The position numbers and the translations under genes were made by a program. Shown here piece by piece: positions 1 to 64,000 of a stretch of DNA of 64,000 nt (positions within the stretch are counted from its first letter, which is position 1; every line of letters starts with the position of its first letter). Location of the stretch: positions 1-64,000 of the forward strand of contig JAUCBJ010002907.1 of the NCBI GenBank assembly GCA_032718475.1. Reading direction: 5' to 3'. Origin of the DNA: Nemertoderma westbladi. Lineage: Eukaryota > Animalia > Xenacoelomorpha. A model generated the notes under the pieces. The model did no database searches. It was not told the DNA's origin and worked only from the letters and a program-made list of their open reading frames with translations.

Positions 1-453
1 CGTCCTAAAGGAACTGTTAATATTCCCGAAGGTGAATAATATTGTCAGAGATTATATAATACTGTCAGTCGAATAATACATTAGGCTTACATAGCAATAA
101 AATTAAACCGTCGAACCCAATCTCCCGGGAATATCCAGCGGGTGAATGATCGCGCACAGATTGGTTTCGACTAGTGTAGTGAATCAAATACTTGTCATAG
201 GCTAAAAAGCGATTTAATATCTAGAAGACATCTTAATTTGGCGGGTTAAACTGCCAAAGGTCTGAAAGCGCGAACAGCATTGGCATATCAAACCGCGAAA
301 ATCACTAAAAAATTTAGGGATCTCACATGTTATATTACAATAATAACAGAACCTAGCAACCAATAACATCTCTTCACTACCAATGGTATGTAAACTGAAG
401 CTGGCGGCTCCCTTGCCCTCGACCCTCCAACGATTTAACGAAACAATAAAATA

Positions 454-530
454 GCCTTAGGCTGAATTCGAAACCGCGCCAGCTACCATAGCGTAAAAAG
501 GAGTGGCGCCGTAACCCATTGGGCCATATT
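454..530 (-). other. tRNA-like Pol III promoter remnant (SINE or transposon-derived)
   Basis: Minus strand has an A-box-like TGGCCCAATGG and a B-box-like GGTTTCGAATTC at tRNA-like spacing. No convincing cloverleaf. Confidence 0.3.
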
Positions 531-949
531 CATTGCAGCAATAATTTATTTCCGCAATAATTTTTTATTGCTGCAATGACAATCTTTTAGATATTTCATG
601 AGTGATTTAACTATTTTCATGAGTGATTTAAATATTTACATACACTATTATATATATTATTTAGAAATACTGCTGTAATTGTTATGATTTTGATCATTTT
701 GAGACGCGATAGCAACCAGGGCATTATCCGGACGAATGAATTAAAGAATGAAGCGCCAGGGTTGATCTGTGCAGTGAAATTATATATTATTACAGAAGGA
801 ATATTTTTATTTTACAGGGGTTTCACCTCTAATAAGACTTGTGATATATTCTTAATTACATTGTTACATGTTAATATGGAATTGTAATGTTTCTTTATAT
901 TACTCTTATTCTTGTAGTTCTTAACAAACAAAATATATATATGAGACAA

Positions 950-973
950 GGGGGGGGGGGGGGGGGGGGGGGG
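950..973 (+). repeat. poly-G run (~24 nt)
   Basis: Homopolymer read directly from the sequence. Confidence 0.9.
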
Positions 974-1355
974 ACTGGACGCAAATCCCATCTTGGCGAA
1001 TTAATATCCCGCCTCAATGTTAACTTTAATCTTTAACTAGAGTTTTCCCTCCATGCAAAGCAAGGACAAGCCTATTTTTTTTGAAGATTTAATTTTAAAT
1101 ACTCACATAATTCCTATCGCACCTCACATAATAAATACTCACATTATCTATTATGATGGTAGAAGTGGTTGGTTATACTGTTATATTCTCTCACTGGAGG
1201 GGGTAACCATTACGCCTACAAACCTACACCCACTTCTAGGCAGGTTAGTAAAGAAGCAGGTTGCAGAGGCGGGATCAAAGGAACCAAAACAATAATCGAG
1301 AGTTTGGAATATTGTTTAAAACCCAATTTAATTGGAGAATCAACAGCTTGATAAC

Positions 1356-4300
1356 CGGCTTACAGTACATGTGTAGGCGTAGGTGTAGGACTATCGTTTA
1401 CTACAACTCTTATTGAACTTTCTAGGCCTACCGGCTTACGGTACATGTGTAGGCATAGGTGTTCGCGTATCGTTTACCACTCTTATTGAACCTTCTAGGC
1501 CTACCGGCTTACGGTACATGTGTAGGCATAGGTGTAGGCGTATCGTTTACCACTCTTATTGAACCTTCTATGCCTATGGTACATGTGTAGGCATAGGCAT
1601 AGGTATTCGTTTACGACTCCTATTGAACCTTCTAGGCCTACTGGCGTACGGTACATGTGTAAGCGTAGGTGTAGGGGTAGGCGTATCGTTTACCACACTT
1701 ATTGAACCTTCTAGGCCTACTGGCTTACGCTACATGTGTAGGCATAGATGTAGATGTATCGTTTATCACTCTTATTGAACCTTCTAGGCTTACTGGCTTA
1801 CGGTACATGTGTAGGCATAGGTGTAGGCGTATCGTTTACCACTCTTATTGAACCTTCTATGCCTATGGTACATGTGTAGGCATAGGCATAGGTATTCGTT
1901 TACGACTCCTATTGAACCTTCTAGGCCTACTGGCTTTCAGTACATGTGTAGGTGTAGGTGTAGGCGTATCGTTTACCACACTTATTGAACCTTCTAGGCC
2001 TACTGGCTTACGGTACATGTGTAGGCGTAGGTGTATCGTTTACCACTCTTATTGAACCTTCTAGGCCTACTGGCTTACGGTACATGTGTAGGCATAGGTG
2101 TAGATGTATCGTTTACCACTCTTATTGAACCTTCTAGGCCTACTGGCGTACGGTACATGTGTAAGCGTAGGTGTATCGTTTACCACTCCTATTGAACCTT
2201 CTAGGCCTACGGGCTTACGCTACATGTGTAGGCATAGATGTAGATGTATCGTTTATCACTCTTATTGAACCTTCTAGGCTTACTGGCTTACGGTACATGT
2301 GTAGGCATAGGTATAGGCGTATCGTTTGCCACTCTTATTGAACCTTCTAGGCCTACTGGCTTACGCTACATGTGTAGGCATAGGTATAGGCGTATCGTTT
2401 GCCACTCTTATTGAACCTTCTAGGCCTACTGGCTTACGCTACATGTGTAGGCATAAGTGTAGGCGTATCGTTTACCACTCTTATTGAACCTTCTAGGCCT
2501 ACTGGCTTACGGTACTTTGTAGGCATAAGTGTATCGTTTACCACTCTTATTCAACCTTCTAGGCCTACTGGCTTACGCTACATGTGTAGGCATAGGTGTA
2601 GATGTATCGTTTACCACTCTTATTCAACCTTCTAGGCCTACTGGCTTACGCTACATGTGTAGGCATACGTGTAGATGTATCGTTTACCACTCTTATTGAA
2701 CCTTCTAGGCATACTGGCTTATGATACATGTGTAGGCATAGGTGTAGGCGTATCGTTTACCACTCTTATTGAACCTTCTAGGCCCACCGGCTTACGGTAC
2801 ATGTGTAGGCATAAGTGTATCGTTTACCACTCTTATTGTACCTTCTATGCCTACTTGCTTACGGTACATGTGTAGGCGTAGGTGTATCGTTTACCACTCC
2901 TATTGAACCTTCTAGGCCTACGGGCTTATGGTACATGTGTATAATAGGTGTAGATGTAGGCGTATCGTTTACCACTCTTATTGAACCTTCTAGGCCTACC
3001 GGCTTACGGTACATGTGTGTGTAGGCGTAGGCGTAGGAGTAGGTGTATCGTTTACCACTCTTATTGAACCTTCTAGGCCTACGGGCTTATGGTACATGTG
3101 TAGGCATAAGTGTATCGTTTACCACTCTTATTCAACCTTCTAGGCCTAATGGCTTACGCTACATGTGTAGGCATACGTGTAGATGTATCGTTTATCACTC
3201 TTATTGAACCTTCTAGGCTTACTGGCTTACGGTACATGTGTAGGCATAGGTATAGGCGTATCGTTTGCCACTCTTATTGAACCTTCTAGGCCTACTGGCT
3301 TACGCTACATGTGTAGGCATAAGTGTAGGCGTATCGTTTACCACTCTTATTGAACCTTCTAGGCCTACTGGCTTACGGTACTTTGTAGGCATAAGTGTAT
3401 CGTTTACCACTCTTATTCAACCTTCTAGGCCTACTGGCTTACGCTACATGTGTAGGCATAGATGTAGATGTATCGTTTATCACTCTTATTGAACCTTCTA
3501 GGCTTACTGGCTTACGGTACATGTGTAGGCATAGGTATAGGCGTATCGTTTGCCACTCTTATTGAACCTTCTAGGCCTACTGGCTTACGCTACATGTGTA
3601 GGCATAAGTGTAGGCGTATCGTTTACCACTCTTATTGAACCTTCTAGGCCTACTGGCTTACGGTACTTTGTAGGCATAAGTGTATCGTTTACCACTCTTA
3701 TTCAACCTTCTAGGCCTACTGGCTTACGCTACATGTGTAGGCATAGAGTGTAGATGTATCGTTTATCACTCTTATTGAACCTTCTAGGCTTACTGGCTTA
3801 CGGTACATGTGTAGGCATAGGTATAGGCGTATCGTTTGCCACTCTTATTCAACCTTCTAGGCCTACTGGCTTACGCTACATGTGTAGGCATAGGTGTAGA
3901 TGTATCGTTTACCACTCTTATTCAACCTTCTAGGCCTACTGGCTTACGCTACATGTGTAGGCATACGTGTAGATGTATCGTTTACCACTCTTATTGAACC
4001 TTCTAGGCATACTGGCTTATGATAAATGTATAGGCATAGGTGTAGGCGTATCGTTTACCACTCTTATTGAACCTTCTAGGCCCAACGGCTTACGGTACAT
4101 GTGTAGCCAGAAGTGTATCGTTTACCACTCTTATTGTACCTTCTATGCCTACTTGCTTACGGTACATGTGTAGGCGTAGGTGTATCGTTTACCACTCCTA
4201 TTGAACCTTCTAGGCCTACGGGCTTATGGTACATGTGTATAATAGGTGTAGATGTAGGCGTATCGTTTACCACTCTTATTGAACCTTCTAGGCCTACCGG

Positions 4301-5300
4301 CTTACGGTACATGTGTGTGTAGGCGTAGGCGTAGGAGTAGGTGTATCGTTTACCACTCTTATTGAACCTTCTAGGCCTACGGGCTTATGGTACATGTGTA
4401 GGCATAAGTGTATCGTTTACCACTCTTATTCAACCTTCTAGGCCTACTGGCTTACGCTACATGTGTAGGCATACGTGTAGATGTATCGTTTACCACTCTT
4501 ATTGAACCTTCTAGGCATACTGGCTTATGATACATGTGTAGGCATAGGTGTAGGCGTATCGTTTACCACTCTTATTGAACCTTCTAGGCCTACCGGCTTA
4601 CGGTACATGTGTAGGCATAAGTGTATCGTTTACCACTCTTATTGTACCTTCTAGGCCTACTTGCTTACGGTACATGTGTAGGCGTAGGTGTATCGTTTAC
4701 CACTCCTATTGAACCTTCTAGGCCTACGGGCTTATGGTACATGTGTATAGGTGTAGATGTAGGTGTATCGTTTACCACTCTTATTGAACCTTCTAGGCCT
4801 ACCGGCTTACGGTTCATGTGTGTGTAGGCGTAGGCGTAGGAGTAGGTGTATCGTTTACCACTCTTATTGAAACTTCAAGGCCACCGGCTTATGGTACATG
4901 TGTGGGCGTAGGTGTAGGCGTATCGTTTACCACTCTTATTGAACCTTCTAGGCTTACTGGCTTACGGTACAGCCAAGGTTTAACCTTGGTGTAGTGGTTG
5001 CATTGAATTCACATCACCCATAGGCCAAGGCAGTTTTCGTTTCGGCACGAATGCTTTAAAGGGACCAGCCAGGGCGCATCTCTGCCTTGCATCCTTAAGT
5101 GGTAGCTAAATGAATACTGGAGTTTCCTCTGGGAAGTAAAGTTCTGGGGGGACCGCACTGGAAATAAGTCGTCAGACTTTGTGCGTAATCCCTGGCCTAG
5201 TGGCCGAAGAAAATTTACTTTATTTTACTTTACATGTGTAGGCGTATCATTTTCCACTCTTATTGAACCTTCTAGGCCTAACGGCTTACGCTACATGTGT
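1356..5300. repeat. ~73-bp tandem satellite (67/73/79-bp variants), interrupted near its end by a SINE
   Basis: Unit GGCTTACGGTACATGTGTAGGCATAGGTGTAGGCGTATCGTTTACCACTCTTATTGAACCTTCTAGGCCTACT; period 73 (1433 to 1506). Length variants come from an internal GTAGGY hexamer. Confidence 0.95.
4972..5230 (+). mobile_element. tRNA-derived SINE, copy 1 (B-box deleted)
   Basis: A-box-like TGGTGTAGTGG near the 5' end and a (TTTAC)n-like tail. TACA flanks both sides (4968-4971, 5231-5234). Homologous to the minus-strand copy at 41561-41830. Confidence 0.8.
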
Positions 5301-6727
5301 AACACTACATTACTACAAAGCGGTTCAACCGATTGGAACCTATCACTACATTACTACAAATCGGTTCAACTGATTGGAACCGAACACTACATTACACAAA
5401 GCGGTTCAACTGATTGGAACCGAACACTACATTACTACAAATCGGTTCAACTGATTGGAACCTAACACTACATTAATACAAAGCGGTTCAACTGATTGGA
5501 ACCGAACACTACATTACTACAAAGCGGTTCAACTGATTGGAACCTAACTCTACATTACTACAAATCGGTTCAACTGATTGGAACCTAACACTACATTACT
5601 ACAAATCGGTTCAACTGATTGGAACCTAACACTACATTACTACAAAGCGGTTCAACCGATTGGAACCGAACACTACATTACTACAAAGCGGTTCAACTGA
5701 TTGGAACCGAACACTACATTACTACAAAGCGGTTCAACTGATTGGAACCTAACACTACATTACTACAAAGCGGTTCAACTGATTGGAACCTTACACTACA
5801 TTACTACAAAGCGGTTCAACTCATTGGAACCTAACACTACATTACTACAAAGCGGTTCAACTGATTGGAACCGCACACTACATTACTACAAAGCGGTTCA
5901 ACTGATTGGAACCTAACACTACATTACTACAAAGCGGTTCAACTGATTGGAACCGAACACTACATTACTACAAAGCGGTTCAACTGATTGGAACCGAACA
6001 CTACATTACTACAAAGCGGTTCAACTGATTGGAACCGAACACTACATTACTACAAAGCGGTTCAACTGATTGGAACCGAACACTACATTACTACAAAGCC
6101 GTTCAACTGATTGGAACCGAACACTACATTACTACAAAGCGGTTCAACTGATTGGAACCGAACACTACATTACTACAAAGCGGTTCAACCGATTGGAACC
6201 GAACACTACATTACTACAAAGCGGTTCAACTGATTGGAACCTAACACTACATTACTACAAAGCGGTTCAACTGATTGGAACCGAACACTACATTACTACA
6301 AAGCGGTTCAACTAATTGGAACCTAACACTACATTAATACAAAGCGGTTCAACTGATTGGAACCGAACACTACATTACTACAAAGCGGTTCAACTGATTG
6401 GAACCGAACACTACATTACTACAAAGCGGTTCAACTGATTGGAACCGAATACTACATTACTACAAAGCCGTTCAACTGATCGGAACCGAACACTACATTA
6501 CTACAAAGCGGTTCAACTGATTGGAACCGAACACTACATTACTACAAAGCGGTTCAACCGATTGGAACCGAACACTACATTACTACAAAGCCGTTCATCT
6601 GATTGGAACCAAACACTACATTACTACAAAGCGGTTCAACTGATTGGAACCTAACACTACATTACTACAAAGCGGTTCAACTGATTGGAACCTTACACTA
6701 CATTACTACAAAGCGGTTCAACTGATT
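5301..6727. repeat. 41-bp tandem satellite, ~35 copies
   Basis: Unit AACACTACATTACTACAAAGCGGTTCAACTGATTGGAACCG; no unique spacers. Confidence 0.95.
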
Positions 6728-6939
6728 CCATAACTGGCTTTGCTGTTGTTGTTGTGTGTGGTGTTGTAAACTATTACAAACTGTAGGAACATTACGGATG
6801 AATGGCCATCCTGTAGGTACAGATATAGGTACAGTACCGGCACACAAACAACAGTAATTCTAATGCCATATAATTTGCCATTCCTATTTTGTAGGTTAAT
6901 TTCCGTCTACTTGAGGATTAACTCTGTGAAACTAAACAA

Positions 6940-6994
6940 ATGGCTCTGGGAATCCTAATGTGTATCCTGTTATTATTTTGCACAGCGATTCAAG
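6940..6994 (+). CDS. Signal-peptide exon of a secreted precursor (MALGILMCILLLFCTAIQG); predicted first coding exon of the NVPGFamide precursor
   Basis: Acceptor TTCCTATTTTGTAG ends at 6894. Start context ACAAATGG, hydrophobic core LGILMCILLLFC, and phase-1 donor AAG|GTGAGG at 6994/6995. Confidence 0.75.
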
Positions 6995-8366
6995 GTGAGG
7001 AAGATAATTACGCTGGCATTGATGCCAAGAAATAGTAAACTGTAACTAGAGTTTCATACTGTACAGTAGTTAATAGGAAAGAAGTACTGGTTCGGGGTAT
7101 AGTCACTGACCAGGGTCAATGCGATCAGCCCCGCAACTGCCTCACAAATTATTGAATTCGTTGTTTTTTAGAGATATGGCAGGGGTTGGGGGGCTATTGA
7201 TGCATATATCATCTCGGTAAATTAACAATGTTAGGATTGATTTCTATATAACGGGTATATTTTAATTAAAAGGCTTATTTTCATTGACCAACTAACAAAC
7301 TGATCATTTCCACTTTCACTATTATATTACCCGTAACATTTCCGCCTATATTCCTGACATTCCGGACATGCATCTGGGTGGTGAATCCGATCAAGTGTTC
7401 CGGCAGTGCGGTTTCCAAGAAGTGTGAAATTATCTGTTATATTTTTTCGTATTTTTTTGATATTTGACCAGGTATGCTTATTTTATTTACAAAAAGAGAG
7501 ATTTCTCGGGTCAAAGTTATCCAAAAGGCTATATTACCTTATTCGTGATTGAGAGACACAAACAGACACAGCTGCGCAAGGACACATTTATAAAACACAA
7601 TAAACTACGGAATACAATATGTTATGGCTCCATTGTGTTTCGTATTTTATAGCCTTACAGTCTTGAGTTGAGCCTTTTGGCAACCATTTTAAAAAAGCCC
7701 CAAAAGATTTTTTTATTCTTCCCTTTGATCAACCTGATTAATTATCTTTTAACTTCAACTACTACACCCCAATTACAATTAAAAATACAACAACTTCTAA
7801 AAGTTTAACCATTATTGGGTGGATTCAGTCACGATGGGATAAACAAAACCATGACATACTATAGATAGTAGATGAACATCAAACATATATCTTCCCAACT
7901 TTTGATCTTACCTTGATATAGTTGTATTATTGGGAACTCGTTCAGTACCAATACCTACTGTATATAAGACCGTGGCATAATACCAGGGTCGAGAGGAAAA
8001 AGCCGGCCTGGGGCAATGTACTTGTGGAAAATCCACGGCTCACCAGGTACCCAGTCCCTTGGATTTTTCCCCTTCCTCGCCCTTCTCGGCACCCTAATAC
8101 ACAGGTCACAGCTTCATTTTTGCTGATAATTAGTCGTTATTTTGTTGATTTTCCCCTCTTTTCTTCAATACCCATATATCCCCCTCTATCTTGCTATTTG
8201 ACTGGCTGCAGCTTAGCATTCCACTTTAACGAGCTACTTTCTTTCACCTTTCCAGGGGAAATTTTGTGAAATTTTTTTAGTATCTGATCCGCTTAATAAA
8301 GGTAGCCATCACCTCATGGCATGGTGGTGGGGTGAATGAGTAATCACCAACCAGTTGTCTTGAGCA

Positions 8367-8770
8367 CTACTACTAGGATCGGCATGCTGCATTGCAGCTG
8401 CATTTTTAAGAATGCTGTGCCGGCTTGTCAACAAAATTGCACCGCCACAACTCCCTATCACCCATGACATTTGCTAGATCATCCGCATCTTTAAGGCCAG
8501 TGTCCTTTAAGATGCGTCTCAAGAAAGTCATGGGCTGTCCACCATGCTTATTCACTCCATGAGGCTGCCAAAGTACAAGATTATGCACTGGCTGGTCCTC
8601 ACGGCGAAAGCAATGTCCTGCAAAGCGGAGGCGATTTTGTTCTAGTGTCAAGCTTGGGGGAACCAATGAGACACCTCCAATGTTATATAGTGTCTGGTTG
8701 GAGATGTGTGCATTGTACTTGACACAATGTACCCGGCGTAGCATTCTTGTGAATGTGCCATCCAGAGATT
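8367..8770 (-). mobile_element. RTE-clade LINE, 3' fragment
   Basis: Encodes ...QNRLRFAGHCFRREDQPVHNLVLWQP..., typical of the RTE ORF C-terminus, with a (TAG)n tail. Near-identical to the copy at 50246-50812. Confidence 0.85.
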
Positions 8771-9349
8771 GTCTTGAGCAGGCATGTCATTGACGATGTT
8801 AAATGTATTAATAATAATTTGGCTTCCTTTTTGAAAGGACATTGGGAATTAATTAACTTTCTTAGAGTGAAACCCCTGGGGTCCATTATAATGTACGGTA
8901 ATTATTCATTCTATAACGATACAGACATAGTACATTCTAATGGGAGTAATATTTATACAGTATGCTCTAATGCAAGTAATTAATATATACTCTAATGTAC
9001 AATGGCGTCTATGTTGGCATTGCTAGGCATCCTCTTCATGAAATGGGTACCTGGAATAACTAATTATTTCATATAGTTTGCATTGTTGCTTGTTACCTAT
9101 CACCCTCGCAAACAGATGCGCAGTTGCGTTTGCACCCTGTGCATTTTGAGCCAACTCCCACCTTCTCTCAATAGCATAATGTTATTCTAATCAAGACAAT
9201 GTAAGAGGGTCGATAACACACGTTTCAATCGAATTATTTTTCATTTGTTAAATTTCAATTCTATTTAAGAGACACCCACATTCCTATCAGTACAATCTCA
9301 TTAGGAAGATACTTTGTCCGAGTTCGCTCGACCTAGTCGTAGTAGTAAG

Positions 9350-11545
9350 AAGATACTTTGGGGGTCAGGTTAGGTATTCTAGGTCATTGATCAAGAAAAC
9401 TTGCCACCTTCATGCCTCATAAAGGAGGTGCCACCTGAGGCTGCATAGACCCTCTTACTAGGGAAAATCTGGTCCTGTAATTAGGACCCCCTTCGTTCGG
9501 GGATAAGGATGCCCTTGGTCCTGGATTAAGGACCCATATACTTGGCTGCAGTGGTATATGGCCTGGTCAGGCAGATGGTGATCTACCAATGGCTGGTCAG
9601 GAGTAGAGTGTTCTCATGTCCAATCTGAGTGCACTTCACTGCGACCTGCACCTGGCAGCAGGGGTACAGGGCATGGCCCAGCAGATGAGCTACACAGCCA
9701 ATGGTGGGCCATGTGCGTCAGAGTAGGTACGGGTGATGGTTATGGGTCTCATATCTGACTCCACTGCGACACCCACCCTGTGGATTGGCAAACCGGAGTG
9801 TGGTATTTTGCCCCGAGAGCTGACGCGGCAAAAAGCACCCCCCAACCCCCACTATGGATTACATTAGTAATGGCTAGGTCACAATTGGCCTCACAGGCAT
9901 CAGTTATCTCCTGACTGGCTGCCTGTCTCACCCCCTACTGGAGAGAGAGCAGCCAACAATTCTGTGAGTCCCTTTCCTGATTACCTTTTTGGCCCAAACC
10001 CTGGGTCACCAGGGAGGCCTGATTGTGGAGGGGGAGAGGGATTCTGGAGTTGGAGGCTACTCTCATGTTCCACCCCGACCTACCAAGCCATTGGTGAATC
10101 TGAGACAAGTCACTAGAGTAGCCTCAGTTTACACCCTAACACTCAGGTCCCCAATGTGACAAGGTGAGTTGACTGCCTTGGCAGATAAGCTTTCTCTTAG
10201 CACAGTGGGTATTTAAGAGCACCGAATGCAGACTGGACAGACTGATGAGGTTCGATTAAGGACATGGGGGGCGGTTGGCGACTCGCCCTGGCGTCAGCAG
10301 ATGATAATGGCAATGGTGGAATTGGACTATTGATGAATCCAACTGCACATGCAGCATTGGACTAAATTGACCAAATCTCTAACTGCATCATCCATTGCCA
10401 CTTCTCATGTTTTGGAAGACTGGCTAAGAAGTTTCCTAAGGTGGTTCTGATTGTGTGCAATTCTCCAACTAGTATTGGCCCAGTAGAGGAGGTGGAAAAT
10501 TTCTACCATAATCTACAAGCAGCTACTGATGGAGTGGATCAGCATGCATTCTTAACATTCCTGAGAGACTTTAATGCAAGTCTGCATCAATCATATATAT
10601 CACCCTGGGTCTATAGCGATAGTGTTAACCGAAATTACATCCATCTTCAGGATTTCATCACTGGAAATGGATTGTTTTCAGCTGGAACCCAGTTCAAGAA
10701 GCAAACTGGAAAGCTATGGACTCATAGTGGACCCAGTGGTCACAAGTCCCAGACAGACCATATTCTGTTTCGTAGGAAATACTGGACCTCTATACAAGAC
10801 TGTAATGCATTTACACTTCGACCCTTCTCCAGTGATCACCGCCTGATTGTGGCCAAGGTAATACTTAGTCTGCGTGCTAGCAGAACAATGAGAACTGCCT
10901 TGCCGCGGCATGACTGGGCCTCTCTGTTGGAACAGCCAAGTGTGAGATCCAGCTTCAGACTACAGCTGAGCAACGGATATGAGGATCTTGCCTTAGAGGC
11001 AGCAGATCACTGCGAGGGCTATACTGCCTTTACAGAAGCAGTTAAGTTAGCAGCTGCAGAAACAATTCCTGTTTACCCCTGAAACAGGAAAAAGGCCCCC
11101 TGGACTGACAGTCCAGAATCCAGAAGTGTCGAAATGACCTATATAAGGCGCAGAAAGAGTCCCGACTCAAACAGACTACAGCAGCCAAGAATGCAGTTAA
11201 GGCTGCATTTAGGTTCCTGAACAGGAAGTACTCCGTTAATCTACAGGAGCTAATAAACCAACAGGTTGATGCCATCAATGATGCTTTACGACAGCAGGCA
11301 ATCATCCCAGGCATGGAAATCTATCAACTTGCTTACTGGGTGGAAAAGCCAACCAACCACCAAGGTTAAGGCTGAATCACCAGCCGATCGCCTCAATGGT
11401 TGGAAGGCCCACTTTGAAAAGCTCCTCAATAATGACAGTGTATTGCCTGATAACTTTATAGAAGTAAAAGTGTCTGAGTCTGTACTCCCAGATATTCCCA
11501 TTGGTGATATCTCCTTTGCAGAATGAAGGCTGCTGCAATGAGCTC
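9350..11545 (+). mobile_element. RTE-clade LINE 5' portion (UTR plus degenerate APE endonuclease)
   Basis: ORF 10441-11082 carries APE motifs (xDFNA, WTH, QTDHIL, SDHRL). The downstream linker W..HFEKLLN is broken by stops. The 5' boundary is approximate. Confidence 0.75.
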
Positions 11546-12159
11546 AATGAATACTGTAACACAGTTTAAGCGATAAGCCTTTAAATATTATATAGTGAAA
11601 TATAGTGAAGTATATTTAGTGAAAAACTGTATTTAATTATTTTTACATTTGGAGGATGCATATGATAGGCATTATTGGGGGAATCATATCTTGTTATCTT
11701 TCAGCATTTCTTGCCTCCAAATTAACATTCATAATTCATTTTTATTTCATCACAAAGACATAGGCTCCAATTGGATTACACCCACAATGAAGTTTTATCA
11801 TTAAAATATTGTTTAGCATTATATTTCACACTAGAGTTAGGGAGCATTTTAAATTTCTTCCTGATTATCGGGATTATCCTACTCTTTAATATCAGTTATC
11901 ATATTAATGCCTACCTAATATAATGTACAAATCTGCTGGTACTTAGAGAAAGGCAAATCAAATCACACCTGTAGCATCTGTCCTATAGAGAATATATCAC
12001 CAACCTTGCAAACCTGAGTGCTTCCAACCAACCCTAACAACTTTTGGCAACACCTGAGAGAAATCATTCAAAGACCCATACTGCAGCAATGTCAGCCCAA
12101 AATGCAGGAAATGCTTTATAATTATTACAAAGATGTTTTTGAGACCAACCCTAGATCAA

Positions 12160-13140
12160 AAGGAGACATATCAAAGACGGAAAAGGTCCATTTAGGTTTT
12201 ATTATGCGAATCATAGGAGTCAAATCTACCACTCCAAACTTTATGGTATACGGGGAATCTGGGGCTTTCCCATTTAGTCTTTGGAGAAAGTTTATTATTT
12301 AAATTTTGGACTCACTTAATCCGCCTCCCTGATACTCGATAAAGCAAATGTATTTATCTCGAACTTTTGGATAGATCAGTCTCATCGCCCTTGTCTGTAA
12401 GTTGGTTAGAAGTTAGTGCGTAGCCATATAACTGATAAGTCTCCATTACCTTCTAGAATAGGAGAGGATGTAGGACCTATTAATATAACTAATATGTGGA
12501 AGAACCATTTCCAGAGTCTATTTAACTGCGTCAATGATGACTCAGATAGTGACTACGTTAATAAGTGTATTGATACTGCAGCTAATATTGGCTTTACCGG
12601 CTATATTACATACAATGAAGTTATAGATTCTCTGTTCGGCCTTCCAACGGATAAAGCACCTGGGCTAGATGGTATAACGACAGAACATTTAATCTACACA
12701 CAGGTTAGAAGTTGTCTCAATGATTTAGGTCTCTCTTGGGCATGGAACTCCCAGAATATTGATAATAGTGAAAGTTTCCTGAAAGAAGTTTTGACTGTCC
12801 TTCGTGACCAATTAATTCAGGATTGGCGCTGCAGAATTCACACCTCGTCTAAGGGTAAGCTCTACGTTGATGATGTATTTGGCAGAGAGATCTACCTGAA
12901 CTCACTTTGCAATACACCAAACCTCAAGTTAGTGTTGGTGCGTTTAAGGTGTTCAAGCACCATCACCAGATTGAAGTTGGGCATTGGGAAGGAGTTGCAC
13001 TGGAGAATAAAATTTGTAAGGTCTGTCATTTGGGGGTAGTAGAGGATGAATTGCTTTTTGTCCTGGTTTGTCCTGCCTATAGTGAACTTCGGAAGACTTT
13101 AATTGATCGTTTCTATTGGTCACACCCCTCAGTATACTGA
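12160..13140 (+). mobile_element. RTEX-like LINE 3' fragment, chimeric
   Basis: Motifs IIGVKSTTPNFMVYGESG and LRCSxH..IEVG..W, plus zinc knuckle CKVC...EDE..FVLVC; frameshifts and stops present. Confidence 0.7.
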
Positions 13141-13319
13141 GTATACTCAGTATACTCAGTACACTTACACTAGACCTGTCATCCGCCTTTTATTGCACGA
13201 AATATGAAGTGTTATTCGAAAATTGAAAAAAACTGAATATATATTAGCATAAATATCATACGGTTACTAGAATCATATTACAGAAAATCTTCAGCCATCC
13301 TAGAAATTGGATCACTCAT

Positions 13320-13760
13320 ACACAAGGAATCTATAGCACTCAGGAGGTATTCTGTCAGCATTTAACTATTCAATTTTATTTGTATGACCTATTTAAAGAA
13401 CTCGAGGAGCAATGTATCGGGCCTCACTGTAGAGACCAGGCCTACCCTTCATTGTCTTTGCTGATGACCTTCGGGCCTCACTATAGAGACCAGACCTACC
13501 CTTCATTGTCTTTGCTGATGACCTTCGGGCCTCACTGTAGAGACCAGACCTACCCTTCATTGTCTTTGCTGATGACCTTCGGGCCTCACTGTAGAGACCA
13601 GGCCTACCCTTCATTGTCTTTGCTGATGACCTACTTCTCCTGTGTAACAGACATGGCCAGATGCATCCAGATCAGTATGAACTTTTTCCAAACAGAATGG
13701 CTTCTCTGTAAACAAAGAGAAATCCGATTATTAGAAGACCATCAGGGCTTCTTGCTAAAA
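13320..13760 (+). mobile_element. Reverse transcriptase fragment containing a 54-bp x4 tandem repeat (13417-13632)
   Basis: The repeat unit includes TTTGCTGATGAC (FADD), and the last copy continues as FADDLLLL. Period 54. Confidence 0.7.
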
Positions 13761-14519
13761 AAAAACGTCTGTGTGTGTGTGTTTGTCTGTATGTTTGTGC
13801 ACACTGATGATATTGGCTTGGAAGGGTAAGAAGGGCTCTACTTCGTGGCCAACTATACAAAGAAATGTATCGATTATTTGGGTTCTTATTTCGGTTAATA
13901 ATTATTTAAGCGGGTAAAATTAAGTTGTATACAACGTTGTATAAAAATAGCTCAGGTCGAATCGCCGTGTCCCATTCTCATAAAGTTTTTATTTTATTCG
14001 AGTGTTTAATATAAAGATGTATGATTATTTATTGATTAAAAATTAAATAATGTAATATTCCCTCACACTGCCTCAGCTATGGTAGTGAATGGGAAGGATT
14101 TTCTCTGTATCATAGCAACGTTGTATAATTATTTAACTCTAGCTAGCTGGGAAGACATGTAGCAAGTTGGCTGGAGTGTTGAATGTGTCTCAGTAAATCC
14201 AATGGTTGTGAATGGTGGTTATTTATTTTTATTAAATTTTATTTCAATAATTATAATACTCTGATTGTATAATAAATAATAATAAATGCATGGGGATTCA
14301 AACAAACATTATTAGTCATAGTAGTCATAGTAACTAATGTATGTATACAGGTATTCTATATTGTTGAATTATTTTGTTGAAAAAATCGAATCTAAAATAT
14401 CCAATCTATTTATATATGCTATTGTTGCATCATGTATGTGTTTTTTTTTAATTCTAATCTACGTATACATCCAATTTCTGCGCCATATATGTTTTAACCC
14501 TGTAAATTTATATATATAT

Positions 14520-16260
14520 AATTAATAATATAATTTATTAAACCAAAAATATTGGTACAGTAAAAAACAAGGTACAAAATTTCACATATGCATATGGTAT
14601 TACAAAGAGATTACGCACGATTAATTAAGATTGCTGTAATAATATAAACTTTTAGAGTTCGCTCTACAAGATATGAGATGGTACTGCGACGCAGGCTCGC
14701 CACAGAGTCTACAACAGCAACTACTAGAGGCTTCGTGAAAACGCCCTGTCGAGCAAATATGGTGATGGTATCCGTGCATTGCTAAACGTGAGAGAATTTG
14801 TCGAGACCTTTGGTTCGAGTTCGCCCAACTTCGATCAGAGTGTAGTCCTAAAGACCAAAATTCACTTTGGATGTCGTCGAGTTTTTCATTAATATTACTG
14901 TGATAGATATTAAACTCTGTTGTGAGTGGAAGATTTAACTTGTCCACCAACTCCAGTGTCAACGGAGGTTCCTGAGCCAATGCGTAGACTAGGCGATTTT
15001 TTCTAAATTTTGAAAGAGTCTTCTTCAGATAGACTGTTTTAATTTTATCTAAAGTTTCCATATCACTGGATTTCAAATGGGGCCATATTACTCGTAAACC
15101 ATATGTTATGACCGGTACAATCTTAACAGAAAATAAGCGCATAGCTGTCGATACTGACAATAAGTGCGGATCGTGTATGGAATGGATTGATTTTAAACAT
15201 TTACAAGTGACTGCAACACAATGTTTGGTAAACGATAGGGACGGTTGAAAAATCATTCCAAGATACTTGTAGTTATTTACTATTTTGACTAATTTTCCAT
15301 TTAAGTAAAATTTATCGTTTAGACACAACTTCCCACCTCGTCGAAACTTCATAATAGCAGTTTTATCCAAATTAACTTCAAGACCATTTGCTTGTGTCCA
15401 ATCCCAAAGGGGGTCTAATGCGGTTTGAATTTCTTCTCTAGTATGGGCGTAAAATAAAAGGTCATCAGCAAACAGCAATATTACAACTTCGCCTATTTTC
15501 CGTACTGCTTCTCTAACAAAACCAACAATATCAGAAATGAAAATCACAAACAATAAAGGACTGAGACATAGACTGTGCCAATCCCCGTATCTGGGCTATA
15601 ATCTTAGATAACCGCAGTCCATCATATATTCTAATAAAATTTGTTGACAAAATGGCTTTAATTATTCTGTAGAGGCTTCCACGAATATTGCAATGATAAT
15701 AGAGCTTGTACAGAAGTAACTTACGCGGTACACTGTCAAAAGCTTTACGAAAGTCAACGTAAACTGCATACAATGGTGATCTTGGTCGAGACAGTTTAGA
15801 TTGAATATCTTTAATGAACTTGGTTAATGCCATTATAGTGGACATGCCGGGCATAAATCCATATTGTTCTGATGGGAGCTTATTAGACACTCGTAAACGC
15901 AAACGCTTCTCTACTAAACTGGTGAATATCTTAAACATATTGTACAAAAGTGCAATTCCACGATAGCAATCAGGATCCGATCTTGAGCCTTTGTTTTTAT
16001 ATAATACCTTAATTACACTGTTCTTCCATTTATTTACTAGGGTACCTGTTTGTAAACAGACATTTAACAAAGTTGTCACTAGAAGGAGAGTTACTGGTAA
16101 TGACGATTTTAATGACTCATAATATACTTTATCTGGACCACCCGATTTATTACTTGGTTTCCCCTTTATTATTTCTTCTACCTCTTCCATAGAGAAGGGA
16201 GGTTCTTCAACACATATAACATATGACATAATATAACAATAAGCACTTCTGTGAAACACA
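14520..16260 (-). mobile_element. 5'-truncated non-LTR retrotransposon (RT plus C-terminal CCHC knuckle), one frameshift
   Basis: ORFs 15531-16259 and 14621-15553 contain KSGGPD, YRGIALL, QYGF, VDFRKAFDSV, LLFADD, YKYLG and CRLC...HLISC. Confidence 0.9.
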
Positions 16261-16757
16261 AGGGCATAACTACAGTCTCTTCGAAATTACTCTATTCGAA
16301 ACACATCAATTCTCACACAAAACTACGAAAGAGAAAACAACCAAGTTAAGATTTTAGGTAGAGTTACTGGCAGTGTACTCTGTTAACAATGAAGCAGTTT
16401 GCTAAACTGGCAATAAACTAAATAAAATAAATGAAGCAGTTGTTAACAACTTTGGGTTAAATGTATTCAATCCGGACTCTTAGAATGCAATCAAGAGAAT
16501 TTATTTAATTAAAATCTTATTACTAAATGCATAATCTATTGTTTCGGAAATTTTTCGCGAAATAATTTATAATTTGACACCAGGGGCCCGTATGCTTAGT
16601 TTGTACTAGGGTAGTTCATACTTCATACTATGGTAGTTTGAACTAGTTCGTATGCTCATTCACTGACACTATAGTTTGAACTATAGTTCGTGCTTGTTTT
16701 GCTTAGCAAGCTCATTAGCAGGCTACCTAGCTAGTTTGGCGAATTTATTTTTAAAAA

Positions 16758-17823
16758 ATGGTAGCTTTTATGGATTTAAATGAGACAAAATAATAATCTA
16801 CATATAAACGAATATATAACCTTGTTGAGCACCCCTATGAAGTATTTCCTTGCGATAGATTGAACAGCAAACTAAAGGGACTATTCCGGTTTGATAAGGC
16901 GGGTATTGAATTCGTCACAGACTTGATTTGAGACAATATCATCACCATGGACAGCTGAAGAGGACTTCCGATTGCTCCTGAATTAAAAGTTATGATTGCT
17001 TTGCGCTACCTTGCTAGCGATTCACACCAGCTATCTATTGCCCACGCCTTCCACATTGACCAATGCACTGTTTCTAGACCTGTCAATGAAGTGATCGACA
17101 ATTTGGCCCCTTTAGTTGGAAAGTTTGTTTATTTTCCAACTGATCTCCAGCAACTTAAATCATTACAAACCAAGTTTTACCAAATGTGTCATTTTCCGCG
17201 AGTTGTTGGGGCAGTAGATGGTACCCATGTAAAGATTTCACCCCCAGCCGAACATGAGGCCTCCTATGTGAACAGAAAGGGAGAGACCACATTCAAATAA
17301 CGGCCAATATTGTCGCACACAGCCTGCCAGTGTGCGACAGTATTGGCCGTTATTTGAATGTGGTCTCTCGTTGGTCAGGATCTACTCATGATAGTTTCTG
17401 CTTGAAGGCCTTTCCTACTAATGGTGTCTTTCGCAATGTTGGAGGAATCATTCTCGGAGACAGCGGTTATCCGCTGAAGTCATTGCTAATGACACCGATA
17501 CCCCATCCAACAACTGACGCACATAAGAGATATAATTCTGCTCAGGAGAAAACTAGGGTGGTGGTCGAGCAGAGTTTTTTTTAAACTAAACGCCAATGGA
17601 ACATTCTACACGATGGAATTAGAATGCCAGTTGGTAAAGTACCAGTGGTGATTGGAGTTTGCTTCATGTTGAGAAATATTGCAATTGCGAGAGGGGGCTA
17701 GTAGGTAATTCGTATGGAGATGGATCGTAGATAATGTTGCTGTCGGATGCGATACCTACCACGGTGATTTATACAATGGGGGAGTTTATAGGAACCAGGT
17801 TGTTAATCAATACTTTTCTTGAA
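16758..17823 (+). pseudogene. PIF/Harbinger DDE nuclease (HARBI1-like transposase), degenerate
   Basis: Motifs ALRYLA, FPRVVGAVDGTHV, YVNRKG, GSTHDS, LGDSGYPL, YN..Q..TR.VVEQ; multiple stops and frameshifts. Confidence 0.9.
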
Positions 17824-18236
17824 TTTACAAATGTTACTTTTAACTATAAGAAATCACTACCTTTTTTATAGGGCACACACAACACACACTCTTAACTGCT
17901 GTAACTTTAGTTTATACACAATGTTGCTATGCAACGAATAGTAAACAGTCTAGTTATCAAGAAATATGTGGGCCCAATGCATGGCCTTCTAAACAACAGG
18001 TTGTTGTTTAGAATGCCATGGCCCAATGTCATAAACTCTGTTAATTGACTTCCCTATTTTTATACAGTCACCTAGCAACTAGTTAGACAGTGTGTAATTG
18101 TGAATAATAATATATAATTATATTAAATAATATTGTATAATAATATATAATTATATTAAATAATATTGTATAATAATATATAATAATAATAATATATATA
18201 TAATAATATAAAATTGAAAACGGCAGGGTAACTGTA

Positions 18237-18967
18237 TTACAAGTTGCGGATAATATGACCATCACTGTTGATATGATAGATTTCTGGCTCGATCTGAGTA
18301 ATTAGCTGGCGCGATTGAATGATAGTATCCAGCAACTCGAGTCCTTGGCCAACCAACTGCTGGATACATTCACAGGCACTGACCACTGCTTTATTAGCTT
18401 CTATAGTGGACTGATTGGCTTCTATCCGCGACTTTATTGCCTTTAACTGCAACTGGCGCAGATCCACATTTGTTTTCTGTGCTGCAGACATATTAAGGGC
18501 GGCTGCCTCCTCCCTGCGGATCTTCTTTCTCTTTGGTGGTTGTAGAGGGAGGACATTGGCCGAATTATGTAAGGAAGACTCCAGTGAGGTTCCAAACTTA
18601 CCCTCACCTGTGAACTTCTTCGAAGAGCCTAAAATGCTCATCACAGTATCGGTAGTCTGCGACACTGCCATAGGCACTGGTCCCCCACCCGTCTTGTTGC
18701 TTACCTTCTTGAATACTGCTACCTCTTCCTTTGACTTCATCATTGTTATTTCATTTCTTTTTAACTTGCCCCTCCAAAAAATTACCTCCCTCAGCATTCA
18801 AAGTGATGGAAGCCCAGGCATCGTTCCTTTTCTTCTGGTAACCACTAACCAGCCTTCTGCCCTTTACTGTTGATGTCGTTTTCTTTCACGCCATACAGTT
18901 CGATCAGTCTCATCTTTAGGTCACGTGTGAAGTATACCTTATCCACCCCTTTACCATCTGCATTCAT
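18237..18967 (-). pseudogene. Harbinger second gene (Myb/SANT-like DNA-binding protein), convergent with the nuclease
   Basis: N-terminal FT..LK.RLIEL...AWASI (frameshifted), then W..KLK...KTGGGP and a coiled-coil tail. This is the typical two-gene Harbinger layout. Confidence 0.7.
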
Positions 18968-19728
18968 GGTTGTAATAATATAAATAGACTGACTAGGCTT
19001 GAATACAGTTGTCTTTATTATAAAAAATAGTCACAAAAGTAAATCACTTTGAAACACTAAAACAATAGGTAGGCCCGAGTCAGTATATGCCATTGATGAC
19101 AGCAATGGTGAGAAAGTGAAAGTAAACAGAGTGTAACCTATCTGACAGTATCTGTATCTAATAAGCCTCCAAGTATGTAGGGCCTAGCATTCGTAAATGC
19201 GCCCAATACTTCTGACCAAGGCTATTTATTTACAAACATTCTAGAATACTGTAATATAAATAATATGATTTTATAATGAATTTTATTATGAAAAATTTTA
19301 TAATTTAATAGATTCAAAAAGATCGTGCGCACATGCATGTCGAACGCCGTTTTTGGTCCAAAATACTACGAAGTTATATTTATGATCTATTATAATGCAC
19401 GATTAAATCGTGTTTCCAAATCTGAAAACCGCTATTTAATAGCTCTTTTACTTTTCAAGTTATATAAATTTCCATTTAGGGAATCCTATTGAAATTACTA
19501 TTACTATGTATAATGAAAGGTCGATTATCTCCAAATATTTTTTTTATGATATTGTCACTAGCTAGTTTTTTTCTACTATCTTTTATAAATGTTAAAGAAC
19601 ACGTGTTAGCTATCAATTTTGATAAATATTTTTGTTCTAGAACACATTTTTTTCTAGAACATTTTTTGGGAAAAAATACCATCCTGCTGTTAGAAGGTCA
19701 AATATTTGTTCTAGAAAAAAACCTACAG

Positions 19729-19893
19729 TATCTGTATCCGGACAATTCGTACCCATCATGAAAAAATTCGGGTACGAATTATCTGTACGAATTGTCCGGG
19801 TATGGATTGACTGGGTATGGATTGTCCGGGTATGGATTGTCCACGTTCGAATTGACCGGGTACAAAGTGTCCGGGTACGAATTGTCTAACTTC
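19729..19893. mobile_element. MITE-like remnant with 15-bp subterminal repeats
   Basis: GGACAATTCGTACCC is followed by inverted tandem GGGTACGAATTGTCC units; same architecture as 45640-45994. Confidence 0.55.
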
Positions 19894-20365
19894 AGCTGCA
19901 ATGCAGCATGCTGATTATAGTAGTAGTTTAACTCTACTGCCTTTTTATATACTATTTTAATCACCAGACCTTTTATTAATTGATTAATGGGGCAGCATGT
20001 AACGACGATAAAAATAACCTAACTATTGAGGACGAGAAGTAGAAGGGAGATTTGTAATGTCCCAATTTCTAAAAAAAAAAAACAGCTTTCTGGAAGGTTG
20101 GTAATATTCCAGGCAGAAAATTATCAAAATCTCCAAGTCTTCCTGTTGAGATTCGAATAATTTCCGTACAAGCGAATCTAAACCTACTTATTTACAAATG
20201 TACACGGGGTTTGTGTAAGGGGCCTACCCGACAAGCCTTCATCTACATTATATAATCATTATGTACCAGGAACTTACTCAACTATATGAAAGTATGTATC
20301 AATTTGAATTATATTTTGTAGTAATAAATAGTTGATTAAATAAAATAATAGAAAAAAAAATAATG

Positions 20366-21500
20366 GAGGCCTACATTTAGGCGTATATACTTATTGAGTA
20401 CGCCTACATTTAGGCCTATATACTTATTGAGTACGGCTACATTTAGGCCTATATACTTGTTGAGTACGCCTACATTTAAGCCTATATACTTATTGAGTAC
20501 GCCTACATTTAGGCCTATATACTTATTGAGTACGCCTACATTTAGTAGGCCTATATACTTATTGAGTACGCCTACATTTAGGCCTATATACTTATTGAGT
20601 ACGGCTACATTTAGGCCTATATACTTGTTGAGTACGCCTACATTTAGGCCTATATACTTATTGAGTACGCCTACATTTAGGCCTATATACTTATTGAGTA
20701 CGCCTACATTTAGTAGGCCTATATACTTATTGAGTACGCCTACATTTAGGCATATATACTTATTGAGTACACCTACATTTAGTAGGCCTATATACTTATT
20801 AAGTACACCTACATTTAGTAGGCCTATATACTTATTGCGTACGCCTACATTTAGTAGGCCTATATACTTATTGAGTACGCCTACATTTAGTAGGCCTATA
20901 TACTTATTGAGTACACCGACATTTAGTAGGCCTATATACTTATTAAGTACACCTACATTTAGTAGGCCTATATACTTATTGAGTACGCCTACATTTAGGC
21001 CTATATACTTATTGAGTACGCCTACATTTAGGCCTATATACTTATTGAGTACGCCTACATTTAGTAGGCCTATATAATTATTGAGTACGCCTACATTTAG
21101 GCCTATATACTTATTGAATACACCTACATTTAGTAGGCCTATATACTTATTAAGTACAACTACATTTAGTAGGCCTATATACTTATTGCATACGCCTACA
21201 TTTAGTAGGACTATATACTTATTGAGTACACCTACATTTAGTAGGCCTATATACTTATTAAGTACACCTACATTTAGTAGGCCTATATACTTATTGCGTA
21301 CGCCTACATTTAGTAGGCCTATATACTTATTGAGTACGCCTACATTTAGTAGGCCTATATACTTATTGAGTACGCACACCTACATTTAGGCCTATATACT
21401 TATTGAGTACGTCTACATTTAGTACACCTATATACTTATTGAGTACGCCTACATTTAGTAGGCCTATATACTTATTGCGTACGCCTACATTTAGGCCTCA
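20366..21500. repeat. 33/36-bp minisatellite
   Basis: Unit AGGCCTATATACTTATTGAGTACGCCTACATTT(AGT). Confidence 0.95.
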
Positions 21501-22067
21501 CCAGACACACGTATACTCCTACATTTAGGCCTATATACTGTACTTGTTGACTACTCGTACATTTAGGCATATATACTTATTGAATACGCTTACATGTGGG
21601 CCTATATTCTCACGAGTAAAACAAATATTCTTTCTTGGGTAGCGGATCTAATGATGACCCACTTACCATGCCTTTCAATCATTCTATACAAAAGAAAGGC
21701 CCCGTTATCATAAAGCGTAGATTAGTGAAGCGGATACCACCTATCAATGATAATCACAAAAATAAAACGACAATTGATTACGGCCAGTACCGCGTTATTA
21801 CTGTTCCATATTTGATTATATAGACAGAATATTATCAGAAATGTAGAAAAAACAGTGTAACTTTCATGCAAAATGCATGTTAAATTATTAAATTGTAGCC
21901 CCGGGCCCTACATTATTTTGACTTATGTACATTCTCTTGAGACAGTTGCAAGGTCACGGAATAATACCAACATAGAAGTCCAGCCCTTGCATGTTCATTA
22001 GAGTATAAATTACTCACATTAGTGTATATGTATGTACTGTAAGTGTATCATTAGTGTATACTGCACA

Positions 22068-22373
22068 TTATAATGCATGTATGTCCTGCAGTATACATCT
22101 TCCAATGTCCTTTCTTACAAAGGCATGGACAAACTTGTAATTACAATAATCAATACAATTAATATCATCAATGACATTACCATGTTCATTGGTCATGTCA
22201 TTATAATCTAATAATTCCGGTACATGATTAACTTTGTTGCCTTCTTGGCGCCCTGGTGTTACATTGCCAGTGCATTGTGCAGTAAATTGGGTTTCAATTT
22301 CCGGGGTTCGTTTTTGTATGTTAAGGAGGTAGTAATGCCAGCTGATTTCATCAAGCAAAAATTCAACTGTAAC
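22068..22373 (-). CDS. Candidate terminal exon of an antisense Cys-containing protein (COLFI-like motifs, tentative)
   Basis: 101 stop-free codons of non-repetitive sequence after a CAG acceptor (weak polypyrimidine tract). Motifs QFTAQC, LLDYND, VIDDINC, RCILQDI. Confidence 0.35.
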   Translation of the reverse strand, partial: VTVEFLLDEISWHYYLLNIQKRTPEIETQFTAQCTGNVTPGRQEGNKVNHVPELLDYNDMTNEHGNVIDDINCIDYCNYKFVHAFVRKDIGRCILQDIHAL

Positions 22374-25300
22374 CTGTACTATGGATTCTCGTTTGATGTT
22401 ATGGTTAGACACTAGGATACCTTAACGCCACAGTAACCTGTACTATTGATTCTCGTTTGTTTGTTATGGTTAGACACTAGGATACCTTAACGCCACAGTA
22501 ACCTGTACTATTGATTCTCGTTTTTTGTTATGGTTAGACATTAGGATACCTTAACGCCACAGTAACCTGTACTATTGATTCTCGTTTTTTGTAACGCCAC
22601 AGTAACCTGTACTATTGATTCTCGTTTTTTGTTATGGTTAGACACTAGGATACCTTAACGCCACAGTAACCTGTACTATTGATTCTCGTTTTTTGTTATG
22701 GTTAGACACTAGGATACCTTAACGCCACAGTAACCTGTACTATTGATTCTCGTTTTTTGTTATGGTTAGACACTAGGATACCTTAACGCCACAGTAACCT
22801 GTACTATTGATTCTCGTTTTTTGTTATGGTTAGACACTAGGATACCTTAACGCCACAGTAACCTGTACTATTGATTCTCGTTTTTTGTTATGGTTAGATA
22901 CAAGGATACCTTAACGCCACAGTAACCTGTACTATTGATTCTCGTTTTTTGTTATGGTTAGACACTAGGATACCTTAACGCCACAGTAACCAGTACTATT
23001 GATTCTCGTTTTTTGTTATGGTTAGATACTAGGATACCTTAACGCCACAGTAACCTGTACTATTGATTCTCGTTTTTTGTTATGGTTAGATACTAGGATA
23101 CCTTAACGCCACAGTAACCTGTACTATTGATTCTCGTTTTTTGTTATGGTTAGATACTAGGATACCTTAACGCCACAGTAACCTGTACTATTGATTCTCG
23201 TTTTTTGTTATGGTTAGATACTAGGATACCTTAACGCCACAGTAACCTGTACTATTGATTCTCGTTTTTTGTTATGGTTAGACACTAGGATACCTTAACG
23301 CCACAGTAACCAGTACTATTGATTCTCGTTTTTTGTTATGGTTAGACACTAGAATACCTTAACGCCACAGTAACCTGTACTATTGATTCTCGTTTTTTGT
23401 TATGGTTAGACACTAGGATACCTTAACGCCACAGTAACCTGTACTATTGATTCTCGTTTTTTGTTATGGTTCGACACTAGGATACCTTAACGCCACAGTA
23501 ACCTGTACTATTGATTCTCGTTTTTTGTTATGGTTAGACACTAGGATACCTTAACGCCACAGTAACCTGTACTATTGCTTCTCGTTTTTTGTTATGGTTA
23601 GACACTAGGATACCTTAACGCCACAGTAACCTGTACTATTGATTCTCGTTTTTTGTTATGGTTAGACACTAGGATACCTTAACGCCACAGTAACCTGTAC
23701 TATTGATTCTCGTTTTTTGTTATGGTTAGACACTAGGATACCTTAACGCCACAGTAACCTGTACTATTGATTCTCGTTTTTTGTTATGGTTAGACACTAG
23801 GATACCTTAATGACACAGTAACCTGTACTATTGATTCTCGTTTTTTGTTATGGTTAGATACTAGGATACCTTAACGCCACAGTAACCTGTACTATTGATT
23901 CTCGTTTTTTGTTATGGTTAGACACTAGGATACCTTAACGCCACAGTAACCTGTACTATTGATTCTCGTTTTTTGTTATGGTTAGATACTAGGATACCTT
24001 AACGCCACAGTAACCTGTACTATTGATTCTCGTTTTTTGTTATGGTTAGACACTAGGATACCTTAACGCCACAGTAACCTGTACTATTGCTTCTCGTTTT
24101 TTGTTATGGTTAGACACTAGGATACCTTAACGCCACAGTAACCTGTACTATTGATTCTCGTTTTTTGTAACGCCACAGTAACCTGTACTATTGATTCTCG
24201 TTTTTTGTTATGGTTAGACACTAGGATACCTTAACGCCACAGTAACCTGTACTATTGATTCTCGTTTTTTGTTATGGTTAGACACTAGGATACCTTAACG
24301 CCACAGTAACCTGTACTATTGATTCTCGTTTTTTGTTATGGTTAGACACTAGGATACCTTAACGCCACAGTAACCTGTACTATTGATTCTCGTTTTTTGT
24401 TATGGTTAGACACTAGGATACCTTAACGCCACAGTAACCTGTACTATTGATTCTCGTTTTTTGTTATGGTTAGATACTAGGATACCTTAACGCCACAGTA
24501 ACCTGTACTATTGATTCTCGTTTTTTGTTATGGTTAGACACTAGGATACCTTAACGCCACAGTAACCTGTACTATTGATTCTCGTTTTTTGTTATGGTTA
24601 GACACTAGGATACCTTAACGCCACAGTAACCTGTACTATTGATTCTCGTTTGATGTTATGGTTAGACACTAGGATACCTTAACGCCACAGTAACCTGTAC
24701 TATTGATTCTCGTTTTTTGTTATGGTTAGACACTAGGATACCTTAACGCCACAGTAACCTGTACTATTGATTCTCGTTTGATGTTATGGTTAGACACTAG
24801 GATACCTTAACGCCACAGTAACCTGTACTATTGATTCTCGTTTTTTGTTATGGTTAGACACTAGGATACCTTAACGCCACAGTAACCTGTACTATTGATT
24901 CTCGTTTTTTGTTATGGTTAGATACTAGGATACCTTAACGCCACAGTAACCTGTACTATTGATTCTCGTTTTTTGTTATGGTTAGACACTAGGATACCTT
25001 AACGCCACAGTAACCAGTACTATTGATTCTCGTTTTTTGTTATGGTTAGATACTAGGATACCTTAACGCCACAGTAACCTGTACTATTGATTCTCGTTTT
25101 TTGATATGGTTAGATACTAGGATACCTTAACGCCACAGTAACCTGTACTATTGATTCTCGTTTTTTGTTATGGTTAGATACTAGGATACCTTAACGCCAC
25201 AGTAACCTGTACTATTGATTCTCGTTTTTTGTTATGGTTAGATACTAGGATACCTTAACGCCACAGTAACCTGTACTATTGATTCTCGTTTTTTGTTATG

Positions 25301-28300
25301 GTTAGACACTAGAATACCTTAACGCCACAGTAACCTGTACTATTGATTCTCGTTTTTTGTTATGGTTAGACACTAGGATACCTTAACGCCACAGTAACCT
25401 GTACTATTGATTCTCGTTTTTTGTTATGGTTCGACACTAGGATACCTTAACGCCACAGTAACCTGTACTATTGATTCTCGTTTTTTGTTATGGTTAGACA
25501 CTAGGATACCTTAACGCCACAGTAACCTGTACTATTGCTTCTCGTTTTTTGTTATGGTTAGACACTAGGATACCTTAACGCCACAGTAACCTGTACTATT
25601 GATTCTCGTTTTTTGTTATGGTTAGACACTAGGATACCTTAACGCCACAGTAACCTGTACTATTGATTCTCGTTTTTTGTTATGGTTAGACACTAGGATA
25701 CCTTAACGCCACAGTAACCTGTACTATTGATTCTCGTTTTTTGTTATGGTTAGACACTAGGATACCTTAATGCCACAGTAACCTGTACTATTGATTCTCG
25801 TTTTTTGTTATGGTTAGATACTAGGATACCTTAACGCCACAGTAACCTGTACTATTGATTCTCGTTTTTTGTTATGGTTAGACACTAGGATACCTTAACG
25901 CCACAGTAACCTGTACTATTGATTCTCGTTTTTTGTTATGGTTAGATACTAGGATACCTTAACGCCACAGTAACCTGTACTATTGATTCTCGTTTTTTGT
26001 TATGGTTAGACACTAGGATACCTTAACGCCACAGTAACCTGTACTATTGCTTCTCGTTTTTTGTTATGGTTAGACACTAGGATACCTTAACGCCACAGTA
26101 ACCTGTACTATTGATTCTCGTTTTTTGTAACGCCACAGTAACCTGTACTATTGATTCTCGTTTTTTGTTATGGTTAGACACTAGGATACCTTAACGCCAC
26201 AGTAACCTGTACTATTGATTCTCGTTTTTTGTTATGGTTAGACACTAGGATACCTTAACGCCACAGTAACCTGTACTATTGATTCTCGTTTTTTGTTATG
26301 GTTAGACACTAGGATACCTTAACGCCACAGTAACCTGTACTATTGATTCTCGTTTTTTGTTATGGTTAGACACTAGGATACCTTAACGCCACAGTAACCT
26401 GTACTATTGATTCTCGTTTTTTGTTATGGTTAGATACTAGGATACCTTAACGCCACAGTAACCTGTACTATTGATTCTCGTTTTTTGTTATGGTTAGACA
26501 CTAGGATACCTTAACGCCACAGTAACCTGTACTATTGATTCTCGTTTTTTGTTATGGTTAGACACTAGGATACCTTAACGCCACAGTAACCTGTACTATT
26601 GATTCTCGTTTGATGTTATGGTTAGACACTAGGATACCTTAACGCCACAGTAACCTGTACTATTGATTCTCGTTTTTTGTTATGGTTAGACACTAGGATA
26701 CCTTAACGCCACAGTAACCTGTACTATTGATTCTCGTTTGATGTTATGGTTAGACACTAGGATACCTTAACGCCACAGTAACCTGTACTATTGATTCTCG
26801 TTTTTTGTTATGGTTAGACACTAGGATACCTTAACGCCACAGTAACCTGTACTATTGATTCTCGTTTGTTTGTTATGGTTAGACACTAGGATACCTTAAC
26901 GCCACAGTAACCTGTACTATTGATTCTCGTTTTTTGTTATGGTTAGACACTAGGATACCTTAACGCCACAGTAACCTGTACTATTGATTCTCGTTTGTTT
27001 CTTATGGTTAGACACTAGGATACCTTAACGCCACAGTAACCTGTACTATTGATTCTCGTTTTTTGTTATGGTTAGATACTAGGATACCTTAACGCCACAG
27101 TAACCTGTACTATTGATTCTCGTTTTTTGTTATGGTTAGACACTAGGATACCTTAACGCCACAGTAACCTGTACTATTGATTCTCGTTTGATGTTATGGT
27201 TAGACACTAGGATACCTTAACGCCACAGTAACCTGTACTATTGATTCTCGTTTTTTGTTATGGTTAGACACTAGGATACCTTAACGCCACAGTAACCTGT
27301 ACTATTGATTCTCGTTTTTTGTTATGGTTAGACACTAGGATACCTTAACGCCACAGTAACCTGTACTATTGATTCTCGTTTTTTGTTATGGTTAGACACT
27401 AGGATACCTTAACGCCACAGTAACCTGTACTATTGATTCTCGTTTTTTGTTATGGTTAGACACTAGGATACCTTAACGCCACAGTAACCTGTACTATTGA
27501 TTCTCGTTTGATGTTATGGTTAGACACTACGATACCTTAACGCCACAGTAACCTGTACTATTGATTCTCGTTTTTTGTTATGGTTAGACACTAGGATACC
27601 TTAACGCCACAGTAACCTGTACTATTGATTCTCGTTTGTTTGTTATGGTTAGACACTAGGATACCTTAACGCCACAGTAACCTGTACTATTGATTCTCGT
27701 TTTTTGTTATGGTTAGACACTAGGATACCTTAACGCCACAGTAACCTGTACTATTGATTCTCGTTTGTTTGTTATGGTTAGACACTAGGATACCTTAACG
27801 CCACAGTAACCTGTACTATTGATTCTCGTTTTTTGTTATGGTTAGATACTAGGATACCTTAACGCCACAGTAACCTGTACTATTGATTCTCGTTTTTTGT
27901 TATGGTTAGACACTAGGATACCTTAACGCCACAGTAACCTGTACTATTGATTCTCGTTTGTTTGTTATGGTTAGACACTAGGATACCTTAACGCCACAGT
28001 AACCTGTACTATTGATTCTCGTTTTTTGTTATGGTTAGACACTAGGATACCTTAACGCCACAGTAACCTGTACTATTGATTCTCGTTTTTTGTTATGGTT
28101 AGACACTAGGATACCTTAACGCCACAGTAACCTGTACTATTGATTCTCGTTTTTTGTTATGGTTAGACACTAGGATACCTTAACGCCACAGTAACCTGTA
28201 CTATTGCTTCTCGTTTTTTGTTATGGTTAGACACTAGGATACCTTAACGCCACAGTAACCTGTACTATTGATTCTCGTTTGATGTTATGGTTAGACACTA

Positions 28301-29952
28301 GGATACCTTAACGCCACAGTAACCTGTACTATTGATTCTCGTTTGATGTTATGGTTAGACACTAGGATACCTTAACGCCACAGTAACCTGTACTATTGAT
28401 TCTCGTTTGATGTTATGGTTAGACACTAGGATACCTTAAAGCCACAGTAACCTGTACTATTGATTCTCGTTTTTTGTTATGGTTAGACACTAGGATACCT
28501 TAACGCCACAGTAACCTGTACTATTGATTCTCGTTTTTTGTTATGGTTAGACACTAGGATACCTTAACGCCACAGTAACCTGTACTATTGTTTCTCGTTT
28601 GATGTTATGGTTAGACACTAGGATACCTTAACGCCACAGTAACCTGTACTATTGATTCTCGTTTGTTTGTTATGGTTAGACACTAGGATACCTTAACGCC
28701 ACAGTAACCTGTACTATTGATTCTCGTTTTTTGTTATGGTTAGACACTAGGATACCTTAACGCCACAGTAACCTGTACTATTGATTCTCGTTTGTTGTTA
28801 TGGTTAGACACTAGGATACCTTAACGCCACAGTAACCTGTACTATTGATTCTCGTTTGTTTGTTATGGTTAGACACTAGGATACCTTAACGCCACAGTAA
28901 CCTGTACTATTGCTTCTCGTTTGTTTGTTATGGTTAGACACTAGGATACCTTAACGCCACAGTAACCTGTACTATTGATTCTCGTTTGTTTGTTATGGTT
29001 AGACACTAGGATACCTTAACGCCACAGTAACCTGTACTATTGCTTCTCGTTTGTTTGTTATGGTTAGACACTAGGATACCTTAACGCCACAGTAACCTGT
29101 ACTATTGATTCTCGTTTTTGTTATGGTTAGACACTAGGATACCTTAACGCCACAGTAACCTGTACTATTGATTCTCGTTTGATGTTATGGTTAGACACTA
29201 GGATACCTTAACGCCACAGTAACCTGTACTATTGATTCTCGTTTTTGTTATGGTTAGACACTAGGATACCTTAACGCCACAGTAACCTGTACTATTGATT
29301 CTCGTTTGATGTTATGGTTAGACACTAGGATACCTTAACGCCACAGTAACCTGTACTATTGATTCTCGTTTGTTGTTATGGTTAGACACTAGGATACCTT
29401 AACGCCACAGTAACCTGTACTATTGATTCTCGTTTGTTTGTTATGGTTAGACACTAGGATACCTTAACGCCACAGTAACCTGTACTATTGATTCTCGTTT
29501 GTTTGTTATGGTTAGACACTAGGATACCTTAACGCCACAGTAACCTGTACTATTGCTTCTCGTTTTTTGTTATGGTTAGACACTAGGATACCTTAACGCC
29601 ACAGTAACCTGTACTATTGATTCTCGTTTTTTGTTATGGTTAGACACTAGGATACCTTAACGCCACAGTAACCTGTACTATTGATTCTGGTTTTTTGTTA
29701 TAGTTAGACACTAGGATACCTTAACGCCACAGTAACCTGTACTATTGATTCTCGTTTGTTTGTTATGGTTAGACACTAGGATACCTTAACGCCACAGTAA
29801 CCTGTACTATTGATTCTCGTTTTTTGTTATGGTTAGACACTAGGATACCTTAACGCCACAGTAACCTGTACTATTGATTCTCGTTTTTTGTTATGGTTAG
29901 ACACTAGGATACCTTAACGCCACAGTAACCTGTACTATTGATTCTCGTTTTT
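22369..29952. repeat. 64-bp satellite, ~118 copies, highly homogeneous
   Basis: Unit GTAACCTGTACTATTGATTCTCGTTTTTTGTTATGGTTAGACACTAGGATACCTTAACGCCACA; three 40-bp truncated monomers. Confidence 0.97.
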
Positions 29953-30937
29953 TAACATTATAACAATTGTGTAAAAACTGTACATGGAGATTAAACTGCG
30001 ATTGTTTAACATTATAACAATTGTGTAAAAACTGTACATGGGGATTAAACAGCGATTGTTTAACATTATAACAATTGTTTAAAAACTGTACATGGGGATT
30101 AAACTGTGATTGTTTAACATTATAACAATTGTGTAAAAACTGTACATGGGGATTAAACTGCGATTGTTTAACATTATAACAATTGTGTAAAAACTGTACA
30201 TGGGGATTAAACTGCGATTGTTTAACATTATAACAATTGTGTAAAAACTATACATGGGGATTAAACTGCGATTGTTTAACATTATAACAATTGTGTAAAA
30301 ACTATACATGGGGATTAAACTGTGATTGTTTAATATTATAACAATTGTGTAAAAACTATACATGGAGATTAAACTGCGATTGTTTAACATTATAACAATT
30401 GTGTAAAAACTGTACATGGGGATTAAACTGCGATTGTTTAACATTATAACAATTGTGTAAAAACTGTACATGGGGATTAAACTGCGATTGTTTAACATTA
30501 TAACAATTGTGTAAAAACTGTACATGGGGATTAAACTGCGATTGTTTAACATTATAACAATTGTGTAAAAACTGTACATGGAGATTAAACTGCGATTGTT
30601 TAACATTATAACAATTGTGTAAAAACTGTACATGGGGATTAAATTGCGATTGTTTAACATTATAACAATTGTGTAAAAACTGTAGATGGGGATTAAATTG
30701 CGATTGTTTAACATTATAACAATTGTGTAAAAACTATACATGGAGATTAAACTGCGATTGTTTAACATTATAACAATTGTGTAAAAACTGTACATGGGGA
30801 TTAAATTGCGATTGTTTAACATTATAACAATTGTGTAAAAACTATACATGGGGATTAAACTGTGATTGTTTAACATTATAACAATTGTGTAAAAACTTTA
30901 CATGGGGATTAAACTGCAATTGTTTAACATTATAACA
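29953..30937. repeat. 54-bp tandem repeat, ~18 copies
   Basis: Unit AACATTATAACAATTGTGTAAAAACTGTACATGGGGATTAAACTGCGATTGTTT; directly abuts the 64-bp array. Confidence 0.95.
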
Positions 30938-31199
30938 TAAAAAATGACTTAGGAAATAAAGTCACCAAATAGGAAAACCCCCATAGAGAAATATTTAGCT
31001 TGGTGGTGTGCTTTATTACATTCTGATGAACAAAATACAGACAAACAAACATACATACTAGATTACATCAAACATGAAAAATGACATCGGGAATGAAATC
31101 ACCGCCTAGGAAAACCCCCGTAATTTTAACTACGTGGTATACTTCCATATTGCTAGACGTTATAATTCAATATTCTTACATATTTCTTATATATTCGTA

Positions 31200-32280
31200 C
31201 TTTATTATGGATCTACTCCAATCAGACATGTAGAGTCAAGTGGGAAAGTTCGGAGTCTGATTCATTCAATGTCTCCAATGGTGTCCGACAGGGATCTGTC
31301 GCCAGCCCTGTTTTGTTTTGTGTAGTTATGAATCCATTCCTTGAGGTCATCTCGAATTGGTTGCACAATAGGGTCGTTCTACTATGGAATCTTTGTATAC
31401 GCCGACGACATCCTTATTTTATGTCCATCTATTTCCAGTCTGCAGTACATGGTTGACATCTGTCAGAGATTTGCGTCCGACAATAAGTTATTAAAATTCA
31501 ACACTAGTCCCATTCCGACAAAATCGAAATCGAAATGCGTTCCGTTTGTTTCAGATTGGTCTGAACTGGCAGCCAAAATATCCCTCAATGGATCGCCATT
31601 ACCATGGGTAAAAGAGGCGCTCCATTTGGGAAACCTATTAGATTACAAATGCAATTTGGTGTCAGATACAATTAGGAACCGGGGACCATTTATTGGTAAA
31701 ATTAACAGTTTACGTCAGGAATTTTATTTTGAGGACCCTTATGATATATGTGAAATTCAACGCATTTATTCGACTGCGTTTTACAGAAGTAGTATATGGG
31801 ATTTATTTTCGGATATGTGCAATATAATTTTTACAGCTTGGAACATCAATGTTAGGCTTATTTTTGGGTTACCCTTTAATTCACATCGTTATTTAGTTGA
31901 TAAAATTTAGGCATCCTATGATAATGTTACTATCTCGTTATTTTCAGCTTATTAGTAACTTGTTTAAATCCTGTAAACCTAGTTTACTTTCCTTAACGGA
32001 GTTATGTTATTCAGACTGTGAAACACGTTACACAAAGTTCTTGTGTGAAACACAAGTTCTAATTTAAGGAACATAGCTAATTCTTGTGGTATCTCGTGCT
32101 TAAATAATCTTTCACTCAGCATAATAAACGCTCAAAGTTACGCACCGTTATTACCTGGTAATAAATGGAAACTCGATTTTTGTAGGGAACTTATAAATAT
32201 TCGAATTGGTAAATTGGAAGTTGATTATTTAGATACGGATGAGCTGTCAGACATTTTGAAATATATATCTACCAGTTAAA
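31200..32280 (+). mobile_element. CR1/L2-like LINE 3' fragment (RT)
   Basis: IGCTIG...GIFVYADDILIL, KSKC, HLGN in ORF 31341-31910, degenerate downstream; a (TAA)n tract lies at ~32822. Confidence 0.8.
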
Positions 32281-32442
32281 AGTGCTATAAAATTAATATC
32301 TATATAATTTCATATTTACTTAGTACTTTCCTGTTATATACTGTTTACGGTTAATTAATAATTTACCGGTCGTAGCTTATATCTTATCCTCCTTACCTTA
32401 CCTTTATTACTTGTGCTTATTCTATCTATAATTTGTCCTTGA

Positions 32443-32802
32443 CTGTACTTGTACTTGTACTGTGCTGTACTGTACTTGTACTGTACTGTGCTGTACTGTA
32501 CTTGTACTTGTACTTGTACTTGTACTTGTACTTGTACTGTACTGTACTGTGCTGTACTTGTACTTGTACTGTACTGTGCTGTACTGTACTTGTACTTGTA
32601 CTGTACTGTGCTGTACTGTACTTGTACTTGTACTGTACTGTACTGTGCTGTACTTGTACTTGTACTGTACTGTGCTGTACTGTACTTGTACTGTACTGTA
32701 CTGTACTGTACTGTACTTGTACTGTACTGTACTGTGCTGTACTTGTACTTGTACTGTACTGTGCTGTACTGTACTTGTACTGTACTGTACTGTGCTGTAC
32801 TT
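32443..32802. repeat. Compound (TGTAC/TGTACT/TGTGC)n microsatellite
   Basis: Read directly; it explains the three overlapping low-complexity ORFs. Confidence 0.95.
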
Positions 32803-33363
32803 GTGTCTTCTGATAATGTATGATAATAATAATAATAATTGATAGATCCCAGACAGATTATCAGTGGGAAGGTTTAAAAACTTTAATGGCCATTATCTCA
32901 GAATGACAATTTTCATCTTTATTTTTTTTTATTATGTATTAATATCATGAATAATAATTTATCTTTAAAGTACTACTCTTCTGCCATTTGTCAACCAAAT
33001 CTCATGATTCAAAGGGTTTTGGCAGTTATTTAACATTTATCTTATAGAATTTTTAAAAAATGTGTAATCAACTTTTTTTAATCAAAATTATTACATTAAT
33101 ATTAGCTAATTAAAAATTCTATAAGATAAATATTGTAGATTTAATTGTGCTTAATCTAAAAAAGTTGATTTCGAGAAATTTGGACCAAGATTGATGGACT
33201 AGTAGTGTTTTTAGTGAAAAAATAAATTCCACTAGGGGGAGGCTAAAATTTTCAAATATACAATTTTGATGTCTTAATGCCACTGTAACCTGTATTATTG
33301 ACTTTTTTTTGTTATGGTTAGAGACTGGGATGCCTTAATTCCATTGTAACCTGTATTATTGAC

Positions 33364-34420
33364 AACAGGATGACTTCTGTTGTCATCTTTATTGACTTCT
33401 TAAAGGCCTTCAATTCTGTCTATCGGTCACTTATGTTCAGCATACTTTCATTATATGGGATTCCTGATGAAAGTATTACAGCAATCAGATCAGTATACGA
33501 TGGTTCGACAACATTTGTGTCTACTGTTGACGGTGACGCAGAACCATTTGCAGTGTTATGGGGCGTCCTTCAGGGAGACACACTTGCACCATTATTGTTC
33601 ATAATTGTGGTTGTCTATGTTCTAAGCATGTCCTTAGATCATCATAATGATGATGGGGTGATGATAACTCCACCTACTGGCTCCAGAAGTCGAGGAAATC
33701 CAGCCAAGTACCTAACTAACTGATCTTGACTTTGCTGATGACTTAGGAGTACTCTCAGAATCATTAGAGGGAGCCCAACGGCTCCTCAGCTCATTAGAAC
33801 AGGCTGCTTCTAGTGTTGGTCTTTTTGTTAACTCCAAGAAGACCAAAGTTGAATGAATCATTCAAAAATGAATCATTGAATGATTCGGGTTTCCAAGATG
33901 TTGAAGTCACACAGAATACATAGGAAACTTGTCCATTTATTTAGAGCAGCAGTAGTTCCAGTACTCCTCTACGGGAGTCCATGCAGGGCTCTAACTGCTG
34001 AGGACACCAAATCTCTGGATGGCACATTCACAAGAATGCTACGCCGGGTTCATTGTGTCAAGTACAATGCACACATATCCAACCAGACACTATATAACAT
34101 TGGAGGTGTCTCATTGGTTCCTCCAAGCTTGACACTATAACAAAGCCGCCTCCCCTTTGCAGGACATTGCTTTCACCGTGAAGACCAGCCTGCGCACAAT
34201 CTTGTGCTTTGGGAGCCCCATGGAGAAAATATGCATGGTGGACAGACCATGACTTTTGTGAGACACCCCTTAAAGGACCCTGGCCTTGAAGATGCGGATA
34301 ATGTCGCCAAAGTCATGGGGTATAGGGGGTTGTGGTGGTGTAACTTTGTTGATAAGCCGGCATAGCATTCTTAATGGATGCTGCATTGAGCTAATCAATT
34401 GTGGATTGCATGGTGGTGGA
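33364..34420 (+). mobile_element. RTE-clade LINE fragment (RT to 3' end, internal deletion)
   Basis: FIDFLKAF, GVLQGDTLAPLLF, DFADD (33728-33742), VLLYGS; same family as the 8367 and 50246 copies. Confidence 0.88.
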
Positions 34421-35232
34421 AAAATATTTTCGTTTAAGCCAGCATAGAATCACAACGTGCAGCTTCAATCCAGCAGACCAATTTGTAGTAGTATTATAGT
34501 ATACAGCAATGCCACTGTGACCTGTTTTTTTCCTCAAATAGATGATTGGCATTGCTGATATGTCCAAATTGGATTTGCATCAATATGATATATTATTATA
34601 TTATTATGTGTTGGTACATTCGAGGTGTTGGTAAAGTCGAAGTTTTGGTAGATGGTTGAATAGTTGAAAGGCATTGGCAGTATTGTCACAATAACATGGT
34701 ACAGGTGGTGGTATCATGGTTTATATGACATGCCGAATCTATTACGGATTCTAATATAAAGGCAAAACACCGGTTTCTGATTTATTTCAGCACAAAGATA
34801 CTGCTTGTAATACGAAACCTGTTTTTGATGTTTGTGTTGCAACAAAATAATGGCATGACATTCGTATTTTATTGATTTCATTAAATTTGTTAGAAATGAA
34901 ACATACCTTTGCATTGCCAGTCCCAGAATTATATTATTTGCAATAAATTACCTTAAACCATTTTCCATCAACTGTAAGAGTTAGAATCAGTTCAGCGACA
35001 CTGATTGATTTATGTTTATGGTATTGAGGTCACTTACCATTCATTATACACTTTATGTAATAACGAACCTGTCTTTATACTGGGTAGTTTTTTTCTACAG
35101 CTGAGGCCGGCAAAAACAGTATGGATGGATGTATGTTTGTATGTATGTATATATGTTTGTTTGTATGTATGTTTTCTTTGTATCAAACCAACAAATTGCT
35201 TCAAACCACTTGTATGTATTGACTACCTGACA

Positions 35233-36715
35233 CTGACTACCATTAGCTGATCCTGTTTACATTCCTACTGATGGACTCTGAAACCAGCTGACTATTGTTA
35301 GCTGATCCTGTTTACATTCCTACTGATGGACTCTGAAACCAGCTGACTATTGATAGCTGATCCTGTTTACATTCCTACTGATGGCCTCCGAAACCAGCTG
35401 ACTACCGACTTGCTGATCCTGTTTACATTCTAGCTGATGGACTCTGAAACCAGCTGACTATTGTTAGCTGATCCTAATTACATTCCTAGTGATGGACTCT
35501 GAAACCAGCTGACTACCGTTAGCTGATCCTGTTTATATTCCTACTGATGGCCTCCGAAACCAGTTGACTAACGACTTGCTGATCCTGTTTACATTCCTAC
35601 TGATGGCCTACGAAACCAGTTGGCTACCATTAGCTGATCCTGTTTACATACCTACTGATAGACTCTGAAACCAGCTGACTACCGTTAGCTGATCCTGTTT
35701 ACATTCCTACTGATGGACTCTGAAACCAGCTGACTACCGACTTGCTGATCCTGTTTACATTCCTACTGATGGACTCTGAAACCATCTGACTATTGTTAGC
35801 TGATCCTGTTTACATTCCTACTGATGGACTCTGAAACCAGCTGACTACCGACTTGCTGATCCTGTTTACATTCCTACTGATGGCCTCCGAAACCAGCTGA
35901 CTACCGACTTGCTGATCCTGTTTACATTCCTACTGATGGACTCTGAAACCAGCTGACTACTGTTAGCTGATCCTGTTTACATTCCTACTGATGGACTCTG
36001 AAACCAGCTGACTACCGAATGCTGATCCTGTTTACATTCCTACTGATGGACTCTGAAACCAGCTGACTATTGTTAGCTGATCCTGTTCACATTCCTACTG
36101 AAGGACTCTGAAACCAGCTGACTACCGACTTGCTGATCCTGTTTACATACCTACTGATGGCCTACGAAACCAGCTGACTACCGTTAGCTGATCCTGTTTA
36201 CATTCCTACTGATGGACTCTGAAACCAGCTGACTATTGTTAGCTGATCCTGTTTACATTCCTACTGATGGACTCTGAAACCTGCTGACTATTGTTAGCTG
36301 ATCCTGTTTACATACCTACTGATGGCCTACGAAACCAGCTGACTACCGTTAGCTGATCCTGTTTACATTCCTACTGATGGACTCTGAAACCAGCTGACTA
36401 TTGTTAGCTGATCCTGTTTACATTCCTACTGATGGACTCTGAAACCAGCTGACTACCGACTTGCTGATCCTGTTTACATTCCTACTGATGGCCTCCGAAA
36501 CCAGCTGACTACCGACTTGCTGATCCTGTTTACATTCCTACTGATGGCCTCCGAAACCAGCTGACTACCGACTTGCTGATCCTGTTTACATTCCTACTGA
36601 TGGACTCTGAAACCAGCTGACTACCGACTTGCTGATCCTGTTTACATTCCTACTGATGGACTCTGAAACCAGCGGACTATTGTTAGCTGATCCTGTTTAC
36701 ATTCCTACTGATGGC
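35233..36715. repeat. 55-bp tandem repeat, ~27 copies
   Basis: Unit CTGACTACCGTTAGCTGATCCTGTTTACATTCCTACTGATGGACTCTGAAACCAG. Confidence 0.95.
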
Positions 36716-36939
36716 CTTTTTACAAGCTATTTTTTCCCGGTTTATTTATTATTATTAATGTCCTTACCATTCCACGTTCCAAATTTTATGGCTAACTTAC
36801 CTTATACAGTAATAATAAATTTTATAATTTCAATTATTTATTGACCCATGTTTTAATTTAATTATGTCATGTTTTACTGTACATCATGCCTTACCTGGCT
36901 TAATAAATAAAATATTATTATATATTATTATTAATGTTA

Positions 36940-38620
36940 CAGAACATCACCAAGCCTTATAATAATATAAAAGAAAACATACAGAACTCATACAGAAGTC
37001 CCTCACAACTGTTCGTAGATAATGAGACCATGTTGTCAGAAGAAGGATCAACACAGGGTGACCCACTGGCACTGGCGATGTATGGTGTTGGAACCCTTCC
37101 ACTAATAAAGCTAGTTGGTAAAGTGGCACACGATTTCGATCAGGAAAAATTTGGAGAAGACAAATTGTTGGAAAAATGGTTTGCAGATGACGGAAATGCA
37201 GCTGGCCGACTACAAACACTTCTAACATACTGGGATGCCATATGCTCCTATGGATCTGGATATGGTTATTCCCCGAACGCAATAAAAACATTTCTTATCG
37301 TGAAGGAAGGATTCATGAGTGAAGCTAAAACCATTTTTTGCTAACACTGGCGTACAACTAACCGAAGGTCATCGTGTACTAGGCTCAGTTATTGGGTCCC
37401 AATCATGCTGCTGCGATTATGTAAATGACAAAGTCCATTCACTGTTCGATCAGCTGGTTAAGCTTTGAGAATTCGCTGTAACAGCTCCTCAGCCATCCTA
37501 TAGTTGTCTCGTGTATGGCATGCAACCTAAGTTCAACTTCTTATCAAGAACAACCGCAATGGACCAAATTGATGACTTGATTACAGATCGGGTCATCCCA
37601 ACAATAACAGGTAATCCCCCTCCAGGTAAAATACAGCGCGATCTCCTCGCTCTGCCTGTCAGGGAGGGAGGTCTAGCAATATGAAGATCAACCGACCTTC
37701 ATCAGGGTATCCAGGCGTCCCGAAGATTATGTGCACCACTCTTTAGTGTTGACACCTGCTTAGAACCATCAGAAGCTCGTACAAAACAACAAACAATCCG
37801 CCGAGAAATAAAGAAAGATAGAATGGAAGGTGCGAAGGAAAGCGCCGAGGGCATCCACAGTAAGCTTAGCAACAGCGACCAATATCTCGGCCTACTATCT
37901 AAGGAAAAGGGAGCCTCTTCCTGGCTGACTGCACTACCCCTGACCAAATACGGTTACTCCCTACAAAAAGAAGCCTTCAGGGATGCACTGTGCTTGCGAT
38001 GTGGGTGGCAGCCACCAAAGCTTCCTTGACTATGTTCATGTGGGGCCGAACACTCCATATCGCATGTCTTACACTGTCCAACTGGTGGATACCCCAGCCT
38101 TCGCCCTAATGAGGTAAGGGACTACTTGGTGGAGTTATTAGCCTAGGTTTCTCATGACGTGCAGATAGAACCGCACCTTCAACCAGTGGGTGGTGAGCAG
38201 TTTAAACTGAGTAGTACCTCAACAGACCTGGATGCTCGACAGGATATGGCAGCTTCTGGCATATGGGGTGGATGCTTCCAGAAGCTCTTCATAGATGTGA
38301 AGGTTTTTAATCCACTTTGCGCATCCAACCCCAAGTCGATCAATGCAGCTTATACAAAGCATGAAAAGGATAAGCGCCGCAAATATGAAGAACGGATAAC
38401 TCTCATTGAACACGCATCCTTTACTCCATTTGTAATGTCAACTACAGGGGGAGCTGGCAGGGGTGCTCAGGCACTATTAAACAGAGTAGCACTCCTTCTA
38501 TCAGCAAAGCGGGGTGCTCCTTACTCCAAGACAGTGTCATTAATCCGTACACGTTTAAGCTTTGCGCTATTGCGCTCTTCAATAATGTGTTTGCGAGGCG
38601 CACGAGAACCACGATTAAAA
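36940..38620 (+). mobile_element. CRE-like non-LTR retrotransposon (RT, zinc knuckle, restriction-like endonuclease), degenerate and 5'-truncated
   Basis: EGSTQGDPLA, WFADDG, LPVREGGL, ASSWL, FRDALCLR, CSCG..HVLHC.TGG, RQDM...FIDVKV...KRRKY. Confidence 0.85.
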
Positions 38621-39344
38621 GGGTCCCGATTACTCTGCAGGAAACCGGAATACAGGCACCTACATCTGATGCCTGTATTAAAGTTTAAACAAGTCATCAC
38701 ACTCACTCCACAACTCGAATTCCCTTCACCATTCAACTTTTACTGTAGCTACTGTAGACATACATATTATTTGTGTTAGTATATTAAAGTTCTAGTTGGA
38801 GTTGCTGAGGTAAAACAATTAAAAAGAAAATAAAAAAAAATTTAGATTTTAAAATCGGAAGTATATTTAAAATAATATACAATATAAATTATGTTAAAAC
38901 AAATATTATACATTTAAATTGATAAAAAAGAAAACTGAAAATAATATTTTAAAATAATATTTTTACATGAAAAATTGACACTAGTTCACCAGGAACTGGT
39001 GTGTTATAGGTACAGCCCCTTCAAAATTTTTAATATAGCTACAGTAGTTTATGCTATTTTTTTTAGAACATATAAGCGGTACTAGTAGCATATATGTCTC
39101 AAATTTTTAATAATTTTTTTATCACCAATTTTCATTTTATTTATATATCGTCGATTGTATAAATTTTTGTTATCTCGTGTTTTTTTATGGAAGCTAGTAA
39201 AAATGTAAAAGCAATACATAATTATCCCCCCCATAATTGCAATGCAATGTTATGCAATTTGAACGTGTGTACTAACATACCTTACCTATGCCGCAAATCA
39301 AATATTCCGTAATTTCTAATTCGTAACTTTATTATTTAATGCAG

Positions 39345-39817
39345 GTGGTTCACTCAGCAGTTCTCGAGAAATAACTAATGACAGGGATCGCGATGTTTCA
39401 ACAATTTTAGCACGAAGATTAGTAGCGGATTTTCTACCCCGCCTCTACTTTATTCGAGATGGTGAGAGTGGCGATGGATACCCAGGAAACCAGCCAATTC
39501 ACAGTGATTCTTTAGTTGAACACTCGCAAATCTTTTTCAGAAACGTCCCAGGATTTGGCAAACGAAACGTCCCAGGATTTGGCAAACGAAACGTCCCAGG
39601 TTTTGGCAAACGAAACGTCCCAGGTTTTGGCAAACGAAACGTCCCAGGTTTTGGCAAACGAAACGTCCCAGGTTTTGGCAAACGAAACGTCCCAGGTTTT
39701 GGCAAACGAAACGTCCCAGGTTTTGGCAAACGAAACGTACCAGGGTTTGGCAAACGAAACGTCCCGGGGTTTGGCAAACGAAACGTCCCGGGGTTTGGTA
39801 AAAGAACAACATTCTGA
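39345..39817 (+). CDS. Neuropeptide precursor exon encoding 11x NVPGF-GKR (predicted NVPGFamide)
   Basis: Acceptor TTTAATGCAG ends at 39344. The phase-1 frame is open to TGA at 39815-39817. Eleven 24-nt units from 39542 each carry an amidation Gly plus KR, and all differences between units are synonymous. Confidence 0.9.
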
Positions 39818-40120
39818 GAATGACAAATCAAACCTACTTGGAACAGGTTAATAGGTAACTTGGGGTGCATCCAATGGTATTCTCACATTGATTTACTTTT
39901 CATTCGTCGACCCAACAAATTAAACTAAATTCGAGTTATTCAAAGAAACTGCAACATTATTTGGTTTCAATATTATATATTTTGCTGTTGTCATTTCGTG
40001 GTTTTGTGATAGTGGAAATTTGGAATGATATTATTATTAATATTATGATTAATTAACCTACAGCTGATTCAGCTTACGCTGTATCAGTAATAATTTATGG
40101 TTGATTTGTTTACATCCAAT

Positions 40121-40126
40121 AATAAA
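40121..40126 (+). promoter_or_regulatory. Candidate polyadenylation signal of the neuropeptide gene
   Basis: AATAAA ~300 nt after the stop codon, followed by T/GT-rich sequence. The AT-rich background lowers specificity. Confidence 0.35.
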
Positions 40127-40362
40127 TTTGTTTATTGTTATTTTCGTACAAATTGTTAAATCACTGACAAAAAATAATATCCACAGAAATTACTAGTGTT
40201 TGTTGTCTGAATTGCATGATCAGGTAGATGTATATAACTTATCAGTTGATTCTGAGTCAGAGTCATTATCGTGTATTAAGATTCATTAACATATGATTTG
40301 GCAAGCAATTAAGCATTATATAAACGACGTACAAATTCGACAGGTTCAAACATATAACTTAC

Positions 40363-40553
40363 GGATCCATAATGATCCAGGTTCCAGGTCCAAAGAATCC
40401 CGTTATCTCACTACATGTAACTCTAGCTGTGGCGGTTAATTCAAAGTGTTGTGTTACTCTACTCTCACTACCAATAATTTCATACATGACCACAGAACCA
40501 ACAAGGCTTAGGATGACATTTGCATAGCACCTCATATTTCGGTGCTGTAGCAT
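40363..40553 (-). CDS. Candidate first coding exon of the antisense gene (tentative)
   Basis: ORF with a hydrophobic N-terminal stretch, ending TARVTCSEITGFFGPGTWIIMDP at a perfect GTAAGT donor. Confidence 0.35.
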
Positions 40554-41560
40554 ATGCTCATAATTAATTGTGTAAATGCGACAAGTATCCCCACTGTCTT
40601 TAATTATGTTAAAAAAGCTTAATAAAAAAACAACGAAATTTATAAAACGTATCTTTATTCAATATATGTTTTGCATAACTATAATTCTGTAATTGAATAG
40701 CTCCAAAACAGCTCGGCCGGATGGTATTAATGTAGAACAAGTTTAACAATGAATCCTGCCGTTATTTCCAACACAACTTTTTAATTTATTATAATTTCGG
40801 TCGCCTTCAGGGCTCTTTATCAAAATTACCAGCAAATATTACCCACAAAATTACCAGAACCTACTGCACTAAAATATAAAATCAAATCTACAAACAGAAT
40901 TACTGAATTATCAGAATACAGTAATTATAACTTATAGCATCAATAATGCTAGTTGTTCTAATATAGGTACGACAATGTAGTAATTAAGGAAGGTCTGTGT
41001 ATGTGTATTCTACTGACATATCATGATATGCATAACAACAATATGACTTTAATGGAAGCAATAACAGCTGAAGCCTATACGCCATACAAATGACAGACTG
41101 CAACTGGCTTAGACAACAGGTAACAGTGTAAGTAATGTGAGCATATCACAGTATTATATTAATGTTACAGGCACCCGAATAGATAGTGGTTGAAGATTCA
41201 AATTTATATCACACGGCCTGACTGCAACTGAGGACTGTATAATTAACCCTTACAACTGTAACCTATGAACAACAACTTCTATATGCCCATCACTGCCGCA
41301 TTTTAATTGTGATAAAAACGCAAACGGGTTAGGATGAGTATGAGGAGGTTGAACTGTTGAGAATATCGCAGGCAAACTTGGTCAGTAAATCTAAGATCTA
41401 AACCACCGGCCATCTTTTAACGGGTATGAAGGACGTAAGTTTTCTTAATACTATGTTTTCTTGGAGTTTTTCTGCTGATAAAAAGCATCGACTTTCTTTG
41501 GCTTAGAATGGTAAAAAGCATCGACTTTCAAAATCTTCCTTTGGCTTAGAAGTAAAAATT

Positions 41561-41830
41561 CAAGTAAAGTAAATTTTCTTCGGCCATTAGACAAGGGATT
41601 ACTGAAAACTTATTTCCAGTGTGGTACCCCCAGCAATATATACTCCCCAGAGGAAACTCCAATACTCATTTAGCACCATTTAAGAATGCAAGGCAGATAT
41701 GCCCTGGCTAGTCCCTAAGGCATTCATGCTGAAAGAAACTACTCTGGACCCCATGCAGGGATCGAACCCACGACCTATGGAGAGATATGGAGATGTGTGA
41801 ATTCAATGCAACCCCCCCTACAGGTGGAAC
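41561..41830 (-). mobile_element. tRNA-derived SINE, copy 2
   Basis: B-box GGTTCGATCCC (41758-41768, minus strand); body and TTTAC tail homologous to 4972-5230. Confidence 0.8.
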
Positions 41831-43452
41831 TAGTTTTAGGCTTTGAAATGTAGATATTGAAAAAATTGAGAAATGCCGAAATATTGATGGAAATGTTAAT
41901 TAATAAATTTTATTAATTGTTTCTCAGTGGGTCACTTGTAAAAAGACCTTTCTTCTCTATCCTATCCACTCTGGATAACTACAAACCAGTATTAGGCCTT
42001 GGTGGGATAAATATTTCTCCATTTGACGCAACACCGCCGCGGCCGCTATGAGGGAGGTGAATACCGCGGCCGCTCCTAAAGCCGCAGGCCATCGCTAACT
42101 ATATAGGTTAACTTGGGATTCTGGGGGACTTTTCGATGAAGGAACTGACCAAATTTTTTTATTTTCTCACCAGGGGAGCGGCTCGGAATTCTAAGATATT
42201 AGCAACTCTAACATTATTAAATCTAACCCTTCGACGGACACGGCGGACAAAAAACCGTCATTTTTTCGACAATTTTAAAATTTTTTTGAAAGGCGCTCTA
42301 CAGTGGCTCGAAAAAACCCTAGGTTATTGCTTAGCCGACGCCGGGATACGATAGAAGGGATTAATTAGTGAATTCGTTTTTTTCTTCAAAAAAGATTACC
42401 ACGCCTTTTTTCCGAAAATGTCCGTCAAAGTTGAAAAAACGGACAAAATGACTTTGCGGGATTAGCTATAACTCTGCTAATATTAATCGTACGGGGACGA
42501 AAGTAACGCGTTTATAAAGGGGAAGAGTGGTACTACCTTCGTATCGAATGGGGGTAAGATATTTATTAAAATTTCGGGTGGAAAAAGGGGCTGTAAATTT
42601 GTACGTTTTTGTCCGTCTTTTTTGGAAAACTTATTTCCGAAATGTTTAATTCGACGACGCGGGTAGGAATCCACTAATTCTTTTATGAAACTCGTAGAAG
42701 ACCATTGGGGCTACGTTCCTATCGAATGGGGGTACAAAAAATATGTCGGCAATAGGGGCCAAAAAGGGCCAGAATTTGTAAAGTAGTTTTTATCGAATAA
42801 TTTTTTATTTTTAACTTTAGTTGGTTAAGGTACATTCTATACAGTCAATATCCATACGGGGAATTCAAATATGCTATCGGTTTTGCTCCAAGGATGATAT
42901 TAAAAAAATGAGGGCCAAAATTATAATTTCGCGCTTCAAACTTGCTTCGCGGGAAATCGTCTAGCTCAAAAACTACTTAACTTACGGGAGATTTGTTTAC
43001 ACAGACTTATAGTGCGTTAAATTATCTATCTAACAGCGTTAATCACAGCGCCGGAGGTATTATAAAACTGGAGCGGCAGGCGATCGTGTGAAATATAATA
43101 TTTATAAAAAGGGACGAAAAATTTTTTTTTTTTAACAAATCGCTATTCCATTATAATTTAGCGTATTGCGCCAAAAGTACCTGTAAAAAGTATCAAATTA
43201 ACTCCGCTATCTTTTATCTTAACATATATAATTAAAATTACGAATTTTAAGGGTCGAAAAATATCGCGTTATTTTGGCCCTTTTTTTAAATTTTTTTGGG
43301 GCCAAAAATAACCCCTTCTCAAAAGATTAAGAAAAAAATTACGGCAAAGAATATACCAATTTTATTGAATTTGGACCACCAGAACCGAAGTTAGAGCGAT
43401 TTTAGTGAAAAAATAAAAATAATTTTTTTTGCAAAAAAATTAAGAATGGTCA

Positions 43453-43525
43453 GGTCAATATTGGATTTCGAACCCGCGAACTTAGGTTTCATTAACGTGA
43501 TTGATAACCACTAGACTATGTGACC
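43453..43525 (-). other. tRNA-like remnant within repeat-like DNA
   Basis: GGTCA...TGACC ends, A-box TAGTCTAGTGG and B-box-like GGTTCGAAATCC; the anticodon arm is not convincing. Confidence 0.35.
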
Positions 43526-45607
43526 AAGAGAATTTGAAATTTTCGAGTGACTATTTTTAAACATAAATAACTTCGGTTCTACAGGGCCGTTTAATCTGAA
43601 ACTTTTTTCATTGAATAGAGGATAGATTGTAGTGTGTGAAATAGGATACAACTTGGGAAAAGACTTATGTGCACTTAGTGCAAAATGCACTTAAATAGTG
43701 AACATTTTTTCGATATTTCAAACACTATTATTTCCAGTTCTATTCATCGTAGAATGTTATTTTTTGGATTAAAATGTAGTTTGGAATGATTTCTAACTAT
43801 AATCGTAACATTTGTTTAACTTTTTATGTCTATAAAGTGACTTAAAATGTCCATGAATATGGTCCAAAATCGCAAATCTAGATTTATTAAATTGGATTTT
43901 TGACACTTTTAGCGACTGACACTTGATCATACACCATCGTAGATCGGTAGAGGATAAACATAAGTTTGTTAAATAAGAGCCACCATTACGATCTGCTAAA
44001 GTGCATTTGTACAAATAAGTGTGCAAAAGTGCAAATTTTTTAATAAGGTCAAATTATATAGTATTGGGTTATTTTCTTTGCAGATACTTTATTTTCATAT
44101 TAATATGTTGTTTGAACCTTACTGAGCGCATTAGGGGATATGCGTACAAATAACCGGCCCTTATGAGGCTTCGATTGGGTAAATTAATAAAACATAAGGT
44201 TGTATAGTATAATATTCTAAAAACCAGTGTGATATTAAATGCACTTTAAATAATAAATAGAAATCAAATAACAATTGGACCACACAATTAAAAACTCGCA
44301 CAATTTTGTACTTATTATATCGCTTCAAATTAATTTAACAGTGGATATTTGGGGGAAGGGGGAAGTTACAGTGTGCATTCGGGGGAAGTTTGGTGAACTG
44401 CATTTATGCAGTGAATCCAAACTTCCCCCTTTGATATATCATATACTTAAGACATGCTAGGGTAACGGGGAAATATTTGTTACTGTCACACTTTGCTTCC
44501 ATTTATCCTATCCTTTATTATTACCCCAGTCAGATAAGAGATAATAAATCAGTAAAAACTAAACTAAAATGTCTTTCATGCAAACAAATTTCTAACTAAA
44601 GACGGGTGAATGACCATGACCATGGAAATAATTTTAAATATAATTGTATATCAACTATTTGGAGAGGCATCCAAGTTAAACCCGAAAACAATTATTTTGT
44701 TACATAGTAAATAACGTTGTATGTTCTTCTTCCTCTCATAATAAAATATAAATGAAATATCTCAGATCGCTATGCCCTGTAACATTTCACAACCAAAATA
44801 TTTAAGTGTGAAAAGTGTAGGCCTACCACACTCCGCCCAAACAACCGCAAACGCATAGCCAACAAATTTAACAAAAGGTTACATACATGTTGGGTTCATG
44901 ACGAGATGAGTGAAAATTGATCGCGTAATATAAACTAAAAAATTAAGAGACGGGCTGGCTCTCCTCCACTTTCTTACCCAATGGATATGTTGTTGTAATA
45001 ATCTAATATTGGGGCGGCTTTCTCTCGGTATTGAGTTTCAATACTAAGCTTGATATGGTTTGTTATGGATAATATTAAGATAACTTTATTGACCGTAAAG
45101 AATTTAATTACAAGAAATATGAATTCTATTTCAATTAAATGCAATTTATTTTAAATATATTAATTATAAAACCTTAATTAGAAAATCAGGTTCAACTTTG
45201 CAGCAAGAAATGTATTCTAAATTTTATTAAACTATTTATGACATACGAAAATAATGGTATAAATTTGTCACAATAATCCCAAATTCATACCGGACAAGTG
45301 CTGAATGTGGGGTGGGCATTCCAAAAGGTCATTAGACCTTGTCCTGGACTTCAGTACCCATGGAGTCCTGCTCCAACATTCCTATCATCCCTATAATTAT
45401 GAAAGCGAAACGCGGATACGTGCGAATCTAATTTGTAAATAATCAGCTATATAGCCGGTGCCGACAGAGCTGTATATAGTACCGGAGCCGGTGCCGGAGT
45501 TCCACAATCACCAATAACTTTACTTTATTTTACATCGATTGGATGGCAGTTCAAAATTCCTTCTCAAATAATTTTCAATGCCTGTGAAAAAGCAAAATGT
45601 AATTTAG

Positions 45608-46560
45608 AATTTTATCGCTGGCTTTACTAATCTTCATTAGGATGTTAGGACAATTGCGACCTGGACAATTGCGACCTGGACAATTGCGACCTGGACAATT
45701 GCGACCCGGACAATTGCGACCCGGTCAATTGCGACCCATGGTCTTAGAAAAAATTGATGGGTCGCAATTGTCCGGGTCGCAATTGTCCGGGTCACAATTA
45801 TCCGGATCCAGATAAAAAGTAATGTATATCATTGAAAATTGCGAGCCGGACAATTGCGACCCGGACAATTGCGAGCCGGACGATTGCGACCCATAGTTTT
45901 ATTTAAAAACATGGGTCGCAATTGACCGGGTCGCAATTGTCCGGGTCGCAATTGTCTGGGTAGCTATTGTCCGGGTCGCAATTGTCCGGACTCCCTTCAT
46001 TAGTTAGATATGGCATCTAAGGAAGATTAGTAAAGCCAGCGATAAAATTTTATTACTGCGTACGTTTCGGTTTAATAACACAAACAATTATCGATGCTAA
46101 AATAATGCGAGCTAGAACTGTCAGACCGGGACTACAAACAATTTAAAAAAAAAATTTACAAAAAGCAGAACATTTAGCGACAACTAAGAAGAAAATCAGT
46201 CAGGATTTAAATAGTACCGTAGCTATGAATAGGGATTATATTGAAAAGAGGCCTATCAACAAAAACTATCTTTACTACAGGAGTATGAGTGGAATATAAG
46301 TAATGAGATCATACTTGACAGAATGATTGAAAACTGCTGAGTCAACGGTTGGACTAAAACGGCCTGTTGAGTAAGAGATGCCAGTGATGCTTTGCATATT
46401 GCAAAATGTCTAAGTCCAATATAGGAGTCAGTACAGACACCACTGGAAAAGTAGTAATATTCACACGCATGTGTTGGGGCAATTTGTCTTTATAACTAAA
46501 ATTGAAGAAATATAGCAAGGCGGGTTAAATATAAATACTATACGTAATAATTGAATGTGA
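45608..46560 (-). mobile_element. Penelope-like element 3' remnant (GIY-YIG)
   Basis: The minus strand reads KDKLP...YYF..VCTDSYIG (frameshifted). CCGAAACGTA lies at ~46061-46070, and there is a 28-bp inverted repeat at 45608-45635 / 46022-46049. Confidence 0.6.
45640..45994. mobile_element. MITE with 15-bp tandem-subunit inverted repeats (MULE-like)
   Basis: GGACAATTGCGACCY arrays in two head-to-head pairs; GG..CC termini; 8-bp TSD CTTCATTA (45632-45639, 45995-46002). Confidence 0.85.
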
Positions 46561-46798
46561 CCAACGTAATTAATTTAGCTTTCACCAATAAACCATGATG
46601 GGTAGTTAAAGGGTAGTTCAGAGATAAGATTTCGGCTTTCTGGAGAATTTTCACTACAAATGGAATATTCAAGTTCAAATTCACCTCTATATATTGTATA
46701 CAAATATTTAATTATGTGCAATTTAAAAACAAGCTGTTGCAATGGCAAACTCACATCTCTCTAGGGGTCCTACTCTACTGGCCCTTTTCAACTTTTAA

Positions 46799-48238
46799 CC
46801 CTATTAGTACCGGGCTATAAAATGTTGTACAAATACCGGGGGGGGGGGGGGGGGGGGGTCATATTGACCCCCCCCCCATCTAAAATCTACAAATTTTTAC
46901 GGAAACGTTTGATTTTTTGTTTGTACGTAGGTATCACTAGTCTGGATACGACCGAAAAAAATTTTTTTCGAAAAAATGTACTGGGGTGGTTATATTGCAG
47001 CACCAAAATTACAAGTAGTGCACAATTTTCACAAAATTTGAAAGTTACATTTTTCGGCTAATTGCTTTTCAATACAGGTTTTCTGGGGCGCAAAATAGAT
47101 TGGAAAATATTTAAAAATAACATGGTTACTATAAATGGCTGTTTAGTCCTCTCTGCGTAGGAAAAAAATGAAAAAGACAAGTAACCAGCACTTTTCAGTT
47201 GAACACAAAATTTATAAGTCACTTATACGATGCTATAAATTCACATTTTTAGGTTTTGATTTTTTTCGATTTTTTTCACATTTTTAGATTTTTGGGCGCT
47301 GATTCTAATGGAATACATTTCTAATATGCCAGATCATTGCAACTTGTATTTTTCGGCGTAATTTGGCAAAGTTTGGTGCTAGCACCAAATTTCGTACCAA
47401 TCACCAAAAAGTACAAGTTTGCGATGTCCAGTGCTGTTTTATTGATTCCATCGGATTCAGGACCCTCGCAAACCCGTATAACGCAAGAAACAAGATAATA
47501 CTATCTTCTGATCAATTTGCTTATTTTCCAAAATTTGGTGCTGGCACAACAATTTTCACCCACCGGCAAAAAATACAAGTTTGAAAACTCTTATGAAATT
47601 TTTACTGATTCCATTGAATTCAGAACCCTCACAAACCCGTATAACGCAAGAAACAAGGTGACACAATCAATTGATATATTTGATGGTTTTCAAAATTTGG
47701 TGCTAGCACCACATTTTGCACCCACTTACGAAAAATACAAGTTTGAAATGTCTAGTTCAATAAATATATATTCCATTGAATTCAGAACAGCCATAAACCT
47801 CTAAAACGCAAGAAATAAATTGTCACAAGCAATTTTATATATTGAATGGATTTTCAAAATTTGGTGCTGGCACCAAAATTTGGCACCCGTCGAAAAAAAC
47901 AAGTTTGAAATATCTAAATCAATTTATATGAATTCTATCCAATTGCTAACACCAAAAAACTGGTGTAAATCAAAAATAGAGATGTTTCAATTCATATTTA
48001 ATGAAATGTAATTTTCAAAAAACGTCTCAAAAAAAGTGCCAAAAGTAGTGTTAAAATATGGTGCTATAACTCGAAAACTACCCAATATTTTTTAAAACGG
48101 TTTTCACTACTAGGAAGACAATAGATTTTTAGGAAAAGTCATAAAATTTCAGATACTCTACTGCGTTTGTTTCAGAATTAAAATAAAAAAACCACGGGGG
48201 GGGGGGGGGTCATATTGACCCCCCCGGGTTTAATAGGG
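46799..48238. mobile_element. Non-autonomous piggyBac-like element
   Basis: TTAA|CCCTATTA...TAATAGGG|TTAA. A GGGGGTCATATTGACCCCC palindrome sits at both ends, with internal ~162-bp repeats x4. Confidence 0.85.
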
Positions 48239-48469
48239 TTAATGAATGGGAACTCAAACGGATTCTGGTAAATGCAACACGAAGGTAATCAGGTATGTAA
48301 ATGTTTGATTTATATGCACGATGTTGAGTTAATGAGGGTTAATAAGAGTCCTATATAAAGTAAACTTACTCGCACTTAGGTTTACTTAAAATTCTACTAC
48401 TACTACTACTAATATAATCGCCTATATAGCTGTATTGATATGCTACACTGGCTTGACATACATATTTAT

Positions 48470-48635
48470 GCCACCACCACCATGCAAATCTTCAATTGAC
48501 ATGCCCCAATGCAGCGTTCATTAAGAATGCTATGCCGGCTTATCAACAAAATTGCCCCACCAAAACTCCCTATCCCCAATGACTTTCGCGAGATTATCCG
48601 CATCTTCAAGCCAGTGTCCTTTAAGTTGCGTCCAA
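48470..48635 (-). mobile_element. Short diverged RTE LINE 3' end
   Basis: Homologous to 8406-8520 and, in reverse complement, to 34270-34420. Confidence 0.7.
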
Positions 48636-48802
48636 GGACAACTCTACTACAGGACTGGCCTAGGCTAAATTCGGACTCAGCTAGCTAAGTCTGGTTTTCA
48701 TTAAAGGTACCGGTACTCCAGTAGGTACTTTACTATTGCTGCAGTACTGCAGTAACCTGGTGGGGTGGTAGTACAAATTAGTACTAGTAGTAATACAGTA
48801 TT

Positions 48803-49437
48803 TGTAAGGGGATTCAATTCCGTGCATTACCCACCCAAAATGCGACTAGTGGCACTTTACCAATATAGTTGGCGATGTGAGATTACCAATAATAATCTCA
48901 CCTCATAACCAACTGGGGGGGCGATACACGCCGTAAGCCACAGAGAGAGGTGAGAGGTCAAACCACCTCAGAGGGAGAAACCAGCTAGTGAGGCTAGCAC
49001 CAAGGGGAAACACCAACAGGTAGTGGCGAAGTGACAATTAGTATATAAGCCAATGGTGGGCAGGAAAGCACATTGGGGAGGACAAGAGCGCATCCATTGG
49101 GTATTAGAGGCCGCCCAGTAGTGTAGGGCTAAAACCAATATGTGTCAATGATATAACTCCTGTAATCACTGATTATTAGTTAGTTGATTCCCTTACGGTT
49201 GTGAGACTGGAATAGTTTTTGACCGTCGTTACCGTTACTGTTTGTATTGCATATTATTATATTCAGACTGTGCTATTATCAACTGCTGTGATTATCAACA
49301 CTGACAATTTAACTCTCTGTTTTTCAATATGTTGGCCTAACATATCCAGCAGTCAGCCAGCAGCTTACGAACGCGACGACGCGTACAACCTACACCGGTC
49401 GGGAGCTGATACTGTCAACTCCGTCAGCCCCGTCACA
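48803..49437 (+). mobile_element. Solo LTR (635 bp)
   Basis: TGTAAGGGG...CCCCGTCACA termini; 5-bp TSD GTATT (48798-48802, 49438-49442); TATATAA at ~49043. Confidence 0.8.
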
Positions 49438-49510
49438 GTATTATAGTTTAAGCTACTACGGTATTAACAATAATATTAATATTATTATTCCTTTCCTTTT
49501 GTGTTTTGAG

Positions 49511-49768
49511 ATGCCTAATCACTCTATTGTGTACGGTTGCAATAGCAATTATAAATCGACCGGTGTCAAGGTTGGAACTGTTAAATTTCCGGCGAAGGAT
49601 CCTGAGTGTCAGGTGTGGATAAATGCGTTTCCTCCCCGGAAAGATCACAATAACCGGCCATTCATATACGGAACAAATTCCTTTGTCTGTGTGAAACATT
49701 CACCAGGTTTCTCTTATGATGAGGCTGCTGTTCCTAAATACAAAGTACCTGGTTTTGTGCAGCCCTAG
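49511..49768 (+). pseudogene. THAP zinc-finger domain remnant (probably a transposase N-terminus)
   Basis: MPNH(S)IVYGCNSNY...KFP...WINAFP...VCVKH matches the THAP C2CH/P/W pattern, with the first Cys lost. Confidence 0.7.
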
Positions 49769-50102
49769 GATGTGTGAATTTGTGCATGATTTTAAATTTA
49801 TAAAAAAATTACATGTACATACCATGCTGCATTATCCTTGAGGTTTAATATAAAATTACTAGACTGTTTGAGCATGATAATTAGAGCGCACAACTTAAAT
49901 CAATCAGTAATAATTAATTCTGAAAGGTGTCAGAATATTGGTATTAGATCAATAGATCAAGAAGTGTTTAAGATAAATTTAAATAACATTATCCCCCCAA
50001 ACCTACAAGTATAAACTATAACAATCTGACCAATAGACAATGAGTTAGTGCGTTTAGAAGGACCTTTTTCTAAGTGACCAAAAATATAATTTGAAATGAA
50101 AT

Positions 50103-50144
50103 AACCGAGTATATTTCGGGCAACAGCCCTTTATCAACTCAATT
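50103..50144 (-). ncRNA. Minimal type I hammerhead-ribozyme-like motif (U3-A8 variant)
   Basis: AATTGAG TTGATAA A GGGC-TGTT-GCCC GAAA TATA CTCGGTT: stem I, core, stem II and a palindromic stem III. Confidence 0.5.
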
Positions 50145-50245
50145 CAGTTAAACTGCATGCAGGTGTAAAGTACAGAAGTACATACAGAACTAAACTACTG
50201 TAGGACTAAACTACTACAGGACAGCCTGTGATTCCTTACCGGTAA

Positions 50246-50812
50246 GTACTACTAGTATCGGCATGCTGCATTGCAGCTGCATTTTTAAGAATGCTGTGCC
50301 GGCTTGTCGACAAAATTGCGCCGCCACAACTCCCTATCACCCATGACATTTGCTAGATCATCCGCATCTTTAAGGCCAGTGTCCTTTAAGATGCGTCTCA
50401 AGAAAGTCATGGGCTGTCCACCATGCTTATTCACTCCATGAGGCTGCCAAAGTACAAGATTATGCACTGGCTGGTCCTCATGGCGAAAGCAATGTCCTGC
50501 AAAGCGGAGGCGATTTTGTTCTAGTGTCAAGCTTGGGGGAACCAATGAGACACCTCCAATGTTATATAGTGTCTGGTTGGAGATGTGTGCATTTTACTTG
50601 ACACAATGAACCCGGCGTAGCATTCTTGTGAATGTGCCATCCAGAGATTTGGTGTCCTCAGCAGTTAGAGCCCAGCATGGACTCCCGTAGAGGAGTACTG
50701 GAACTACTGCTGCTCTAAATAATCGGACCTTAAGTTCCCGATTAATTCTCGGTGACTTCCAAATCCTGGAAAGCCTATTCAAGGCTGCCCATGCCTTTCC
50801 CTTACGAAATCA
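50246..50812 (-). mobile_element. RTE-clade LINE 3' fragment
   Basis: IRKGKAWAALNRL, VLLYGS..W, RLRFAGH; TAG-type tail. Confidence 0.88.
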
Positions 50813-53800
50813 TAGCTAGCAATGTTATTGGCATGGTGCTACATCCAGACAAGTCGCGGTTGATTACATCTTCTACACTTATTGAAGACCAGCAGCAAGA
50901 CAACCTTGATAGTGTTGTGGTGAAGTTCTAAAGTGTGATCCACACACGTTTCTGGGAAGTCAGATTTCTCTGGACCCTATCCTGAAACAGATCGAAAATA
51001 TATTAACAGTCGAGCATCAACCTGCTACCAATACTCTACATTTCTAACCAAAAACTGCGATGCTCCAGTCAGTGTGACAAGCTGCTCTAAACTCGTCACT
51101 CCTATACGGCTGCGAGACCTGGTGGTCCAAAGACTTAAAACAGATTACTCAGTTTTTCAATAAAATAACCAAACATCTACTGGGCGTTCGACAGACCACC
51201 CCCAATATGTTAGCATACATCGAGCTCGCTCGCTCGCACAGTGGGCCAGGGGTGGCCAAAATACCCTAAAATGAAGTTTGTTTTAGTGGTTTGAAACATA
51301 TCCTATCTTGTAGACCACAACAAGTACATCAATGTACTTACTAATTACTACTTACTAATTATATATATGTACTGTATATGTATATTACATCTTTATCGTT
51401 GAGTCGGACATTGTCACGCTCTCGGTAAAGTTGTACATGTACATAGTGTAATTACGTTTTATATTGGTATTAGGTTAGCGTAGTGTAATATTGTATTTGT
51501 AACCAAGTAACATAAAGGACCCCCTTGGAAATAAGCTGCAAAGCTTTAGGGGTAATCCTATATGTTATGTTGGACAATACCTTTATACCGGTACATTGTT
51601 TGGTGTATTTGTTATTGTTTTTACATAATGTATAAATAAATCTATCTATCTATAATGGGATTCTACTTCAGCTTAGTTGTTATTTGTGATCAGTGATGGG
51701 CTGAAAATTTAATCAGCTCTCTAAGCTGGAATATAAAACAAATGGCCATAGAAACCAGGTTAGTTGCCTCAATGTAAAACTCTGTTGCTTACCATGATTG
51801 GCTGATATTATCATGAAAGCAAAAACCCTTGGCCCTTAGTATAAATCAACACCCTTGCAGTATGATTCATCATTCATTAGGAGCAACAATTATTCAATGT
51901 AATATGAATAAGTTATTTTATGATAAAAATCTCAAATACATTCTGCAAAATACTGTGAGACTTATTCACTCACAAAGTTTGGTAAACAAATTGCTCATAA
52001 TATTTTGTGCCATGCTAAACACATGTGCCACATGCTAAAAGTGGCACCTATGTGCCACTAGAGAATTCTAAACCGTTTGTAATAGAATCAGCACCTTTGA
52101 AAACGGTTATATTGAAAAATATCGACACATGAAAAATATCGAGAGTAAAAATAACGCGAGTAAAAATAACGAGTGTTGAAAAATAACGATAATATCGAGA
52201 GTTCAAAAAATATCGAGAGTAAAAATATCGAGTGTAAAAATATAGAGAGTAAAAATAACGAGTGTTGAAAAATATCGAGAGTAAAAATATCGAGTGTTGA
52301 AAAATATCGAGAGTAAAAATATCGAGAGTAAAAACATCGAGTGTTGAAAAATATCGAGAGTAAAAATATCGAGTGTTGAAAAATATCGAGAGTAAAATAT
52401 TGAGTGTTGAAAAATATCGAGAGTAAAAATATTGAGTGTTGAAAAATATCGAGAGTAAAAATATCGAGTGTTGAAAAATATCGAGAGTAAAAATATCGAG
52501 TGTTGAAAAATATCGAGAGTAAAAATATCGAGTGTTGAAAAATATCGAGTGATGAATAATATCGAGAGTAAAAATATCGAGTGTTGAAAAATATCGAGAG
52601 TAAAAATATCGAGTGTTGAAAAATATCGAGTGTTGAAAAATATCGAGAGTAAAAATATCGAGTGTTGAAAAATATCGAGAGTAAAAATATCGAGAGTAAA
52701 AACATCGAGTGTTGAAAAATATCGAGAGTAAAAATATCGAGTGTTGAAAAATATCGAGAGTAAAAATATCGAGTGTTGAAAAATATCGAGAGTAAAAATA
52801 TTGAGTGTTGAAAAATATCGAGAGTAAAAATAATGAGTGTTGAAAAATATCGAGAGTAAAAATATCGAGTGTTGAAAAATATCGAGAGTAAAAATATTGA
52901 GTGTTGAAAAATATCGAGAGTAAAAATAACGAGTGTTGAAAAATATCGAGTGTGTAAAAATATCGAGTGTTGAAAAATATCGAGTGTTGAAAAATATCGA
53001 GAGTAAAAATAAAGAGTGTTGAAAAATATCGAGTGTTGAAAAATATCGAGAGTAAAAATATCGAGTGTTGAAAAATATCAAGTGTTGAAAAATATTGAGA
53101 GTAAAATTATCGAGTGTTGAAAAATATCGAGAGTAAAAATAACAAGGGTTGAAAAATATCGAGTGTTGAAACATATCGAGAGTAAAAATATCGAGAGTAA
53201 AAATATCGAGTGTTGAAAAATATCGAGAGTAAAAATATTGAGAGTTGAAAAATATCGAGAGAAAAAATATTGGTGATGAAAAATATCGAGAGTAAAAATA
53301 TCGAGTGTTGAAAAATATCGAGAGTAATAATAACGAGTGCTGAAAAATATCGAGAGTAAAAATATCGAGAGTAAAAATATTGAGTGTTGAAAAATATCGA
53401 GAGTAAGAATCATTCGTGATAAAAATAGGAGGGGATTACCAGGTGTTCCATTTTAATATTTAACAACAATTATTATAAGATTTAGTGTGTAAAATATGCA
53501 AATGGTAATTGTATAATGAAAGCTACATATTATTATATTAAATACAAACGGTCCCAAATTAAATTGATCAAACTAAAGTTATTGAAAATATGAATGAATG
53601 CAAATTTATTATATTAAATACATACGGTTAAAAAATTAAATTGAACAAACTAAAGTAATGGAAAATATGAATGAATGCAAAGTAACTTATTAAATAAATC
53701 TCAGTTTAAAGAGTTTAGTGTATATCTTGTATTTTTTTTAATTGAAACAATATTGAGTAATTTTGTATACAGTAGTTTAGGCCTAGAGTTGTGTACAGAG

Positions 53801-53823
53801 TGTATCTTAGTAAAGAAACTATC

Positions 53824-55254
53824 TTAGAGTTTAAGATTTCTAGCCACGCCGTACAAATAATCTTCTATACAAATTTCACCACAGTCAAATTTGAGGCAGA
53901 GAGAGTATAGATTTCTTTCCTTTTCTATTTGTTTCTTTGATTTGACCTTCCCATGTGCCCTACATTCCAGATTCAATCGAATGTCGTGTTCCATCTTACA
54001 GTGCTCCCCTAGCAGCTGTTCAATCAATTCCCAAATTCCGGGATGGTGCTTTCCAGCAACAACATTCAGTCGATGATGATATCCTTCCTGAGCATTGTTA
54101 GTGCGGTCTATCTCTTCCGAAATGTTTCGATAAACATTCCATTCCGATGGTGTATACCGAGGTGTAGAAAATATTTCGCGCTTACGAACTACTTTCTTAA
54201 ACTTTCCATGGCCGTACGTGGAATCAAAGTAATTGAACAGATCCTTTTAAGCGTCACTTTGGAATAAAGGCTTGAATGCTTCAAGCTGCAGCAAAACAAC
54301 TTCTTCTGGTAGAAATGCGAGTGCTATAAGTTTTCGAACACGCACAGAAAACTCTTCATTCTCCGTGTACAGCACTGACAGTCCGAGCTCCTGTACCTTG
54401 CGAAATACCGATTGACCTAAATGGAAAAGGCATCGCTGAACCTTTCCATTTTCGAAATAGGTGAGAAACGCGTTTGCACTTCCTTTTTCGAAATCCAAGT
54501 GGATTGTTATGTCATTCTTGAAGACTACATCGTTCTCTGCAGCTAAATCGAACAAAATCTGGAATACAGATTCGTAACTCTCCTGATCGTGACGTTGCAT
54601 TAGCACATAAATCTGCGGGTACCAGGCATGGTATTTCTTACCAAGGATTGTACAAAGCTGTCTATTTGATCCAAATAACTTCGGAACAATTTTAAAAGTT
54701 CCATCAGCCATCCATTCATCCGTGCGACTCAGTTTGACGATATTATTATTTGTGCCAAACATTATTTTCCGGTTCCCTTCGCGGTTTTCGTTGTCATGTA
54801 AAAGGAATTTCTCACCGTCTAGGGTTTCCAGTGAAATATCATTTAATGCAAGTTCATCTAATGAAGCAGGCTCTTTTGGTTATAGCTTGCGTTTCATGTA
54901 ATTGATTTTCTGTCGGATTACAGTATCACTTGGTAGTTGTCGTTCAATAAGTGACTCGGAATGAATCTTGTTGATTATTTGCTGGGGTTTAGCAAAGCGA
55001 TTGAATTTCATCATTTCATCCAATCGGTAGTCAACAGATTTGATGCCCTGGGGGTCAGCGATGTGGGAATGCACAATATTCCTTTCATTCTTTCAAGTGT
55101 CTTGTTCAGTTGTAATTAGGCGAGCATTACACGTATTATATTGAGAGCACCTCCAGCATGTGGTTTTTGAACTTGGGTTGTAACGATCTTTTATAAATTT
55201 ATAGCCATCCAAAATTAAGCATCTCTTGCCTTTGTTAGAAATGGTAAACTCCAT
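53824..55254 (-). pseudogene. FLYWCH plus MULE DDE transposase, disrupted
   Basis: LILDGYKF...WRC...CNAR...HSH (FLYWCH), then WMADGTFKIVP, DFEKG, CLFHLGQ; broken into several ORFs. Confidence 0.9.
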
Positions 55255-55466
55255 GACAAATATAGCTATAAATACCAACTACCAACGAAACACTAGCTAC
55301 AGTACAGTAGTACCATAGAATCTAAAATAAATATAGTTTAAAAAAATATAATTTTCATAGATTCATTTTTTTGTAAAAGCGCAAGCTAGCAACATAATAC
55401 AGTAGCGAGTACGATAAAAAAAAATAAAATAAACAATGTCTTTTAATAAAAATACATTTAAAAAAT

Positions 55467-56027
55467 GGCATTAGTGTGGCCTGGGTGCCCACTTTTTTTC
55501 CAATTTTTTCATGTGAAAGTGACTATTATCGTGAGAAGTTTTTTGTTGTAGAACAAAAAATTTACCTGACGATAAGATGAGATTTTTTTGTATGGTAGCT
55601 AGTGTTTTTTATGGAGCTAGTATTTTTAGAAGTGTGTTTTTTCCATAGGATTTAATTGATACTAACTCACTTTCTTATTTCAAATTCATGATATTATTAT
55701 CCATAGAGAACGTATAGATTAAATCAACAAATAAATATTTAAAAAAACACTAGCTAGTAAAAATTACTAGCTAGGTAGCGGTACCACATGACTCAGTAAA
55801 TATTCTACGGATATTACTACTGTATAAGTTTAAATATGTTTAAAAAAAATTCCAATTTTTTTTTACTAGCTAGTTAATAGTACTAGCTAGTAAAAAAATG
55901 AAAAAATAATAGCTACCGGTACCATCTTACTGTCAGAAGGTCAAATTTTTGTTCTAAATCAATAAACCTCTTGTTAATAGTCATTTTCAAATGGGTCAAA
56001 AAGTGGGCACCAAGGCCACACTATGCC
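55467..56027. mobile_element. MITE-like inverted-repeat element within the MULE
   Basis: GGCATTAGTGTGGCCTGGGTGCCCACTTTTT is inverted at ~55998-56027; TSD unclear. Confidence 0.55.
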
Positions 56028-56275
56028 AAAAAAAAAAATAAAAGAAATGAATTCTGTATAGCTACCGGTATAATTTTTGTAAAACACTAGCTTCAAATGA
56101 AAAAATAGTAGCAACCACCGAAACCAATACCTACCATGAATCATTTAATATAAAATAAATAAGTTGACAATATGTAAATAATGGTGACACTGATTTAACA
56201 TACCGGTAATAAAAATAGATAAAATAGTTTTCGAAAAGTTATATTCTAGCGACCAAATACAATATACACTATTAA

Positions 56276-56927
56276 AGGATGGTTTACACGTGGCAACATT
56301 TTGTGCAACATTTTTTTATACTAGCTAGTTTTTTACTTTTTTTTTAAATGTTCTGAACATATTATCTAATCATTTAATATAAACATTTTGTTCAAGAACC
56401 ATTATCATTACCACAATCTTTTAATATAAAAATTTTGTTCAAGAACAAATACTTTTTGATCTAGAACAAAAAAAAACTATCTAATTTGTTAATTTTTTTT
56501 TGTACCGACGTATGTTATCTTTGTATCACATAGGCCTATTTAATAAAATGTTCTAGTTAAAATGTTCTAGAACAAATAATATTGGTTCTAGAACATTACT
56601 TTTTACAAAAATGAATAGACGACATGTCCTTGAACATTTAAAAAAAGTAAGAAAAACTGGCTTTGATAACAACAAAAAAACCTAATTAATTAATTATGTT
56701 CTAGAACAACAATAATTTGTTCAGAACAAAATATATAAAATAAAATGAATAGACAATACAGTATGTTCTAGAACATTTAAAAAATGTAACAAAAACTAGC
56801 TAGTATAAACAATTTGGGATGGGAGGGGGGGGTGTGCCCACAACACAGTGCGCGGTACGTGCAAAGCACATGCACGGTACGTGCATGTGCAACTTGGTCA
56901 GAAACATGCCACATGTGTAAACCGGCC
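56276..56927. mobile_element. Harbinger-like MITE within the MULE
   Basis: Imperfect TIRs GGATGGTTTACACGTGGCA / TGCCACATGTGTAAACCGGCC, with TTAA-like flanks. Confidence 0.5.
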
Positions 56928-57142
56928 TTAAACTTGCTTATACTTTATAAACAAACTAAATGATCTGGAAAGAGTACGGTATTATTTCCCAGGAAACAGG
57001 TTAAACTTAAATTTATACACTATACAATACGGATGGCATTAATACACTTTCGGTACCCTTAGTTTGAATGACCAATTTTTTTCACATGAAAAAGGCTTTT
57101 ATCATTAGGTTTTTTCTCTTGTACAAATATTTGATCGTCTGA

Positions 57143-57332
57143 GGCCGCGTTCACACTACCGAGTCAAAGTCAAAATAAAATAAATATAGTTAGCTAGCAA
57201 TAATAAATAATAATACATTATGTAGGCCTAATATAATACATAAGGGCGTTCTAGAAAACAATAAATTTCTTCTGATTTGTTTTATATTTTGTCTTTTGAC
57301 TTTGACTTTGACTCGGTAGTGTGAACGCGGCC
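57143..57332. mobile_element. Small Harbinger-like MITE within the MULE
   Basis: Perfect ~33-bp TIR GGCCGCGTTCACACTACCGAGTCAAAGTCAAAA; flanked by TGA and TAA. Confidence 0.75.
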
Positions 57333-60300
57333 TAACAGTAGGATGGTAGCTAGTAATTTTCATTTTTTTTAGCTAGTGAAATAAATTAAATTTGAAAATT
57401 TTATTACAATTCCTTTTTGTGAAAGTGGTTATCATCATGAGTTTTATGCTAGAACAAATATTTGACTTTCTTTTATTAAGATGGTAGCTAGTAAATTTGA
57501 TTTTTCTTTTTATAAGATATTAAACAAACAAAACCTCTTTATAACTATTTTTACTCTCGATATTTTTACTCTCGATATTATTCATCAGTCGATATTTTTC
57601 AACACTCGATATTTTTACTCTCGATATTTTTCAACACTCGATATTTTTACTCTCGATATTTTTCAACACTCGATATTTTTACTCTCGATATTTTTCAACA
57701 CTCGATATTTTTACTCTCGATATTTTTCAACACTCGATATTTTTACTCTCGATATTTTTACTCTCGATATTTTTCAACACTCGATATTTTTCAACACTCG
57801 ATATTTTTTCTCTCGATATTTTTCAACACTCGATATTTTTCAACACTCGATATTTTTCAACACTCGATATTTTTCAACACTCGATATTTTTCAACACTCG
57901 ATATTTTTCAACACTCGATATTTTTACTCTCGATATTTTTCAACACTCGATATTTTTCAACACTCGATATTTTTACTCTCGATATTTTTCAACACTCGAT
58001 ATTTTTTCTCTCGATATTTTTCAACACTCGATATTTTTCAACACTCGATATTTTTCAACACTCGATATTTTTCAACACTCGATATTTTTACTCTCGATAT
58101 TTTCAAGCACTCGATATTTTTACTCTCGATATTTTTCAACACTCGATAATTTTACTCTCGATGTTTTTCAACACTCGATATTTTTACTCTTGATATTTTT
58201 CAACACTCGATATTTTTACTCTCGATATTTTTCAACACTCGATATTTTTACTCTCGATATTTTTCAACACTCGATATTTTTCAACACTCGATATTTTTTC
58301 TCTCGATATTTTTCAACACTCGATATTTTTCAACACTCGATATTTTTCAACACTCGATATTTTTCAACACTCGATATTTTTCAACACTCGATATTTTTAC
58401 TCTCGATATTTTTCAACACTCGATATTTTTCAACACTCGATATTTTTACTCTCGATATTTTTCAACACTCGATATTTTTTCTCTCGATATTTTTCAACAC
58501 TCGATATTTTTCAACACTCGATATTTTTCAACACTCGATATTTTTCAACACTCGATATTTTTCAACACTCGATATTTTTCAACACTCGATATTTTTCAAC
58601 ACTCAATATTTTTCAACACTCGATATTTTTCAACACTCGATATTTTTACTCTCGATATTTTCAAGCACTCGATATTTTTACTCTAGATATTTTTCAACAC
58701 TCGATAATTTTACTCTCGATATTTTTCAACACTCGATATTTTTACTCTCGATATTTTTCAACACTCGATATTTTTCAACACTCGATATTTTTCAACACTC
58801 GATATTTTCGATATTTTTCATCTCGCGTTATTTTTACTCTCGATATTTTTTAATCACGTTAATTTTAAACACTCGTTATTTATCCTCTCGATATTTTTAC
58901 TCTCGATGTTTTTACTCTCGATATTTTTCAAGTCTCGTTATTTTTCACCATTACCTTGAAAACCTATAAATACCGAAAATGGAAATTTTCTATGAAGCTT
59001 TAGATATTTTGACATTTAGTGCCATCTAAACACATGTGCCAAATGCTAAAAAGTGGCACCTATGTGCCACTAGAGAATTCGAAACCGTTTGTAATCGAAT
59101 CAGCACCTTTGAAAACCTATAAATACCGAAAATGGAAATTTTCTATGAAGCTTTAGAGATTTTGATATTTTGTGCCATGCTAAACACATGTGCCAAATGC
59201 TAAAAAGTGGCACCTATGTGCCACTAGAGAATTCGAAACCGTTTGTAATCGAATCAGCACCTTTGAAAACCTATAAATACCGAAAATTGAACATTTCTAT
59301 GAAGCTTTAGAGATTTTAATATTTTGTGCCATGCTAAACACATGTGCCATGTGCCACAAGCTAAAAAGTGGCACTTCTACGCTACTAGAGAATTTGAAAC
59401 CATTTGTTAGTGCTTCAGCACCCTGTTAAACCTTGTGGAACCGAAATCTGCGCCATTCTGCCTGTGTCTATTGTGTTTGCCAAATACGCCAATTTTGGCA
59501 CGTGCCAGAATTGGCACACAGCCACCCTTTGAGAATTTGAGACCCATCTCAGAAGATTCGCCGCTTTCCGAAAGCCCGTATAGGTGAAAAATAGTGCCCA
59601 AACTATGAATATTTTTCGAAATAGGAAATTTTGGCCACAAAACAGGGTTTCTGGCCCACTGTGGCTCGGTGAGGAACACGTAGAAATTACTATCCATCAA
59701 CGACAGATGTCCTTTCTTAAAAAACTCAAAAGCAGAGATAACTTTGAAGTTAGCTACCATCATTTTGTCTTGAATATTGCCCAATCAGCTAAAAGTCCGA
59801 TGGGAGAGTACCTCAAAAATTATTTGCGATCATCAATAATATCCAAGTTGGCTAGTTTTAGGGAACTGACGAAATCTGCAACAGGAACCAGGTTCCTGAA
59901 TTACATCGAAATAAACCCAAGTCTAGCCCGTCATCCAGTATACTTAGATGCGTTAGTCCCTGAATTCGAACGTATAAAGTTTACACAATTATGTTTAAGC
60001 TCACATTCCCTACCGATGTGAATGGGAAAATGGTTGAGGACACCCTCGGACCAATGTCTATGCTTTGCAAGCTCACCCAGAACGATGCCCACGTGTTACA
60101 CTGCCAAACTCATTAATCGTAAGATCTCTATATCTTCAAAATAATGATATTTCCAAAGACCTAATACTTTCCAAGATATTATAAACTACCAAACAAGGCA
60201 ATCACCCAGCTGTGTTTTAAAATATCTAATCTATATTCAACATAAGAGTGTTAAAATAAACTCTGTTTTAGTGAAGTGCAACTAAATTTTCAAAAAGTGA

Positions 60301-61077
60301 AGTAAAGAAATAAATATTATTATTTGGACTACTATTACTTATATATATTATGGAATTCTTATAGAATATTCATCCCTATTTGTGTACTGTATGTATATTA
60401 TGTATCTATATATAATAATATCATCAATAAATAACTAACTAGTCTTTCATAGCAACTAGCGACCTAAGCATTCTATGACTATATTATGGTACTGTTTCAA
60501 CATACCCTGCTGTATCATACATAGTGTGTTTATTGAACTTGTTTCCAGTCACAGTTACCATGACAACCGTTGCAATATAGATATTCATTGACAGCACATT
60601 TGATTTAGGTAATGTTAGCACCGTAAGGTTAATATATTATTATTTTATGTCTAATTGTGTTTGCTTTCATTAAGTACAATAATATGTGATATTGTTTCGT
60701 TTATGAATGAAACAATCAAATTTTGATGACACCCTAACAATATGCATACAATACCACCATAGTATAATATTGTATTATTATACTGTTATATTATAAATAT
60801 TCCCCGTTAACAAGAGGGGCTAAGGGCAAGATACTGAATACATGACGTTTGACGCAAGAATATTTGGGACAGGGTGTTTCAGAGATGGGAGTGACTGGCG
60901 CAGTTTGGATGTTGAAAAAACAAACCGAACTGGCCGTGTGCACTACGTTGGTATGAGACCACGCAACCTTCACACAAACAGATTGGTTGCCTGACCTCGG
61001 TACTCAAACTTACAGATAATGGGCCTGGAATCGTCAGCAATTGCAGGATCCACCAGGTCAATGTCCTCTGGGGGAAC

Positions 61078-62210
61078 CAGTGCCGGATTAAGCCTCTGGT
61101 GGCCCTAAGGCACATTTGAGTAATTTTTAGCAAATAGCACGAAAATTGATATTTTTTCCACAAACCCTTTTAAAAGAAAAAGCTGCTAAAACAATAGAAA
61201 TGTTGAAAATGTTGCGAAAGAAGTATAAAGTATTTTCGTTGGATAAGCTAACATAATTAAAACACTGTGAAGTAAGTACTTTGTAAAATTAGTTTTCAGG
61301 TCGGTTTTTTCAAAAATTGCATAACTTTTAAGGCATTTATGTAAATTAGCTCATGTTTAAGGATCTGTAATAGGCCTACCACCTGGGTTGAAGTTCTTGG
61401 TTCAAGACTTTGGTAAAATGGACCTAGATATGTAGGTTATCTTCTATGAAAATTTTACCACAAAATTATTGTTTTTTAAACATTTATGGGGGTTTTAATA
61501 TGTCCGGGCTATATTTTTGGAATCAAATATTTTGTGATAGTTACTTGACGCAAAACCTACGGAGCCCGGGAAGGGACATGAGAAAAATATTTTTCTAACA
61601 CGAGCCCTCATGATAGCTCCAACGACCATTTACGTTAATATTACAAATATTACAAATTACGAATTGGCAGTTAAAATGCCATCGAGTGCAAAATTCAATA
61701 CACGAGGGCAGAACATCTGAATTTCGGTTAAATTAAATTAGTGACAAGGAGTTATTTCTGATACGTTTTTTATCGACTACTATTTTATCTACAACTAATT
61801 TATCCTTTATTTTATCTATTAGGGTCTATATTTATAAAACGAGTTTCCCGTAAAATTTTTTCATAACTTTTTATGAATCTACAAATTACGTTAATAATAA
61901 TGATGAAATTGAAATATCTAAATATTGTGCCACTACCGCCTGGTCTCGAACCCAGTAAATAATAACACAGCACCTGTCGGTCGACTGAGCACGAATTTTG
62001 TACTTTTCTATCACAAATTTCGTAATAGAGACTAGAAAGTAAAGTTGCACTATGTTGCTCTTTTTTCAACAAATTTTAGTGAGAAAAAATGTGGATTTTT
62101 CAGATAAAAATATATTTTTCACAGGATTGACTCGCTGAGAATAAATGGCCCGTATTTTCGGCTGGCCCTAAGGCACGTGCCTTATATGCCTTAAGGTTAA
62201 TCCGGCACTG
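61078..62210. mobile_element. Non-autonomous hAT-like element
   Basis: TIR CAGTGCCGGATTAA / TTAATCCGGCACTG; 8-bp TSD GGGGGAAC (61070-61077, 62211-62218). Confidence 0.88.
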
Positions 62211-62479
62211 GGGGGAACAACCGCTGGTACCACCCCGTCCTCAAGATAACTGCACGCACGCCCCCTGGCGGCTCTAACAGCAGTGCGCTCGGGTTGGATC
62301 ATTGCATCATTATATTGGTTAGAATTGCCAAGAATTAAGAATTACCTTAGCTTCCCCAATAGCGGTGTGAACTGCAAGCTGAATATATTATTATTTTGTG
62401 TATAATTGGGTTTGTTTTTATTAAGTACAATAATATGTGATATTGTTTCATTTATGAATGAAACAATTTTATATCAACT

Positions 62480-62940
62480 GCAACTTCAAGGCCAGTGTCT
62501 TTTAAGATGCTTCTGAAGAAAGTCATGGGCTGTCCACCATGCTTATTCACTCCATGAGGCTGCCAAAGTTCAAGATTATGCACTGGCTGGTCCTCACGGC
62601 GAAAACAATGTTCTGCAAAGCGGGGGCGGTTCTGTTCAAGTGTCAAGCTTGGGTAGACTAATGGAACACCACTAATGTTGTATAGAGTCTGATTGGAGAT
62701 GTGTTCATTATACTTCTCACCATGAACCCGGCGCAGTATTCTTGTGAAAGTGCCATCCAGAGATTTGGTATTTCTCTGCAGTTAGAGTCCAGCATGGACT
62801 ACCATATAAGAGTACTGGAACTACTACAGCCATAAATAAGCGAACCTTAAGGTTCCGTTTTATTCTATGGGACTTCCAAATCCTGGACAGACTATTTAAC
62901 ACTTACCATGCCTTCCCCTTACGTATCCGAAGGTCGTCAC
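62480..62940 (-). mobile_element. Diverged RTE LINE fragment
   Basis: VLLYGSPCW and EQNR.RFA.HCFRREDQPVHNL; same family as the other RTE copies. Confidence 0.85.
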
Positions 62941-64000
62941 CCTCATAAAGTATTGTATTATAACTATGTACTTGGTTGCGATATCTAATCTTTTAATGAC
63001 TGGTCGGGGCAATACTCACTCAAAAGGATCAGTGACGGTACAGTGGAATATATATATATCTTGATATCATACTGAAGTCTTATAATGCTTAGATCGCAGG
63101 TTGATATGGAGATCCTATTGGACTTAGCAACGGTTGTCATGATAACTGTGACACGAAACCAATTTAAATAACTTTAATATACTGGGGACAGAGTCACAAT
63201 AGTCATATAATGCTTAAATTGGTGTTACTGTAGTTATGGCGATTACTGCCCCTAACAACTAGCAGCTATGGTAACAGTGCTTCGGGACTGGGTTCATTGG
63301 ATTGGCTATCATGTGTAAATACTCTAGATATTGAGTGGTTATAACAGCGGTTGCTAGGGTCTCAGTCGATGTTGACATGGAAACACGTTTTATTGAAATT
63401 GCTCAAGGATGAGAGAGCGACACCCTCCCTAATATCGATTAGTATGGTATTATTAGTAGTATTGGTAGTATTTGTTATTTACTATGATATTACTTGTATT
63501 TGCTATGAAACTGATGTGACATTTTATGGGTATAAAATTGCATGGTTCATCACTCTGATGACGGACTATTATGATTTTGTCTTTCGACTAGATATACGGC
63601 CGAACTGCCACGGTGAGAACGGCCGTACTTGTAGGTAAGAACATCTGTCACCCTGGTCAATCACAGCATCTGTTGTTAAGCTTGTATGCAGGCAGTCTAA
63701 CTGGCATTCCCATAAATTATAGACTTCTCAATTTGACAGATAAACTACTGTAAGGCACTTGTTGTACTGCCTCAACACCAAATGGAAATGATGTAGGCCC
63801 ACGTAAGTAATGGAAGAATTCCATAAGCCTATGGGAATTATCGCTAGTAGAGATTTTATATTTTTCGATTAAAATAAATTATTTGCCTGAGCAAACATAT
63901 CATTCATGTAGAAAATTATATTTATAATATTGCCATTGCATTTGTGAATTTAGTTTTGAATCGAGTCGTGAATTTACATAATAACCAGTTTTCGGTTAAA

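Follow-up and report, generated by a model that had tools for sequence, protein, structure and literature searches.

A putative multi-copy precursor of the predicted amidated pentapeptide NVPGF-amide in a satellite-rich stretch of Nemertoderma westbladi DNA

Multi-copy amidated peptides are released by a textbook pathway in which signal peptidase, prohormone convertase, carboxypeptidase and PAM amidation act on the precursor. In the consensus of allatostatin-A/buccalin peptides, a G-hydrophobic-amide end is preceded, some five positions earlier, by one or more aromatic residues. Phoronid allatostatin-A precursors, in the passages displayed from survey supplements, include copies that end in PGF-amide and carry acidic spacers. 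APGWamide/RGWamide precursors have many contiguous x-P-G-aromatic-G-K-R copies with an amidated aromatic end (PMC8557429 and PMC5996578; P0036, P0061, P0090, P0130). Most members of this family have two C-terminal Cys residues 20–30 residues apart, with a phase-0 intron between them, according to PMC8557429. Achatins are marked by a D-amino acid at the aromatic residue and an achatin-type receptor (PMC5818035); the precursors displayed for Xenoturbella bocki and X. profunda have Asn before KR and hold five copies of the non-amidated GFGN. Among xenacoelomorphs there are also the orphan peptides LxFamide, PxFVamide, FxxxFamide and MxGFG, which are short, dibasic-cleaved and often amidated repeats (PMC6188537 and 10.1101/265579, in the parts seen). 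Lineage-specific multi-copy peptides are common, one survey having added 14 types (PMC6188537, in part), and YPGF-NH2 is mentioned in the displayed text of an opioid review (PMC10548835).

Here we analyze a locus in a stretch of 64,000 nucleotides, which we call the window. Its exon at 39345–39817 encodes eleven NVPGF-G-KR units and, together with a candidate signal exon, would give a secreted precursor of NVPGF-amide, likely a neuropeptide, that we can assign to no family; we put the probability of this reading at roughly 85%. The contiguous copies and the amidated aromatic end are as in APGWamide/RGWamide precursors, but the window precursor has Phe for Trp, a pentapeptide for a tetrapeptide and an unrelated pro-region. 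It has eleven copies where the Xenoturbella achatin precursors have five, shares the PGF-amide end with the phoronid copies but not their acidic spacers, and has an xxPGFamide motif that none of the four xenacoelomorph orphan peptides shows in the parts of those sources displayed.

The repeat array and its reading frame

The features of the proposed gene, all on the + strand, are as follows.

6860..6894, + strand: CTAAT branch-like motif (6860–6864), pyrimidine tract and AG acceptor; 14 of 20 pyrimidines plus the branch motif
6895..6994, + strand: likely first coding exon, proposed from an ATG, a hydrophobic stretch and a strong donor
6995..39344, + strand: putative phase-1 intron of 32,350 bp, with satellites (11,749 bases in counted arrays) and decayed LINE and DNA-transposon fragments
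39316..39344, + strand: CTAAT branch-like motif (39316–39320), T-rich tract and tgcAG acceptor; 12 of 20 pyrimidines plus the branch motif
39345..39541, + strand: pro-region of 65 residues with no Cys and one RR site, its last residue a single Arg before copy 1
39542..39805, + strand: eleven NVPGF-G-KR repeat units; six of six variant alleles silent
39806..39817, + strand: three-residue tail (TTF) and TGA stop, in the open frame
39818..40626, + strand: probable 3' UTR; its candidate poly(A) signals, ATTAAA at 39919 and AATAAA at 40121 and 40621, are motif matches in AT-rich DNA

The + frame from 39320 to 39817 is open and runs from the pro-region through eleven NVPGFGKR units to TTF and the stop, in agreement with the original prediction. 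The first whole codon of the exon begins two bases past 39345, so that plain translation from that position gives another frame. The array has a period of 24, 11.1 copies and 97% matches, and all eleven of its 24-bp units end in G-K-R. The count of eleven copies given in the original prediction stands; its description of KR flanks on both sides applies to ten of them, since copy 1 follows a single Arg.

The units differ at five sites, where there are six distinct variant alleles in all, the same alleles that had been listed as silent at the outset. All six are silent in the NVPGFGKR frame, compared with 0, 0, 1, 3 and 0 of six in the other five frames. Approximately 26% of possible single changes in this frame are silent, which gives a naive chance of 3.4e-4 for six out of six and about 1e-3 once any of the six frames is allowed, for alleles that are few and have all arisen within one homogenised array. 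Seven arrays elsewhere in the window with a period divisible by 3 served as controls. Only two have at least four variants, with at best 5/10 and 2/4 silent; the remaining ones show 1/2 silent in two arrays with two variants and 1/1 in another, and two are uninformative. The NVPGFGKR copies are conserved at the protein level. The peptide-exon frame is also the only stop-free stretch of at least 40 aa in the window that carries at least two G-[KR]-[KR] motifs.

Gene model and predicted product

The peptide exon starts at 39345, the first base past an AG, with CTAAT 25–29 nt upstream, and its frame requires a phase-1 partner. The pyrimidine content of this acceptor, 12 of 20, is just below the cut-off of 13 used for counting; at that cut-off, with the branch motif, 18 of 1284 YAG sites pass, including the AG at 6893–6894. 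CTAAT is present at both acceptors.

Scanning the + strand from 1 to 39344 for an ATG, a hydrophobic stretch and a donor returned 15 candidates under loose cut-offs, and raising the donor threshold to at least 8 bits left one donor in any phase, that of 6940–6994, which is in phase 1. The exon that contains it (6895–6994) has a 45-nt 5' UTR with an in-frame TAA at 6919–6921, a start codon at 6940 with A-rich surroundings and 18 codons of hydrophobic, signal-like peptide leading to the phase-1 donor AAG/GTGAGG. This donor ranks third among 2433 GT sites, as scored with a generic donor matrix. Because an acceptor precedes 6895, a non-coding exon further 5' is implied. Of 40 simulated sequences, eight yielded a phase-1 candidate when the cut-offs were relaxed and none when they were strict, the strict values having been set after the result, just under those observed. 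Three weaker signal-exon candidates lie on the minus strand, and chance candidates do occur. The other candidates on the + strand were rejected, having weak donors (4.1–5.9 bits) and lying mostly inside satellites or TEs.

Judged by hydropathy, the phase-matched upstream exon likely supplies an N-terminal signal peptide, the n-region of which has no basic residue. From the splice motifs and phase, it is likely that exon 6895–6994 is spliced to 39345–39817 across 32,350 bp. Joining 6940–6994 to 39345–39817 yields a 175-residue precursor that is free of Cys beyond the signal peptide. The original prediction of a spliced exon that has no ATG of its own is strengthened by the phase-matched signal exon. 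ATG-based ORF calling misses the precursor, the likely start codon of which is 32 kb distant.

The intron may contain small additional exons; one symmetric internal-exon candidate was found, at 12462–12854, and was rejected because it lies within a LINE-like frame. Inside the pro-region there is a donor-like site, ATG/GTGAGA, after 39461 (39462–39467; phase 1, 8.2 bits). If used, it could give a 117-bp exon that holds no peptide copies, or a splice to a peptide exon outside the window. From 39462 to the stop no donor exceeds 3.3 bits, so the TTF tail is probably real.

The window as a whole has a GC content of 28–45%, few genes and many satellites and LINEs, as would fit a large invertebrate genome. 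Besides reverse transcriptase, DDE and other transposon debris, the putative intron holds a 7.6-kb array of a 64-bp satellite followed directly by a 54-bp satellite (22369–30937); a 90-bp sequence related to the 64-bp unit, but diverged from it, sits at the edge of a LINE fragment (33273–33362). A decayed PIF/Harbinger-like element (16580–19200) has a DDE_Tnp_4 transposase on the + strand (16959–17584) and a second ORF on the minus strand (18237–18797) with no Pfam match. Approximately 560 bp 5' of the peptide exon ends a decayed non-LTR retrotransposon (36907–38779; reverse transcriptase in the Atlas, 0.97), which by its motifs we take to be CRE-like. The 3' end of an RTE-like LINE occurs in five copies (8368–8770, 33881–34419, 48474–48636, 50247–50806 and 62470–62923) that are 80–98.5% identical, which points to a family that is both young and abundant. 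The bins with two LINE clusters are depleted of CpG (observed/expected 0.35–0.38), a hint of TE methylation. A Foldback-like Mutator element (52112–58947) holds MULE transposase fragments (53824–54879, Pfam MULE) flanked by inverted arrays, each about 1.3–1.4 kb, of a 15–17-bp unit. A THAP-domain fragment at 49313–49768 (Pfam PF05485, above cut-off) is probably a P-element-type remnant. A dispersed 200-bp repeat (5035–5231 and 41556–41790, 79% identical) adjoins a tRNA-box-like motif and is possibly a SINE. Searches with the transposon sequences pointed to no taxon: the best protein match reached 40% identity, the taxa recorded for the Atlas matches were two diatom entries, and genome and viral contigs gave no match. 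The Rfam scan returned sub-threshold hairpin matches only, and the tRNA scan returned none.

A locus in such surroundings could in principle be a non-coding minisatellite or a dead gene with an accidental likeness to a precursor. Satellites and TE debris fill the window, all six frames of the 24-bp unit are stop-free, and no homologue appeared among the best 150 of 613 HMMER matches in the protein searches, all of which would suit that explanation. However, chance would have to bring together silent-only variation, perfect G-KR spacing, a unique open pro-region of 65 codons, the acceptors and a phase-matched signal exon, and we consider it highly unlikely. Going by its sequence features, the locus is very likely a real, previously unannotated precursor gene.

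For such a gene the predicted route to the peptide is the standard one. The precursor would enter the secretory path via its signal peptide, with a signal peptidase cut near residue 19; prohormone convertase would cut after each KR, carboxypeptidase would trim the basic residues, and PAM (PHM/PAL) would turn the Gly into a C-terminal amide, giving NVPGF-amide with a calculated MH+ of 532.288. Each precursor would yield ten pentapeptide copies plus the first copy, released either by monobasic cleavage or with an N-terminal extension. The context of monobasic cleavage described in PMC8557429 is a second basic residue 3–6 positions upstream. The single Arg before copy 1 has no such partner, and copy 1 may therefore come off extended. 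Pro as the third residue would make the peptide slower to yield to aminopeptidases, and further trimming could leave VPGFa or GFa. By analogy alone, the peptide would be released from neurons or endocrine cells and its target would most likely be a rhodopsin-type GPCR. The repeat would most likely lift output per transcript, and its uniformity would come from tandem homogenisation under purifying selection.

G-[KR]-[KR] repeats, a candidate signal peptide and copy conservation are all present, and the locus thus very likely belongs to the general class of multi-copy amidated neuropeptide precursors. This supports the original prediction of a multi-copy precursor of NVPGF-amide, to which the signal-peptide exon adds strength. 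A gland or gut peptide would give the same picture as a neuropeptide.

Relationship to described families

HMMER searches against 1.84 billion representatives gave 613 matches, of which the best 150 are mostly unrelated repeats. None of these 150 carries at least two GFG-K/R motifs; the nearest dibasic-cleaved proteins among them are neuropeptide precursors, and the closest true precursors are of the APGWamide type (12 of the 150). A true xPGFGKR orthologue should outscore the best 150 of the 613 matches, so none seems to be present in the library searched. Other multi-copy amidated precursors among the HMMER matches are P0145 (with P0160–P0163), P0014–P0016, P0096 and P0123; this set includes nine SPFL-amide copies with a Cys-rich pro-region, very long MHF/MSF-amide precursors (up to 51 G-dibasic sites) and GYARF-amide.

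In the ESM Atlas, all ten of the matches listed are neuropeptide or peptide-hormone precursor clusters, with scores of 0.82–0.87 that lie below the 0.9 threshold at low recognition (1250) and serve as a lead only. A word search of proteins of 85–273 aa returned six matches among 3636 candidates, with E values of 0.02–0.6 and 35–41% over less than half the query, which we attribute to chance; presumably they are insect NPLP1-like. The pro-region matched 0 of 83 longer proteins. Pfam gave nothing above cut-off for the precursor, only a sub-threshold Cornifin match on the repeat (23.7 bits against 34.8), the PDB search gave no matches, and the protein collection searched holds no entry identical to the exon protein. 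Of the metagenome scans for tandem xxPGFGKR, one found none and the other three chance loci with no tandem precursor in the frames listed.

Nor did we find a description of an NVPGFamide or PGFamide precursor in the full-text literature, although one may exist in subscription papers, figure images or bioRxiv supplements. The one paper listed for NVPGF is on selenoproteins, and the eight listed for PGF-NH2 variants do not, by their titles, concern this peptide. VPGF occurs 0 times in the PMC6188537 supplement as far as displayed, and the supplements of PMC9793003 (crinoids) and PMC9525235 (ctenophore, cnidarian) contain no match to the peptide motif. The peptide had not been recognised when the locus was first noticed, and this held through the precursor searches of databases, papers and supplements.

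The original prediction pointed to APGWamide and RGWamide precursors. The likeness holds for the layout and for the rank of the APGWamide precursors as nearest true HMMER matches, but kinship is unlikely given the missing Trp and Cys pair and the dissimilar pro-region. Specifically, descent from an APGWamide/RGWamide orthologue, acting on an RGWamide-type receptor, would require a change of W to F, an extra N-terminal residue and loss of the Cys tail. The units do share P-G-aromatic-G-K-R. P0061, a Pomacea canaliculata cerebral peptide 1-like model, aligns at 39% and has a three-residue tail free of Cys, so not every database model carries a Cys tail. Across the 12 APGWamide matches the tail holds two Cys in seven, one in three and none in two; the window precursor has none. 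All eleven of its copies are GF-amide rather than GW-amide. The phase-0 intron between the Cys residues has no counterpart, the only intron proposed being in phase 1 at the end of the signal peptide, and the window contains neither a strong donor before the stop nor a Cys-pair exon downstream. With the peptides masked, the pro-region is no more similar to 11 of the 12 APGWamide precursors than shuffled sequence is (96–472 of 500 shuffles score as high), the remaining precursor being equalled by 10 of 500. Finally, the first copy follows KR in all 12 APGWamide precursors and a single R in the window precursor. We regard an APGWamide/RGWamide origin as unlikely.

PGFG is shared more exactly by the Xenoturbella-type achatin and the phoronid allatostatin-A precursors than by APGWamide. 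The former represent a rival kinship absent from the original prediction: a derived precursor in which xP-GFGN-KR became xxP-GF-G-KR, thereby creating an amidation site. In the PMC6188537 supplement, as far as displayed, all five places with PGFG lie in two Xenoturbella achatin precursors with 8-residue xPGFGNKR units. The window unit keeps the seven constant residues of xPGFGNKR, with Asn after KR instead of before it. By eye, the displayed precursors and the window precursor also have a common layout of a signal peptide, a spacer of about 60 residues, a single Arg and a contiguous C-terminal run with no tail; this layout, with the xP extension, is a trait of the lineage and not of the family. 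A Branchiostoma achatin precursor in the same partly displayed supplement has one GFG-KK copy. Against this, the NVPGFGKR units lack the tetrapeptide GF-x-[N/D/E] before KR, their GFG directly preceding it, whereas the achatin precursors displayed from the supplement all keep the fourth residue before KR. Achatins are non-amidated, and a four-residue match can be chance. A derived achatin precursor is in our judgment improbable, as is the step it entails, in which Asn moved across KR and an ancient non-amidated D-amino-acid tetrapeptide became an amidated pentapeptide. If true, this would be an example from nature of a conserved ligand of bilaterians taking on a different chemistry.

Alternatively, the peptide could be a shortened form of the allatostatin-A/buccalin type. 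PGFGKR occurs at 27 places in the PMC8557429 supplement, and the 23 examined all belong to phoronid allatostatin-A; it also occurs at three places in each of files 3 and 4 of the PMC6425005 supplement, where the passages displayed are the same phoronid sequence. The top ESM Atlas cluster among the matches listed is helicostatin/allatostatin (0.87, a lead only). The phoronid peptides, however, are 10-mers that differ from copy to copy, with two neighbouring aromatics five and six residues before the end, whereas NVPGF has five residues, begins with Asn, lacks an upstream aromatic and is identical in all copies. This origin appears very unlikely.

In the surveys consulted in part, including 10.1101/2021.03.03.433790, PMC8557429 and PMC6188537, no described family agrees in full with the NVPGFamide precursor. 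The most likely family reading, which we hold at about an even chance, is that the gene founds an undescribed, lineage-restricted family. The surprise is moderate, as the pathway is textbook and orphan multi-copy peptides are frequent in little-studied invertebrates. For a peptide with no match in the databases or papers searched, the analysis provides an exact mass and a proposed model of the complete gene. Should the family be undescribed, the peptide would offer a ready ligand for an orphan GPCR; should the peptide instead be an amidated achatin or an APGWamide with W replaced by F, it would illustrate how conserved ligands can change. By analogy, the precursor would work in the same way as those of APGWamide, FMRFamide and other multi-copy peptides.
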